A stretch of DNA of 64,000 nt from a virus (Duplodnaviria; Caudoviricetes), in the IMG/VR virus record IMGVR_UViG_3300043093_000048, positions 192,001-256,000 of that record; one strand, 5' to 3'. Positions 1-64,000 of this stretch are shown piece after piece. A program made the position numbers and the translations under genes. Under the pieces are notes generated by a model. The model had not been told where the DNA came from and searched no databases. It was given only the letters and a program-made list of their open reading frames with translations. Within the stretch, counting starts at the first letter, position 1, and each line of letters opens with the position of its first letter.

Positions 1-2
1 AT

Positions 3-884
3 ATAACTAATAGTGTTAAAGATATATTCTCAACAAATACTAAAGATCATTTATTATGCTTTACAAATCTTGGAAGAGTATTTGATATTAAAGTATATAA
101 TATTAATGAAGGATCTATTAAAAGTAAAGGTATGAGAATTCCATTAAACCTTAAACCAGATGAAAAAGTTATTAAATTCTTATGTTTAAGTGATGAAAAA
201 ATTTCTGATCCTAATTCTTATTTAATGTTTGTTACTAAAAATGGATTAGGTAAAAGAACTTCTTTAGAAGAATTTAAGAATATTAATAAAGCAGGAATTA
301 TTGCAATAGACCTCAAAGAAAATGATAAAATAGTATTTGTTGGTTATATTGACAATAATAAAGATATTCAAGATATTATTATAGCTACAGAAAATGGATT
401 AACTGTAAGATATGATAAAGAACAATTTAAACCTATTGGAAGAACTACACAAGGTAATGTAGTTATGAAATTATTAGATGATGATCATATTGCAAGTGCT
501 TGTATCATTGATGATGAAAATGATAAGATATTCTTTATAACACAGAATGGATTAGGTAAAACTACTTTAGTAACAGATAATGTTAAAAAGAAAGATCCTA
601 ATACTAAAAAAGAAGTAATCATTAATGATGGTTTTCCAAGACTTAAAAGAAGTGCTACAATTAAAGGAAGAATTGGTATAACTCTTAAAAATGATAAACT
701 AGTAGAAATTATTCCTATTCATAATAATGATGATATTAAAGATATTATAATTACAACTAAACAAAAAGTTTTAACAATTAGCACTGAAGAATTCCTAGAG
801 CCATTAAAAAGAGCTACTATGGGTAAGAAATTAATTAATATTAAAGATGAAAATGATTTTATCGTTAATATTGCACTCAGATAA
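3..884 (+). CDS. gyrA: DNA gyrase/topoisomerase II subunit A, C-terminal beta-pinwheel (5'-truncated by window edge)
   Basis: Frame is open from nt 3 (STNTKDHLLCFTNLGRVFDIKVY). Repeated blades FVTKNGLGKRT, IATENGLTVR, FITQNGLGKT, GRTTQGNVVMKL and KRATMGKKLI match the GyrA CTD. Confidence 0.88.
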   Translation: MTNSVKDIFSTNTKDHLLCFTNLGRVFDIKVYNINEGSIKSKGMRIPLNLKPDEKVIKFLCLSDEKISDPNSYLMFVTKNGLGKRTSLEEFKNINKAGIIAIDLKENDKIVFVGYIDNNKDIQDIIIATENGLTVRYDKEQFKPIGRTTQGNVVMKLLDDDHIASACIIDDENDKIFFITQNGLGKTTLVTDNVKKKDPNTKKEVIINDGFPRLKRSATIKGRIGITLKNDKLVEIIPIHNNDDIKDIIITTKQKVLTISTEEFLEPLKRATMGKKLINIKDENDFIVNIALR

Positions 885-897
885 AGGAGAGATTAAT

Positions 898-1062
898 ATG
901 AAATCTGTTGTTATTGTAAGATCTGAAGACACTAAAACAATTTATGGTGTTTTTGAAAATGATGAAAAAGCTGATGAGTATATTAAAGATTTAACTAAAA
1001 ATAATCCAAATCTTTTTGATGAAAATAATAGATTACAAAAGATGCACTGGTCTGTAAGATAA
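898..1062 (+). CDS. Small hypothetical protein (54 aa)
   Basis: ATG at 898 follows AAAGGAGA, a better start than 847; followed by a terminator. Confidence 0.65.
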   Translation: MKSVVIVRSEDTKTIYGVFENDEKADEYIKDLTKNNPNLFDENNRLQKMHWSVR

Positions 1063-1070
1063 AATTTTTA

Positions 1071-1118
1071 TATGTTCCCTTAGTATATATTAAATATACT
1101 AAGGGAATATTTTTTTTA
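1071..1118 (+). terminator. Intrinsic terminator
   Basis: TTCCCTTAGTATAT/ATATACTAAGGGAA stem followed by a T run. Confidence 0.8.
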
Positions 1119-1128
1119 TAAAATATCG

Positions 1129-1168
1129 AAAAAAAAATCCCTTAACTATTTTTAAATAGTTAAGGGAA
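1129..1168 (-). terminator. Intrinsic terminator for 1178..2902
   Basis: TCCCTTAACTATTT/AAATAGTTAAGGGA stem with an A run on the left. Confidence 0.8.
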
Positions 1169-1177
1169 ATTTATTAA

Positions 1178-2902
1178 TTATCTTTCATAATAGAATACAA
1201 AGTTACCACAATCATAAATTTTGAGATAACCAGCTTCTCTCATAATTTGGAATTCAGTTTTATCATCAGAATAAATATCTGGGAACTTCTTTTTAAGTTC
1301 TTGCTTTCTAAATCCAAATCTATTATATTTCTTTATATTATTTTTATCAATATAGAAATATGATGGAGAACTTGTATGATCTAATCTAAAATTATTTTTC
1401 AAATAAAGATTTCCATCAGACCATCTTCTATCAGCATATGTGATAATTCTATTCCATTCAAAATTTCTTTCAAAATATTTAAATAATTTACTAAAACCAC
1501 CAATTACACAAATATCTCCTTCAGTGGCATATCTTGAAAGTTCATAATCAAAAGCAGTTTTATCACTCTTTTGTCCTAAAGAAAGTCTAGGCTTACAGAA
1601 TGTCATAACTGCCACTAAAGTATCTTCACCATTATCTTCTGGATACCAAAGACCAAGTTTAATACTTGCACTATCAGTTCCTTGAATATGATTATCTTCT
1701 AAAAATATCTTTTTAGCAGGTGCAGTAATCTCTTCAATATAACATTTTCTTGCAAATACCTTTCTACCAACATGCTGAGTCATATACTTTAATTTTCTTT
1801 TAACAATATCTTGCTTATTTACCCATTCATCTTCAAATAAATGAATAAGTCTTATACCATTTTTAACTGCTAATTCAGTTTTCTTAATATGATAATCCTT
1901 TGGAACAAAATCTTCTGAATGCCAATAAAGTCCATCAAATTCAATTCCAATTTTATAGTCAGGAAGATAAATATCTATTTCCTGTTTATTACCAAGAATT
2001 GTTCGATCATTTCTTGAGATATTTTCAACACCAATAGATTTAAGATAATCACAAATATCATCTTCATATTTAGATTTACCCATATTAGTGTTACATTTAG
2101 GACATCTTTCAATAGTCTTATTATCTCTAGTATATGGGTGAAGAATATCTACAGGTCTTACTGACCATTCATGACCACACTTATTATGTCTAATTTTTAC
2201 TTTTTCTTTATTACTTGAATAATTACTTAATAGAGTATAATTATCTCCTAAAGCTTCTTGGAACGTTTCATTTGTATATTTTTCTGATTTATAACAATTT
2301 GAACAACCTTTACCAAGTAATAAATTAGAAGGTGTTGCTTCAAATAATTTTCCACATTTAGTATGATATACTTTAATCTTAGTATTATTATCAGTGTAAG
2401 GCTGTTTTAATAATACTTCATACTCTTCACCTAAGACTTCTTCAACTCTTGCTTTAAGTGTCTTAATTCCAATCTTATGCTTTTCAGCACCTTGTTTCTT
2501 AGAACATTTAGGACATCTTCTATTATTAAGAAAACAATCTGGTCTAACATCATATTCTAACCCACAAGTATTATGTTTCATTTTAACCTTAGTTGTAGTA
2601 TTAACAAAATCACTTAATAAAGTATATTCATCTCCAACTAGATCAAATATTTCCTTTTTAAAGCTTTCAGTTGTTCTATTACGATTTTTAGGTTTTTTAG
2701 CATTTTCTCTATTTGCAATAGCTCTTGCACATTTAGGACATCTTTTTCCTGCTAAAAAGTTAGTAGGAGAAACTTCATATTTAAGTCCACAATCTTCATG
2801 TAATATTGTAACTTTATTATGAGTTCCAGTATATTCGGATAATAATTTATATCCTTCATTTTCTTCAACCTTTTTTCTAAAGCTTTCAGTATCCCAACGC
2901 AT
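1178..2902 (-). CDS. Hef-like homing endonuclease: 4 zinc-ribbon repeats, Vsr/DUF559-like nuclease, C-terminal GNAT/Mom-like domain
   Basis: HxxCG...RCPKC repeats; EIDIYLPDYKIGIEFDGLYWH nuclease motif; C-terminal ARKC..NHIQG..LVAVMTF..YELSRY..ITYADRRWSDG..IYDCG. Confidence 0.75.
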   Translation of the reverse strand: MRWDTESFRKKVEENEGYKLLSEYTGTHNKVTILHEDCGLKYEVSPTNFLAGKRCPKCARAIANRENAKKPKNRNRTTESFKKEIFDLVGDEYTLLSDFVNTTTKVKMKHNTCGLEYDVRPDCFLNNRRCPKCSKKQGAEKHKIGIKTLKARVEEVLGEEYEVLLKQPYTDNNTKIKVYHTKCGKLFEATPSNLLLGKGCSNCYKSEKYTNETFQEALGDNYTLLSNYSSNKEKVKIRHNKCGHEWSVRPVDILHPYTRDNKTIERCPKCNTNMGKSKYEDDICDYLKSIGVENISRNDRTILGNKQEIDIYLPDYKIGIEFDGLYWHSEDFVPKDYHIKKTELAVKNGIRLIHLFEDEWVNKQDIVKRKLKYMTQHVGRKVFARKCYIEEITAPAKKIFLEDNHIQGTDSASIKLGLWYPEDNGEDTLVAVMTFCKPRLSLGQKSDKTAFDYELSRYATEGDICVIGGFSKLFKYFERNFEWNRIITYADRRWSDGNLYLKNNFRLDHTSSPSYFYIDKNNIKKYNRFGFRKQELKKKFPDIYSDDKTEFQIMREAGYLKIYDCGNFVFYYER

Positions 2903-2956
2903 AATTTTATTACTCCTTTAATAAAAAATATTTTTTGTAGTTTATCAATCTAACTA

Positions 2957-2976
2957 CACTATAATAATATATAGTT
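2957..2976 (-). promoter_or_regulatory. Putative early-class phage promoter
   Basis: AACTATATATTAT-TATA-GTG matches the motif at 10323, 44556, 60052 and 61554. Confidence 0.55.
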
Positions 2977-3020
2977 ATAGTTGGTTTTAAAATTTTTTAA
3001 TTTATAGTTGGTATAAATTT

Positions 3021-4127
3021 CTAATTATATTTATTAATAATATCTTCTAATATTATTTCTAGATTATCAAAATCCTTATAAGATATTCGATATAAATCAA
3101 TATTATGATCTTTACAATATTGATCTTTAATTTCATCTCTTTTCTTTTGTATTTCTAATTTCTTTTCACCATATATATTTTTATTATGAAATTCTCCATC
3201 ATATTCTATTAATATAATTTTTCCTGTATCATCTTCTAGTTTAAAATCAAATTCTAATGTTCTTTTATATTTACAATCTTTTAAACCCTTATAATGCCAA
3301 ATATATTCATAATCATTTGAATCTAACCATTTAGCTATCTTTTCTTCTCCTAATGAAATTCTACAATGTGGACATCTATTTCCATTTAAAAAATCATCTG
3401 CAGTTAATGTAAAAATATTATTACATTTTTTACATAATACTTTTATTTTATTTTTTCGTTTAGTATATTTAGTTAATATTTCATAATTATTAAAAGTATC
3501 TTTTGGTAATTTCTTTAAAAATTCTTCATGAGTTAATGTATGTTTTTTAGCTCTTTGTTTTAAAGAGCATTTAGGACATCTTCTTTTTTTATTTAAGAAG
3601 TTGTCAGCAGTTGTTTCAAATATATTATTACATTTATTGTGTTTAATTTTTATTTTAGATTTATTATTAATATATTCATCACTTATTAATGAATATTCAT
3701 TGCCTACTTGATTTTTCATATCACTTCTTAAGGATTCTATTGTCTTTTTCTTACTTGGGTGAGAACAATATGGACATCTATGATTATTATTAAAATTAAT
3801 AGGTGTCATTTCAAATTCTTTATTACATTTATTATGCTTAAATTTAACTTTAGTTTTATTATTAATATATTCAGATATTAATTTATATTCATTATTAGTA
3901 ATATTTTTTACTTTTTCTTTATACATATCAGTATTCATTATATGATTAGAACAGTAAGGACATCTATCTCCTTGAATAAATCTATCAGGTCTTACTCTAT
4001 AAGTATTATTACATTTATTATGCTTAAGAATAACTTGCGTTTTATTATTAATATATTCTGATTGTAACTCATACTCATCATTAGTAAGATTTTTTAATTT
4101 GTCTTTAAATGATAAAATAATTATCAA
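3021..4127 (-). CDS. Free-standing homing endonuclease (4 zinc-ribbon repeats, PD-(D/E)XK/EDxHD-like nuclease)
   Basis: KHNKC...RCPYC repeats; LEFDF..ILIEYDGEFH..DEIKDQYCKDHNIDLYRISY. Start codon is non-ATG and uncertain. Confidence 0.78.
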   Translation of the reverse strand: MIIILSFKDKLKNLTNDEYELQSEYINNKTQVILKHNKCNNTYRVRPDRFIQGDRCPYCSNHIMNTDMYKEKVKNITNNEYKLISEYINNKTKVKFKHNKCNKEFEMTPINFNNNHRCPYCSHPSKKKTIESLRSDMKNQVGNEYSLISDEYINNKSKIKIKHNKCNNIFETTADNFLNKKRRCPKCSLKQRAKKHTLTHEEFLKKLPKDTFNNYEILTKYTKRKNKIKVLCKKCNNIFTLTADDFLNGNRCPHCRISLGEEKIAKWLDSNDYEYIWHYKGLKDCKYKRTLEFDFKLEDDTGKIILIEYDGEFHNKNIYGEKKLEIQKKRDEIKDQYCKDHNIDLYRISYKDFDNLEIILEDIINKYN

Positions 4128-4142
4128 CTCCTATTTAGTATT

Positions 4143-4154
4143 TAAATAATAGTT
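4143..4154 (-). promoter_or_regulatory. Putative late-class promoter AACT-N6-TA
   Basis: AACT-ATTATT-TA directly upstream of the RBS of 3021..4127. Confidence 0.45.
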
Positions 4155-4171
4155 TTCTAATTATAAAAAAT

Positions 4172-4204
4172 AAAAATTCCCTAAGACTTATTAAGTCTTA
4201 GGGG
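4172..4204 (-). terminator. Intrinsic terminator of the RNAP beta gene
   Basis: CCCTAAGACTT/AAGTCTTAGGG stem plus an A run. Confidence 0.8.
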
Positions 4205-4209
4205 TTTAT

Positions 4210-5616
4210 TTAAGATTGATATATATCTTTTATTTGACGTTTTAATTCTATTAAAGCTTTCGAAGCGTAACCGTCAATAAAGATGTCTAGAGTCATACGG
4301 CTGTTTATACTTAAAGGACTTAATATAGCTTCTACTGGTTCTTCTGGTCTATAATCAGAATATGGTTCTTCACCTTTTTCTAAAACCTTTGAAACAATAG
4401 TTTTAAGAGCCGTTCCGTATATAACTTTATCGCCTATACCTAACTCTTGGTAATATTCTATAAAGAATTCAAACATTACACCATCTATTACATCTTCACC
4501 TTTAATTTTATTTTCAGTTTGTTTTTCAATAATAGGAGCATTTAAAGAATCATAACCTGTTCCTTTTATTTTTTCTATAATAGCTTTTCTAGATTTCTTT
4601 GCATTAATATAAGATTTAATTACTTTTTGTAAACTTTCTGAATATTCTTCAATATCATTAGTATAATAAATATTTACTTTAGTAACTACACCTGTATATT
4701 TACACTTTAATTCATTTTTAGCCATCTCAGCAATATTAGCTGCAAATTCATCACCAATTTTACCTAAGATATCATTCATAGATTCATCATTAAATGAATT
4801 TTCAAAGATTAATAAAGGTTCATTAGTTTTAATATTTTGACCTTCTTTAGCTACAAAACTTACTGTAGCATTTTTATCAAGAATCTTTGTCTTTCTCATA
4901 GTAACTTTAGTGGCTAAGCCTTCAGATACTTTATCAGTAACAATAGATGAGTCTTCAAGAGTAAAATCTGCTGAAGCAATAGCTATTTTAGTAGTTCTAC
5001 CCATACAATATATAATATCATCTTTCTTACCATTACCAACAAAGAAATTAGGATTCTTTGCTATTACAGCACCTTTATTGAATTTTTCTCCAGGTGTGTA
5101 AAGCATTTCAAATTTCTGTGAGTTATAAAAACCACCATTACTATTGTTGGTTTCAACTATATCTAAATCAATTAAATCTTGTTTACCAGATTTATATTTA
5201 AGAATAGCTACTTTATTTTTCATATCAATAGATTCTACTACACCATCTTCTTTTGCTTTAAACGCAAATTCATCAGAAATCATATAAGGAGCAGTTTTTT
5301 CTAATCCAGAACCAATTAATGGTGGTGTCTGACCCAATACTGATACAATATGTTTCTGCTGCACAGACTGCATAGAAATACGAGGAGCATCTGAGTGTGT
5401 AGTTGTTGATGGATTCATTAATTCTGAGAAGTCATATTGAGTTGTAGAACCATTTCCTTTAGCATTACTTGGATCTACAAAACCATATATATTAGTAATT
5501 TTAGGACTATAAGTTAATTGTCTAACAATACCAACCTGATTACCTTCAGGTGTGTTAAGACTAATTAAGTTCTTCATGTTTTCATTATAACCACGAGTTC
5601 TTGTAGTATAAGCTTC
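4210..5616 (-). CDS. rpoB: Phage (virion-type) RNA polymerase beta subunit N-part, exon 3
   Basis: NTPEGNQVGIVRQL (compare ETPEGPNIGL), HSDAPRISMQSVQQKH, LEDS, LGIGDK..KTIVS, PLSINSRMT. The ORF-track ATG at 5619 overlaps the intron's terminal G. Confidence 0.9.
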   Translation of the reverse strand, partial: EAYTTRTRGYNENMKNLISLNTPEGNQVGIVRQLTYSPKITNIYGFVDPSNAKGNGSTTQYDFSELMNPSTTTHSDAPRISMQSVQQKHIVSVLGQTPPLIGSGLEKTAPYMISDEFAFKAKEDGVVESIDMKNKVAILKYKSGKQDLIDLDIVETNNSNGGFYNSQKFEMLYTPGEKFNKGAVIAKNPNFFVGNGKKDDIIYCMGRTTKIAIASADFTLEDSSIVTDKVSEGLATKVTMRKTKILDKNATVSFVAKEGQNIKTNEPLLIFENSFNDESMNDILGKIGDEFAANIAEMAKNELKCKYTGVVTKVNIYYTNDIEEYSESLQKVIKSYINAKKSRKAIIEKIKGTGYDSLNAPIIEKQTENKIKGEDVIDGVMFEFFIEYYQELGIGDKVIYGTALKTIVSKVLEKGEEPYSDYRPEEPVEAILSPLSINSRMTLDIFIDGYASKALIELKRQIKDIYQS

Positions 5617-5961
5617 CATTTTATAATTGGACTATATCTTCATCACTAAATGATGCCTTCCATTTCGGGTAAACCATAAAACCCTACTCTACTCACTTCG
5701 TGTAAATATTTCAATTTACCTTATTTTTAACTAGTTTATACTAGTATATTAGCTTTCGATAGTCTCTGAACTCATATCCTATCTTAGTAGGATACTTCGC
5801 TGCATCGATTGGACTTTAAAACTTAATCTTTTTACTATACCTAAGTCTGTTAAACTTCGCCACTAAGTATATTGCTATCTTAGTTTAGTAATTAAGTTCG
5901 TTTAGTCTTTCCTGCAATTAGGAAGGTTTATTTTTACAATGTCAACAAAGCTTACTTGATA

Positions 5962-6960
5962 TTATAAATTATAAGTATCATAATATTTTATTTCATTGGT
6001 TATATCTTCATTTATAATTGTAAATAAATCATACTTTTCAATAAAATTATTTAAATCTTTTTCTTTTATAATTCTCATTATAATATTTTTAATTTCATTT
6101 TCATTCAGCTTATATGGAATTCTTATTAAATTAATTTTATTATTTTTGCAAAATTCATTTTTCATTAAATCATGTTTATGAGTTGTTTTATATGTTTTTC
6201 CCATAAATGATTTTTTATCAAAATGTTGTAAACCATCAAATTCAATAATACAATTATAATCTTTTAAAAAAAAATCAAATTTTAATAAAGATTTATCTTT
6301 ACAATCTTTATATGTTTTTTCTTTTTTAACTTTAATGTTATTACTTTTTAGTAAATTATAAATATAATTTGCTTTTTTAGATAGTTCTTTTCTATAACAT
6401 TCAGGACATCTTTGACCTCTTAAAAAATTGTGAGGAGACATTTTAAATATAGAATTACATTTATTATGCTTAAATGAAATATTAATTTTATTATTTTTTG
6501 GATATTCATCTAAAACTACATATTCTTTTCCAACTAATTTATATATTTCTTCCTTAAACATTTTAGTTGTTTTTGGAATTCTTTTAGAACATTTAGGACA
6601 TCTATCACCAGATAAGAATCTAGTTGGTGTTACTAAATATTCATATCCACATTTTAAATGTTTTATTTTTACATGCGTATGACAATTTTTATATTCTGAT
6701 ATAAGCTCATAATTAGAATCTATATTTTTTATTTCATTTTTAAAGTAGTCTGAATTTTTATTATATACTTTTCCAACACATTTAGGACATGAATATCTTC
6801 TTCTAAAATTACTTAATTTGCTAATAAATTCATATCCACACTTCAAATGTTTTATTTTATAATGATTTTCTTTATTAATTTTTATTTGTTCTAAAATTTT
6901 AAATTCATCAGTATAATTATTTATTTCTTCTTGAACTTCTTCTATACTTTTCTTTTTCAT
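5962..6960 (-). CDS. Intron-encoded homing endonuclease (zinc-ribbon repeats, EDxHD/Vsr-like nuclease)
   Basis: KHLKCG..RCPKC repeats; LKFDFFL..IIEFDGLQH..DLMKNEFCKNNKINLIRIPY. Lies between the 5' splice site and the IGS, with its own RBS. Confidence 0.85.
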   Translation of the reverse strand: MKKKSIEEVQEEINNYTDEFKILEQIKINKENHYKIKHLKCGYEFISKLSNFRRRYSCPKCVGKVYNKNSDYFKNEIKNIDSNYELISEYKNCHTHVKIKHLKCGYEYLVTPTRFLSGDRCPKCSKRIPKTTKMFKEEIYKLVGKEYVVLDEYPKNNKINISFKHNKCNSIFKMSPHNFLRGQRCPECYRKELSKKANYIYNLLKSNNIKVKKEKTYKDCKDKSLLKFDFFLKDYNCIIEFDGLQHFDKKSFMGKTYKTTHKHDLMKNEFCKNNKINLIRIPYKLNENEIKNIIMRIIKEKDLNNFIEKYDLFTIINEDITNEIKYYDTYNL

Positions 6961-6987
6961 ATTCGTTCACACTCCAAAATAATAGTA

Positions 6988-6999
6988 TAAAATTTAGTT
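6988..6999 (-). promoter_or_regulatory. Putative late-class promoter inside intron 2
   Basis: AACT-AAATTT-TA upstream of the endonuclease RBS; a second match AACT-TAAAAA-TA lies just upstream. Confidence 0.45.
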
Positions 7000-7035
7000 C
7001 ATTATATTTTTAAGTTTATGGTTTTTAGGGTGGCT

Positions 7036-7089
7036 ATTGACATTGATACCAGCAAGTCCCTTCATTGAAGCTGTACCCATTCTCTCTAA
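7036..7089 (-). CDS. rpoB: RNAP beta N-part, exon 2 (54-nt micro-exon LERMGTASMKGLAGINVN)
   Basis: NPSLE+LERMGTASMKG+LAGI aligns without gaps to bacterial beta [20 protein letters not shown]. Absent from the ORF track. Confidence 0.85.
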
Positions 7090-7463
7090 CAATTATTACT
7101 AATTGGACTATATCATCTTCTATAATAATTTATAGAAGCCTTGCACTTCGGACATATATTATATCCTACTCTACTCACTTCGTGTAAATATTTCAATTTA
7201 CCTTATTTTTAACTAGTTTATACTAGTATATTAGCTTTCGATAGTCTCTGAACGTTCTTCATTTTATTATGAAGCTTCGCTGCTAGATTTCCCATTATTA
7301 CAATACTTAGATTTTCATCATATATCAATTTAATTATTTTTTCCGTCTTTCGACTGCATTCACACTTATCTTTACAGATTATGTTGTAGCTAATTAAATA
7401 TTAGGGTTTACAAGCAATTCACAAGGTTATCATACATTATTACTAATATATGAGAGCTAATTA
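7090..7463 (-). mobile_element. Group I intron 1 (ORF-less, about 374 nt; boundary ambiguous by 1 nt)
   Basis: GAAUUGCUUGUAAA, AAUCUAGCAGC, GUUCAGAGACUA, GAUAUAGUCC; P1 GAGU/GCUC; P9 CAAUUA-GUAA-UAAUUG. Confidence 0.88.
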
Positions 7464-10196
7464 CTCAAGAGATGGGTTTAAACTTGAATAAGATTCAATT
7501 GTTTTTAATTCCATTAATTTCTTAGTTAAAATATCTGGATCAACAGTTATCTTGACTGGGTTTTTAGCATGTTTAGAATCTTTATAATGCTTAAATGAAT
7601 CAGCTAATACTTTATAAAGCATAGCAGGTACTTGTTCTGCACCACGAATTCTAAAGTTATTTACATCAGTTGGTTCAGAGAAAGAAATATCTTCTAATAA
7701 TGTATTAGCATATAATAAAACATCATAAACATTAGTAGGTAAATTTAATTCTTCTAGTATATCTTTAGTAATAGGATCTATTAATAAAGAAATTGAGTTA
7801 TGAAATCCCTTTGCAGCATTTCTTGAATTAAACGCATCACCAAAATAATCAATATAAGGATCTGGTGAATTCATATCTGCAAACACTATCTCAGAACAGT
7901 TCATTTCTAATAAACCTGAAAGAAGCATACTGTTTCTTATCTTAGAAGTATCATAATAAAGATAACCATCTTTAAATTTAATTTTACCTAAATCATCTTG
8001 TACACTTAAAGATCTATTGGTAGTTTCAAAAGTATACATGACTTTATATCTATCTAATAAATTTAATAATCCTAATTCATATCCTAATAAAACAGCTAAT
8101 GGAAGTGTTTTATTATTAATTTCCATTCTAGAATATGTTAATTTGATATTAGTTTTAATTTTAGCAGAAGTAATATCTTTAACTTTTTCAGTTGTATTAT
8201 TATAAACTAATTCAACAATCCATGAAGATAAAGTAATATCTAATGGCTCATATTTACTACCATTATATAAATAAATCTTTTTATCAATAATATTTGATAA
8301 AATTAATTTACTTTTATCTTTAGTATACCCTACCATGAAATATTCTTTTTTATCAAAAGTTGCTTTAACAGCAATTTTTTCATTATATAAAGGTTTCTTA
8401 ATATCCATAATATCTTGGATTTCTTGTTGATTAAAAATAAATATATAGTTTTCAATATTTAAACTATATAAATAAGATGAAATATCATTATATTCAGAAC
8501 TTACAGTATATTTACCATTATTCTTTAACGAATTACCAAATTTAAAATCAAAATTAGAACCTTGTTTTTTATATTTTAAAAGATTCTGCTTAGTAAATAA
8601 AGATTTTAAATAAGTAAGCTTTTCACTAAATTTCTGTCCAAATCTTGTTATAAAGTGCTTATTATAGTTTGTAGTAATTTGAACTCTATCTGGTTCTAAT
8701 TTAACAATTGGTAAGAAAACTATCTGTTTCATAATTACCTTTTTAGAACCATTTACATACATAAATTTACCTTCTTTAATTTCTGGCATATTTACTTTAA
8801 ATTTATGCGTAACATTAGTATCATCTTTAAATTCTACTTCAAGGAGCTGTTGCTTGTTCATATCAGTATTATTAGATTTTAAATTAATCTTATTAACATA
8901 TACACCAATATCATTATCATCATTAAATGATTTAAGAACCTTTGCAACATCTTTATTAAATTTTTTTTCCATATAAGTATCATCATAATCTTTTAATGTA
9001 CTTGTAAGGATTTCTTTATTAGTAACGTCTTTAATATTACCATCAGATATTTCTTTAGTATCTATTTTTTTATTTTCATAATTTTCTTTAAGATCTTTTA
9101 AAGAAACATCATTAAACATAATTTTTTCTTGTTGTATTTTTAATTGTTCTGCATTTTTTCTACGATCCCCATCTAATTTATCCTGCTGAACTTTTATTAA
9201 AGTATCTTTAAAAGCTTTATCATTAGTCATTAATTCCATCATTTGTTCTTCAGTCATATCAGTATCTTGATATTCATCAACAACTTCTTCAATCTTTTTA
9301 TCTACTTCAGAAATATTGTCATCATCTTCATTAACAGAAATACCAATTTCTTCAGCCATTTTTTCTTTAATATTATTTTTAGTAATTTCTTTTTCATCAG
9401 CTATAGCATTCTTTGAATTAACTTTTTCTATAAAATTACTTGAAGGAGTATTATTAGATACTTCATTTGTTTCAATACCTTCTTCAGATTTTATAACTTC
9501 TTCTAATTCATCAGAGCTTAATAATAAATGATTAATTCTAATATTGAATTTTTGTTTATTTTTATAAAAATCATCATCTACTGTAAATTTAAAGAATGTT
9601 TTATTCTTAGCTGATAAGAATATAAATTGTACTCCTTTAAAATACTCTAAGAAATAGTCAACTCTTTTCTTAATTGCAGTTACAAAGTAATAAAGAAAAC
9701 TTGTATTATCAGTAGCATCCATTCCATCTACATTAAATACAATAGCTTTATAATCATATTTAAATTCATTATATTTAACATTAATTTCATCAAAGAAATC
9801 TTTCATTTTTACTAAAGGACTCTTTTTAGTAGATTCTTGATTAATTAATAAATAAGGTGTCATATCATAAAATAAATTAAGATTTTTATAACTACTTATA
9901 TTTTGTCTACAAAGTAAATTATAATTTACTTTTTCTAAGAACTCTTTATAATGATTTGACTGATTAACCATTTTTCTTATTTTTTTATTATCTGAAACTA
10001 ATAATCTTTCTCTATAATAGCTTTTATAATAAGCTGGCATAAATATATTTGAATTAATAGTCTCTATAAAATTTTCACTAGTTTTACCAATATGTAGAAT
10101 TAATTGATTCTTTCTTAATTCTTTATTCTCACTTGATAAATTTTTAATAGGCTTCTTTATAAGTTTATAATCTTTATATTTATCTAAAACTATCAT
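7464..10196 (-). CDS. rpoB: RNAP beta N-part, exon 1 (spliced product about 1397 aa, with N-terminal extension)
   Basis: KVNMPEIKEGKFMYVNGSKKVIMKQ, DVNNFRIRGAE (compare DHLGNRRIRSVGE), ends SSLNPSLE at the intron; AGGAGG RBS. Confidence 0.88.
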
Positions 10197-10284
10197 TTAT
10201 TAACCTCCTTAATAAAATTATTTTTATTTTATAAATTTAAATTTTAAAAATTAAATAAATTAAATTATATTTTATCTAGTTTTA

Positions 10285-10296
10285 TAATAAAAAGTT
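10285..10296 (-). promoter_or_regulatory. Putative late-class promoter of the RNAP beta gene
   Basis: AACT-TTTTAT-TA in the divergent intergenic region. Confidence 0.4.
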
Positions 10297-10322
10297 AAAC
10301 AAAAAATTTAAATACAAAAAAT

Positions 10323-10342
10323 AAATATATATTATTTTTGTG
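10323..10342 (+). promoter_or_regulatory. Putative early-class promoter
   Basis: AAATATATATTATTTTTGTG, identical to 44556..44575. Confidence 0.65.
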
Positions 10343-10393
10343 TCAAAGTATAATTTGACAGAAAATTTTATTTTATAACGGAGGTCATATTAA

Positions 10394-10711
10394 ATGATTA
10401 ACTCAAAGTTAAAGAAATTCGCAGAGCAGATGAATCTTAATGTATTGGATAATGAGGAAACTTATTATCTTTCATTGGATGAAATCAGTATCAATGACTA
10501 CTTAAAGAGTCATGTAAAAGAAGATGAAAGTGGTATTTATGCAACAAGTATTAGTACCTCAGATGAAACCCATTCAATTTCATTAATTGAAGATGAAAAT
10601 AAGAATTTCGTTGAAATTAATTTCATTGATAATGAAACTGGAAACTATGTCGTTTATTCATTTAATGATGTAATTAACGAATATGTAGAAGAATTAATCG
10701 TTGAATTTTAA
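10394..10711 (+). CDS. Hypothetical acidic protein
   Basis: ORF with GGAGG RBS downstream of the early motif. Confidence 0.7.
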   Translation: MINSKLKKFAEQMNLNVLDNEETYYLSLDEISINDYLKSHVKEDESGIYATSISTSDETHSISLIEDENKNFVEINFIDNETGNYVVYSFNDVINEYVEELIVEF

Positions 10712-10725
10712 GGAGGAAATTAAAA

Positions 10726-11913
10726 ATGATTAAGAAAACTAGTAAACGCACATTCACTGAAATGATTACAGAAGCCGATACAAACAATAATAAGGAGGAA
10801 ACTAAAATGGCTGGAAAGAGAATCACAAAGAAGGTTACTAGAACAATTGAACCTGTAGTAGACGAAATCGATGTAACAGAAGAAGATGTTATTGAAGTAA
10901 CAAAGCCTGCTAAGACAATTACTAAGAAGCCTAAGACAATCAGCAAGAAGATTGAAATTGATGAAGAAGATGATAATGAAGTAGAAGTAAATAATACTTC
11001 AGAAAATGAAGAAGATGAAGATAATGATATTATTAATAATGAAGAAGGAGATGAAAATTCCTATGATCCAGAAGGTGAAGAAGATAATGAAGAATCTGAA
11101 GGAAACAATGAAAGCGAAGATTCAGATGAAGATTCAGTTAAAGAAGAAGTTGTAATTAATAAGCCTAAGACTACAACAAAGAAAACATCTGAAAAAGAAA
11201 TCAGTAATAAGGAAGAAGATAAGACTGATAAAGTAGATAATAAGCCTAAGCCTAAGACTAAAAATACTGCTAATAAAATTAATAGAGATAAACTTAATGC
11301 TTATAACAGATTAATGGATAATATTAATGAAATCAGTAAGCTTCCTATGGCTGGACCTGAAAGAGGTCGTCGTCTTTATGATGAAGATTTTGAAGATACT
11401 AAAGTTGTTTCAACAAGAAAATCAAGCAAGGAAGAAAACCTTGATAGATTCGTTGAAGCTCTTGAACTCAATGGTTTAGACTATATCTTTGGAAAGGTTT
11501 CTACAGGCATTGGAAAGAGAAGAATTGCTTCTCAGATCTATGAGAGCTTTGAAGAAGCTTTCCTTCGTTCAAGTTTCCTTGATAATAATGGATTTGTATT
11601 CCTTGGTGGTTATATTAACGTAGAACATGTTAATGCAAAGCTCTTTAAGAAATTTAAGGATGGTCCTATGAAGCATGACGTAATGAAGCTTGATCACTAT
11701 AAGATTAATACTGTAAATTGCAATTACAATACTAGTCTTGGAAATAGCTATAAGACAAATGGTTCTTATGATATTTCAATTCCAGTTGATGATAATGAAG
11801 ATGGAACAGCTACTATTGCTGAAGACAATCTCTTCTTCAAGAAGGGTGATGTTGTAACTATTAATGACAAAGGAAAGGTTGTTAAGGTTACTAAGAAGAA
11901 GACAACTAAGTAA
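10726..11913 (+). CDS. Hypothetical protein: acidic/Lys-Thr disordered N-half, possible HU-like C-half (alternative start 10807)
   Basis: AGGAGG RBS before both 10726 and 10807; D/E tracts; RRIASQIYESFEEAF..GFVFLGGYINVEHVNAK loosely resembles HU. Confidence 0.6.
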   Translation: MIKKTSKRTFTEMITEADTNNNKEETKMAGKRITKKVTRTIEPVVDEIDVTEEDVIEVTKPAKTITKKPKTISKKIEIDEEDDNEVEVNNTSENEEDEDNDIINNEEGDENSYDPEGEEDNEESEGNNESEDSDEDSVKEEVVINKPKTTTKKTSEKEISNKEEDKTDKVDNKPKPKTKNTANKINRDKLNAYNRLMDNINEISKLPMAGPERGRRLYDEDFEDTKVVSTRKSSKEENLDRFVEALELNGLDYIFGKVSTGIGKRRIASQIYESFEEAFLRSSFLDNNGFVFLGGYINVEHVNAKLFKKFKDGPMKHDVMKLDHYKINTVNCNYNTSLGNSYKTNGSYDISIPVDDNEDGTATIAEDNLFFKKGDVVTINDKGKVVKVTKKKTTK

Positions 11914-11945
11914 GAATTTATAAATAACAAAAAGTGATAAGATAG

Positions 11946-11982
11946 AAAGGAGAGATTTAAAAATCTCTCCTTTTTATTTTTT
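11946..11982 (+). terminator. Intrinsic terminator
   Basis: AAAGGAGAGATTT/AAATCTCTCCTTT plus a T run. Confidence 0.8.
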
Positions 11983-12000
11983 ACATAGGAGGAAAAATAA

Positions 12001-12744
12001 ATGGCTATTTTTAATATTATTTCAAATAATCAAATTCAGATTAATATGGTTGAGTTCATTAAAGGACAGATTCCAATTAATGAAAAATTTCCTAATCCAA
12101 ATAGAGGAAGTAAATTTGTAAATGTCTTTGACAATATGGTAGGTCAAATTGAAGAAGAGATTTATGAAACTAAAGAAGCTCTACACAAAAATGTAAAGTT
12201 TAAAAGTTCTACTTATCAGACTAATGAATCATTGGAAGAATTTGTTGATTCATTTATGTATATTGGTAGCTTACTTGTAGAAGCTGCTAATTATTTTAAT
12301 GTAGATATTAATGAAATACTTCTTGAAGAAAAGTTAAATTATGTAAATATTTATAATAATTATGTAAAAGATAATCTTAATGATAGATGTATTCCACATG
12401 ATGAATTTCTTTCTCATATTCGTAGAAAAATTTATGATCGTAAATATCATAAAGAAGCTGGACAAGTTCCTGTTAATTATGATACAAAGATTATAGATAG
12501 TATTATCGTAGGTGGATTACTTCCTAGAATAGGAGATAGTGATTCTTCATTCCATAATAAATATCTAGCTTATAAAATTCCAAAGTTTGTTGATAATATG
12601 AATCCTTTTATGCAAGATTTATTTTTCTGCTATGATAATGGATTCTGTAAATCAGATGATGAAAGAATTAAAACTATTCCAAAGAGAATTTCAACTTTAA
12701 ATGATATTATTAATAAAAAGCAGAACTTTATTAGTTCTCTTTAA
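12001..12744 (+). CDS. Putative MazG/dimeric dUTPase-like dNTP pyrophosphohydrolase
   Basis: QIEEEIYETKEA...SLEEFVDSFMY fits the EExxE...EExxD all-alpha NTP-PPase pattern. Confidence 0.5.
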   Translation: MAIFNIISNNQIQINMVEFIKGQIPINEKFPNPNRGSKFVNVFDNMVGQIEEEIYETKEALHKNVKFKSSTYQTNESLEEFVDSFMYIGSLLVEAANYFNVDINEILLEEKLNYVNIYNNYVKDNLNDRCIPHDEFLSHIRRKIYDRKYHKEAGQVPVNYDTKIIDSIIVGGLLPRIGDSDSSFHNKYLAYKIPKFVDNMNPFMQDLFFCYDNGFCKSDDERIKTIPKRISTLNDIINKKQNFISSL

Positions 12745-12752
12745 TTAATATA

Positions 12753-12802
12753 TTATCCCATAAGGCTTAAATTAATAAAGCCTTATGGGATATTTTTTTT
12801 TT
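12753..12802 (+). terminator. Intrinsic terminator
   Basis: TATCCCATAAGGCTT/AAGCCTTATGGGATA plus a T run. Confidence 0.85.
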
Positions 12803-12826
12803 GGTTTTGAGAAATTTCTAATTTTT

Positions 12827-12838
12827 AACAAGCATTTA
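12827..12838 (+). promoter_or_regulatory. Putative late-class promoter AACA-N6-TA
   Basis: AACA-AGCATT-TA upstream of the lysin genes. Confidence 0.5.
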
Positions 12839-12882
12839 TACTTATTTTATATAAATTATTTTAAGAAAGGAAGTGAAATTAA

Positions 12883-15800
12883 ATGGCTGGTTATAAATCT
12901 AGTAAAGAATTGTTAGACAAAGGAAAAAACAATTTAAAAGAAATGTCTGGACAAAATAAAGATTTAAATGAAACTATCGCTAGTTATTCTGAAGAGGAAA
13001 CAAGATTAAATGCTCCTACAAGTTCTAGAATGCAAGCAATAGCTGTTAGTGAAAAATTTATAAGTTCATTACAAGAAACTTCATCTTTAATAGAACAAAC
13101 TAATTCTAGTTTAGTTGGTTTTAAAAGTGCTTTAGAAGGTGTTGCGTCACAAGCTACAACAGCTACAAATTGTTTATTAGCTTCTAACTTAGTAAGCTTA
13201 ACTCAAATTAATAGTGTATTAAGTGCTTTTAGAGCGGATTTCTTAATAAATAGCTCTGGCGGAAAAGCTGATGGTACAGGTTATTATGATAAAAATCTTT
13301 TAACACAATCTTTAAGAGATATTAAAATACAAGATAGGGCTGTATTATCAATATTAAAGTATGTAAATAAAGCTGCTAATTATGCTAATAAATCTTCAAA
13401 TACTGTTAGAAGCCAACTTGGTAATAATACTATGGCTAAAGATGATGATGAATCAAATGGTATTATGGATAAACTACTTGGTGGTTTAACACAAGCAAAA
13501 GGTCTTGCAGGTTTAGGAGCATTTCTACAATTAGCTCCAGGAAAAGGAAAGGTTGGTAAAGCTTTAAATAAAATAGGTGGTAAAGCTGCTAATTTTGCAC
13601 AAGCTGATACATCTAGTATAGGTGGATTACTTGAATCATTAATGTCTGATAAACAAAAAGCACAAATTTTAGATCCTTTAAAATCTCTTGGTATGGATTT
13701 AGGTAATAAAAATGACCCTTTAAGCCAAATGCTCGGAGATTTTATGAAAAAGAATGGTCTTTCTAAATCTAAAAAAGAAAAAGAAAAAGACCCTAAATTA
13801 GTAATGACATCATTAGCTCCTTTTGCAGATGATATTAAAGATATGGTTGAAGTAAAAGTAAAAGCTATGCATGCTAGACCAACTTCAATACCTGATTATG
13901 CAACTCCTGTATGGGTTGTTAATAGTGAAGAACAAACAGACTATGTAAAAAATAAAGATAAAACTAAAGATAAAGAATTAACTAATAAAAGAATTGATGA
14001 AATATTCCAAGGTGTCGCCAATAATACTAAAGATAAATTTGGTAATGATTTATTAACTGCTAACTATGGAGAAAATGGTGTTACATACTCTGGCGTATTA
14101 GCTGATAAATATAGTAAGGGTAAAAAAGCTGTTAATGCTAGAAATGAATTAAATGATAAACAAAAAGCATCACAGAAAAAAGTTTATGACAGAAACCATG
14201 AAGATTCTAGTTGGGTTGATGAAAATGGTAAAATACAAAAAGGTGGAGGAGATTTTAAACAAGCAGCTGAAGAATTTAGTAAAAGCAGAGGTGCTGCTGA
14301 TAACTCTGGTATTTTAGGAGCTGCAGGTAGTTTATTAAGCGGTGATACTGAAGGAGCTTTAAATGTAGCATTACAAAGTATAATGAGCGGTGATGGTATC
14401 TCTGGTGCTTTTGGATATGGTAAAGGTTTATTTAATTTAGGAAAATCTGCTTTTGGTGGCATTAAAGGTTCACATAAAGGTGGTAAAAAGAAAGGAACTG
14501 GTAGTAAACCATATTTAGTACAAGTTCATGATAATGAAAGAATTCTTGGACCAGATAATGTAGCTGAACAAACAGCAATAAATGATACATCTAAAATACT
14601 CGGTATGACAATTGGTATGTTAAACTATGGTATTTCATTAACACAAATGAAAAATCAGTTATTTATTAAATATGTCAATAAAGAGAAATTTTCTCCTGAA
14701 GAATTACAAACTAATAATGAATTATTAGGTGCAGATGCTATTGCACAAATAGGTAAAGTATCTGATGCTTCTGAATATTTAAGAACTATTTCAGATTTAA
14801 AACAAAAATTATCTGGTAAGAAACAAGATAGACAGCTTGCAGAAAGACTAGATGATGGAAAACAAGAAAAAAAGAAATCTTTAAAAGATATAGTTAAAGA
14901 AAAATTAAAAGATGCTGAAAAAAAATTAAAAGATAAAGTTCAAGACTTCTTAGGTCTAAAAGAGGAAGAGGAGAAAAAAGATAAAGAAGATAAAGAGAAA
15001 AAAGTAGATGAGAAAAAAGATGAAATAGACCAACAATCTGATGCAGAAGTCTCTGAATATCAAGAAGAAAAAGCACAAGAAGTAGAAGATCAAAAAGAAG
15101 AAGCTGAAAAAAATGCACAAGCACAAGTTGCTGCAAATCAAGAAAAAATAGATCAACAAGTAGAAGATCAAGAAAAAGCACAAGAACAAGAAGGACAAGC
15201 ACAAGTTGCTGCAAACCAAGAAAGAATAAATCAAGAAGTTAAGCAAAAAATTGAAGAAGATAATGAAAATGCTGAAGAAAAAAAGAAAATAATTGATAAA
15301 TATGAAAATAAAATTAATGAAGTTGAGAAAAAAAGTAAAATGAAAGCTTTAAAAATAAAAATTAAAGGAACTAAAAAAGCATTAAAAGAAAAAATGAAAG
15401 GTGTTAAAGAAGCTTTTGATCTTTCGATGTTAGCTAATATTGATTTAAGTAATCTTAGTATTGATGGTATAAAAGAAATAATAAAAGATAAAATAAATGA
15501 TATTAAAAGAAGTTTAATAAATAAATTAAAAGCAAAAGCTAAAATTATTCTTAAAAGTTTAACAAAGAAAAATCTTATAGAAACTTTAAAAACTGAAAAG
15601 ACTAATTTACTTGAACGTATTAAAGGTATGGCTCATAATGCATCCGATATTATAGAAACTATTGGTACTGGTATGGGTGCAGCAGTAGATGCTTTAGAAG
15701 CAGTTCCTATAGCAGGTCCAGCCTTAAAATTAGCAGCAGGTATTGCCGCAGGTACAGCAGTTGCAGGAATTGGTTTAGCAATTAAAAAAGCTATTGATAA

Positions 15801-18800
15801 AGGTAAAGAAGCTAATGTAAATGCAGATAAAGAAACTAAAAAATTTGAAAAGACAGCAGATAAAGAAAAAAAGAAAGCAGAAAAAGAACAAGAGAAAAAA
15901 GATAAAGAAAAAGAAAAAGAAGAAAATTCTAAAGCTAAAGCTTCAACAACTCAAGAAAAAGAAAAAGATGATAAAGATATAGATAAAACTAAAGATGAAT
16001 TAGATAAATTTAAAACTGATGATGAAAAAAATGGAAAAGCTAAACCTCATAAAAAAGGTGGTTTATTAGGTGCTTTGCTTGGTGGACCAAAAAATGATTT
16101 ATTACATTATTTAAATAAAAATCAAATAAAAGCTTTAGAAACAGGTTCTAAAAGCAAATTTGCTAATTTAATGCTAAAAGATCCTAAAAAAGCAGCAAAT
16201 ATTATATTTATGCTTAATGGTGGACCAATGCTTTTAGGGTTTAAAGATACTAAAACAGAAGATTTAAATAATCTTGAGAGTGTTACAGCTACCAATTCTA
16301 ATTCAAACTCTAGTTCTAGTAGTAAAAATACTATTTGGTCTAAATTAAAAAATAAACTTAGTCAAAAGAAATTACTTTCTGATGATTTAAGTGATGAAGG
16401 ATATTCTGAGAATATTGATACTGCTGCTTTACAATATGAACAAACTAAAAATAGTGCTAATATAATTTCTGCTTTTGCTAGTGGATTAGGTTTTGCAAAA
16501 TTAGAAGATGACTCAGGAACTTCACTATTTACAACAACTATTAGAAAAACAGCACAGCAAGAAGCTTTAACTAAAAACTTAGGAACAGCAACTGCTGCTT
16601 CTACAACTTCAACTGGTACTACTGCTGCTTCTACAACTTCAACTGATGATGATAGTAGCTCTTCAGACAATCGATTTAATGGTAGTAAATATATTGGCTA
16701 TGATGAAGATGGTACTTGGAGTAATAGTACTACTAATAGTGATATTGATAGTAGTGGTTATTTTTCTAAAAGTAATTCTTCATCGTCAAAAACTTTAGTT
16801 ACAAAAATATTAAATAATAACTGGCTTAAATATAAAAATGATAATAATATAACTGATAGTACAACAACTAATGGTAGTTCTTACCCTAGAAAATTTTTAA
16901 ATTCTGAATATGATAAAATGTATACTGCATTTATTAGTGGTGTTCCTTTTAGTGGAACAACTTCTAAAAATTATATGCATTCTAAATTAGCAAGTTCTAT
17001 TAGTGAATCAGATGCTTGGACTGTTCCAGATTCTATTAAAAACTCAGATACAGAAAAAAATGCTGTAAGAGATTATATAAATAAAAAATCTGGAGTTAAA
17101 TATACTAAATATGGTTTAGGTATTTCTGGGTTATATGGATTAGGTGATGAAAATGATGAAGACTTCTTAGATGCTTCAGGATATGCTCTTTCTAAAGGTT
17201 ACAAAGAAAAAGATGGTGGTACTTATCCTCAATTTTTTACTGACTATCTTAAAAAAGATAATATCGAAGTAGAAAATGCTGGAAGTGTTAATAAAATAAA
17301 AAATAGATTAGCTAGTGGTAGTCCAGTAATTCTTATGGGTAAAGATGAATCAGAAAACGGTACAACTCCTTATGGAGCAGAACCTCACTATGTAGTAGCT
17401 ACTGGATATGATGGTAAAAATATTAGAGTAGTTGACTCTGAAAGTACTAATGATTATGATATTTATAATGCTGATAAAGTATTAAGTCATTCATCAATTA
17501 AATTAGGAACTACTAATAGTAAAAAAGGTAAAGGAAGAAAAGTTAGAAGTAAATCTGGAAGAGCTAGAAAAACTTCAAAAAATAAAAAATATGATAATAA
17601 AAGAACAGTTGGTGGTTCTAGAACATATAGTACAACTATAATAAAATCTGCTTCTGATTACGGTACTTCAAGTTCTTCAAAAATTTCTAATAATTATTCA
17701 AAACAAAATAATTCTTCTAGAAGAGTTAGTAATAATAGAAGAAAGAGTTATTTAAAATCAGGAAAAGGAAAATATGGAAGAGGTTATGTTGAACAAATTA
17801 ATGCAAATCCAGAATTATTAAAAGGTGCTCAAGATGGTTGGACTATGTATGGTATCTTAGCATCAGTAACATTAGCACAGTCTATTATTGAATCTGGTTT
17901 TGGTACTTCTAATTTAGCAAAGAATTATCATAACTGGTTTGGACATACTGCTGGATTTGCTAGTGATAAATATATGACTGGTACATATCAAGGATCACAT
18001 GAATGGGCTGTATATGCTTCTGATGGCGACTGCTTTAGAGACCATGCTTATGTATTATCTGGTCAATCAGGTAATACTAGATACATGGCTGCAGTAGGCG
18101 AAGCAGATCCTAGAGCTTCTATTACAGCAATTGAAAATGGTGGTTATTGCGAAGGTGATCCAAATTCTTATATTGATAAAGTAATGAATATTATTGATAG
18201 TTATAATTTAACTCAATTTGATGTAGGCGAGTATAATGGTGTTGCAGCAGGCAGTGGAGCAGTAGTTTATTCTAAGACTTGTTGGACTGGTGACTCACGT
18301 ACAGAACAAATGGCTAATTACTTTAGTGATTTAGAAGTATATGCTACAAAAGGTGGACAAACTATTGATTACTTTAATCAACACTATTCAGAAATTTCTG
18401 ATAAAGAAGGCTATAATATTTTCTGTTGGTATGGTGTAAATGGTGCAACAGCATCTGGAGCACAAAAGACAGCAGAAGCTTATAATAAATTAGCTACTGA
18501 CTTAAAAGGTAAGTCACAAGTATTCGCTGGTACAATCGGTCATTGTCCCAATGGTACAGGAAGTGGTAAAGTAGAAGGCGGTGCAGGGCAATCTATTGAA
18601 ACACAAAATGAAGGTGTTGTTACATTCAATACTGAATTATTACAGAATCTTTCAAGTGATATTATAGTTATTGATACTTATACTTATATTAAAAGTCTTG
18701 AAGATAGTATGGGTGCAGAAGCTATGACTACAGATAACTTACATTATACTAAAGAATGTAGTCAAAAAATTAGAGAATATGTAAATCAACAAATTCAAGC

Positions 18801-19488
18801 AGCTTCAGCAACTGCAACTACGGCTACTTCAGATGCAGGTGTTGCTATTGGTGATTTATATGTAACATTAGAAGGTTATGTTGATGCTAAAGATGTTTTA
18901 TCACAATATGCTTCTGGAGATGATATATGGGATGGCGTTTCATCTTATAATTATGCGGATAGCTCGGATTATACATCTACCGCTGCTGCAAATTATGATC
19001 CAACAAGTAGTAGTGAAGATGACGAAACATCTACTGCAACTCCAACAGCTTCTAGCAGTTCTTCATCTACACCAACATCTAGTAGTACACCTTCTTCTAG
19101 TGATAGCACTTCTAGTTCTACTAGTAGTAGTACTCCATCATCTAGTAGTACACCTTCTTCTAGCGGTAGTACTTCTGGTTCTACTAATAATCCTACTACA
19201 ACAACCACTACTACAACTCCAACAGTATCTACGCCAACTGATAGCAATACATCTACAGAAATATATCAAAGTAATGGTACATTATATGTAGTAAATAATA
19301 TTGAATATGGAATTAAAGCTAATATAGCAGATATTCTAAAAGAATTTAATGAATTAAATGACATACAAGATGATAGCTTAGATATATTAAATGTAATATA
19401 TCAAAAATTATTAAAACGTAATGGAAAAAGTAAAAATACAAAAATTGATGGTTATGACTATTCTTTAAAGTATAGAAGATTCGTATAA
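12883..19488 (+). CDS. Giant tail-associated lysin A (tape-measure-like N-part; C39 His half; GH73 glucosaminidase; SGNH hydrolase)
   Basis: SGSPVILMG..PHYVVATGYDG (C39-like); LASVTLAQSIIESGFG..HNWFG (GH73); WTGDSRT..GVN..TDNLHY (SGNH); S/T linkers. Confidence 0.8.
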   Translation: MAGYKSSKELLDKGKNNLKEMSGQNKDLNETIASYSEEETRLNAPTSSRMQAIAVSEKFISSLQETSSLIEQTNSSLVGFKSALEGVASQATTATNCLLASNLVSLTQINSVLSAFRADFLINSSGGKADGTGYYDKNLLTQSLRDIKIQDRAVLSILKYVNKAANYANKSSNTVRSQLGNNTMAKDDDESNGIMDKLLGGLTQAKGLAGLGAFLQLAPGKGKVGKALNKIGGKAANFAQADTSSIGGLLESLMSDKQKAQILDPLKSLGMDLGNKNDPLSQMLGDFMKKNGLSKSKKEKEKDPKLVMTSLAPFADDIKDMVEVKVKAMHARPTSIPDYATPVWVVNSEEQTDYVKNKDKTKDKELTNKRIDEIFQGVANNTKDKFGNDLLTANYGENGVTYSGVLADKYSKGKKAVNARNELNDKQKASQKKVYDRNHEDSSWVDENGKIQKGGGDFKQAAEEFSKSRGAADNSGILGAAGSLLSGDTEGALNVALQSIMSGDGISGAFGYGKGLFNLGKSAFGGIKGSHKGGKKKGTGSKPYLVQVHDNERILGPDNVAEQTAINDTSKILGMTIGMLNYGISLTQMKNQLFIKYVNKEKFSPEELQTNNELLGADAIAQIGKVSDASEYLRTISDLKQKLSGKKQDRQLAERLDDGKQEKKKSLKDIVKEKLKDAEKKLKDKVQDFLGLKEEEEKKDKEDKEKKVDEKKDEIDQQSDAEVSEYQEEKAQEVEDQKEEAEKNAQAQVAANQEKIDQQVEDQEKAQEQEGQAQVAANQERINQEVKQKIEEDNENAEEKKKIIDKYENKINEVEKKSKMKALKIKIKGTKKALKEKMKGVKEAFDLSMLANIDLSNLSIDGIKEIIKDKINDIKRSLINKLKAKAKIILKSLTKKNLIETLKTEKTNLLERIKGMAHNASDIIETIGTGMGAAVDALEAVPIAGPALKLAAGIAAGTAVAGIGLAIKKAIDKGKEANVNADKETKKFEKTADKEKKKAEKEQEKKDKEKEKEENSKAKASTTQEKEKDDKDIDKTKDELDKFKTDDEKNGKAKPHKKGGLLGALLGGPKNDLLHYLNKNQIKALETGSKSKFANLMLKDPKKAANIIFMLNGGPMLLGFKDTKTEDLNNLESVTATNSNSNSSSSSKNTIWSKLKNKLSQKKLLSDDLSDEGYSENIDTAALQYEQTKNSANIISAFASGLGFAKLEDDSGTSLFTTTIRKTAQQEALTKNLGTATAASTTSTGTTAASTTSTDDDSSSSDNRFNGSKYIGYDEDGTWSNSTTNSDIDSSGYFSKSNSSSSKTLVTKILNNNWLKYKNDNNITDSTTTNGSSYPRKFLNSEYDKMYTAFISGVPFSGTTSKNYMHSKLASSISESDAWTVPDSIKNSDTEKNAVRDYINKKSGVKYTKYGLGISGLYGLGDENDEDFLDASGYALSKGYKEKDGGTYPQFFTDYLKKDNIEVENAGSVNKIKNRLASGSPVILMGKDESENGTTPYGAEPHYVVATGYDGKNIRVVDSESTNDYDIYNADKVLSHSSIKLGTTNSKKGKGRKVRSKSGRARKTSKNKKYDNKRTVGGSRTYSTTIIKSASDYGTSSSSKISNNYSKQNNSSRRVSNNRRKSYLKSGKGKYGRGYVEQINANPELLKGAQDGWTMYGILASVTLAQSIIESGFGTSNLAKNYHNWFGHTAGFASDKYMTGTYQGSHEWAVYASDGDCFRDHAYVLSGQSGNTRYMAAVGEADPRASITAIENGGYCEGDPNSYIDKVMNIIDSYNLTQFDVGEYNGVAAGSGAVVYSKTCWTGDSRTEQMANYFSDLEVYATKGGQTIDYFNQHYSEISDKEGYNIFCWYGVNGATASGAQKTAEAYNKLATDLKGKSQVFAGTIGHCPNGTGSGKVEGGAGQSIETQNEGVVTFNTELLQNLSSDIIVIDTYTYIKSLEDSMGAEAMTTDNLHYTKECSQKIREYVNQQIQAASATATTATSDAGVAIGDLYVTLEGYVDAKDVLSQYASGDDIWDGVSSYNYADSSDYTSTAAANYDPTSSSEDDETSTATPTASSSSSSTPTSSSTPSSSDSTSSSTSSSTPSSSSTPSSSGSTSGSTNNPTTTTTTTTPTVSTPTDSNTSTEIYQSNGTLYVVNNIEYGIKANIADILKEFNELNDIQDDSLDILNVIYQKLLKRNGKSKNTKIDGYDYSLKYRRFV
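13480..13683 (+). repeat. 204-nt direct repeat, copy 1 (copy 2 at 20146..20349)
   Basis: Identical by eye (GGTGGTTTAACACAAGCA...GATCCTTTAAAA), inside a roughly 1.3 kb paralogous region. Confidence 0.9.
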
Positions 19489-19512
19489 TTATTGAGATAG
19501 GAGTGATAAGAT

Positions 19513-22500
19513 ATGGCAAATATGAAATCTTCAAAACAGACAGCTAATCAAGCTACTAACAATCTTGATCCAAATATGAGTAAAATAGCTGAGCAAACAA
19601 GTGCTATAGCATCAAGCTTATCTCAACAAAGTAGTTCGATTCAAGCTTTAAAAGATTCTATATCTAGAAAAGAAGCTAGTGATGAAAAATCTAATAAACA
19701 AATTACTTCATCATTACAAAATTCTGATAAATATATACTTTCTATTAATACTAATTTAAAAAATATGAATCAAACAATAAGCTCTATGTCAAGTGTTGTA
19801 TCTAATATGACAATGAATAGTAGTGCTACAGTATCATTGTTAGGTTCTATTCAAACAAGTTTAGTACAAATTACAAGCGTATTAGCAGCTTTTAGATCAG
19901 ATTATTTATTAGTAAGTAGTGGTAATAAAGCAGATGGTACAGGTTATTATGATATGAACCTCTTAAAAGAAATTGGCAGTTCTTTAAGAGGTGTTAAAAG
20001 TGCTGAATTACAAAGACAAATTAGTTCAATTATTAAAGCTGCTAATTATGCTAATATGGCTTCTAATTCCGTTAGAAGTAAGCTTGGTAATAAAAATATG
20101 GCTAAAGATGGTGATGAACCAACAGGTGCTATAGATAAATTATTAGGTGGTTTAACACAAGCAAAAGGTCTTGCAGGTTTAGGAGCATTTCTACAATTAG
20201 CTCCAGGAAAAGGAAAGGTTGGTAAAGCTTTAAATAAAATAGGTGGTAAAGCTGCTAATTTTGCACAAGCTGATACATCTAGTATAGGTGGATTACTTGA
20301 ATCATTAATGTCTGATAAACAAAAAGCACAAATTTTAGATCCTTTAAAAAGTTTAGGAATGGACTTAAAAGGTAAAAATGATCCTTTAAGCCAAATGCTT
20401 GCTTCTTTTATGGATAAAAATGGATTATCAAAAGATAAAAAAGAAAAAGAAAAAGATCCTAATCTAGTTTGGTCGGCTTTAGCTCCTTTTGCAGATGATA
20501 TTAAAGATATGGTTGAAATGTCTTATGAAGGAGTTAAAAAAAGACCTAAAGCTATTCCTATATATGCTACACCTGTATGGGTGGTTAATAGTAAAGATCA
20601 AAATAATTATGTAGATCATTCTAAAGGAACTAATGAAAAAGATTTACTTAATAAAAGAATTGATGAAATATTCCAAGGTGTTGCTAATAATACTAAAGAT
20701 AAATTTGGTAATGATTTATTATCCATTAACCAAGGTGATAATGGTACAACATACTCTGGCGTATTAGCTGATAAATATAGTAAGGGTAAAAAAGCTGTTA
20801 ATGCTAGAAATGAATTAAATGATAAAAGAAATGCTGCTAATAAAAAAGTTTATGATAGAAATCATGAAGACTCTAGTTGGGTTGATGAAAATGGTAAAAT
20901 ACAAAAAGGTGGAGGAGATTTTAAACAAGCAACTGAAGAATTTAGCGGTATTAATGGTGCAGCAGGCAATTCTGGTATTTTAGGTGCAGCTGGTAGTTTA
21001 TTAAGTGGCGATACTGAAGGAGCTTTGAATGTAGCATTACAAAGTATAATGAGTGGTGATGGTATCTCTGGTGCTTTTGGTTACGGTAAAGGTTTATTTA
21101 AAATGGGAAAAGCTGCTTTTGGTGGCATTAAAGGTTCACATAAAGGTGGTAAAAAAGGTAAAGGTGTAGATCCACGTAAAAAAAATGATAAAAACTCTTA
21201 TGAAAATAGAGATGAAACTACTAATGAGCATGAAGTAACTCCTATTACTGCAGAAACTACTATTTTAAATGAAAAAGATACTAAAGAAGCTAAAACTAAT
21301 AGAGATATTTTAACAGGACAAATTACTGTAGCAGGTGCTATTAATGCTTTAGTAGATATGAGCACACAAGAAAATATTTATTTAAGTCAAGCTGTAAATG
21401 ATGGCAAAGTTGATCCAACTAAAGTTAAAAAATATCCAAGTTCTTTTGATAGTTTAATAAAATTAGCTTCTTCTTTAAAAATAGATAAAGCAGGTTTAAA
21501 AGCTATTAGTCAATTTAAAAAAGTTTCTGATTTAACTAAAGTTATTAAAAAACCTAAAAATAAAACTATGACAACTTCTGAATATTTTTATGGCAAAACT
21601 CCTGAAGAATTAGAAGAAGAAAATAATGAAAAAGAAGGAGAAGAAAAGAAAGAAACTCCACTCGAAAAACTTATGAATAAAATTAATGACAAGAAAAAAG
21701 ATATTACTGATAAATTAAAGGATAAAGTTACAGGTAAATTAAAAGATAAAGTTATGCCTAAAGCTAAAGAATTAGGAAAAAAAGTATTAAATAAAGTTGA
21801 GAATAAGTTTGGAATGGCAGCAGGATCTGTAGGTAAAAAAATTAAATCTATGAAAGATATGAAAAAAAATTTTGAGGATAAAGTAGATAAAAAAGTAGAT
21901 GCTGCTCTTGATAAAGGTATGGATTTAGCTGCAAAAGGTGCTAAAAAAGTTGGTGGTGCTTTAGTAGGTCTTGGTAAAAAAATGGCTAATAAAATGAAAA
22001 AGAAAAAAGACCCAAATGCCGAACTTGAGAAAATGTATGAAGACCAATTAAAAGCTAAACAAGATGTTGGTGAAAAAGAAAAGGAAGCTGCAGAATATGC
22101 AGTAGCTAAAGAAAAGGAAGCTGCAGAAGATGCAGCAGCTAAAGAAAAAGAAACAGCACAGGAAATATCGGATGAAGAAAAGAAGGCTGCAGAAGAAAGA
22201 GAAAAAACTAGAAAAGAAAATGAAGAAAAGCTTAAAGAAAAAAGAGAACAAGCACAGAAACAAGAAATAGAACATGAACAAGCTGCTGCAGATGCTGAAC
22301 TAGCAGTTAAAACAACAACTGCTGAAACTGAAGGAGCAGTTCAAGAAGCTGCTGCTACTGGTGAATCTGGTTTTAGTATTACTGGTGCTATTAAAAATGC
22401 TATAACAAAAGTTTCTGGTTTGCCATTGCCTGCTAAAATAGCATTAGGTGCTGCTGGTGTTGCTGCAGTAGGTGCTTTAGGAGCAAAGTTAATTAAGAAA

Positions 22501-25500
22501 ATTAAAAAAATGGCATCAGGCAAAGGTGGAAAAGGTTCTGGAGATTCTGGTGGCAGTGAAGCAAAAGCTTCAGTTAGTAAAGATGCTACAAAAGCTGCTA
22601 AAAAAGAACAAAAGAAACAAGAAAAAGAACAAAAGAAACAAGAAAGAAAAGAAAAAAGAGAAAAAGCTAAAAAGAAAATAAAAAGAGGTGCAAGATCTTT
22701 TCTTAATAGATTAACTGGTGGATTAACTGCTGCAAAAGTTTATGTAGATGAAAATGGTGATGTTTTAAAATCTAAAGGTGACGAACCAATCATGATGTTA
22801 GATGATAATGGCGATGAAACAGACCAAACTTTAAATGTTAAAGATAGTGATGGTAAAAAGCAGTTTCTTAAAAGATTAATGAAAAGAGAATTTAAAATAG
22901 ATAAAGGTAAAGCTCTTAAACAAGCTTTAAATAAAATTAAAAATAAAGCTAAAGAAAAAATAGAAGCTGCTAAAGAAAAAATATCTGAAGGTAAAGAAAA
23001 TGCTAAATCTTCTTTAAAAAAAGGTCTTGGAATTGCAGGAAAAATAGGTCTTGGATTAATAGGTGGTCCAGGTGCTTTAATTGCAGGTGGTTTAGCTAAA
23101 AAAGCTATTGGTGGATTAACTAAAAAGAAAAATGAAAAAGCCGATAAATTAAATCAATTATTATTAATGTCATCTTCTGCTTATTTATTCATGGATTCTA
23201 AACTTCAAGAACAATTAGAAAATATTGAAAATAGTGATTTTGGTAAATTAATAAATGAAAATCCACAACAAGCTTCTAGCTTATTATTTAGTACTGCTGC
23301 AAGTAGTCTTAATAGTATAATTAGTGGTGTATCAGATGTTACAAGTGATTTATCGTCTGTTGTAAGTAGCTTAGTCGATAAGGTTACTGGTGATGATGAA
23401 GAAACTAAAGCTAAGTCTGCATATTCTTCAGACTTATCGGATGGCTCTTTCAGTGAAAGTGCTACAGTTGCTTATGCACAGATGAATGAACGTAATAATA
23501 ATAATGAAGTATTAAACTCTTTTGCTAAAAGTATAGTCGGAACAGCTTCTACTGCTAGTGATAATGGTAATGCAATGACTACTTCTAAATTAGTTAATTC
23601 AGAAAGAAAAAATAATGCTGTAAAAATTGGTGTAGTAGATGGTGTGGCAGGAAGTTCAGCAACAGCTTCTAGCGGTAATGGTGGTGCAGGTGTCTTAGCT
23701 GCAACAGCTCAAGTCTGTGTAGCTTATAACAACGCAGGTATTACTGGTAAAGAAGGTGACTATAATCAAGATGGCTTAACCCTTGATATTAATGTTGGTG
23801 GGCAAACTATTAATACTAGACCTGACTGTACTGGTTTGATTGATGCTGTACTTGAATATATGGGTTATGATTCTGAAAAAATGAATTCTCTTAAATTTAA
23901 AGAATGCTCAGGTATTAAAGACTCTTCTGGTAATATTTCTACAGACTGGACTCTTATTGATAGCCCTGAATTAACTGATATTCAAGCAGGCGATATTTGT
24001 ATCGTAAATAGTAATGGTAATCACCATGGTGAAATTGCTGCTGGTCCTATTGATGATAGTGGTACATTATATGGATTTAACTATGGTTGGGAAACAGGTA
24101 TGAAAAGATCAAATGCTGCTGCAGCAGAAGCTTTAGCAGGCACTGATTATTTAACTGCTTGTATTAACAATAGTTCTACAATTAATGGACATAAATATTA
24201 TGACCGTATTATTAGATATAATGTTGCTACAACTACTAACTCTAATTCATCTTCTTCTGCTTCTGTATCAGCAGGTATGTCAGCTGATACATTCTTTATT
24301 AATGATTTAGGATTAGATTCTTCTAATCCAACATCTAGAGGATTCTCTGCACATAAAGGTACTGACTATAGAGCAGCTTCTGGTACAGCAGTTCATACAC
24401 CAACAGGTGGTACTGTTGTTAAAGCTACTAAGGATCAAGCATCTATTTCATCATCTATGGGTAGATATGTAATAATTAAAGATAATGATGGTAACTATTG
24501 GAGATATATGCATTTTAGCGCTATACCTTCTGTTGCTACTGGAGATAGTTTAACACCTGGTCAACTTATTGGTTATTCAGGTGGAGATACTAGTGACCCT
24601 TATAGAGGTGATTCTACTGGAGCACATCTTCACGTAGACTTATCATCATCAAGCACAGTTGATGGCAAGAATAATAATATGATGGATGTACAAAAGTATA
24701 CTTTAACTGGTAAAGGTAGATCAAGTAATAATCATATTTATCAAAGAGATTATTCTAATTATATTTATAATACCGATAAAGACTCTGAATTACAAACATT
24801 AGGTGACTCTGGTTGTGGACCTGCTGCAGCAACTGCTGTTAAAAGATATTATGTCGGAAGAGGTCTTAAGAAGTATGGTGGAGATAAAGAAGATGATACA
24901 ACTACAACTGATACAACAACAGCAACTGCTTCTGAAGATACAACTGATACAAATACTGCAACAGATAGTACAGCAGATGCATCTACAACACAAAAAACTG
25001 CAACTGTTGGTGAATCAGTAACAGTTGTTGATGAGAAATTTAATCATACTTATGAATTAACTTTACAACAATGTCATATAGATGTATGGAATGGAATAAA
25101 AGCTGCAGGACTTACTGACGAAGCTGCTTGTGGTGTTTTAGGTAACTTTCTATCAGAATGTGGTAGCGGTGACTGGAACGAAGAAGTTGCTAAAGGTAAA
25201 ACAGGTTATGGCGGTGGTCTTATGCAATGGACTCCTTATACTAAGCACCAAAATTGGTGTACTTCAAATGGTTATAGTGGTAAAGATACTACAATGGAAG
25301 CAAATATAGCTCATGTCGTTTATGCTTTACAAAATGAAGGTAACTTCTCAAATCCAGCAAGTGCTGATCCTTCTTTAGCTTCACAAGGTTATAATCCTGT
25401 AAGTTCTTATGAAGAATTTAAAGCTTTAACTAGTGTAGAAGATGCAGCAGTTAACTATGAAAGAATTTACGAAGTATCATATAACTGGAATGGTAAAACT

Positions 25501-26508
25501 AGCGAAAATGCACATGCTCTTGAAGATTGGGAAATGTATGATAGACCTAGAGTATATCACGCTATATGTTTCTATAATTTACTCTGTGGTACATATAAAG
25601 GCGGTACAACATCAGGTTCTACTTCTGCTGTTTCAGGAAATCTTGGTTTAACTGGTTATATTAATTTAATTACAGATAGCGCAGTTGATGGTTCTTCATT
25701 ATCTAGCTATTTATCTGGTTCTAATATCTGGGATACATCTTCAAGTTCATCTTCAGATAGTAGTGATGGTAGTACAGATAGTAGTACAACTTCAACTGAT
25801 AGTAATTCATCTTCAGGGTCTGGTAGAGGAAAACGAAGATTTGCTAGAAGTCATAAAAGAAATGGAAAAGGTAAATATGGTTTTGGTATTACAAGTGAAG
25901 ATTCAGTAGGATTTGCTAATACACACTTCGTTGCAGCAGGTAGTGATGATGATTCTTCAACAGATAGCACAACTTCTTCAAGTAGTTCTTCTAGTGATAG
26001 TTCTTCATCAGCATCTCCTTCAAGTAGTTCTTCTTCAAGCAGTAGTAGCTCATCATTAAATAATACATCAAGCAGTAGTACAAATTCATCTAATAATAAT
26101 AGTAGTAGTTCTTCAAGTAGTAGTACTCCTTCTACAAATTCATCTAATAGTTCTTCATTAAGTGCAACAATAGATTCTTATATTAAAAATAAAATGACAC
26201 TAACTGATGTAGATAGTAATGGTAATAAATCTTCAACTACTAATATATATACTAGTGATAATAAAACTACTTTAACAACTAATGGTAAAACTACTATAGT
26301 AATTTGTAATAATTTTGCTGAAAAATCAACAACTGATTTAAGTAATATATTAACTAATTTTAAACGTTTAAATGGAACACAAAACAATGCATTAAAAGTA
26401 TTAAACGCTATTTCAGATTTAATTAAAGAAGAAAATACTAGCGAAGATGGAATAACTAAATTAAGATTAGATAATGATGGATTAGATTATATATTAAAAG
26501 GATTATAA
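19513..26508 (+). CDS. Giant tail-associated lysin B, paralog of A (NlpC/P60-CHAP-like amidase; M23 peptidase; C39 Cys half; phage tail lysozyme)
   Basis: RPDCTGLI..GDICIV..HHGEI; HKGTDY..YMHF..STGAHLH; TLGDSGCGPAAA; LTDEAACGVLGNFLSECG..GLMQWT. Confidence 0.8.
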   Translation: MANMKSSKQTANQATNNLDPNMSKIAEQTSAIASSLSQQSSSIQALKDSISRKEASDEKSNKQITSSLQNSDKYILSINTNLKNMNQTISSMSSVVSNMTMNSSATVSLLGSIQTSLVQITSVLAAFRSDYLLVSSGNKADGTGYYDMNLLKEIGSSLRGVKSAELQRQISSIIKAANYANMASNSVRSKLGNKNMAKDGDEPTGAIDKLLGGLTQAKGLAGLGAFLQLAPGKGKVGKALNKIGGKAANFAQADTSSIGGLLESLMSDKQKAQILDPLKSLGMDLKGKNDPLSQMLASFMDKNGLSKDKKEKEKDPNLVWSALAPFADDIKDMVEMSYEGVKKRPKAIPIYATPVWVVNSKDQNNYVDHSKGTNEKDLLNKRIDEIFQGVANNTKDKFGNDLLSINQGDNGTTYSGVLADKYSKGKKAVNARNELNDKRNAANKKVYDRNHEDSSWVDENGKIQKGGGDFKQATEEFSGINGAAGNSGILGAAGSLLSGDTEGALNVALQSIMSGDGISGAFGYGKGLFKMGKAAFGGIKGSHKGGKKGKGVDPRKKNDKNSYENRDETTNEHEVTPITAETTILNEKDTKEAKTNRDILTGQITVAGAINALVDMSTQENIYLSQAVNDGKVDPTKVKKYPSSFDSLIKLASSLKIDKAGLKAISQFKKVSDLTKVIKKPKNKTMTTSEYFYGKTPEELEEENNEKEGEEKKETPLEKLMNKINDKKKDITDKLKDKVTGKLKDKVMPKAKELGKKVLNKVENKFGMAAGSVGKKIKSMKDMKKNFEDKVDKKVDAALDKGMDLAAKGAKKVGGALVGLGKKMANKMKKKKDPNAELEKMYEDQLKAKQDVGEKEKEAAEYAVAKEKEAAEDAAAKEKETAQEISDEEKKAAEEREKTRKENEEKLKEKREQAQKQEIEHEQAAADAELAVKTTTAETEGAVQEAAATGESGFSITGAIKNAITKVSGLPLPAKIALGAAGVAAVGALGAKLIKKIKKMASGKGGKGSGDSGGSEAKASVSKDATKAAKKEQKKQEKEQKKQERKEKREKAKKKIKRGARSFLNRLTGGLTAAKVYVDENGDVLKSKGDEPIMMLDDNGDETDQTLNVKDSDGKKQFLKRLMKREFKIDKGKALKQALNKIKNKAKEKIEAAKEKISEGKENAKSSLKKGLGIAGKIGLGLIGGPGALIAGGLAKKAIGGLTKKKNEKADKLNQLLLMSSSAYLFMDSKLQEQLENIENSDFGKLINENPQQASSLLFSTAASSLNSIISGVSDVTSDLSSVVSSLVDKVTGDDEETKAKSAYSSDLSDGSFSESATVAYAQMNERNNNNEVLNSFAKSIVGTASTASDNGNAMTTSKLVNSERKNNAVKIGVVDGVAGSSATASSGNGGAGVLAATAQVCVAYNNAGITGKEGDYNQDGLTLDINVGGQTINTRPDCTGLIDAVLEYMGYDSEKMNSLKFKECSGIKDSSGNISTDWTLIDSPELTDIQAGDICIVNSNGNHHGEIAAGPIDDSGTLYGFNYGWETGMKRSNAAAAEALAGTDYLTACINNSSTINGHKYYDRIIRYNVATTTNSNSSSSASVSAGMSADTFFINDLGLDSSNPTSRGFSAHKGTDYRAASGTAVHTPTGGTVVKATKDQASISSSMGRYVIIKDNDGNYWRYMHFSAIPSVATGDSLTPGQLIGYSGGDTSDPYRGDSTGAHLHVDLSSSSTVDGKNNNMMDVQKYTLTGKGRSSNNHIYQRDYSNYIYNTDKDSELQTLGDSGCGPAAATAVKRYYVGRGLKKYGGDKEDDTTTTDTTTATASEDTTDTNTATDSTADASTTQKTATVGESVTVVDEKFNHTYELTLQQCHIDVWNGIKAAGLTDEAACGVLGNFLSECGSGDWNEEVAKGKTGYGGGLMQWTPYTKHQNWCTSNGYSGKDTTMEANIAHVVYALQNEGNFSNPASADPSLASQGYNPVSSYEEFKALTSVEDAAVNYERIYEVSYNWNGKTSENAHALEDWEMYDRPRVYHAICFYNLLCGTYKGGTTSGSTSAVSGNLGLTGYINLITDSAVDGSSLSSYLSGSNIWDTSSSSSSDSSDGSTDSSTTSTDSNSSSGSGRGKRRFARSHKRNGKGKYGFGITSEDSVGFANTHFVAAGSDDDSSTDSTTSSSSSSSDSSSSASPSSSSSSSSSSSSLNNTSSSSTNSSNNNSSSSSSSSTPSTNSSNSSSLSATIDSYIKNKMTLTDVDSNGNKSSTTNIYTSDNKTTLTTNGKTTIVICNNFAEKSTTDLSNILTNFKRLNGTQNNALKVLNAISDLIKEENTSEDGITKLRLDNDGLDYILKGL
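20146..20349 (+). repeat. 204-nt direct repeat, copy 2
   Basis: Matches 13480..13683. Confidence 0.9.
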
Positions 26509-26513
26509 TAAAA

Positions 26514-26548
26514 ATAAGCTTAAAGGAATCCATTTCCTTTAAGCTTAT
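26514..26548 (+). terminator. Hairpin, probable terminator
   Basis: ATAAGCTTAAAGGAA/TTCCTTTAAGCTTAT; weak U tail. Confidence 0.6.
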
Positions 26549-26579
26549 AATTAAATTTAAATTGAAGGGAGTAATTAAT

Positions 26580-28055
26580 ATGCCAGATAGTTTTACTGAT
26601 ACTTCTTCAGCTTTTGAAGGTACTGACTTAGAAACTGAAGGTTATGAAACTTTTTATTCAGAAGATAGTGAACATTCTAATGTTATTGACACTACTGATA
26701 CTCAAGATTCAGAAGGTCTTACGACAACTGGACAAGCTATGTCTTCTCATATGGTAACAACTTTAACAGGTTCAACATTTAAGGGTATGGTATATGGTTA
26801 TGATAATAAAGTATTTGGAATGCCTTATAAATATACAACTTTAGCAGATCCTTTAGCTAGAGTTTATCAATCTACTTTTGAATCAGATAATACTTGTATA
26901 GCATTTATTAAATTTGGAACACCTAATATTAATAGACTTTTATATCAAAAAATGTCAGCCGATACTACTGATGCTGAAAATTCATCATTTGGTATTGGCT
27001 CTAGTATCATGCTAGGACTTAGATCTGCAGTAGACCCTGAGCATAAAGCCACGGATCAAAATTTAATTTCTTTTCATGAAGATATGTCTGAATTTATGAA
27101 ATATGCTTCATCTTCATTATCACAAGTTTATACATTATTAGACCTTCCAGGTTATTTCTCAGCAGATGATTCTTGGGATGTTTTTAATGATAATGGTTTT
27201 GCTTTTTATTGTGTAAAAACTGGTTCCTTTCAAGAAGGTGTTTCAAATACTTATACTGAACCATCTATTATTTCAAGTATGAATGGTAAAGCTGCTGAAA
27301 TGAGAGAAAATTATCAGTTATATGGTACTTATGGAAATGTAAATACTGGTGGCTCAGCTACAAGTTGGTTAAATAATATTGCTACAGGTTTAGTTGAAAA
27401 TATTACAAATGCTATTGCAAGTCTTCCAATTGTTGGTTCTGTAGCATCTGTATTCATGACAACCAATAAAGGTTCTATGTCATATTATGGAAAAATATGG
27501 TCTGATTCTAAATCAGATAGATCAATATCAATGTCATTTAAATTTAGAACACCATATGGTAATAAATATGATATATTTAGAAATGTATTATTTCCATTTT
27601 TATTATTACACACAGCTTCAATCCCTAAACAAGATGGTAGATATAGTTATCAAGAACCTTTTATGATACAAGTAGATTTTCCAGGATGGTTTAGAGTAAA
27701 TTGTGGTGTAATTACTAATTTATCATGGGTCAAAGGTGGAGATAATCAACTATGGAATAGTGATGGATTACCATTAGAATTAAGTGTAACAATGGCTATT
27801 GAAGATTTATATCCTATTGAATTATCTTCAAAAAATATGACTGTTATTGCTTATAATTATGGTTTATTATCATTTCTAGAAAATTTAGCAGGATTAACTA
27901 CAAGTGAATGCTCATCCTTCTTAGGTGATGAAGCAATGGGTATTTATATAAAACAAAATTTAGCTAAATATGGCGGAACAATAGGTGGAACAATTCATTC
28001 TTATATGAATGCAGCATTCCGTAGATTTACAGGTAGTTCATTTATGGGTTTTTAA
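26580..28055 (+). CDS. Putative baseplate/tail-tube-initiator-like structural protein
   Basis: KIWSDS..RSISMSFKFRTPYG..YQEPF..GVITNLSWVKGG..DGLPLELSVTMAIEDL resembles contractile-tail gp48/tube-like proteins; ATG 26580 after AAGGGAG. Confidence 0.6.
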   Translation: MPDSFTDTSSAFEGTDLETEGYETFYSEDSEHSNVIDTTDTQDSEGLTTTGQAMSSHMVTTLTGSTFKGMVYGYDNKVFGMPYKYTTLADPLARVYQSTFESDNTCIAFIKFGTPNINRLLYQKMSADTTDAENSSFGIGSSIMLGLRSAVDPEHKATDQNLISFHEDMSEFMKYASSSLSQVYTLLDLPGYFSADDSWDVFNDNGFAFYCVKTGSFQEGVSNTYTEPSIISSMNGKAAEMRENYQLYGTYGNVNTGGSATSWLNNIATGLVENITNAIASLPIVGSVASVFMTTNKGSMSYYGKIWSDSKSDRSISMSFKFRTPYGNKYDIFRNVLFPFLLLHTASIPKQDGRYSYQEPFMIQVDFPGWFRVNCGVITNLSWVKGGDNQLWNSDGLPLELSVTMAIEDLYPIELSSKNMTVIAYNYGLLSFLENLAGLTTSECSSFLGDEAMGIYIKQNLAKYGGTIGGTIHSYMNAAFRRFTGSSFMGF

Positions 28056-28073
28056 ATAATATTAAAAATTATC

Positions 28074-28085
28074 AACTTTTAATTA
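28074..28085 (+). promoter_or_regulatory. Putative late-class promoter
   Basis: AACT-TTTAAT-TA upstream of 28117. Confidence 0.4.
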
Positions 28086-28116
28086 TTAATAAAAAAGAAA
28101 GGTGTGAATTTAAATT

Positions 28117-28731
28117 ATGTTTAGAATTCCTAGTAGTGCTTTACAGTACGAAAAATATATGAGATTATTAGAAGATGAACAACAAGCAGAAGATCCTAAT
28201 GCAACTCAAGATCCTAATGCTCAACAACCAATGGATGATCCTAATGCCCAGCAACAAGCAGAAGATCCTAATGCTCAACAACCAATGGATGATGGTACAC
28301 AAGGAGCAGGTGCAACTCAGCCATCAGGTATTGAAAATGCCCAAACACCAGAAGATGCTTATGAAGCAGGTTTAAAAGAAATTCAAAATACGATTGCTAC
28401 AACAGGTAGAAAAAGATATCAAAGATATAAATTAAATGGTGGTAAAGATAGTTGGGAAATATTTAGAAAAAATCTTGAAGATTCTTTAAAGCAAGAACTT
28501 GAAGATGATTGTAAAGAGATGTATGGATATAACCCAGGAAAAACTACTGAAAAAGATATTTTATTAATGATTAAGAATGGTATAGATCAATTAAATCAAG
28601 CTATGCAAGCAGGTATGGCACAGGATCAGCAACAAGCAGAAGATCCTAACGCACAACAAGCTATGCAAGAAGCATATGATTATATTGCTGAAAGAAGTTA
28701 TAGAAATTATATGAGAAAGAATAGATTCTAA
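28117..28731 (+). CDS. Hypothetical (probably virion) protein with QQAEDPNA/DPNAQQPMD repeats
   Basis: Internal peptide repeats; AAAGGTG RBS. Confidence 0.7.
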   Translation: MFRIPSSALQYEKYMRLLEDEQQAEDPNATQDPNAQQPMDDPNAQQQAEDPNAQQPMDDGTQGAGATQPSGIENAQTPEDAYEAGLKEIQNTIATTGRKRYQRYKLNGGKDSWEIFRKNLEDSLKQELEDDCKEMYGYNPGKTTEKDILLMIKNGIDQLNQAMQAGMAQDQQQAEDPNAQQAMQEAYDYIAERSYRNYMRKNRF

Positions 28732-28747
28732 TAAGGAGGTAATTAAA

Positions 28748-29962
28748 TTGTTTACCACTTATATGAATGAAAATATTTCTTTAACTGAAGAAATATATCC
28801 TATATTTATTTTACTAACAAGAGGAAAAAGTATTATTAGTGGACCAATTAGTAAAATAACTAAATCTCCTTTTACACATTGTTCAATAAGTTTAGATCCT
28901 AAACTTAGATATTTCTATAGCTTTAATTTTTTAGATAAATTTAATCGAGGTTTTGTAAAGGAAACTAGACAAAGCTTAACAAAAAATACAAATTCAACTA
29001 ATATTTCAGTATTTTTTGTTAATAAAGTAATATATAAAAATATTAATAGAAATCTTAAATTTTTTAGTGATAATAAGGATAAAACTAAATATAGTTTTAA
29101 GAGATTATTTGAAGCAGCTTTTAATAAAGGAAAAGAAAAAAATCCTTATGAACAAGTATGTTCTTCATTTGTATACTCTATATTGAAAAATGCAGGTGTA
29201 CAATTAGCTCCAGATAATATAAAATGTGTAAAACCTTCTGATATAGCAAAAACAGTAATTAACAATAATAAATATATCTATGAAATTTTTGATGGTCCAA
29301 TATTAGATTTAAATACAGATGATATTACATTAAAAATAGAAAAATTAAAAAACTCTTCTAAATCTAGATTATATAATCAAGATAAAATAGTTTTAGAAGA
29401 AAGCATCCATCCAGAAACTGTTGATCGTTCTAATTATGATAACTTTACTTTATATGGTTTATTTCATATTTATACTACTAATTTTTCTTTAAGAAACGAT
29501 CCAAAATTTTTAGAGAATATGAAATGGGTTAAAGAACGTATAGAAGAAATTTGTAAAATGGCTGGATGGATAGCTTTTCCTTATGAATTAACTTTATGTG
29601 ATACTTTTGATGATTTAAATGTATTTTATAATTATGAAGCTCCTATATGGGTAACAGGATTTACATATGGTGATAAAGTATATATGAAAGCACCAAATAT
29701 TTATCCAGGTACTCTCTATTATAATGTAGTATTACATGAATGTATACATGTTCAAATATATTTAAATGAAAAAGTTAAAGGAAAATTTATTAGTAGAGAA
29801 GATGAAGAAGGAATGGCAGTTTTCTTTAGTACACCATTGGATGTTTGGCTTAGAGAACTTAATCACGGTCCAAATTGGTATTATTATGAAAGTTCTATAA
29901 GAGTTCAAGATGATTTTATGCGTGGTGGAATGGAATATGTTAAAGAAAAACGATTTATTTAA
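28748..29962 (+). CDS. Two-domain protein: permuted papain-like (YiiX/NlpC-P60) domain plus HEXXH metallopeptidase-like domain
   Basis: SPFTHCSISLD...QVCSSFV..KPSDI (His before Cys); VVLHECIH...EEGMAVF; TTG start after AAGGAGG. Confidence 0.65.
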   Translation: MFTTYMNENISLTEEIYPIFILLTRGKSIISGPISKITKSPFTHCSISLDPKLRYFYSFNFLDKFNRGFVKETRQSLTKNTNSTNISVFFVNKVIYKNINRNLKFFSDNKDKTKYSFKRLFEAAFNKGKEKNPYEQVCSSFVYSILKNAGVQLAPDNIKCVKPSDIAKTVINNNKYIYEIFDGPILDLNTDDITLKIEKLKNSSKSRLYNQDKIVLEESIHPETVDRSNYDNFTLYGLFHIYTTNFSLRNDPKFLENMKWVKERIEEICKMAGWIAFPYELTLCDTFDDLNVFYNYEAPIWVTGFTYGDKVYMKAPNIYPGTLYYNVVLHECIHVQIYLNEKVKGKFISREDEEGMAVFFSTPLDVWLRELNHGPNWYYYESSIRVQDDFMRGGMEYVKEKRFI

Positions 29963-29968
29963 ATAATT

Positions 29969-30931
29969 ATGAAAGAGATGATTAATATGAATTATATAAT
30001 TAAACAATATAAAATCCTTTCAGAATGTTATAGTAACCCTAATTTTTCAACTAAAGTATATTTAAGATTAATTAATGAAAATCCTAATTTAAATATTAGT
30101 CCTGAAGATTTTGATTGTATGATAGATGATATGTATAATAATTTTCTTAATGAAAATGCAGAATATATTGATGAATTTTTTTACTATAATGAAGGATTTT
30201 TTGGGAATATTGCTGAAAAAACTAAAAATATGGCTGGAAAAACTAAAAATAAATTTAGTGAAGTAAATCAAAAAAGAAAAGAAAAAATGGAAGAAAAGAA
30301 AAATGGAAGAAAAGAAAGAAAAGAAGAAAAGAAAAATGAAAGAAAACAAAGAAAAGAAGAAAGAAAAAATACTAGTAAAAAAATTAGTAAATCCGCTTCA
30401 AATATTGAAGAAGTTACAAATACTGCTAAAAGTGTTGCTAATAAAGCTGATAGTACTATGGATGATGTAAAAGGTGTAGCTTCTAATGTTAGATCGGCTA
30501 CTGGTAAAGTAAATAGAGCTATGGATGATGTAAAAGGTGTTACTGATAAAGCTAATAATACTATGATTAATGTTCAGAATGCTTCTTCCGATGTTAAGAA
30601 AGTAACTAGAGATGCTGCTGAAATAACTAATGATGTAAATAAACGTTATAAAAATGCTACAAAGAAAATAGACAACACTAAGCAAAATATTAAGAAAAAT
30701 GGTAAAAAAGTAGCAATAGGTGGTGCTGCTGTTGGTAGTGCAGCAATTGCTACTAAAATTATTTTAGATAAAAAAGATAGACAGAGATATAATGAATGGA
30801 AGGCTAAACATAAATCTAAGAGAGAATTAGTTACATTTAAACAATGGAAAGATTTAGGAAAGCCATTAAATGAAGATTACATTCAAGGTTATAATGATGC
30901 TATTGAATATTTAAATAATTTAGATTATTAA
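29969..30931 (+). CDS. Hypothetical basic, repeat-rich protein (probably internal head protein)
   Basis: K/E/R tract, MDDVKGV repeats, several L/I-N-E motifs. Confidence 0.65.
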   Translation: MKEMINMNYIIKQYKILSECYSNPNFSTKVYLRLINENPNLNISPEDFDCMIDDMYNNFLNENAEYIDEFFYYNEGFFGNIAEKTKNMAGKTKNKFSEVNQKRKEKMEEKKNGRKERKEEKKNERKQRKEERKNTSKKISKSASNIEEVTNTAKSVANKADSTMDDVKGVASNVRSATGKVNRAMDDVKGVTDKANNTMINVQNASSDVKKVTRDAAEITNDVNKRYKNATKKIDNTKQNIKKNGKKVAIGGAAVGSAAIATKIILDKKDRQRYNEWKAKHKSKRELVTFKQWKDLGKPLNEDYIQGYNDAIEYLNNLDY

Positions 30932-30934
30932 AAT

Positions 30935-30970
30935 AATTAGAGTAAACAGAATATTCTGTTTACTCTAATT
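30935..30970. terminator. Bidirectional terminator between convergent genes
   Basis: Perfect palindrome AATTAGAGTAAACAGAAT/ATTCTGTTTACTCTAATT. Confidence 0.8.
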
Positions 30971-30973
30971 TTA

Positions 30974-31282
30974 TTATTTATTAAGATTCTTTAAAGCTTC
31001 AATTGTAGAATCTGGAACAGTCATATCATTATCAATACCTGCTGATAATAATAAAGTACTAACTGTATTTAAAGTTTGTTTCTTAGAAATATCATTTGGA
31101 AGATCTTTCATATATACATAACCTTGCTTAGATATTTCTTTATACATATAAGCTTTAGCATCGGCACTATCTGCTCTTGGACCTAAAAATTCTTTTAAAC
31201 AAATAGGATCTTCTTTATATGATAATAAAGAATAGGACTCTGAATCGCTGATTCGAGCGATTTTATCATCTGATGTAACCTG
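30974..31282 (-). CDS. rpoB: RNAP beta C-part, exon 2 (102 aa, not in ORF track)
   Basis: QVTSDDKIARISDSESYSL..LKEFLGPRADSADAK..GYVYM..TLNTVSTLLLSAGI; compare beta GGQRFGEMEVWAL..LQEMLTVKSDD. Confidence 0.85.
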   Translation of the reverse strand, partial: QVTSDDKIARISDSESYSLLSYKEDPICLKEFLGPRADSADAKAYMYKEISKQGYVYMKDLPNDISKKQTLNTVSTLLLSAGIDNDMTVPDSTIEALKNLNK

Positions 31283-31683
31283 CTTTTTTATTTAGACTAT
31301 ATCTTCAACTGTAATAACAGTTGTCTCCTGTTTCCATTTAAGGGATTTTCACCCACTATAAAAGCCGTACTCTTATTGCTTATTTCAAAGCTACTCACAA
31401 ATAAAATTATTATTTATTTGCTTTCAGATAGTCGTTGAACGTTTATCTTAAGACTTCTTAAGATACTTCGCTGCTGATTAACCATTATTTCAAAGTACTT
31501 AGGATCTTAAACTTTCATTTAAGACTTTTATTTCACCATATACTATCTTAACTATTTTTTCTGTCTTTCGACTGCATTCACACTTAGAGTTACCTCTTAT
31601 GTTGTAGCTAGTTAAGCTTTAGGAACTTCCAGCAATTAAGGAGATAAAACCACTATATCACTATAATGGCTGAGCCAAAGTTA
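31283..31683 (-). mobile_element. Group I intron 3 (ORF-less, 401 nt)
   Basis: Exon ends GGGU, pairing with GCUC (U-G); AAUUGCUGGAA, AAUCAGCAGC, GUUCAACGACUA, AAGAUAUAGUCU; terminal G. Splicing restores MKTG|QVT. Confidence 0.92.
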
Positions 31684-33897
31684 ACCCGTTTTCATATTAC
31701 GTTTATTTATATCTAAACTATAAGTATTCTTTTTGCTAAGCATCTGCTGTAGTCTTCTTAAGTTTATATATAAAATAGGAACTTTATATCTAGTTCTTAT
31801 TGGATTTTCTTCATGACCATCATGTCTATAATAAAGATATTCTTCAGTAGGAACTTTAAGATAATCTAAAGCTTCTTTACAATCTTTAATTCTAGGACAA
31901 TTTTTATTAGGCAATACTTCAAGATAAAAATTCTTCTTATCATCTAAAATAAGATCTTTAATATATTTATCAAATTTCTCATCTGACATTGATTTAAATA
32001 AGTTTTTATATTTTTGAGTGTTAGCACCTGTTTTATCTAAAATATCAAAGACTTTATAAACTTTTTCTTCAATTTGTTTTCTTTTATTAGCATTAATAGC
32101 TTCATTTAATACTAATTGATCCTTATTAGATTCATTAATACTTTCAAATAAAGTAAAAGGTAAATCAGGATTATCAATTTTTCTATATTCATCAGTTGCT
32201 TCTATTTTATCAGCTAATAAGAAATTTCTACATTCTATTCTTAAATCAGTTATATTTAATTTTCTTTTAACATAATTAATCATAGCCATTTCAATTCCTT
32301 GAAGCTTATAATCAGAACTAGCTTCTAAAGCTACAACTGTTTTAATGGTTCTATTTAAAGCAGTTTGTAAATTATAAATTTTATCTTCAATTATAATATA
32401 TCCTGCTATATTTTCGTTACTATCAATAAACATAAAACCATGTTGATTTCCAGGAAGTTTTTGACAATTTCTTAATTTATAATGTGTTTTACCATATTTA
32501 AATAAATTCTGTGGTGTCATTTCTTTAATGTCAAATTCAGATATAATACTATCTTTGAAATCTTGCTCATCTTGAACTGTATTAGTATAAATAAAGTTTT
32601 CTTTTTGTTTATTATTTAAATCTATTAATCTAGTTAAGAATTCTTTATTATCTTTAGAATTATTCAAAATAAACTTTAAAACACTGTCAGTTAAACCCTC
32701 AATAGTAATAAATAGATTATCATAATTATCTTCATTATAAACTTCATTTAATACACTATACATATCTTCAATAGAATCAAATTCATTAATACCTTTCATT
32801 ATATTATCATTACATTCAATATAATATATAGAATCTTCTATTTGGAATGTAGGAATTAATGAAGTGGTTTCACCTAATGAATATACATTCATTTTAGGAT
32901 TATATCCTAATTCATATAGCTTATTAAATACTGAACTAGATCTTTGTGCAGCTATATTTAATCCAACAGCATTTGGAGCTATTGCACCTTCTTTAATAAT
33001 TGAAAAATAATCATAGACATCTTCATAATTATTAAAATCAAAATTTTCTAATAAAGGACTTTCATCATTATTAATATATTTATCTAAGAACTCTTTAGAA
33101 GTTAAATAAATATCTATTCTATCCTCTCCATACCTTTCAAAATTTAAATCCATTTCAATTGATTGGAAATTTAATAATCTAGTATCATAATCAATTATAT
33201 CAATATTAGGAACATGAATTAATTCAAAGATATGTAATAAATAATTTATAGCTGCATATTCATAATAAGTCTTTTTAACTTTAATATCATCTAATAAATT
33301 CCAATTAATAGAATTATATAATGAAAATAAATCAGAAATATCATATGAACTACTAAACTCTTCAAGATTTCTTAAGAATCTTTCATAAGTTTCATCAGGA
33401 ACAATTTTGTTACATACTTTTATTCTATAATCTTTTAATACTGAATTATTATCTTTATCAAAATCCTGTAAGATGTTTTTATAAGAAATTTCAGTTAATT
33501 TAAACTTTAAACAATCTTTAACATCAGGAACTATACCAAAAGTATTATTAATATAATCATTATCCCATGTAATACAAAGATTAGTAAGTATATTCATATT
33601 ATTAACATTTTTAAATATAGGAACTACACTTAATACATGATAAGATCTATTATTATTCCTAATAAGATAATTTCTATTATAACTTTGAGAGAATGGTAAT
33701 TTATCTTGTACTGATATAAATGAATCATAATGAATAAAATCATCAGGATCATTTAATTTAGGAATATCAAAATAATTTTTAATACGATTTGATTCAGCAT
33801 AATTTAAATGGTCATTGCAAATAGGACAAGGTGTTTCCAATAATGAACCATCAAATATAGAATTACACGTATTACATTTACAATATAAGTATCCCAT
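31684..33897 (-). CDS. rpoB: RNAP beta C-part, exon 1, with about 600-aa N-terminal extension (Zn ribbon, degenerate GNAT-like region)
   Basis: C-terminal KVPILYINLRRLQQMLSKKN..RNMKTG (compare VGYMYMLKLNHLVDDK..TQQP); ATG 33897 after GAGGTG; CKCNTC..CPIC. Confidence 0.8.
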
Positions 33898-33924
33898 AGT
33901 TATATTCACCTCTTTTAAAAAATA

Positions 33925-33936
33925 TAAAATATTGTT
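33925..33936 (-). promoter_or_regulatory. Putative late-class promoter
   Basis: AACA-ATATTT-TA upstream of the RBS. Confidence 0.5.
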
Positions 33937-33949
33937 GACGTGCAAATAA

Positions 33950-33981
33950 AATCCTAAAGAGTTTTAAAACTCTTTAGGATT
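33950..33981 (-). terminator. Intrinsic terminator
   Basis: Palindrome AATCCTAAAGAGTTTT/AAAACTCTTTAGGATT. Confidence 0.75.
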
Positions 33982-33987
33982 AATTTA

Positions 33988-36900
33988 TTACTTAATAAAA
34001 TCTATATTAGTTGAAATATTTTCTTTTGTTGTTGAGCTTAAATCAATTTCTCTAATACCGCCAGCAAATGAAATTCTAACTAAGTTATTTGAAATTACAG
34101 TATTTTTTAATAAGTCATTATAAATATCATGTAAATTATATATTGTATTATTAAATGTAAATTCTTTATCTTCAACATTTAAAGTATCATAATAATCTTC
34201 AGCTAAAATAGTTACTGTATCTGAGAATGAACGATAACCTTTCTTTTCATTTTCTTTCATCCAACCATTAACTCTATAACCTACAATTTTATTGGCAGTA
34301 CTATCATAAATAACGCCAAATAATCTATAAATAAATGAGAATCTATTTAAGCTAGACGTTTTAAGTTTATCATCATTTTCTTTACTAATTATTATATTAG
34401 TTGTAGCATTAGGGATTGTTCTAAATTGATTTGTATTAGTATATTTTTCATTATAGTCATATACATTTCTAATATTAATATAATAATTACTATCTTTATT
34501 AGTTATATCACAATCTTTTAAGAATATAGTATTAGTGTCTTTTAATAAATAGTTATCTTCGCTATCTGTAAAATCTTTTATAGGATAATTTGCGGAAATA
34601 TCATATAATGTTATACCATTATAATTCTCTGCATTAAATCTACCTCTAGGATTTTCCATACCTAACATTCCATAAGCAATACAACCAAATCCGTCTAATT
34701 GATAGGAAGTAGCATAATTTAAAACTGAAGGCGTTAAAGGCTTTGAAGTATTATCTTTATTTACTAATTCATTAAAATCACTTTCATTTAAACTTAAAGT
34801 ACCACAAACATCATCTGGATCATCTGGATTCTTTTCAAATTTTCTACCTTCATAGAAATGACAGAAATTTTTATAATTGCTTTTATACTTTGAGTTTGCT
34901 AAATCTTCAAGTGTAGTATCTAATAATATTCTACTAGCTCCATTATATCCATATCGATACATATATGAAATATTATCTTTAAATATTGGATTATTAATTG
35001 AATTATCTACTACATCTGAAATTAATTCTTGAATAGTTTCATTAAATAAAGCAATTTTCTTACCAGATCTTTCATAATTAGACACATAATAACCTGTGTA
35101 ATCATCATTATCAAAATCTAAATTAAAATATTGATAACCATCAATAAAATTTCTAGAAGGAATTTCGTAATCAATATTATCTATATTTATATTTCTCATT
35201 TTACTTTTTACAGTAGCTTTAAATAGATATAAATTTTTATTTGCATATTCTGATTCATTATCACTAAATTTATTCTGATTAAATTTAATAATATTTAAAT
35301 CTTTAATATAATTTTTAAATATTTCTTTTTTAATATCATCATCATCTGTATAGTATCTATCAGGAAATGCATCTAAGCTTTCAGTTTTAGTTCTATGATA
35401 TTCATTCGTAGAAAATTTTGGTACATTTTCAGTACTACTTGGCAAATATTTTTCAACTTTTAAAGGATCTATATACCAATATTCATTAGATCTTTTTCTT
35501 TCATCGCTATAAGTGCTACCAGCTATTTTATTTTCATGTATAGTAGCTAATACGCTATCAATATTATTATAAGTATTTTTAGCTCTTAAATAAAGAGAAT
35601 TTAAAGGGTCACCATCATAAGTAAAATTATTGTCTGGATTAAAATCTTTTAAACTATAAATAGTAAATGTATAATTATTATCTTTTTCATAAGTGTTGTC
35701 ATTCTTTTTATATGTTTCTAAAGAATCAAAATAAAGTTCAGAATCATTCATTGTTAGAGTAAAATAGTTATTACCAGTAAAGTTATCATCTTTTTCATGT
35801 AAATATGGTAAATCACCAACTTTACTATATGGACTTTCTATACGTTTATTTGAAACAGTTGAGATATTTTTATATTTTTGTTTATTACCTCTTGCATTCC
35901 AGTTAATTTTCTTTCTAACTTCTTTAAATTCATCATTTGTTCCATGATATATTATATTAAATGCATCATTATAAATAATATCATTAATTTCAACTGCAAT
36001 AAGACTGTTCCAATTTACATATGGTTTATTTACATCATAGAATTTTTCAATATATTTTACATTATTATCTTCAATTGAAAAATCACTATCATCTTTTATT
36101 AATTCACCTAAATCAATAATATTATCTTCTGTATAGTCACTATCTATTGAGTATAAATGATTATTATTAATTCTTAATTTACCACAATTTATAAAGTTAT
36201 TATCTGAAATAATATATAATTTATTACCAAACTCAACATTTACTAAAGATATACAATTTTCACAAACTTTAGAAACATTAGAAGCAGTTGTTACCATTAC
36301 TTTTTCAGCATTATAACCAGAGTTAACATATTCTAAATAATAATCTTTAAATTTAGTTACCAATAATGTACTATCTTCTCCATTGTTATATATTTCAGGT
36401 TTTTCTTCTATAACACTTTCAATGTAATCTATATATTCATCATAGTCTGTATAACCATCTCTTTCATAGTATATATATTTAGGATCAATATAATAATCTT
36501 CACCATCTACTTCATCTTTATTTTCTTCATAAATATCAACCATTTTACCATGAAAATTTTTATCATCATGATTATAATATAACCAACCAGTTTTACAATT
36601 AACATAAATTGCATGGTTTCCTATATAAGTACCATTAAAGCAGCTAGTCATAATTTCATAAGCTTTTCCATCAATATTAACACGATAACCACTTTCAATA
36701 TCAGAATCTTTATAATAATAAGCAAGATATTTTTTATTATTATAATTTATTATAAAAGATTTAACTCTAGGATCAACATCCATAGAACTTTGAACGTTTT
36801 CTACAAAAAAGTTACCAAAATATATAACTTCTGGTAATAATAAATTCATTAATCTACTACAACCGGAAAAACAGCTATAACCTATTGCATAAGCATTGCC

Positions 36901-39900
36901 AGTATCTATAGTTTTAGCATATATATCATCTATAAATACATTAGAATGAAATCTATTTATAAATACATTATCACCATGTTTAAATTTAATGCTAAGTTGA
37001 TCTGAAAATTTATAACCATTAGTAGGTTGTAATTTTTCATCAAATACTGTAGTATTATATTCTTGGAAGTTTCCTTCTGAATCATAAGAATACTTTGAAT
37101 CATCCATTTTAGCTTGTCCTTCATATACTAAATTATCATCTTCATCTCTATAATCATTACCTTTAAAATCTACTATATAACGTCTATTTAAATATTCATT
37201 TTCAGAAAAAGCATTAATACTAGTAGTATAAATATAATTACAATTATCAAATATAATTTGATTTAATGTAGAAAGATAAAATGCTTCACTTTCAATAAAT
37301 CCAAGATTATAAGGAAGTTTAATACTAAAATGATTATCTTTAAAAGTACTAATATTTTTAAATGATTTACTCCCGAAAGTAGCAAATCCATAAATATTAT
37401 CATTACTATTATAAGGTATATAATTTATATTAAATGATGAATCAGAATATACAGGAGGAGTTTTTTTATCTATAGTTCTTCTATAATTTGAGCATGTTAA
37501 AGCATTATTTAAAAAATAAACTTCTTTCAATAATGAATTTTCAAATAAAGATTCTCCATAATAAGTAGCTAAAGGACCAAATGTAAATGAATCAAAATTT
37601 TTATTATTTTTAAATACGCCTTCTCCAAAATAAACTATGGTTGAAGGTATTCTTGCGTTAGTAATATATTTATTAGAAGTATTTGTAACTGTAACTGATG
37701 GCGCTCTATTGTTAATATCTTTAAATATTCCATCATCATTAAATAAATATGAATATGAAGTTTCTAATTTATTATTACCATATTTTAGAATATAATTATT
37801 ATTAGTTTTACTCCAATATTTAGTTCCATTTATATCATAATTAATTTTAGTATTAAATGTTGCTACATCTTCACCTTTACCATCATCACCATTATAAATA
37901 GCATTATCATTTTCATCATAACCAATAATAATTTTATTTGTTGTTGTATTTTCTATTTCTTCTTTATATAATAAAAATGGCATCGTTATAGTATAATTAT
38001 CTGTAGTAAGCCAATAATTATCAATAGCAAAACAATAGTTAGTTATAGGATTATAATTTGAATACTCATTTGTAGCTCTATTATTATGTGCTGACATTGG
38101 TAAGCCAGTAGATATCATTACTCTTCTTTGTTTTTTGTCATCATCACTAGTATCAAATTCATGTGTAGTATAAGTAAATGGCATTGATTGTAATCCACTT
38201 CCATCACCATAATAAACAATTGAACCGCAATGTGTATGGACATCTTTTTGGTTTTTAGTAGCATCACTTTGTAAATTACGATTTTTACTAGGAGAAATTA
38301 ATAATAATTTATGTGTATCAGAATTCTCATCTGTAAAATCATAATCTAAAATAGTTTCAAATATAATAATACCTGACATTTTAAATTTAAGATTACATTC
38401 CTTTTTAGTAGGAGTAAAATCAAAATTTAAAATAGCTATAGAATTTCCATATATATCAGAATCATAAGTTACTTTTTTATTTGAAACATCACAACCAACA
38501 GTTTTATCATCATCTATATCTAAATTAAATAAGAAATTACCATTATTAGCTCCAGTATTTTGTATTAAAGTTTCTACATATACTTTATAAGTACTATTAC
38601 GTTTAATAGTTTCACTATCGTTATTTAATTTTAATGATTCATTAAAGCAATTATTATCTTTACTACTATATGAGTCATAAATTATTTCATTTTCATCTAA
38701 ATTTTTAATAATAATATGAGTTTCTACTAAATCATTTGATAATGGACCATCACAAATACCAGAATCAATAATTTTTTCAGTTGCACCAATTTCTTTAGCA
38801 TAATCATAATCATAAAAGAATTCTTTATCTTTTTCATTACCACCAAGTATATCTGAACCAAAATCACTATAATCATTAAATTTATTAAAAGTCTTTAGTC
38901 TTACATAGTTATAATTTTCATCATATACTATATTACTTTCATCATGTTGACCTTCAAGTGTTAAAATATTTTTATCAGATATATTATTTAAATAACTTTC
39001 AACTGTAAATCTACCAACTTTAGACATTTCATTAATAGCTGCTGCAGCATCTTTAGCACTCTTAGAAATCTTTTTATTAGTACTAATATTTTTTAATCCT
39101 AAACTACTAGCAAATTTACTAATTTCATATAATAAAGGTCTAGTTTTATATGTATAACTTTCAGTATTATAGTCGGTAATACCTTTATTTTCAACTGCAA
39201 TATATGCAAAATTTTGTGTGATAGAAGATTCATCATCTGAATCAGTCGTGTCAGTAATTTCAATTGTAATATTAGTAGAAGTATCTGGTTTTTCAATATT
39301 TTGGTATAATGTTACTAAATAAGCATTATTATTAATAGTGCTTGGAATACTTAATTTAAAATTATCATCTAAAGCATTAAAGCTTGTTCCAGCATTCATC
39401 ATTAAATCAGAAGTTAAAAGATCTTTTGTTATTATAATATCAAAATTAGTTTCACTTTTATTACTATTAATATAATCAATATAATAATGATTTTTATTAT
39501 TATTATCAGTATAATTATTAGCTGAATAATTTTTAATTGTATAGAAAAAGTCAAATATATTACCAGTGTAATAATTAAATGCGCTATCATTCATAATTGA
39601 AAACTTTTTAAGTTGTTCTTCAGTATAATCTGTATGGAATACTTTTAAAATACCATCTTCTTCAGTTAATATAGGTTCTGGAAGTAATTCTTCACCAGAA
39701 TTAATAGAAACAGCTAATGGTAATACACTAGTTTTTCCATTAATAATTTCATCTGTATATTCTATCTGATTATGAAAATCTTCATAATTATAATATCTTA
39801 ATGCTTCATAAAGAATATTAATTGAAAATTTATCACTTTTATTAAGAGTATAACCATAACCTATTTTATATAATTTATCAGTAGTACTGCACTCGTGATC

Positions 39901-42900
39901 ATATTTATAAATAGTTGTAGAACCAGTACTATTATCTACTACAAAATAAATTTTATATTTTAACATTTCATCTAAAGGATCATATATAACTTTAATACCT
40001 TCAGTTTGATTAGAAATATTTGAAAACATAAAAGGATTATCTTTATTATATCCTAAATCACTATCTCTAGAACTACCAACTTTATCAATAAAATTTAATA
40101 ATTCACTTAAAGAATTTTCATCCAATAAATCAGTCATGCTTTTTTTAACGCCTTTTTTAGTTTTAAAAGTTACTGCATAAGTTTTATATTCTGTATCTGT
40201 AGTATCTATATTTTCGATAATATTTTTCTTTTCAGAATCTTCTATATCTATTATTGAAATTAAATCAAAATCAAATTTAAGTGCTGTATCGATATTAATT
40301 TTATCTATAAAACTATCAACACCTGTTCCATTCATTTTAATATAAATTGTTTTTTCTTTAAATATATCTGAGTAATTCATATCTTCATACATTTTTATTA
40401 AATCTGAATATGAATAATGTACATTTAAATAATATTTTTTACCAAGCTCCAATTCAATAGATTTAACTTCATTTCCTTTAATGGAAGTAGTATATATATT
40501 TGTCAAACTTTCAGCGTTATCATTAATTTTATATTTATTAGTATTATCAATTTCCGTAGTTGAATAATATGTATAATCAGCACTATCTTTTAATTTATAA
40601 ATATAATCACCATTTACCATATCATTTTCATTTAAATAATTAATATAATCAATATCTGGAACAGTAACAATTTCTTTGTGTATTTTTTCATTATAATAAA
40701 TTCTACCAGTTTCAGTAAAATTATATCCTCTATTATCTCTCATATAAAATAAAGTTTCACGTCTATTATCAGTCTTTCTGCTTGTATCATTATAATTATT
40801 TAAATAATAATCAGTATTTAATGATAAAAACATTAAATCGTTATCTTCACTATTTATATTTGTTAAAGGATTGTAATAATAAACGTTGGAATAATAACCA
40901 CATTCAAGATATGGGTCATAATAAACATTAAAATCTCCTTCAGACATATCATGCTCAACTAAATAATTAATAAAATTATTATTAAAAAATGAAACAGATA
41001 AAAATCCAGATTTTTCTGCTGGTTCAAATTTATTAGTTTCATGATTATAAATATTTAAAGTAAATTTATATTTACTTCTAGTTACATTTCCATCTGAAAT
41101 ATCAACATTAGAGATATTGCTAATATATGCAATATTATCATTTTCTCCTATTTCTTCTATCTTATAAGTATTATTTGATGATGGTTTATAAATATAATAA
41201 GTAGAATTTTTATAAACAATATAACCTCTGCTATCTCTATCATTACTTTCATCTAAATCATTTTCTTTATTAATGCATATATTGTAGCTTATTGTTTTAT
41301 TTTGATTTTTATCATAATAATTAAAACTTTTTATAGAATTAATATCACATTCACCAGTATAACTATTTTGTAAATACCAGTAAGAATCTTCTATATAATT
41401 ATACTTATAGGTTTCATTGCTAAGACCTAAAGGACTTGATAAAATTACATCACCATATTTTATCTTAAACTCAGAAGGAGATAAATTAGTAACTGCATAA
41501 GGAAGATTTTCTGAACCTTCATAAATATTTACATAAGCTTTAATATATTGCAAATATTCATCTTTTAATGATAATTCTTCATCACTTTCAAATGTATTTA
41601 ATATAAGATTTCTTATAAATAAATTATAACTAGAATCTATATCGCCATTATCTTTTCTAATATCATCTTGAATATCTAAATATTCTGGTTCAGCATCTAA
41701 TTGAAAATGCTCAAAATCAATATCATCCATTTCATCAAATATTTTAATTTGTTCTCCAACTGGATCATCAAAATCTAAAACATTATTAGAATAAAGAGTA
41801 TCTAATGTATAAGCTTTAAATACTTCAATTAGTAATGAAGCAAATTCTTTCATATTAGAAAATATTACATTAAATGTACTATTATAAACTATATTACCAT
41901 TAGAAGCAATATATGTTTCAATAGCAGTAGATAATTCAAGAATTCTTTCTTCAATTTCTTCTCTTCTTTCATTATCTGTATTAAATGTTCCAAATTCTGT
42001 TACAAAGTTATATAATTCTTCATCATTATTTAATAAATATTCCTTAAAGCTTTCAAATTCATGATAAATATCAAAATTAAAATCAGATTTAAATTTAATA
42101 TTTAATAATTTCTTTAACTCAAGATAAATTTCACGTTCTTCACATTCAGTTATATATCTTTCAAGTTCTGATCTTATTTGTTCATTTTTATTAAGAACTT
42201 GCATTAAAGTAGATATATTAATATCTGAATAGTTAGATGACAAATTAGTTAATCCAGTTACTTCAAGACTTGAAGAAGAATTCTTAGAATTAATTTCCTT
42301 TGAAAGTACTGAAAATACTTCAAGGAATGTTAATAGATTTCTGTATTTATAAAGTATATCACTAGTAAAGAAATTATTTTTAACTAAATTAATAAACTTC
42401 ATAAAATAATTAAGACCATCTTCATTATATCTATTATCTAAAAAATTATTAAAATAAGCAACTTTATAACCATACATTTCATGACAATAATCTACTAATT
42501 CATTATAAATTACATCATTATGAATCATAAATGTATAAAATAAATCATATTTAGGATTATAATAAGTATAGAAATTATCTTCATCACCTAAGTCTTCAGA
42601 AGTTACAATATCATTATTAATAATACAATAAGCTAAATACTTTTTAAATAAAATCTTAAAATTACTATGAATTGATAAGAATTCTACATTTAGATCTCCA
42701 TTAAATATAAGAGTCTTTAAATAAGAAAGAGCTTCTTGTAAATTATCATTTTTAACTTCAGTATAAAGGTTAAATCCTTTATGATAAACATCATCTAAAT
42801 CTGTATAACCATTAATTGATTGATTATAAGAATTATAATTAACAGTATCATAAATTTCATTAGCTTTTATAAAATTGGCTAATTCTAAGAATTCACTCTT

Positions 42901-44496
42901 TATAGTCATATTACCTACAGTAGCATTATCTGTAGAACTTAGTGATAATAATTTATATGGGTTATTATAAAGATTTTCAATTGTTTCAAATGAATAATTT
43001 TCACTATAATGAAAATCTCTTAAATTAAAATCATTTAATAAGAAATCTCTTAAATTATTATTCCATGAAATTATTGAAGAGGAAATTACTATTTCATTAT
43101 TTTCATATTTCTCGGAAATTTCATCAATTATATTAACTATTTTAATAATTTGATCTTTAACTGTTTCATCATTAATATAACTTGAATAACCATAGATATT
43201 AATAATTAAAGGATTATCACTATTATCTTCTGAATAAATATTACGATTATTTTCTGAATCTTCATCATATACAAATCCATCACCATCTTGATCAATTGCA
43301 TCTGCAGGTTCTCCATCAAATTGATCATTTTTGATATATGTATAGAATAAAGAATATAAAGCTAACATAGCATCATATAGTTTAATAGTATTTGAACTAA
43401 TATCAGTATTTTTAAATGATAAAGAAGTATTTACTCCATTTTCTCTATCTTGTAACATAGCATCATTTAAAAGATACATAAAATAAGAAAGTGCTTTACC
43501 ATTTTTAATCATATCTACAACATATTCAATAGAAATATACTTAGTATCTAAAGTATTGAAAGACTGATAAAGTACTTCATCTTTACTAGCTCTCCAATAT
43601 GGATCATCACCAGTAATTTCTTCAAAAGTATAAGTTTCATTAGTATCAGTATTTAATTCTTCATCATAAGGTACTTGATAAAAAATTAAATCACCCTTTG
43701 GATTTTCTTTAGTTGGTTGATACTTTGCTAATACATATTTGTAAATATTAAGATTATTTACCATTAAGACTTCTTTAATATATTCAAATGCTGTATCGTC
43801 ACCTTTATCTCTTTGTAAATCATTTAATAATTTAATTAATCTTCTCTGATAAGTAATTGGGAGACTATCAAAATAATCAACACCATTTGAAATAAAATAG
43901 TTCTTACACTGGAATTTATTAAAAGTATCTACATCAAATTGATTTTTCATTCTATAAGTAATATATCTTTGAATTGCCATGAATAAAAGATATACTTCAG
44001 AAAATCCTCTATATAAATCTTCATTCTTAAAAGATTTTGTTCTAGTTACATTATTCCAATAAAATAATGATTCATTATAACATTTTAAGAATAACTGTTC
44101 TTGCCATTCTTCTAATAATACATTACCATCATTATCTGTTGTATTAATACAAGTTAGTATACTATAATCTTCAGCCATTCTTGAATCTAATGGATCAATA
44201 TTATAATCGCTTAATAACCAAGCATAGTATTTATTAGTTTCCTCATACATTCCTTTTAATTTTTCTCTTTGAGTTTCAGTATAATCATCTTGCTTGTAAC
44301 AAGCTTTAATATATACATTAGCATTTCTTGCGGAAGTATCAGTTTCATATTTATCTGCCATATCAGAATCTTTAACAACTACACCAGAAGTATAATCAAA
44401 AAGATTCTGGAGTTCATCTATATCCTCTGTATTGACTAAACCATATGAATATTTTTTAAATAATTCTCTACGGCTCAATGTATCCATAAATAACAC
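33988..44496 (-). CDS. 3502-aa virion structural protein (baseplate-wedge-like N-part, BspA-type LRRs in the C-part)
   Basis: LQRDKGDDTAF..NIYKYVLAK..ITGDDPYW N-part; IPSTIVYFGEGVF, LPYNLGFIESEAF and IGYSCFSGCSRL repeats. Confidence 0.6.
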   Translation of the reverse strand: MLFMDTLSRRELFKKYSYGLVNTEDIDELQNLFDYTSGVVVKDSDMADKYETDTSARNANVYIKACYKQDDYTETQREKLKGMYEETNKYYAWLLSDYNIDPLDSRMAEDYSILTCINTTDNDGNVLLEEWQEQLFLKCYNESLFYWNNVTRTKSFKNEDLYRGFSEVYLLFMAIQRYITYRMKNQFDVDTFNKFQCKNYFISNGVDYFDSLPITYQRRLIKLLNDLQRDKGDDTAFEYIKEVLMVNNLNIYKYVLAKYQPTKENPKGDLIFYQVPYDEELNTDTNETYTFEEITGDDPYWRASKDEVLYQSFNTLDTKYISIEYVVDMIKNGKALSYFMYLLNDAMLQDRENGVNTSLSFKNTDISSNTIKLYDAMLALYSLFYTYIKNDQFDGEPADAIDQDGDGFVYDEDSENNRNIYSEDNSDNPLIINIYGYSSYINDETVKDQIIKIVNIIDEISEKYENNEIVISSSIISWNNNLRDFLLNDFNLRDFHYSENYSFETIENLYNNPYKLLSLSSTDNATVGNMTIKSEFLELANFIKANEIYDTVNYNSYNQSINGYTDLDDVYHKGFNLYTEVKNDNLQEALSYLKTLIFNGDLNVEFLSIHSNFKILFKKYLAYCIINNDIVTSEDLGDEDNFYTYYNPKYDLFYTFMIHNDVIYNELVDYCHEMYGYKVAYFNNFLDNRYNEDGLNYFMKFINLVKNNFFTSDILYKYRNLLTFLEVFSVLSKEINSKNSSSSLEVTGLTNLSSNYSDINISTLMQVLNKNEQIRSELERYITECEEREIYLELKKLLNIKFKSDFNFDIYHEFESFKEYLLNNDEELYNFVTEFGTFNTDNERREEIEERILELSTAIETYIASNGNIVYNSTFNVIFSNMKEFASLLIEVFKAYTLDTLYSNNVLDFDDPVGEQIKIFDEMDDIDFEHFQLDAEPEYLDIQDDIRKDNGDIDSSYNLFIRNLILNTFESDEELSLKDEYLQYIKAYVNIYEGSENLPYAVTNLSPSEFKIKYGDVILSSPLGLSNETYKYNYIEDSYWYLQNSYTGECDINSIKSFNYYDKNQNKTISYNICINKENDLDESNDRDSRGYIVYKNSTYYIYKPSSNNTYKIEEIGENDNIAYISNISNVDISDGNVTRSKYKFTLNIYNHETNKFEPAEKSGFLSVSFFNNNFINYLVEHDMSEGDFNVYYDPYLECGYYSNVYYYNPLTNINSEDNDLMFLSLNTDYYLNNYNDTSRKTDNRRETLFYMRDNRGYNFTETGRIYYNEKIHKEIVTVPDIDYINYLNENDMVNGDYIYKLKDSADYTYYSTTEIDNTNKYKINDNAESLTNIYTTSIKGNEVKSIELELGKKYYLNVHYSYSDLIKMYEDMNYSDIFKEKTIYIKMNGTGVDSFIDKINIDTALKFDFDLISIIDIEDSEKKNIIENIDTTDTEYKTYAVTFKTKKGVKKSMTDLLDENSLSELLNFIDKVGSSRDSDLGYNKDNPFMFSNISNQTEGIKVIYDPLDEMLKYKIYFVVDNSTGSTTIYKYDHECSTTDKLYKIGYGYTLNKSDKFSINILYEALRYYNYEDFHNQIEYTDEIINGKTSVLPLAVSINSGEELLPEPILTEEDGILKVFHTDYTEEQLKKFSIMNDSAFNYYTGNIFDFFYTIKNYSANNYTDNNNKNHYYIDYINSNKSETNFDIIITKDLLTSDLMMNAGTSFNALDDNFKLSIPSTINNNAYLVTLYQNIEKPDTSTNITIEITDTTDSDDESSITQNFAYIAVENKGITDYNTESYTYKTRPLLYEISKFASSLGLKNISTNKKISKSAKDAAAAINEMSKVGRFTVESYLNNISDKNILTLEGQHDESNIVYDENYNYVRLKTFNKFNDYSDFGSDILGGNEKDKEFFYDYDYAKEIGATEKIIDSGICDGPLSNDLVETHIIIKNLDENEIIYDSYSSKDNNCFNESLKLNNDSETIKRNSTYKVYVETLIQNTGANNGNFLFNLDIDDDKTVGCDVSNKKVTYDSDIYGNSIAILNFDFTPTKKECNLKFKMSGIIIFETILDYDFTDENSDTHKLLLISPSKNRNLQSDATKNQKDVHTHCGSIVYYGDGSGLQSMPFTYTTHEFDTSDDDKKQRRVMISTGLPMSAHNNRATNEYSNYNPITNYCFAIDNYWLTTDNYTITMPFLLYKEEIENTTTNKIIIGYDENDNAIYNGDDGKGEDVATFNTKINYDINGTKYWSKTNNNYILKYGNNKLETSYSYLFNDDGIFKDINNRAPSVTVTNTSNKYITNARIPSTIVYFGEGVFKNNKNFDSFTFGPLATYYGESLFENSLLKEVYFLNNALTCSNYRRTIDKKTPPVYSDSSFNINYIPYNSNDNIYGFATFGSKSFKNISTFKDNHFSIKLPYNLGFIESEAFYLSTLNQIIFDNCNYIYTTSINAFSENEYLNRRYIVDFKGNDYRDEDDNLVYEGQAKMDDSKYSYDSEGNFQEYNTTVFDEKLQPTNGYKFSDQLSIKFKHGDNVFINRFHSNVFIDDIYAKTIDTGNAYAIGYSCFSGCSRLMNLLLPEVIYFGNFFVENVQSSMDVDPRVKSFIINYNNKKYLAYYYKDSDIESGYRVNIDGKAYEIMTSCFNGTYIGNHAIYVNCKTGWLYYNHDDKNFHGKMVDIYEENKDEVDGEDYYIDPKYIYYERDGYTDYDEYIDYIESVIEEKPEIYNNGEDSTLLVTKFKDYYLEYVNSGYNAEKVMVTTASNVSKVCENCISLVNVEFGNKLYIISDNNFINCGKLRINNNHLYSIDSDYTEDNIIDLGELIKDDSDFSIEDNNVKYIEKFYDVNKPYVNWNSLIAVEINDIIYNDAFNIIYHGTNDEFKEVRKKINWNARGNKQKYKNISTVSNKRIESPYSKVGDLPYLHEKDDNFTGNNYFTLTMNDSELYFDSLETYKKNDNTYEKDNNYTFTIYSLKDFNPDNNFTYDGDPLNSLYLRAKNTYNNIDSVLATIHENKIAGSTYSDERKRSNEYWYIDPLKVEKYLPSSTENVPKFSTNEYHRTKTESLDAFPDRYYTDDDDIKKEIFKNYIKDLNIIKFNQNKFSDNESEYANKNLYLFKATVKSKMRNINIDNIDYEIPSRNFIDGYQYFNLDFDNDDYTGYYVSNYERSGKKIALFNETIQELISDVVDNSINNPIFKDNISYMYRYGYNGASRILLDTTLEDLANSKYKSNYKNFCHFYEGRKFEKNPDDPDDVCGTLSLNESDFNELVNKDNTSKPLTPSVLNYATSYQLDGFGCIAYGMLGMENPRGRFNAENYNGITLYDISANYPIKDFTDSEDNYLLKDTNTIFLKDCDITNKDSNYYINIRNVYDYNEKYTNTNQFRTIPNATTNIIISKENDDKLKTSSLNRFSFIYRLFGVIYDSTANKIVGYRVNGWMKENEKKGYRSFSDTVTILAEDYYDTLNVEDKEFTFNNTIYNLHDIYNDLLKNTVISNNLVRISFAGGIREIDLSSTTKENISTNIDFIK

Positions 44497-44514
44497 CTCT
44501 TTTGTAAAATAATT

Positions 44515-44526
44515 TAATTTGTTGTT
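44515..44526 (-). promoter_or_regulatory. Putative late-class promoter
   Basis: AACA-ACAAAT-TA upstream of the GAGGTG RBS. Confidence 0.5.
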
Positions 44527-44555
44527 AAATTATTAAATTAAATATAAATATATAT

Positions 44556-44575
44556 AAATATATATTATTTTTGTG
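44556..44575 (+). promoter_or_regulatory. Putative early-class promoter
   Basis: AAATATATATTATTTTTGTG. Confidence 0.65.
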
Positions 44576-44656
44576 ATTAAAATAATTTAATTTTTTAAAT
44601 TTAATTTTTAAATTTTAAATAAAATATAATATTATATAAAAGGAGGAAAAAATAAA

Positions 44657-45430
44657 ATGTCTTTAAGCTCAAAGCATAATTATATTAATAAAAATATTAA
44701 ATATATTAAAAATGCAATTATTACTGAATATGATATGAAGAATGGAGGAATATCAATTTTATATCATAAAGGTTTTTTAACAAAAGATGAATATGATTAT
44801 TTAATGAATAATTTAAATAAATTAGAAAGAAATATTGAAATAGGTAAATGGTTAAAGAATAATAAAGAAGTTTCTATAGGTTTAATGGAAGGGTTTAAAG
44901 AAGCTAGAGAATTATTCTTCAATGAAAATGATATTAATGATTCAGATGTTTTATCTATTAAAAAAGATGCAATATTTCTTATTGATAAACAAGTAAAAGT
45001 TAAACAACTAAATGAAGATTATTTATTTAGAGAAAAAAATCAATATTCTTCTTATTTAAATCTTTCAAATAAAGAATTTTATTTTTCTTTAATGGATAAT
45101 ATTTTAGATGTAAAAGGTTTTAGTGAAGATGTAGTAAATATTCAAAAGAATTATTTATTTAAATTTATTCAAGAATGTTTAGAATTAAATGCTGATAGCA
45201 AAAATGAAAAATTATTTATAAAACTATTAGAATTTAAAAATAACTATATCACTAAGAAATTACCATTTGAATATTATTATGATATTAATTTTGGAGGATA
45301 TTTATTTAAATATGATTATTATACAATTATATTAGATTCAATCAATAATGAACTTTTAAATAATGAGTATTTCAATATAAATACTAATTTAAATGTCATT
45401 ATTGAATTAATATCTAATTTATTAGCTTAA
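44657..45430 (+). CDS. Hypothetical protein, possibly a DNA polymerase palm-like fragment
   Basis: ITEYDMKNGGISIL (motif A-like) and VLSIKKDAIFL (motif C-like); strong RBS; own promoter and terminator. Confidence 0.45.
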   Translation: MSLSSKHNYINKNIKYIKNAIITEYDMKNGGISILYHKGFLTKDEYDYLMNNLNKLERNIEIGKWLKNNKEVSIGLMEGFKEARELFFNENDINDSDVLSIKKDAIFLIDKQVKVKQLNEDYLFREKNQYSSYLNLSNKEFYFSLMDNILDVKGFSEDVVNIQKNYLFKFIQECLELNADSKNEKLFIKLLEFKNNYITKKLPFEYYYDINFGGYLFKYDYYTIILDSINNELLNNEYFNINTNLNVIIELISNLLA

Positions 45431-45434
45431 CTTC

Positions 45435-45463
45435 AAAAAAGGATAATATTATCCTTTTTTTTT
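45435..45463 (+). terminator. Intrinsic terminator
   Basis: AAAAAAGGATAAT/ATTATCCTTTTTT. Confidence 0.75.
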
Positions 45464-45488
45464 AATAGTTGTTAAATAAATATCTAAC

Positions 45489-45500
45489 AACAATGAATTA
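45489..45500 (+). promoter_or_regulatory. Putative late-class promoter
   Basis: AACA-ATGAAT-TA upstream of 45566. Confidence 0.5.
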
Positions 45501-45565
45501 TAAACTAAAAAGATTTAAATTATATAAAGAAAATAAAGAAATTAAAAAAGAGAGGTGGATTAAAG

Positions 45566-46093
45566 ATGAATTATTATTTATTATTCCCACTTCTATCTCT
45601 AAATAATTTCTTTACAGATGATTTTCTTAGTGCAGATAGAATAACTGCAATACTGGCAGGATTATTATCTGGAGGTTTACTTACATTAATTGGTACTATC
45701 CTGACAAATCGGAAAGACGATAAGAAAAGTAAAAGAGATAATAGAAGTGATATTGAAAAAACTTATACTGAGAACGCTAAAGAACTAATGGATTCCTATA
45801 ATGACTTTACTAATAAAATTAATGAAAGACTCGCTCATGTTGAAAAACAGCTACAAGAAAAAGACGAAGAAATTGAACAGAAAGATCAGACTATCTCCGA
45901 TTTAAAAGAAAAAGTAGTACAATTAACAGCTGAAATAGAAAAACTTATGGAACAAAATAAAATTTTGATAACACAAAATAATAGCTTGAGTGTTAAAAAT
46001 TCGGAATTAATGGAACAAAATAAAAAGTTACTTGGTCATTTAAAAACAGATTTGAATAATGATGATAATGATAATATCGAAAATATGAAATAA
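45566..46093 (+). CDS. Membrane-anchored coiled-coil protein, possible holin
   Basis: Hydrophobic ITAILAGLLSGGLLTLIGTIL followed by a basic patch and a long heptad region. Confidence 0.55.
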   Translation: MNYYLLFPLLSLNNFFTDDFLSADRITAILAGLLSGGLLTLIGTILTNRKDDKKSKRDNRSDIEKTYTENAKELMDSYNDFTNKINERLAHVEKQLQEKDEEIEQKDQTISDLKEKVVQLTAEIEKLMEQNKILITQNNSLSVKNSELMEQNKKLLGHLKTDLNNDDNDNIENMK

Positions 46094-46105
46094 AAAATTA
46101 TTATT

Positions 46106-46135
46106 TTGGAAAACATTGATATCAATGTTTTCCAA
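46106..46135 (+). terminator. Palindromic hairpin (terminator or processing site)
   Basis: TTGGAAAACATTGAT/ATCAATGTTTTCCAA. Confidence 0.55.
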
Positions 46136-46164
46136 TAAATTATATTTATGTGAGGTGAAATTAG

Positions 46165-49100
46165 ATGGCAAATGAAAATTTAACGATTAAAAATTTATCT
46201 TCAGCAGTTATTAATGGTGATGTAACAAGCTTTAAATCAGTTAATGGCTCAGGTGAAGAAGGTGAAGATTCTGGTTATATTTTAACAAATAGCTTAAAAA
46301 TAGGATCAAATGTAGTTGAATTAAGTTATGATGGTATGACAACTAATACTAAATATTATATATCTCGTAAAACTACAGATGAACTAGATAATAGTCAAAA
46401 TACTAAATATTATTTGTTATTAAATGATAATCTATCAAATTATTTGTATTATATGAATAAAGATATAGAGTCAGTTTATTCGTTTGAAGATACTAATAGT
46501 GAAGATAATTTATTTATTGTTGATAAGAGTATAATAGAAGATGATGTTAAAGATGATTTTAATGATTATATGATTGATTTTTCAAATAGCTCAATATCAA
46601 CTTCTGTTGATAATATATTTTATAATGGTTCATTATTAGCTGAAATTTTTAGTTCAGATTTAATTTATGGAACAAAATCAAGTGATAATGGTTATATTTA
46701 TTTATACTTAAATAAAAATGCAAATCAAGATTTAAAATTTGATATATCTGATTTTATTTTTGAAGTAAGAGTTAATAATATTCCGACAAAATTCTTTGAA
46801 GTTAGTGAAAAGACTTTAGACGTTGGAACGAATTCAATCTATAATGTATTAGTAAAAATAAATGCATCTAAATTTAAGAAAGAAACAGATATGGACGAAT
46901 TAAATTATTTCTTAATAGTTGTTAAGAATAAATATACTACTGATACAATGAGTTTTTCATATTCTAAATTTGAAGATTATATGAAACCATTTATTTCTTA
47001 CGATTCAATGCTTCAAACAACTGATGATATTACTATTAACTGTAGATATGATTTATCTATAGCTACTACAAATCAAACAAATAATGTAGTTGTAAATATT
47101 AATGATGATGACTTATTAGAACTAATTGAAGGAAAGAAACGACCTGTAATAGATGGTTCAATAGTATTTGAAATGACTGATAAAAATATTAATATTAGAG
47201 CTTTAACTCAAACAATTGTTAAAATGTATATTGAAAGTAGTAATAATTATTATTTAATTTCAAGTAATGATATTAATTTTGAAAAGACTAATTATAAATG
47301 TTATTCATCTTCATATAATTATTTTAATGGTACTAAGTCATATATTCTTAATTCAAATAATAGTGAATTGAGTTTTATTGTAGAAAGTACTACAGATATT
47401 GATTATAAATTTAAAGATACATTTGCTATTAATATAATTAAAATTAAAGATAGTAGTAAAACTAAAGTTGATAATAATGATTCTGATTTAGGAATTAATG
47501 ATATAGAATGCGTTATTACTGTTAATTTTAATGTAAATATTAATCCAGACCCTAAATTTGAATTATCTGAAGATGAAGAGTCTATATTAAAAAATATTAT
47601 GTCATTCCAAACTGATACATTAACTGCAGAATTTGGTGGTACATCTTTATTTTCTATAAAAGCTAATAATAATATTGTATTAAATGATTCTGATTTAAAT
47701 TCTACTGCTCTTAAAAATTATATAAGCGGTGGTGGTAGAAATCTAACTTATATTGAAGAGAATTTTGATAATTTTGATATTTCTTTTTATGGTATTTATG
47801 TAGATTATATGGTATTGGATAATAGTGAAATAGGTCAAATATGGTTTAATAAATTTGAAGATGCTGATTTAACTAATGATAACCCTGTAATTACAAAACA
47901 AGAATTAGTTTGTAATGCTAGTTCTTCAGCAGATAATTGTAATGATGGTTTTAATGAAAATGCTTTTTCTGTAACACTTGATGGAGTTACTAAACGTATT
48001 TTAATAGTTCCTGAAGATGTCTTTAAGTTATTTAATTATCTTAATACTTCTGATACTAAGCTTTTTTCTATTGATAATACAACTGAAGATATTTTTTCAT
48101 TATCTTCTGATGAGTTTGTTGAATTAGTTTCAAAAACAAAAAATACTAATAATTTTGCTTTTTATCCTTATGCTGATTTAATATTTTTAGCAAATGAAAA
48201 TGATGAAGATGAATTTGTTAATTCAAATTTATATATAGATTATTATCCTGTAATCCATAGACTTACTAAAAAAACTGATTCAAAAGAAAAAATAGTATGG
48301 TCAATTTATGATGGTGAAAATGTTACTAATTTGAAACAAGAAAAGATTATTAAATTAGCAGCACAAGAAAAAAATGATAGTGATAGTGATTTATCATCTA
48401 TTGCAACAGGTGAATTAGGAACTATAAATGATTCAAATAGTATTATATCATATCCGTCATTTGTTACTTTTAAAGTTTTAATGGAAACAGATAGTGGCGA
48501 ACCTACTAGTATAGATTCTGTTACATATACTGGTAAAATAACTAATGGATCAGAATTTCCTGTTTTAATTAAAGATATAAGTTTATCTAATATAGCTGAT
48601 GATAGTGATTTATTTACTTTAAATGAAGATAAAAGCGATATTAGTAGCGATAGCTTTATGGACTATAACCTAGAAATAGGCAATAATTGTATTTCTCTCA
48701 GTAAACTTAATATAGGTGCTTATAATGATCATAGTGATCTTACAGTTATAACTGCTGAAGATGGCAGTTTATTATATTTATTAAAAGCTGGAGGAACTTT
48801 AAACGTAAATATTACAAATACTGATGAAGTTAATAATATTCCTGCTGATTTTGGTAAAACTATTAATAATTTAAAGGATTCATTACATTTTGAATTATAT
48901 TATATTCAAGAGAATACTGATAGCGATAGTAGTTCATTAAAATATACATTCAGAGAAGATGGTTCTACCGTAGCTACTAATTTTGAAACAGTTATTTCAG
49001 TTTATCCTTTTATTTCTAGTATTAATTTCGATAGTTCTTATTATAGATATGGTGATACTGTTTATAATATAATATCTGACGATATAAAATTAAGATCTGT

Positions 49101-52100
49101 TGTATTTAGAATAGTTAAAGATAGTAATGATACATCAAGATATTCATCTGAAGTAAATTATAAAGATCTTATTGATAATGCTGTAGATAAAGACATAACT
49201 GAAAATGAAAATGATATTTTTTATACTATAAAAGATATTTCAATATTTGATATGCAAGATATTTATTTCTTAGAAAGTGGTAAAGATTTTTCTTATCGTA
49301 ATATAATTAATTTAATTAAATTTAATTATCCTGATAAAACTAGTGTAATAAATAATGCAATAGGTATTCAAGTTATAGCTAGAACTACATATCAAAATAA
49401 TAATACTGAATATGATATGGTTATTATTGATAATTATTTAGATTTATATAGTAATGAAGAAAATTTCTTACCAACTTTAAATAGACTAACTGGTAGTCTA
49501 TATCATCTTATTAAAATTAATAATAAATATGATGATCTTTATGAATATAAAATCATGGTTGATGGTAAAGAATATCATGAAGGAGATATTATATATAATA
49601 AATATGCTAATGAAATTGCTTTACATAAGTTTAGACTATATTATAAACCTAAATTTACTGTTAATAAAGTTGGTCTAGTTATAGAAGATATAAGTAGTCC
49701 TTATAACGGATATATTTATGGTGATTTAGATGGTAATGGAATAATTGACTATGTTGAATATAGATTACTTAAAAATTATATAGAAACCCAAGATAGCTCT
49801 GGTATTATTTTAGAATTAGCTGATTTAAATAATGATGGTATTATTGATGTAAATGATTTAAATCTTCTTGAAGAATATTTATCCTCTGTTAATAATATTG
49901 GTAAAGCTTTTACATATACAGACTCAGAAGGTAAAAAAATAACTAGATATGTCGGAAATCTAAATATGTATTTAGAAAATGGCGTAGAAAAATCTTATAA
50001 TTATACTAGTGTCGATAAAAGTACTAATAGTGATCATAATATAAATAAAAGAATATATTTAGATTTAAATACACTTCCAGACAGTAGTACAAAAAATGCT
50101 GGTTATAGTGACGTTCAAGCAATTTATGATTATGCAGAGAATATTGGTAATAACACTCCTAGTGATTTAGCTTTACATTTAGCTGATCTTAATAATGATG
50201 GAAAAATAACAGAAGAAGATGCTAAATTATTAGAAGATACAATTAAAAAATATGGCTATTTAGTTGGTGACATAGACAAAGATGACAATCTTAATATGAA
50301 TGATGTTAATGATATAATACAATTGAATAAAGACAATAAATTAAATAATTTAAGCGATGAAGAAATTAGAATTTATGATGTCAAAAATAGCTATGATCCA
50401 AATGGAGATCTATTTATTAAAAGTATTAGTGACTTTACTGAAGAAGAATTAAAAGAAATTGATGATCATGATATAATATATAATATAGAAACATTAAAAA
50501 CGAAATCTATTAATTTTAATATAGCATATTATTATGCTAGGGCTGCAGTGGAGCTAAATCCTATTGAATATAAAGATAATTTAATTAGCGATGATAATGA
50601 ATCTCATGAAATGTTATTAGGTAAATATTTATTAGAAGTTCCTTTTAATAATGATTCTGATGTAATTACTTCTGAAAATGGATGGTTATTAGCTGATAGT
50701 TTTGAAGGTTGTATAGATGGAACTAAACCAGTAGTTCCTAATTTAACAATTTCAGATTCAGAAATAGATAATGATAATAATTATAAAGAACTTCATAAAT
50801 ATTCTACATTAACTAGAGATGAGTTAAAAAATATTATTTATAATCCTAAAGATAATATAATAAGTGAAGTATCATATTACAATAATAATACAAATATTCT
50901 TAATGATATTTCTTATGATATGAAATACGAAATTCAAGGAACATCTGGTATTTCTATTTTAAAAACACCTAGTGTAGAATTAGATGAAGATGGTAAATAT
51001 ATATATTCTGTAACTGCTTCAGATATCGTTCAAGGAATGTTTCAAATTGAAAATACTAACGTTGAACCAATCAATGTAGAAATTAACCAAGCAAAAATTA
51101 ATGATGAATCAGGTTATCCATTTAAGATTACTTCAAGTGCTTTATTAAGCCATACTACTTATAATAATGATTATCAACCAATTTATAGAGTAGAACCTAA
51201 TACTACTTTAAGTATATTTATAATATTTAACTCTAAATTAGATAACTATTCAACAAATCTTAATATAAGAGTACAAAATAATTATAAGAAAAAATATTCA
51301 GATGATAATATAAAATGGGATAGCTATACAATAAGATTAAATTGTGTTCAGAATTATAGTTTTAATAAAGAAATTATTAAACAAATATTACCTTATAAAT
51401 TCTATGATGAAAATAATGAAGATACAATAAAAGCTGAATATTATAATATAGTTGATAGCAATGGTAATATAGATTCTGAAAAAATATTTAATATAATTGA
51501 TGTAAATAACTTTAATAAAAACATACTTTATTCAAATTTATTATATTTAGACGATACATTAATTTATGATTCACATAATCCTTCTCCTTTAAAAGATATT
51601 AATGATGAGTCATATCCTTTATTAGTATCTAAAAAAGTTCTTGACAGAAAATTATATATGGGTGATCATACTTTAACACTAATTACTGTAAAGTTTAATG
51701 GTTTAATTAATTATCATAATTATTATATAACTATAATAGACCAAAATGTATATAACTATAATAACTCTAATAATAGTTTAAATTATTTTAAAGATCAATC
51801 AAAATATTATAAAAATAATTTAGAAGATAGTTATAGTAGAAATTCTATTATATTAAGACAACCTAAGAATGAAGGTTATGATAAAGAAGACTTTGAAAAT
51901 GAATTATTCTTAGATACTAATGGTGATATATCAATGGTAACTAAGGATCTTTCTAAGGGTAAAAAAGATTCTTATTATTTATATAAATTTACTGAAATAA
52001 TACATCATTATATGAATTTCTCTAATTATATTGTAGATAGCGAACAATATTTATTTGAAAAGAATTATCAAGAAATATTAATGTATTATGATGAAATAAA

Positions 52101-55008
52101 AGAACAATTTAATTCTTATACGAATACAATTTATGCTAAATTAAATAAATCTACAGGTGAATTATATACAATCATTAATAGTATTGAATATAGATTTACT
52201 ACTTATGATAGTATATTAGAAGAAATAGAAGCAACTAAAGAAGCTGAAGAGAATAATGTAAGTAGTGAAACAACAACTTCTACTGCAATTAATTATTATA
52301 ATGATGATGACCATTTTATTAGTAGATTATTCTATGAAGATAATATTTTATCAAAATATAAAGAATATAATATTTTATATAGTCCTGACTCTGATTCTAA
52401 TGATAAAATAGAGATTGAAATAAGTAAAGATGATATTGCAACGTTTGAAATTCCTGATGAAGATGTTCTTTATATTAATATTGAAAAAGAAGAAAATATA
52501 AAAATAAATAGCGTTAAAATCATTTCTGCTACACCAACTGTTGGAAGCACGCCAGTTACTTGTACTGATAATTCAATAAGCAGTAATTCTACTATTGTTT
52601 CTATTGAAAATGGTAAAATTGTTTTTAGTGTTAATAATGCTATAACACAAATTAAAAGTAGTGTTGAATTAAATGAAAATGATAATCATAAAGTATATGT
52701 AGAACTAAGTAATACTAATGCTGGAACTACTTATCTTTATATCTTTAATTTATTAAATGCTTATAGCAGCTTAAAAATAAGTGATTCTAATGATATTAAA
52801 TTTTCTGCTTTACAACAACCTAGTAGAACTTTAACTAATACAACTAAATATCCAATAACATTTGCAATATATTATAAAAATACAAGATTAAAATCAAATA
52901 AATTTTATTCTTTTGATTCAACTATGAATATTATTGATGCTGCTAATGATAAATGTAGTTTTAAAATAAATTATCAAAATAATGGAAAAATAGAAGATAA
53001 CGATGATGGTACTATTATTACATTATCTCCATTTGCTTCTTGTAATATTACATTTACTGGTAGCTGTAGTGATAGCTCTAGTATTTCTCTTAAGGATAGC
53101 TTAATTCCTTTATTAGATGTACCAAGTGCTACAACATCATCTAATACTAGTATAAGTAAATTATTAGAAACATTAAACAAAAAATCAATGATTAATCATA
53201 GTATTTCTATTAAAATAGAATCTATTGGAGATAAAGATGATATAACTATGGGATATTATAGTTATTTAGCCACTAATACATCAAGTTATGATTTAACTGT
53301 TAAATATATGGAATTTAATGCAATTTATTTAAGTGATTTTTATTATTCGAAAGACGGTTCTATTTTTAATAAAACTCATTCAAAGACTTATGATATTTAT
53401 AAAGATAAAAGTAATAATGCTTTAGTGTTACTTATAAATGACTCAAACGAAATAAATAAAAATGCTTTTGGCAATTTTATAGTAAATGGTTTTAATGATG
53501 TTATTAAAACAGATAGTAATAAATTTAAAACTTATTATCCATTTAGACGCAATGCAATTAATTGTAATGTATCGTCTGATAATATAAATTCAGAAATAGC
53601 ATTAAATTTACAATATAATAATTCATTTAATATATCAAATATGACTAGTGTAATAAATAGTGTTACTTCATTTACTACAACTAATATATTTCCTATGATA
53701 CTTGTAAAGAGTGACACTGACAATGATACTAACCCTAATATTTCATTCGCTGTTAATTTTGGTACTTTTAAAAATAAAACTTTTAGTAGTATGAATAATT
53801 TTAATTATAGCACAATTACTACAACACCTGAGAATAGAAATAATCTTGAATATAAGAAGATAAGTGAATTAGTTACTAGTAAAAATTCTACTTATAGTAT
53901 TTACGATGGTAAACCAAATAATGGTGAAGATACTTCTTATAAATATGGAAAAATAATAGATAATAATATTGAATATTTTATAGCAAATCTTAACGATATT
54001 CAAATTGATGAAAATAATACAAATCCTATTTATTTATATTTCAATTTTATAGAAGATGGTAAAAAAGAAGATATTTCGGATCAATCTGGAATAGTTTATC
54101 ATATTGATGATGACCCTAATATGAGTGAAGGATTAAGAAATTTATTTACTTATGGTTCAAAACAACAAACATTAAAATGGATTTATAATGCATTAATTGG
54201 TTCAGATAATGATATTGATGGTACATTAGGACAATTTTATGATGATAGTCTTTTAAATATTGTAAATTGGGTTAAAGATTCTTATAATAATTTAAGTAAA
54301 AAAGAAGAAAAGTTTAAAGATATTATAGATGAAATATATGATACTAAATCTACTATAGCAGTTTTATTACAAAATATATCAAATCAATTTAATCAATTAA
54401 ATGATAAAGCTGATGTTAAAGAATTTAAAGAATGGATAAATGAAAATGTATATAATTTAGCAGATTTTGAATATTCTATATCTGAAATTTTTGCAGATAT
54501 TTATTATTTATCAGATAAAGGTGTATCATTATCTGTAAAAATAACTGATAGTGAAAATAATGAAACTACTAAAGATTTTAGTTTTAAAAATTCTTTACCA
54601 TTAGTTAATAAATATAAATATTGGGAGAAAGATTCTACCAATAATATCATAGAAGATACTAAAACTTTTGTAAAAAATATTAAAACTACTGATAATAGTG
54701 AAGATGATACTAGTAGTAATACAGCTAGCAATACTAGTACAGATTCTACAGATGACTCAAATTCTGCTACTGAAGTTACTGATTCAGTTGATGTTTCTTT
54801 ACATCCAGATATTTGGAATAGTTCATTAATAACATCTAACTTTGAAGATGATAATTATTTTATAGAAAAAATTTGGATTAATCCAACTAATACAGATATA
54901 GATCCTATTTTTTATAAAAAGAATTTTATTGAGACATCAACTTTACTCAAAAATTCTAATTGTTATACAAATATTAGTAGTTCAATAAAATATAATTTTA
55001 GCAATTAA
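46165..55008 (+). CDS. 2947-aa probable virion/adhesion protein with dockerin type I-like modules
   Basis: YGDLDGNGIIDYVEYRLLKNYI...LADLNNDGIIDVNDLNLLEEYL; LADLNNDGKITEEDAKLL; VGDIDKDDNLNMND. Confidence 0.7.
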   Translation: MANENLTIKNLSSAVINGDVTSFKSVNGSGEEGEDSGYILTNSLKIGSNVVELSYDGMTTNTKYYISRKTTDELDNSQNTKYYLLLNDNLSNYLYYMNKDIESVYSFEDTNSEDNLFIVDKSIIEDDVKDDFNDYMIDFSNSSISTSVDNIFYNGSLLAEIFSSDLIYGTKSSDNGYIYLYLNKNANQDLKFDISDFIFEVRVNNIPTKFFEVSEKTLDVGTNSIYNVLVKINASKFKKETDMDELNYFLIVVKNKYTTDTMSFSYSKFEDYMKPFISYDSMLQTTDDITINCRYDLSIATTNQTNNVVVNINDDDLLELIEGKKRPVIDGSIVFEMTDKNINIRALTQTIVKMYIESSNNYYLISSNDINFEKTNYKCYSSSYNYFNGTKSYILNSNNSELSFIVESTTDIDYKFKDTFAINIIKIKDSSKTKVDNNDSDLGINDIECVITVNFNVNINPDPKFELSEDEESILKNIMSFQTDTLTAEFGGTSLFSIKANNNIVLNDSDLNSTALKNYISGGGRNLTYIEENFDNFDISFYGIYVDYMVLDNSEIGQIWFNKFEDADLTNDNPVITKQELVCNASSSADNCNDGFNENAFSVTLDGVTKRILIVPEDVFKLFNYLNTSDTKLFSIDNTTEDIFSLSSDEFVELVSKTKNTNNFAFYPYADLIFLANENDEDEFVNSNLYIDYYPVIHRLTKKTDSKEKIVWSIYDGENVTNLKQEKIIKLAAQEKNDSDSDLSSIATGELGTINDSNSIISYPSFVTFKVLMETDSGEPTSIDSVTYTGKITNGSEFPVLIKDISLSNIADDSDLFTLNEDKSDISSDSFMDYNLEIGNNCISLSKLNIGAYNDHSDLTVITAEDGSLLYLLKAGGTLNVNITNTDEVNNIPADFGKTINNLKDSLHFELYYIQENTDSDSSSLKYTFREDGSTVATNFETVISVYPFISSINFDSSYYRYGDTVYNIISDDIKLRSVVFRIVKDSNDTSRYSSEVNYKDLIDNAVDKDITENENDIFYTIKDISIFDMQDIYFLESGKDFSYRNIINLIKFNYPDKTSVINNAIGIQVIARTTYQNNNTEYDMVIIDNYLDLYSNEENFLPTLNRLTGSLYHLIKINNKYDDLYEYKIMVDGKEYHEGDIIYNKYANEIALHKFRLYYKPKFTVNKVGLVIEDISSPYNGYIYGDLDGNGIIDYVEYRLLKNYIETQDSSGIILELADLNNDGIIDVNDLNLLEEYLSSVNNIGKAFTYTDSEGKKITRYVGNLNMYLENGVEKSYNYTSVDKSTNSDHNINKRIYLDLNTLPDSSTKNAGYSDVQAIYDYAENIGNNTPSDLALHLADLNNDGKITEEDAKLLEDTIKKYGYLVGDIDKDDNLNMNDVNDIIQLNKDNKLNNLSDEEIRIYDVKNSYDPNGDLFIKSISDFTEEELKEIDDHDIIYNIETLKTKSINFNIAYYYARAAVELNPIEYKDNLISDDNESHEMLLGKYLLEVPFNNDSDVITSENGWLLADSFEGCIDGTKPVVPNLTISDSEIDNDNNYKELHKYSTLTRDELKNIIYNPKDNIISEVSYYNNNTNILNDISYDMKYEIQGTSGISILKTPSVELDEDGKYIYSVTASDIVQGMFQIENTNVEPINVEINQAKINDESGYPFKITSSALLSHTTYNNDYQPIYRVEPNTTLSIFIIFNSKLDNYSTNLNIRVQNNYKKKYSDDNIKWDSYTIRLNCVQNYSFNKEIIKQILPYKFYDENNEDTIKAEYYNIVDSNGNIDSEKIFNIIDVNNFNKNILYSNLLYLDDTLIYDSHNPSPLKDINDESYPLLVSKKVLDRKLYMGDHTLTLITVKFNGLINYHNYYITIIDQNVYNYNNSNNSLNYFKDQSKYYKNNLEDSYSRNSIILRQPKNEGYDKEDFENELFLDTNGDISMVTKDLSKGKKDSYYLYKFTEIIHHYMNFSNYIVDSEQYLFEKNYQEILMYYDEIKEQFNSYTNTIYAKLNKSTGELYTIINSIEYRFTTYDSILEEIEATKEAEENNVSSETTTSTAINYYNDDDHFISRLFYEDNILSKYKEYNILYSPDSDSNDKIEIEISKDDIATFEIPDEDVLYINIEKEENIKINSVKIISATPTVGSTPVTCTDNSISSNSTIVSIENGKIVFSVNNAITQIKSSVELNENDNHKVYVELSNTNAGTTYLYIFNLLNAYSSLKISDSNDIKFSALQQPSRTLTNTTKYPITFAIYYKNTRLKSNKFYSFDSTMNIIDAANDKCSFKINYQNNGKIEDNDDGTIITLSPFASCNITFTGSCSDSSSISLKDSLIPLLDVPSATTSSNTSISKLLETLNKKSMINHSISIKIESIGDKDDITMGYYSYLATNTSSYDLTVKYMEFNAIYLSDFYYSKDGSIFNKTHSKTYDIYKDKSNNALVLLINDSNEINKNAFGNFIVNGFNDVIKTDSNKFKTYYPFRRNAINCNVSSDNINSEIALNLQYNNSFNISNMTSVINSVTSFTTTNIFPMILVKSDTDNDTNPNISFAVNFGTFKNKTFSSMNNFNYSTITTTPENRNNLEYKKISELVTSKNSTYSIYDGKPNNGEDTSYKYGKIIDNNIEYFIANLNDIQIDENNTNPIYLYFNFIEDGKKEDISDQSGIVYHIDDDPNMSEGLRNLFTYGSKQQTLKWIYNALIGSDNDIDGTLGQFYDDSLLNIVNWVKDSYNNLSKKEEKFKDIIDEIYDTKSTIAVLLQNISNQFNQLNDKADVKEFKEWINENVYNLADFEYSISEIFADIYYLSDKGVSLSVKITDSENNETTKDFSFKNSLPLVNKYKYWEKDSTNNIIEDTKTFVKNIKTTDNSEDDTSSNTASNTSTDSTDDSNSATEVTDSVDVSLHPDIWNSSLITSNFEDDNYFIEKIWINPTNTDIDPIFYKKNFIETSTLLKNSNCYTNISSSIKYNFSN

Positions 55009-55015
55009 AAAATTA

Positions 55016-55047
55016 ATATGGATTCTATGATTACATAGAATCCATAT
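55016..55047 (+). terminator. Hairpin, probable terminator
   Basis: ATATGGATTCTATG/CATAGAATCCATAT. Confidence 0.65.
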
Positions 55048-55066
55048 ATTTATTTTTAAAAAGGAG

Positions 55067-57349
55067 ATGAAATTTATGTCTTTTAGATTAATATCAGTTC
55101 CTTTAAATAAAAGAACGGAACAAGAAGCAATTAATAATGAATTAATTGTAGATAATATACATGGTAATATAGGTATATCAACAACTGATAGCTCTGATAA
55201 TAAAATATATAATTCAGGCACAGAAAATTTAAAAGCAGAATTAGATTCATTAAAGATTAGAAACGCTAATATGAATAAAGACTTGGTAAAAATTTCTTAT
55301 GGGTCTGAAATGAATACAAAGCTTCCTGATTTTGAACCTAATAATGCTTTAGAAAATAAAGATTTATTAGGAAGCATTCAATATCTCAGAGATTTATATA
55401 TGGATTTCATAGATTCAATAGATGAAGATGGTAATCCAATTCTTAAAGAAGATGCTTTTGAATATTCTTCAGAATTAAAAGCTATTGTTACTAGATTATA
55501 TGAAAAAGATGGTTATAGTTATAGTTCTAAATTTAGAACTATATTAGAAGAACTTTATGTTGAAGAACTAAATAATACTACTTTAAAAGATAAAGATGAA
55601 GATAAAACTTCTATGATTAGTGATAGTACAACTATTAACTATTTAAATTTAGCGGTTGCAATTAATGATATTATTCCTTTCTTATATAGAATGGAATCAG
55701 AGATTATAAACTTAGAAGCTATGATAAATACAATAAACTCTGATATTGGTTATAAAGGTAATAATGGTAATATTGAATTAGCTTTAAAAGATGCTAAAGA
55801 ACAAATAGAAAATCTAAAATATAAAACTAAATGTAAAAAATTTAAGGAATTTAATTTTAGCGATAATATATCAAAATATCAAATATTAGATAGTGATAAA
55901 AAATATAAATTTTCTAATGAAAAAGAAAAAACTTATGAAAATATATCAAAAGTATTTAATGATAATTTCATAAGTTCTGTTTTAGATGATAATTATGATG
56001 GTGATGTTAATCTACATCAAATAGATGGTATTTATAATTTAAAACAATATGCAAATAATGACTTAATAAGAAGAATTTCAGGTGCTTATATTTCTGGTAA
56101 AAAGCAAAAATATTTTTATCCTCCAACTACAAATTTATACGCTTATAATGGTAATAAAACAACAGATTTTTGTAGAGCTGTTTATGATCCAGAATTAGGT
56201 AGAGTAATTTATAAATATGAAGATTTTAGTTATTATGATGATAAAGAAGATTTTGATTGCTTTGATTATCCATTATTAGAATATTATTATAATGATAATA
56301 ATTTAATTATACAAAATGTCACTTATGGAAAAACTGCTAATTTTGAAATAAAAAACTTAGATTCTGATAGTCAACAAAATATAAGTAAACTTCTTCTAAG
56401 CTCAAATATTGTTGAAAGTAAGTTTACTAATGGTGAATTTTATTTTCCTACTTTATATAATTTAAATGCTACATTTCCTACATTTGACTTTACTGATAAA
56501 AGTAATTTTGATTTTAACTATTTTGTTGGTTTGAATTTAATTATTCCTATAGCTATAACTAAAACTGTTACAACTACAACAACTACAACTGTTGATAAAG
56601 AAGAAACAACCGATAGTAATACCGCCAGCAACACAGCTAGTAATACTAGTACAGATGAAACTACAGATACAAATAGTTCAACGGATAGTACAGAAACTGA
56701 AACTACAACAACTACTACTTCTAGCACATCTGATTATTTTTATTATTTGTTAAGAGAAGGTTATGAAAAAGCTAGTTATGGGTATAATACTACAGGAATA
56801 CCTAATGAAAGATTTTCAGCTGATAATAATTCTATTAAAAATAATAAAACTTCAATGTCTAATTTATATTATAAAGGATTTAATCCTTATTATTCAGATA
56901 GTGAAATGAATAGAAAATTTTCTATTAATAGTATTAATACAGTAAAAAAAGATTTTAATAATTATATAGATTATTTAGATAAAAATATAGAATATTTATT
57001 AGATAATATTGATAAACTTAATTTTCCAAATTTCTTTAATACAAGTATTCTTATAAATAGTAATAATACTCATACTATGAATTTTATATTTAAACAATCC
57101 ACTGAAAAAAATAAAACAGCCAGTGCAAGTTATTATTTTACTAAATATTTAGATAATAGAGAAAATAAAATTGGATTACTACCAAATAGTAATATAACAA
57201 TAAATAAATCAGATAATACAACAGATGTTACATATAATATTACTTATTCAGCTATGCAAACTTATAAATTTAAGATAGCTTGTAATAATTTATTTGGTGG
57301 TTACAATTGTAGTACAGAAAAAACTTTAAATAAGTTTGAGTTGGAATAA
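55067..57349 (+). CDS. Hypothetical structural protein with T/S-rich linker (start may be 55076)
   Basis: Long ORF in the late cluster; N-terminus (LISVPL..NELIVD) resembles that of the next gene (FKPL..GELLVD). Confidence 0.6.
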   Translation: MKFMSFRLISVPLNKRTEQEAINNELIVDNIHGNIGISTTDSSDNKIYNSGTENLKAELDSLKIRNANMNKDLVKISYGSEMNTKLPDFEPNNALENKDLLGSIQYLRDLYMDFIDSIDEDGNPILKEDAFEYSSELKAIVTRLYEKDGYSYSSKFRTILEELYVEELNNTTLKDKDEDKTSMISDSTTINYLNLAVAINDIIPFLYRMESEIINLEAMINTINSDIGYKGNNGNIELALKDAKEQIENLKYKTKCKKFKEFNFSDNISKYQILDSDKKYKFSNEKEKTYENISKVFNDNFISSVLDDNYDGDVNLHQIDGIYNLKQYANNDLIRRISGAYISGKKQKYFYPPTTNLYAYNGNKTTDFCRAVYDPELGRVIYKYEDFSYYDDKEDFDCFDYPLLEYYYNDNNLIIQNVTYGKTANFEIKNLDSDSQQNISKLLLSSNIVESKFTNGEFYFPTLYNLNATFPTFDFTDKSNFDFNYFVGLNLIIPIAITKTVTTTTTTTVDKEETTDSNTASNTASNTSTDETTDTNSSTDSTETETTTTTTSSTSDYFYYLLREGYEKASYGYNTTGIPNERFSADNNSIKNNKTSMSNLYYKGFNPYYSDSEMNRKFSINSINTVKKDFNNYIDYLDKNIEYLLDNIDKLNFPNFFNTSILINSNNTHTMNFIFKQSTEKNKTASASYYFTKYLDNRENKIGLLPNSNITINKSDNTTDVTYNITYSAMQTYKFKIACNNLFGGYNCSTEKTLNKFELE

Positions 57350-57369
57350 TATATGAAAGGAGATATAAA

Positions 57370-58275
57370 ATGGCTAGATATGTTTTTAAACCATTAATTA
57401 CGTATTTTTCTGGTGATCCAGAAGAAAAAAAATTTGATTTTATAAGAGCTTATAAAGATTCATTAACTTCTGGCGAATTATTAGTAGATTTATATAATTA
57501 TGAAATATACGTAGCTAGTAATGGTATGGAATATCCAATTCCTTCAACTCCTGAATTAAGACAAGAGATTATTGATTATATAGAAAGTGATGATGGACCT
57601 TTAGGATCTTTAAGTAAAAATGATCTTTTAAATACAGAAAGTGATGATTCCTCAGAAGCTAATATTACTAGAAAAAAAGAAAAATTAGAAAGCTTAATGG
57701 AAGAAGTTAAAAAATATAATGAAGCTTGTATAGAGAAAATTAATTCTAATGAAAATAGCCTTAAGAGAATAAATAGAGAAACTGCTAATTGGTATAATAA
57801 TTTATCTAGATATGTATATAAGCAAATGTATACTTCTAATGTAGATGGTTCAGAAATAGTTAAAGTAGCTTATAATATAATAAATAAATATATTGACTTA
57901 TATAAAAGATTATATTATATTGATATATTTATGGAAAATTTTAATAATGATAGACAAGCGATAACTGCAAAATTAAATGAATTTAAAAAAGAAGCTAAAG
58001 ATTTATTTGTAGAAATAGCAAATAATCAAGCAGCTGTCAATCAAAAATTAGATAAGAGCGAAATTATGGATAGTTCTAATAACTATAAAGTTCCAGAATA
58101 TACTTTCAATATTGATTTTGATGTTTCAATTTCAGAAGATAATATTAGTGATTTTGAAAATAATATAAATAGTCTTAAAAAAATAGATGGAAAAATTATT
58201 AGAACTATAAATTTTAATAAACAAGATTCAAAAATTAAATTTTCGCTTAATAATAATAATAAAAAGGAGGAATAA
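57370..58275 (+). CDS. Hypothetical coiled-coil structural protein
   Basis: AAAGGAG RBS; heptad-rich. Confidence 0.6.
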   Translation: MARYVFKPLITYFSGDPEEKKFDFIRAYKDSLTSGELLVDLYNYEIYVASNGMEYPIPSTPELRQEIIDYIESDDGPLGSLSKNDLLNTESDDSSEANITRKKEKLESLMEEVKKYNEACIEKINSNENSLKRINRETANWYNNLSRYVYKQMYTSNVDGSEIVKVAYNIINKYIDLYKRLYYIDIFMENFNNDRQAITAKLNEFKKEAKDLFVEIANNQAAVNQKLDKSEIMDSSNNYKVPEYTFNIDFDVSISEDNISDFENNINSLKKIDGKIIRTINFNKQDSKIKFSLNNNNKKEE

Positions 58276-58278
58276 TAA

Positions 58279-60015
58279 ATGTCTTCTTATAAACAAATTT
58301 TAAGTAATTCTAAAAGAAATATAATAGATCAACCTAATATAATAAAGAGTAAAATTAATTATAATTATGAGAAATATTATAATACTCCTAAAATGATTTT
58401 AGTTATTGAAAATAAACAAATTTCTAAAGAAGTTTTAAATACTTTAGCACTTAATGATGATAATATTTCATTTAATATAGATTATGATGAACTAAATCCT
58501 GCTGTTTCTACTAATATTTTTAATTTCTTTAACCAATGGCATAGTAATTTAATAACCTCTATTGATGAAGAAACTGGTAGTAAATATGATAATGCTTTTT
58601 ATACTAATAACTATAATTTTGCTTATCATTATTTTATAGATAAAAAAGGTAATATATATGAAGGAAGACCGCATAATATAAGAGCCTTTAATTTAGATAT
58701 CTATAAATATGATAGAGAAATAGAAAGTGTTGAATCAAATAGAATATATGATGATAGTGGTAAAAGATTTCTTCCATTACTCAATCAAGGAAATCTTTTA
58801 TTTAATGATTGCTTAGTTATTTTAACTGAAGAACAAACAGATAGTATTGATACTACTAATGCTACATATACAGCTTTAAAAACATTATTAGTTTATTTAA
58901 GACAAAATTATGGATATGATAAATTCTTTGGATATAGTGAATTAAAAGGTGTTCCTTTTTCACAAGAAGATTATGAAAATAAAGATATATATAAATATAA
59001 TAATCCAGGAGTATTTTTTAAAATTAATGAATTACATTCAGCAGTTGAAAATACACAATTAGTTTCTTATAATAAAGTTAATGGCTCTACTATTACAACT
59101 TATACATATGGTAAAAGATCTCTTAAATATAATAAACCAAAACAAATGGAAGGTAATGACGTAATAATGTGTCAAAAAATGTTATATAAATTAGGACTAT
59201 TGCCTAAATATAAAAGCATCACTGGATCATACAATTTAGAAACTAAAAATGCTATTAAAGAATTTCAGCAAAAATATTATATAACACCAGAAAATGATTA
59301 TGGTATGGCAGATGTTAATACACTTAATATTCTAAGAAGTAAAATATATGATAAAAAAATGGAGAATATTAAATTAATTGATGATAATTATTCTCCATTT
59401 AGAGTATTAGAATATATTGAAGATAATAATATGACTGGTTATGATGTATTAATATTGCAAACTAAACTTAAGAAAATAATTTATCCAATTCTAGAAGTTA
59501 ATGGTATTTTTGATGAATATACTAGAGATGCTGTATTACTCTTTCAAGCAAAATACTCAACATATGTAGATGGTGAAATGATTGATGGAAAAGTTGGTCC
59601 TGCTACTTGGAAATTAATAATTGAAAATACAGATACTATTTTTGTTAGCAATAGTGATAGCTATATTGAAGGAGCTATTACACCTACTAAATGTACAGTT
59701 AGTAAAGCTAATATTACTTATCTACAACAGGCTCTTAATAAAATGCTTAAAACATATGGGGTTGAAATTCCAGTAACTGGTGGTTATGATGAATTAACTC
59801 AAAAATATATTAAGATGATTAATGAAAATGAATCTAATAGAAAAATTATTGGTTTAGATAAATATACTTATATAGATGAAAATGGAGAAACACAGTATTT
59901 AGATTGGACAAATGATGCTGTTCTTAAAACTTGTTATCCTGCTGAATTTATTTGGTTAATAAAGCATTATTTATTAAATGAAGATATAGATTTAGATTTA
60001 GTTCGTGAAAATTAA
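58279..60015 (+). CDS. Amidase_2/PGRP-like domain plus three peptidoglycan-binding domains (endolysin-like, possibly inactive)
   Basis: AYHYFIDKKGNIYEGRP; GNDVIMCQKML..TKNAIKEFQ; GYDVLILQTKL..TRDAVLLFQ..IDGKVGPATW. Confidence 0.75.
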   Translation: MSSYKQILSNSKRNIIDQPNIIKSKINYNYEKYYNTPKMILVIENKQISKEVLNTLALNDDNISFNIDYDELNPAVSTNIFNFFNQWHSNLITSIDEETGSKYDNAFYTNNYNFAYHYFIDKKGNIYEGRPHNIRAFNLDIYKYDREIESVESNRIYDDSGKRFLPLLNQGNLLFNDCLVILTEEQTDSIDTTNATYTALKTLLVYLRQNYGYDKFFGYSELKGVPFSQEDYENKDIYKYNNPGVFFKINELHSAVENTQLVSYNKVNGSTITTYTYGKRSLKYNKPKQMEGNDVIMCQKMLYKLGLLPKYKSITGSYNLETKNAIKEFQQKYYITPENDYGMADVNTLNILRSKIYDKKMENIKLIDDNYSPFRVLEYIEDNNMTGYDVLILQTKLKKIIYPILEVNGIFDEYTRDAVLLFQAKYSTYVDGEMIDGKVGPATWKLIIENTDTIFVSNSDSYIEGAITPTKCTVSKANITYLQQALNKMLKTYGVEIPVTGGYDELTQKYIKMINENESNRKIIGLDKYTYIDENGETQYLDWTNDAVLKTCYPAEFIWLIKHYLLNEDIDLDLVREN

Positions 60016-60051
60016 TTTGTTATTTATATAAAAATTCTAATTTAACAAATA

Positions 60052-60071
60052 AAATATATATTATTTTTATG
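60052..60071 (+). promoter_or_regulatory. Putative early-class promoter
   Basis: AAATATATATTATTTTTATG. Confidence 0.65.
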
Positions 60072-60111
60072 TACAAAAATGTATAATAAAATTAAATAGG
60101 AGGAATAATTT

Positions 60112-61455
60112 ATGCATTTTAAAGTTATTAATTTTGACGACATTTACAAACCTGAAAACGTTATTACTTCTACTGATTATATCAGTAGTGGTAAAAAGGA
60201 GAAGTTCAATGATGATGGTCTTTTCTCTGAAAGGATTTTTGGAGAAAATGCCGATGATACTTCAATTGACACAATTGGATGGATTTTATTTAAAGGGTTT
60301 AAGGTAATTTCACCTCTACATTTTGAAAGACTTAAAAAAGTCTTCAAGAATAAACCTTTGAATAAGATGTTGTCATATGAAACAAAGACTAATGAAACAG
60401 GTGAATTACTTCCAGTAGAAAACCTTGCTAATGATTGGTATAATATTGGAATTATTGGTTTCATTAACAACTTTGAACAAATATTAGAAGAATTAGGCAA
60501 TAAAGAAGTTCCTGAATATAAAACTATTAAGAAAGTTTATGATGATGGATTACTCTTTATTGATAAGTTTCCTGTAATATCTTCTAAGCTAAGACCTGGT
60601 ATGATTATTAAAGGTAGTAAAAATAAAAATAAAAATAAGAAGATTACTAAAACTACTGTTAAATATGATGATATTAATGGTCTTTATAATTTTATCTTAA
60701 AGTATTCTTTAGATATCCAAAAAAATCTTGAAACTATTGGTGGCATTGATCATATTGAAGATGAATGTAATGCAGATATTAAAGCAGGAATTTATCCTAT
60801 GCTTTATAATCTTCAGGATTATTGTAATCAAGTAATTATTTATATTATTAATAACTTCCTTAAAGAAAAGAAAGGAACATTAAGAAAACATATCGCTTCT
60901 TCTAGAGTTAATTATTCTGCAAGAAATGTATTGACTCCAAGACTTAAAGGAAATATTAATGATGTAGAATTACCTTATTTAACATTCCTTGAGCTATTTA
61001 GATTTCCATTAACTAATATGATAGTAAAAGGCGAAGGAATCACTTATAATGAAGCCGATGAATATATTCAGAATAGTAAAAGATATTTTAATAAAAAGCT
61101 TTATAATTATATGAATGAATATATTAAGAATAGTAAGGAAGGTGTTTCAATACTTCTTAATAGAAATCCATCTATTGCTATTGGTTCTATATTACAACTT
61201 AATGTAGCTGGAGTTAAAAGTGATTTTAGTGATTTAACTATTTCTGTAAGTAATAACATTCTATCTAATCTCAACGCTGATTATGATGGTGATGTTTTAA
61301 ATATTTTTGCTTTGTTAACTCAGGAGCAAAAACATTATTTTGATACACTAAAACCAACTAATTTAATCATCGATAAAAACAACGGAAAATTCGACAGAGG
61401 ATTTTCTTTGTCTAAGGATGCTAGATATGGATTAGAAATCCTTACAAAGATTTAA
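60112..61455 (+). CDS. rpoC: Phage RNA polymerase beta' subunit, N-terminal/catalytic part (probably non-virion RNAP)
   Basis: GLFSERIFG, KKGTLRKHIASSRVNYSARNVL, LLNRNPSI, catalytic NADYDGD. Confidence 0.92.
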   Translation: MHFKVINFDDIYKPENVITSTDYISSGKKEKFNDDGLFSERIFGENADDTSIDTIGWILFKGFKVISPLHFERLKKVFKNKPLNKMLSYETKTNETGELLPVENLANDWYNIGIIGFINNFEQILEELGNKEVPEYKTIKKVYDDGLLFIDKFPVISSKLRPGMIIKGSKNKNKNKKITKTTVKYDDINGLYNFILKYSLDIQKNLETIGGIDHIEDECNADIKAGIYPMLYNLQDYCNQVIIYIINNFLKEKKGTLRKHIASSRVNYSARNVLTPRLKGNINDVELPYLTFLELFRFPLTNMIVKGEGITYNEADEYIQNSKRYFNKKLYNYMNEYIKNSKEGVSILLNRNPSIAIGSILQLNVAGVKSDFSDLTISVSNNILSNLNADYDGDVLNIFALLTQEQKHYFDTLKPTNLIIDKNNGKFDRGFSLSKDARYGLEILTKI

Positions 61456-61467
61456 AATAAATTTAAT

Positions 61468-61507
61468 TTGAAGTAACTCTTCTTTAAGAGTTACTTCAAT
61501 ATTTTTT
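61468..61507 (+). terminator. Intrinsic terminator
   Basis: TTGAAGTAACTCTT/AAGAGTTACTTCAA plus a T run. Confidence 0.8.
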
Positions 61508-61553
61508 AGAAAGGTAAAATTTATATGATTTTTAAAATATAAATTCAAAATAT

Positions 61554-61573
61554 AAATTTATATTATATTAATG
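61554..61573 (+). promoter_or_regulatory. Putative early-class promoter
   Basis: AAATTTATATTAT-ATTA-ATG, one mismatch to the consensus. Confidence 0.55.
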
Positions 61574-61618
61574 ATAAAATTTTATAATTTTATTAAATAA
61601 CTAAAAGGAGTGAAAAGA

Positions 61619-62161
61619 ATGTCAAAGAAAAAAAATAAAAAAAGGAGGAATAGAAATAGTTATATTCCACGTAAAAGAGTGGAAGTAGATTCACCTCTTT
61701 CTTTGGAAGTAATGCATATTACTGAAAAGATTCAAGAAGAGGAAGGAAACTTATTTAAATTAGACAAAGAAAAAAGGGCTATTGTTGAAACAATTGTCGA
61801 TAAAATTTTGCTCAATTCAGAGCTAAAAGATTTAATTAGTAACTATTGCTGTTTAAATCATGAAATCGAAGAGAGAAAAAACACACAAAATAATCGTAAG
61901 AGAGATTTGGAATATAAGCAGTCTAAGTTAACTGAAGAAAATAAAACTGAAGTTAAAGTAATTACTGATTATATGAAAATCGGAGATGACGAAAGACCTG
62001 TTGGACTTTATAATACAGAATGTAAACATCCTGTAGCAATCTGTAAGCAAAAAGAAGTATACTTATCATATACAGATATAAAATTTAAAGGCTGTTTAAA
62101 ACATAAAGATAAGAAACCATGTAAACATTTACAATGGCTTCCTACAGACAAATATTTTTAA
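61619..62161 (+). CDS. Hypothetical protein with basic N-terminus and Cys/His-rich C-terminus
   Basis: ATG 61619 spaced from AAGGAG; CKHP..C..GCL..PCKH could bind Zn. Confidence 0.65.
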   Translation: MSKKKNKKRRNRNSYIPRKRVEVDSPLSLEVMHITEKIQEEEGNLFKLDKEKRAIVETIVDKILLNSELKDLISNYCCLNHEIEERKNTQNNRKRDLEYKQSKLTEENKTEVKVITDYMKIGDDERPVGLYNTECKHPVAICKQKEVYLSYTDIKFKGCLKHKDKKPCKHLQWLPTDKYF

Positions 62162-62181
62162 TTCATGAGGAGGAAATCATA

Positions 62182-62745
62182 ATGACTACTAGAAAAGATT
62201 TAAACTTTTTAATTTTATGTGGAGGTACTGGTAGTGGAAAAAGTTATATTAAAAATATGCTATGCGGACAACAGGGTGAATTTAACGCAGATCAAAGATT
62301 AACTTTTAATTCACCAATTCAAGTCACTACAAGAAAACAAAGAGAGGAAGAACCTTATAATTCTTATTTATTTATCAATAAAGAAACTTATGATGAACTT
62401 GTACTTAATAGTTGCCTAACTGCAAAGACACATTTTCATGATAATTATTATGGTACTTTAAAGAGCTCTTTAGTATATGGTAGATATGCAATTAATGTAA
62501 TTGTAGCTTCTAAAGAAGGTGCTGCTGATATTGCTAATATGTATGAAACAGATTCTTTTGTAAATATTAAAAAGGCTTTAATTCTTTCAGATATTAATGA
62601 TGAAATTATTGAAGCACATCATCGCAATAAGGATTTTGTAAAACAGGAAATCTATGATCTTTTAGCAGATTCTTATGATTACTATATTCCAAATTATATT
62701 GGAAAAAGAGCAACTCTTAAAGATGTTTTATCAATAATTTCTTAA
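62182..62745 (+). CDS. gmk: Guanylate kinase-like nucleotide kinase
   Basis: GGTGSGKS P-loop; TTRKQREEE..YLFI; FHDNYYGT; ATG 62182 after GAGGAGG. Confidence 0.8.
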   Translation: MTTRKDLNFLILCGGTGSGKSYIKNMLCGQQGEFNADQRLTFNSPIQVTTRKQREEEPYNSYLFINKETYDELVLNSCLTAKTHFHDNYYGTLKSSLVYGRYAINVIVASKEGAADIANMYETDSFVNIKKALILSDINDEIIEAHHRNKDFVKQEIYDLLADSYDYYIPNYIGKRATLKDVLSIIS

Positions 62746-62756
62746 AAGGAGAATGT

Positions 62757-63350
62757 ATGAAAGAATTAACTATCTATTCGGATGGTGGCTCTTTCAATAA
62801 TGGCTATAAAGACCCAGACAAACCAATGTATGGGTCTTATGGCTCTATTATTGTAAGAGATGGAGAAATAATTCATGAATATAGTGATTGGTATGAAAAT
62901 ATGACCAATAATCAAGGAGAACTTTATGGATTTATTAAAGCATATATGCAATTTTTAAAAGGTTATAAATCAAATGAACCTTATACAATTACAGTTGTAT
63001 CAGATTCTCAATATCTGATAAATGGTGTTAATAAATACTTAAATAACTGGAAGAAGAAAGATTGGCATACTGCTTCGGGTGATGATGTTAAGAATAAAAA
63101 TATGTGGAAAATTATAGATTTTCTAATAAATTTTAATCCAAACATCAAATTAATTTTTAAATGGCAAAAAGGACATAAAGGTAAGACAGTTAGTAAAGAA
63201 GAAAATATTGATATATATTTTAATGAACACTGTGATTCAATAGCTACTGAACAAATTAGTTTTGCTGTTGAAAATGGTGGAAAATACTTTCCACCAGATG
63301 TGTTTGAAAATATTATTGATAGTTTAGTAAAATTATTTAATATAAATTAA
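62757..63350 (+). CDS. rnhA: Ribonuclease HI
   Basis: IYSDGG, TNNQGEL, SDSQYL, VKNKNMW, WQKGH, NEHCDSIA. Confidence 0.92.
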   Translation: MKELTIYSDGGSFNNGYKDPDKPMYGSYGSIIVRDGEIIHEYSDWYENMTNNQGELYGFIKAYMQFLKGYKSNEPYTITVVSDSQYLINGVNKYLNNWKKKDWHTASGDDVKNKNMWKIIDFLINFNPNIKLIFKWQKGHKGKTVSKEENIDIYFNEHCDSIATEQISFAVENGGKYFPPDVFENIIDSLVKLFNIN

Positions 63351-63366
63351 AAGGAGTAAAAATATT

Positions 63367-64000
63367 ATGAGTAATTATTCAATTGATGTATTTATTAAGA
63401 AGATGGAAAAGGAATTTGTTAATCAGCCTATGGTAATTTATGGTACAATTTATAATAGTTGTACTTATATGTATAAGGTTGATAAGAATACACTTTTATT
63501 TAGAGTTGATACAATGGATCAGGAAGTTCTTGATGATTCAGTAATTAGTAAGTCAACTAAGGAATTTAAGCTTCCTATTATTGATTGTGGTTCACTTTCT
63601 CAGAATCATGTAACTGTTAAGAATTATTATGATTTTTGGATGCCACTTGAAGATTTTATTAAGGCTGATTCAACTAATGAATTTAAGTCTAATAAAAATA
63701 ATCTTTCTAGAAATAAGACTTATAAGTCATATATTCCTGAAAGAGAAAATATAAAGGATATTAATAAATATAAGATTAAGGATATTAAGAGTAAGTGTAA
63801 AGATAATAATAAGCTAGATAATAAGAAGAAGACTACTTTTAATGATTATCTTGCTAGTAATAAGAATAAGGAAAAGTCACTTGCTGAAAAATATAATGAA
63901 AAATTCAATAGCTATGTAAAGAAGATTACTTCATTACCTTTAGATCTTATTGATGTTCTTTCAAATAATACTACAGTTTCTTATGAAAAGAATAGAATGG
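63367..64000 (+). CDS. Hypothetical protein (3'-truncated by window edge)
   Basis: ATG after AAGGAG; frame is open to the end (MSNYSIDVFIKK...). Confidence 0.7.
   Translation, partial: MSNYSIDVFIKKMEKEFVNQPMVIYGTIYNSCTYMYKVDKNTLLFRVDTMDQEVLDDSVISKSTKEFKLPIIDCGSLSQNHVTVKNYYDFWMPLEDFIKADSTNEFKSNKNNLSRNKTYKSYIPERENIKDINKYKIKDIKSKCKDNNKLDNKKKTTFNDYLASNKNKEKSLAEKYNEKFNSYVKKITSLPLDLIDVLSNNTTVSYEKNRM

Follow-up and report, generated by a model that had tools for sequence, protein, structure and literature searches.

A single C39-like cysteine peptidase domain is divided between two tandem genes of an uncultivated jumbo phage (genome 265,109 bp), and we consider it fairly probable that one peptidase is rebuilt non-covalently from the two halves. 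Within the 64,000-nucleotide stretch of DNA analysed here (the window), the list of open reading frames and their translations gave gene A (P0001; 12883..19488, + strand), encoding a giant virion-type multi-lysin protein of 2201 aa, and gene B (P0002; 19513..26508, +), encoding another of 2331 aa. Pfam scans placed a glucosaminidase domain in A (residues 1649-1776; 17827..18210, +; PF01832, E 2.4e-23), and a Peptidase_M23 domain (residues 1613-1711; 24349..24645, +; PF01551, E 1.9e-16) and a Phage_lysozyme2 domain (residues 1857-1992; 25081..25488, +; PF18013, E 1.4e-17) in B. The N-terminal blocks of the two proteins, residues 57-524 of A (13051..14454, +) and 62-536 of B (19696..21120, +), are paralogous, displaying 72% identity over 479 aa by BLASTP, and within one genome they are more similar to each other than to their orthologues in other genomes.

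The C-terminal half of the C39-like domain, from helix 2 to the end of the beta core, lies in A (residues 1420-1545; 17140..17517, +), where it was delimited by the Peptidase_C39_2 profile and an HMM of the C-half. Residues 1437-1520 correspond to positions 56-142 of the 143 positions of Peptidase_C39_2 (PF13529; E 1.4e-8, 35.9 bits; gathering cut-off 24 bits). A holds only the His/Asp part of this profile, with the general base and the orienting residue both present: the catalytic His1502, in the motif PHYVVATG (codon 17386..17388, +), occupies the invariant column H83 of alignment A2 (17 sequences), and Asp1518, the third triad member 16 residues past the His (codon 17434..17436, +), occupies column D99, which is Asp in 16 of the 17 sequences and Asn in one. 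A first-pass annotation of this DNA had described A as having no GCG upstream, and A indeed has no Cys at all from residue 97 to 1717, ruling out a cryptic nucleophile.

The N-terminal half, consisting of the Gln, a loop and the Cys helix, was located in B with an N-half HMM (residues 1738-1786; 24724..24870, +); it is short and bordered by G-x-G motifs. Gln1761, the candidate oxyanion-hole residue 7 positions ahead of the Cys (codon 24793..24795, +), falls in the invariant column Q27 of alignment A1 (16 sequences), and the catalytic Cys1768, in the motif GDSGCGP (codon 24814..24816, +), in the invariant column C34. From residue 1764 onwards B matched Peptidase_C39_2 positions 12-94 weakly (16-17 bits, below the cut-off), a match of which no more than the first ~45 positions belong to the domain proper. 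What follows, as read from the translation, is a Thr/Asp-rich linker in place of the missing C-half (residues 1790-1850; 24880..25062, +), with a pLDDT below 50 in the cis model. The Peptidase_C39_2 search that had been proposed for both proteins therefore returned the C part in A and the N part in B, and the profile matches and catalytic codon positions confirmed where the first-pass annotation had placed the two half-motifs.

Instead of residing in one chain, the catalytic elements of Peptidase_C39_2 are spread over two genes. HMMs of the N-half and the C-half, built from relatives, were searched against the whole genome, in which the former had its sole match in B (window 24721-24867, E 5e-28) and the latter its sole match in A (window 17161-17523, E 1e-58). 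These profile searches ruled out a hidden complete or second C39 copy across the 265 kb; the complete C39 domain in A or B that the first-pass annotation had held incompatible with a split was found neither there nor elsewhere in the genome. Whole-protein Pfam and PHROG scans of A and B did not report C39, which was visible only in fragment scans.

An assembly or annotation artefact, by which a mis-join, a frameshift or readthrough would give one chain, has next to no probability. A and B do share a reading frame in the window, but the frames differ in locus L003, and the same arrangement recurs in assemblies that are independent of one another and come from different samples and sources. Readthrough or frameshift fusion is ruled out, the ATG of gene B having an AGGAG ribosome-binding site and several in-frame stops ahead of it; nor would a fused chain have the parts of the domain in their proper order, since the C-half is encoded first. 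Protein splicing, or a split intein, was likewise rejected: inspection of the translations revealed no intein-like blocks at the break, where B has just the Thr/Asp linker and A has G-x-G linkers.

Whether relatives carry intact or split forms had been raised as a check by the first-pass annotation, and the intact form proved to be the rule and the split form the property of one clade. In 52 related IMG/VR jumbo-phage loci both halves are adjacent within one giant ORF of 3000-5700 aa, and intact relatives scored 44-53 bits over Peptidase_C39_2 positions 12-142. The split form was found only in the window, in L004 (the same phage) and in L003, L005, L006 and L061-L063; seven distinct genomes carry both partners on one contig, with A preceding B every time. 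In the tree of the domain, all split forms fall in a single clade (support 98/92) that lies within the intact forms and has branches no longer than the median. When A was compared with intact-type giants by BLASTP, the C-half was the sole detectable match (42-54% identity), and for B the N-half was the strongest (47-64%, versus 22-31% for the other lysin modules). The C39-like module, to which the split draws attention, thus gave the strongest matches of this comparison; it occurs in a large family of jumbo-phage proteins of 3000-6000 aa that are uncharacterised (415 representative clusters at E <= 1e-30). Duplication followed by retention of complementary halves, as put forward in the first-pass annotation, agrees with the single origin of the split and with the paralogous N-terminal blocks of A and B. 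However, the N-terminal block had no match in any of four sister intact genomes searched, so that the order of duplication and deletion can be proposed only tentatively.

Both halves are islands of conservation. The mean identity of the N-half to 7 orthologues is 0.705 (M23 0.37, lysozyme2 0.43, Thr/Asp linker 0.20) and that of the C-half to 8 orthologues is 0.65 (flanks 0.16-0.18), making each the best-conserved stretch in the C-terminal half of its own protein. Gln10, Gln27 and Cys34 of A1 and His83 of A2 are invariant in split and intact forms, with Asp or Asn at position 99 of A2. If both halves were decaying remnants left after a rearrangement had inactivated the domain, it would be natural that a single half cannot be an enzyme and that whole-protein Pfam scans miss both; we nevertheless regard decay as very unlikely, because the islands (0.71 and 0.65) stand amid neighbouring lysin domains and linkers at 0.12-0.43, in a clade whose lineages are only 31-60% identical to one another in their N-terminal blocks, and because the domain-tree branches are not lengthened and dN/dS is below 1 in all pairs. 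The intact half-motifs had already been taken as an argument against simple decay. The NG86 dN/dS values (0.2-0.7) are themselves weakly informative, since dS is unreliable at 25% GC and such divergence. C39 stands clearly above lysozyme2 in conservation in the intact clades (0.64/0.66 versus 0.41), whereas in the split clade the C39 halves have no advantage (0.60/0.64 versus 0.60). The loss of this edge could reflect mild relaxation, which identity ratios to lysozyme2 and NG86 dN/dS are too crude to prove or exclude. The relaxed selection that the first-pass annotation had named as counter-evidence is opposed by the constraint on both halves, but could find some footing in the missing edge over lysozyme2.

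A PDB sequence search with the intact domain gave nothing significant, and the fold was therefore searched. The AlphaFold model of an intact relative (pLDDT 75) had C39 domains as its top Foldseek matches, and the matches included the C39 domains of PCAT1 and ComA, papain-like toxins, PeiR and a B. anthracis C39-like protein (E 4e-6 to 3e-4). In this model the Cys sits at the start of a helix, and the break point of the split form corresponds to the loop between helices 34-45 and 52-61. The C39/papain-like fold is thus supported by modelling, through the intact relative and, for the split pair, through a co-fold model. Co-folding of the two halves, a test proposed in the first-pass annotation, produced a high-confidence model with an ipSAE of 0.90, compared with 0.00 for the best of 3 controls; 58 of 80 solved complexes attained this mark, as did 2 of 110 mismatched pairs, counts that are rough since our own alignments were used. 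The runs agreed in at least 86% of contacts with a partner pLDDT of at least 75, and the predicted interface comprises chain-1 residues 83-86, including His83, and chain-2 residues 32-47, including Cys34. Such a result was anticipated for a known fold, as the halves are expected to co-fold through their likeness to solved C39 structures, and it is accordingly read as compatibility rather than binding.

The co-fold model backs docking and not chemistry, and would equally suit halves that associate as a structural heterodimerisation module locking A to B around a rebuilt site that is not catalytic. In each genome, A and B show concerted evolution of their N-terminal blocks, which also fits two proteins bound to suit a shared assembly. 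Structure alone, however, would not need the Gln, Cys, His and Asp/Asn that are kept in every split-clade member examined, and C39-like domains devoid of activity, such as the haemolysin-type domain 3zua (among the fold-search matches listed for the intact relative), are known to have lost the Cys; we therefore judge a purely structural role unlikely. A shade less likely still is that the halves never meet and have adopted separate new roles, such as that of a binding module for the C-half and that of a linear motif, a propeptide or a cleavage signal beside M23 for the N-half. They do lie deep in two different polypeptides, and the N-half is short with G-x-G motifs on its flanks, but two unrelated roles would require the four catalytic positions to be conserved by coincidence, and the halves co-occur in 7 of 7 genomes with enough contig. 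B modelled alone also gave the N-half no cis partner: it was not placed against the lysozyme2 domain (pLDDT 26-45 versus 65-91), weak evidence from an alignment of only 10 rows, and cis packing onto lysozyme2 is in that model unsupported.

For the favoured reading, non-covalent rebuilding of one peptidase, A and B would have to be in the same place. Their paralogous N-termini and the gene context suggest that both may be present together in the virion or tail: the gene downstream of A and B matched the virion structural protein phrog_20401, and a tail-tube gene lies near the homologue P0012. A and B may belong with the tape-measure-type or virion-associated peptidoglycan hydrolases (SPbeta YomI/CwlP); they are giants with M23, glucosaminidase and Phage_lysozyme2 modules, and SPbeta-group yomI, in some records labelled a tape measure, shares 38% identity with the M23 module of B. 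No tape-measure family HMM matched A or B in Pfam, PHROG and further profile scans, and tblastn against GenBank phages returned generic lysin-domain matches only and no relative of the giants.

The closest known counterparts of the split domain are the intact Peptidase_C39_2 modules of giant (3000-6000 aa) jumbo-phage proteins (P0012, P0013, P0025; L007-L060), which are 42-64% identical to the halves and share with A and B the Gln/Cys/His/Asp positions, the [YF]-G-x-G module borders and the neighbouring M23, Phage_lysozyme2, glucosaminidase and NlpC/P60 modules. They are nevertheless encoded as one chain by one gene, whereas here two tandem paralogous genes are used and the C-half is encoded first. 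The best structural matches were the C39 domains of peptide and bacteriocin ABC exporters (PCAT1, ComA PEP and LahT-type double-glycine proteases; Foldseek E 4e-6 to 1e-4, TM 0.55-0.59), with the same catalytic layout by ComA residue numbering, namely a Gln shortly before the Cys at a helix start and an Asp 16 past the His. These are single-chain domains of only 16-22% identity, and A and B come with no recognisable double-glycine leader substrate; the [YF]-G-x-G borders resemble a Gly-Gly site, yet are not one. Neither PF03412 nor ABC domains were matched in A or B by Pfam scans of whole proteins and fragments, and the likeness to Peptidase C39 proper (PF03412) is at the fold level only.

Among phage lysins, the N5 domain of mycobacteriophage LysA is a C39-like peptidase module beside other peptidoglycan hydrolase modules (PMC3314691, Table 1), and gut-phage endolysins have a Peptidase_C39_2-Phage_lysozyme2-NlpC/P60 architecture (PMC13284279). 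These modules, like the papain-fold cell-wall peptidase PeiR (a pseudomurein endoisopeptidase among the fold matches of the intact relative), are single-chain and differ in this from the two-gene split. A non-exhaustive search of the literature found no description of such a split C39 peptidase, and we know of no C39-like or papain-fold phage lysin peptidase described as split between two genes. Catalytic units made from separately encoded polypeptides, as proposed for A and B, occur in jumbo-phage multisubunit RNAP, whose beta/beta' subunits are split into several genes, and in flavivirus NS2B-NS3, a two-chain protease needing a cofactor strand. Separately encoded RNAP beta fragments are also present in the window. 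Unlike these systems, A and B would divide a small compact papain-fold domain between nucleophile and general base, its pieces lying deep within paralogues of 2200-2300 aa and its gene order permuted.

We propose that the ancestor was a single giant protein with a complete C39-like (papain-fold) cysteine peptidase domain, and that in one jumbo-phage clade its gene was duplicated and the domain broken between the Cys-bearing helix and helix 2, giving rise to tandem paralogous giant virion-type proteins bearing strings of cell-wall hydrolase modules. B would have retained a piece of ~50 residues that includes both the oxyanion Gln and the Cys nucleophile, and A a piece of ~125 residues with the beta core, His and Asp. 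The Cys helix of B would then dock non-covalently in a groove of the A half-domain, forming one active site from two polypeptides whose peptidase activity needs both. On this proposal the split might also serve as the AND-gate on activity that the first-pass annotation had suggested. As substrate, a peptidoglycan peptide bond is slightly favoured, with something short of even confidence, over self-processing at the [YF]-G-x-G module borders of the A/B polyproteins, which is conceivable but doubtful. Of 40 distinct intact domains, 14 carry a motif of the [YF]-G-[KR]-[GA] type in the loop that joins the Cys helix to helix 2, precisely the place where the split clade is broken. We think it unlikely, though worth stating, that these border motifs are the enzyme's own cleavage sites, that the intact enzymes are auto-nicked two-chain proteases and that the split clade moved the nick to the gene level, yielding a maturation protease able to form, and to free the lysin modules from either polyprotein, only once A and B have co-assembled.

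If the halves do reconstitute, A and B would represent a natural and evolutionarily stable split cysteine protease, in which nucleophile and general base are supplied by two different giant proteins, and would offer protein engineering a ready natural split-protease pair of ~50 aa and ~125 aa. Such a pair would clearly exemplify complementary degeneration within a single small catalytic domain, and its sequence would be direct evidence that the paralogues have to come together, either in the virion or in the host envelope.

Gene A (12883-19488, plus strand; P0001, 2201 aa) and gene B (19513-26508, plus strand; P0002, 2331 aa) are tandem genes with several in-frame stops and an AGGAG ribosome-binding site between them. 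The two proteins share 72% identity in their N-terminal blocks (A 57-524 and B 62-536), while the remainders are unrelated save for one weak C-terminal match; Pfam assigns Glucosaminidase to A, and Peptidase_M23 and Phage_lysozyme2 to B. Scans of the whole proteins reported no C39 domain in A or B. When fragments were scanned, A 1437-1520 matched Peptidase_C39_2 profile positions 56-142/143 (E 1.4e-8, 35.9 bits, cut-off 24) and B from residue 1764 weakly matched positions 12-94 (E 0.016), and when all six frames of the genome were searched, Peptidase_C39_2 was recovered at the same two places. HMMs built from relatives for the N-half (Gln/Cys part) and the C-half (His/Asp part) each gave a single match genome-wide, the former in B (E 5e-28) and the latter in A (E 1e-58). 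At the catalytic positions, B has Gln1761 and Cys1768, and A has His1502 and Asp1518; no cysteine was found in A residues 97-1717. The halving of a C39-like domain between the two genes, as located in the first-pass annotation, was thereby confirmed, each protein holding only one complementary part. In B, the Cys helix is followed by a Thr/Asp linker and then by the lysozyme2 module. Further upstream, B residues about 1400-1567 (window 23700-24300), where no Pfam family matched, possibly form another, unclassified peptidase module; they resemble regions of the intact giants of loci L013 and L020 at 22-31% identity, and the translation, inspected by eye, has a Cys...His pattern reminiscent of NlpC/P60.

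The window spans bases 192001-256000 of an IMG/VR virus record. The length of the record (265,109 bp, rated complete by CheckV), the fragments of a phage multisubunit RNA polymerase beta subunit (4210-5619 and 7461-10196, minus strand) and the several giant ORFs of the window (GC 21-35%) identify the source as an uncultivated jumbo phage. Three HNH/homing endonuclease ORFs (1178-2902, 3021-4127 and 5962-6960, minus strand) lie amid the polymerase fragments. One giant ORF of 3502 aa (33988-44496, minus strand) is without Pfam match; another of 2947 aa (46165-55008, plus strand) has an EF-hand match below threshold (20.3 bits vs the cut-off of 25.4) and a type I dockerin at residues 1185-1239, which hints at a cellulosome-bearing Clostridia host.

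Relatives were found in both intact and split forms. A word-index search with the half-domain of A recovered proteins of 1555-2234 aa with the C-half alone and longer ones (3300-3670 aa) where a B-like N-half directly precedes the C-half, and a search with the B region recovered proteins of 1913-2527 aa with M23, N-half and lysozyme2 and without the C-half. In an IMG/VR scan yielding 57 loci (contigs mostly of 150-340 kb), HMM classification placed both halves adjoining in one ORF of 3000-5700 aa at 52 loci; the two-gene arrangement was confined to L004 (identical to the window), L005, L006 and L003, the last an ENA assembly obtained separately. Three further contigs (L061, L062 and L063) likewise carry A then B, so that the pair occurs on one contig in seven distinct genomes; P0007 and P0022, whose contigs are of equal length, presumably make up an eighth pair. 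An exhaustive profile search gave 3260 representative proteins at E <= 0.001, 415 of them at E <= 1e-30; of its best 150, most are 3000-6000 aa long and almost all align to the whole domain as a single contiguous match. A maximum-likelihood phylogeny of the domain groups the split forms in a single clade (98/92) that sits within the intact ones, with branch lengths of 0.2-0.38, near the median of 0.22. The split therefore goes back to a single event in an intact ancestor and has persisted through substantial divergence. In L062 (13287-14369), A stops just past the C-half and the glucosaminidase is a 360-aa gene of its own between A and B, which breaks the module string up further. Extra partial matches to the C-half model (E 5e-6 and 1e-10), far from the complete domain, were seen in some intact giants, at residues 4113-4180 of the L034/L036 ORF and 1419-1463 of the L049 ORF, and may represent a second, diverged or orphan half-domain.

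In an AlphaFold model of the domain of an intact relative (P0025 2978-3156; 8-row alignment, mean pLDDT 75), helix 34-45 begins with the Cys and is followed by a loop and helix 52-61. Foldseek matched this model (E 4e-6 to 3e-4, 13-22% identity) to the C39 peptidase domains of PCAT1 and ComA, papain-like toxins, the pseudomurein endoisopeptidase PeiR and the B. anthracis C39-like protein 3erv. It is precisely in this loop, behind the Cys helix, that the domain is broken between the genes. Co-folding of A 1420-1545 with B 1735-1790, with a separate alignment for each, scored 0.90, the best of three controls reaching 0.00; 58 of 80 solved complexes and 2 of 110 mismatched pairs attain the mark, counts that hold only roughly because custom alignments were used. 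At least 86% of contacts agreed between runs, partner pLDDT was at least 75, and the predicted interface comprises His83-Val86 of the A piece and residues 32-47 (the Cys helix) of the B piece. Since the halves belong to a fold with solved relatives, this result speaks for their predicted mutual compatibility and not for binding. When the N-half, linker and lysozyme2 of B were modelled by themselves, pLDDT was 26-45 for the N-half and 65-91 for lysozyme2; this lends no support to a co-option of the N-half in cis, although with only 10 alignment rows it is weak evidence.

The conservation of the halves was assessed as the mean identity of the window proteins to their orthologues. It was 0.705 for the N-half of B (1741-1784), 0.37 for M23, 0.43 for lysozyme2 and 0.20 for the linker, and in A 0.65 for the C-half, 0.16-0.18 for its flanks and 0.12 for the glucosaminidase region. 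In comparisons with intact-type giants, BLASTP detects no segment of A other than the C-half (42-54% identity), and the N-half is the best-matching part of B (47-64%, other lysin modules 22-31%). Gln10, Gln27, Cys34 and His83 (alignment numbering) are invariant in split and intact forms alike, at position 99, 16 sequences have Asp and one has Asn, and a single B orthologue keeps the Cys with GCA instead of GCG. Simple decay of the halves, against which the first-pass annotation had argued, is excluded by this conservation. NG86 dN/dS of both halves was 0.2-0.7, like that of lysozyme2, dS being unreliable here. The halves are better conserved than lysozyme2 in intact domains (0.64/0.66 vs 0.41) and no better in the split clade (0.60/0.64 vs 0.60), so mild relaxation may have occurred in the latter.

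The N-terminal blocks of A (13051-14454) and B (19696-21120) are 72, 52, 58 and 43% identical within the four genomes compared (that of the window, L003, L005 and L006) and 31-60% identical between orthologues of different split-clade genomes. The greater likeness within a genome indicates concerted evolution, which fits equivalent places for A and B in one assembly, and points to gene conversion between the two neighbouring genes. Their lysin modules and context suggest that A and B may be virion or tail proteins: a virion structural protein gene lies directly downstream of the pair, a tail-tube gene lies near a single-gene homologue, and the M23 module of B is 38% identical to SPbeta-group yomI, annotated as tape measure in some records. 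None of the tape-measure HMMs matched. By tblastn, B 1602-1789 aligned to lysin A genes of Microbacterium phages (e.g. MT498064 38000-38503) at 30-33% identity; these alignments span the M23 module through the Cys-half region, so those endolysins may hold a related Cys-helix element after M23.

As the most economical reading, we consider it somewhat probable that the Gln/Cys piece of B docks on the His/Asp core of A and thereby rebuilds a single papain-type active site, so that peptidase activity needs both A and B. The AND-gate put forward at first pass may be a consequence of the split. The neighbouring modules, and the occurrence of C39-like modules in phage endolysins (PMC3314691; PMC13284279), make cell-wall peptide one candidate substrate. 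The other is suggested by [YF]-G-x-G motifs at module borders, where the enzyme might process its own proteins. Border motifs of the forms [YF]-G-x-G and [YF]-G-[KR]-[GA] (KYGRG, KYGFG, YGLG and YGRA; window 17107-25887 in A and B, and relatives P0012, P0013, P0020 and P0025) are about 5-fold enriched over shuffled sequence and may be cleavage sites. A [YFLM]-G-x-[GAS] motif is present in 14 of 40 distinct intact domains (YGRG, YGKG or YGRA in L015, L023, L028, L031, L033, L035, L039, L042, L043, L053 and others), in the loop that joins the Cys helix to helix 2, precisely where the domain is split in the A/B clade. We speculate that this motif could explain the break site, either via microhomology with the border motifs or if the loop was already cut in the mature enzyme.

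The C39-like domain family, its occurrence in phage lytic proteins and giant multi-lysin proteins are known kinds. A literature search found no papain-fold catalytic domain split between two paralogous genes in permuted order and conserved in a clade.
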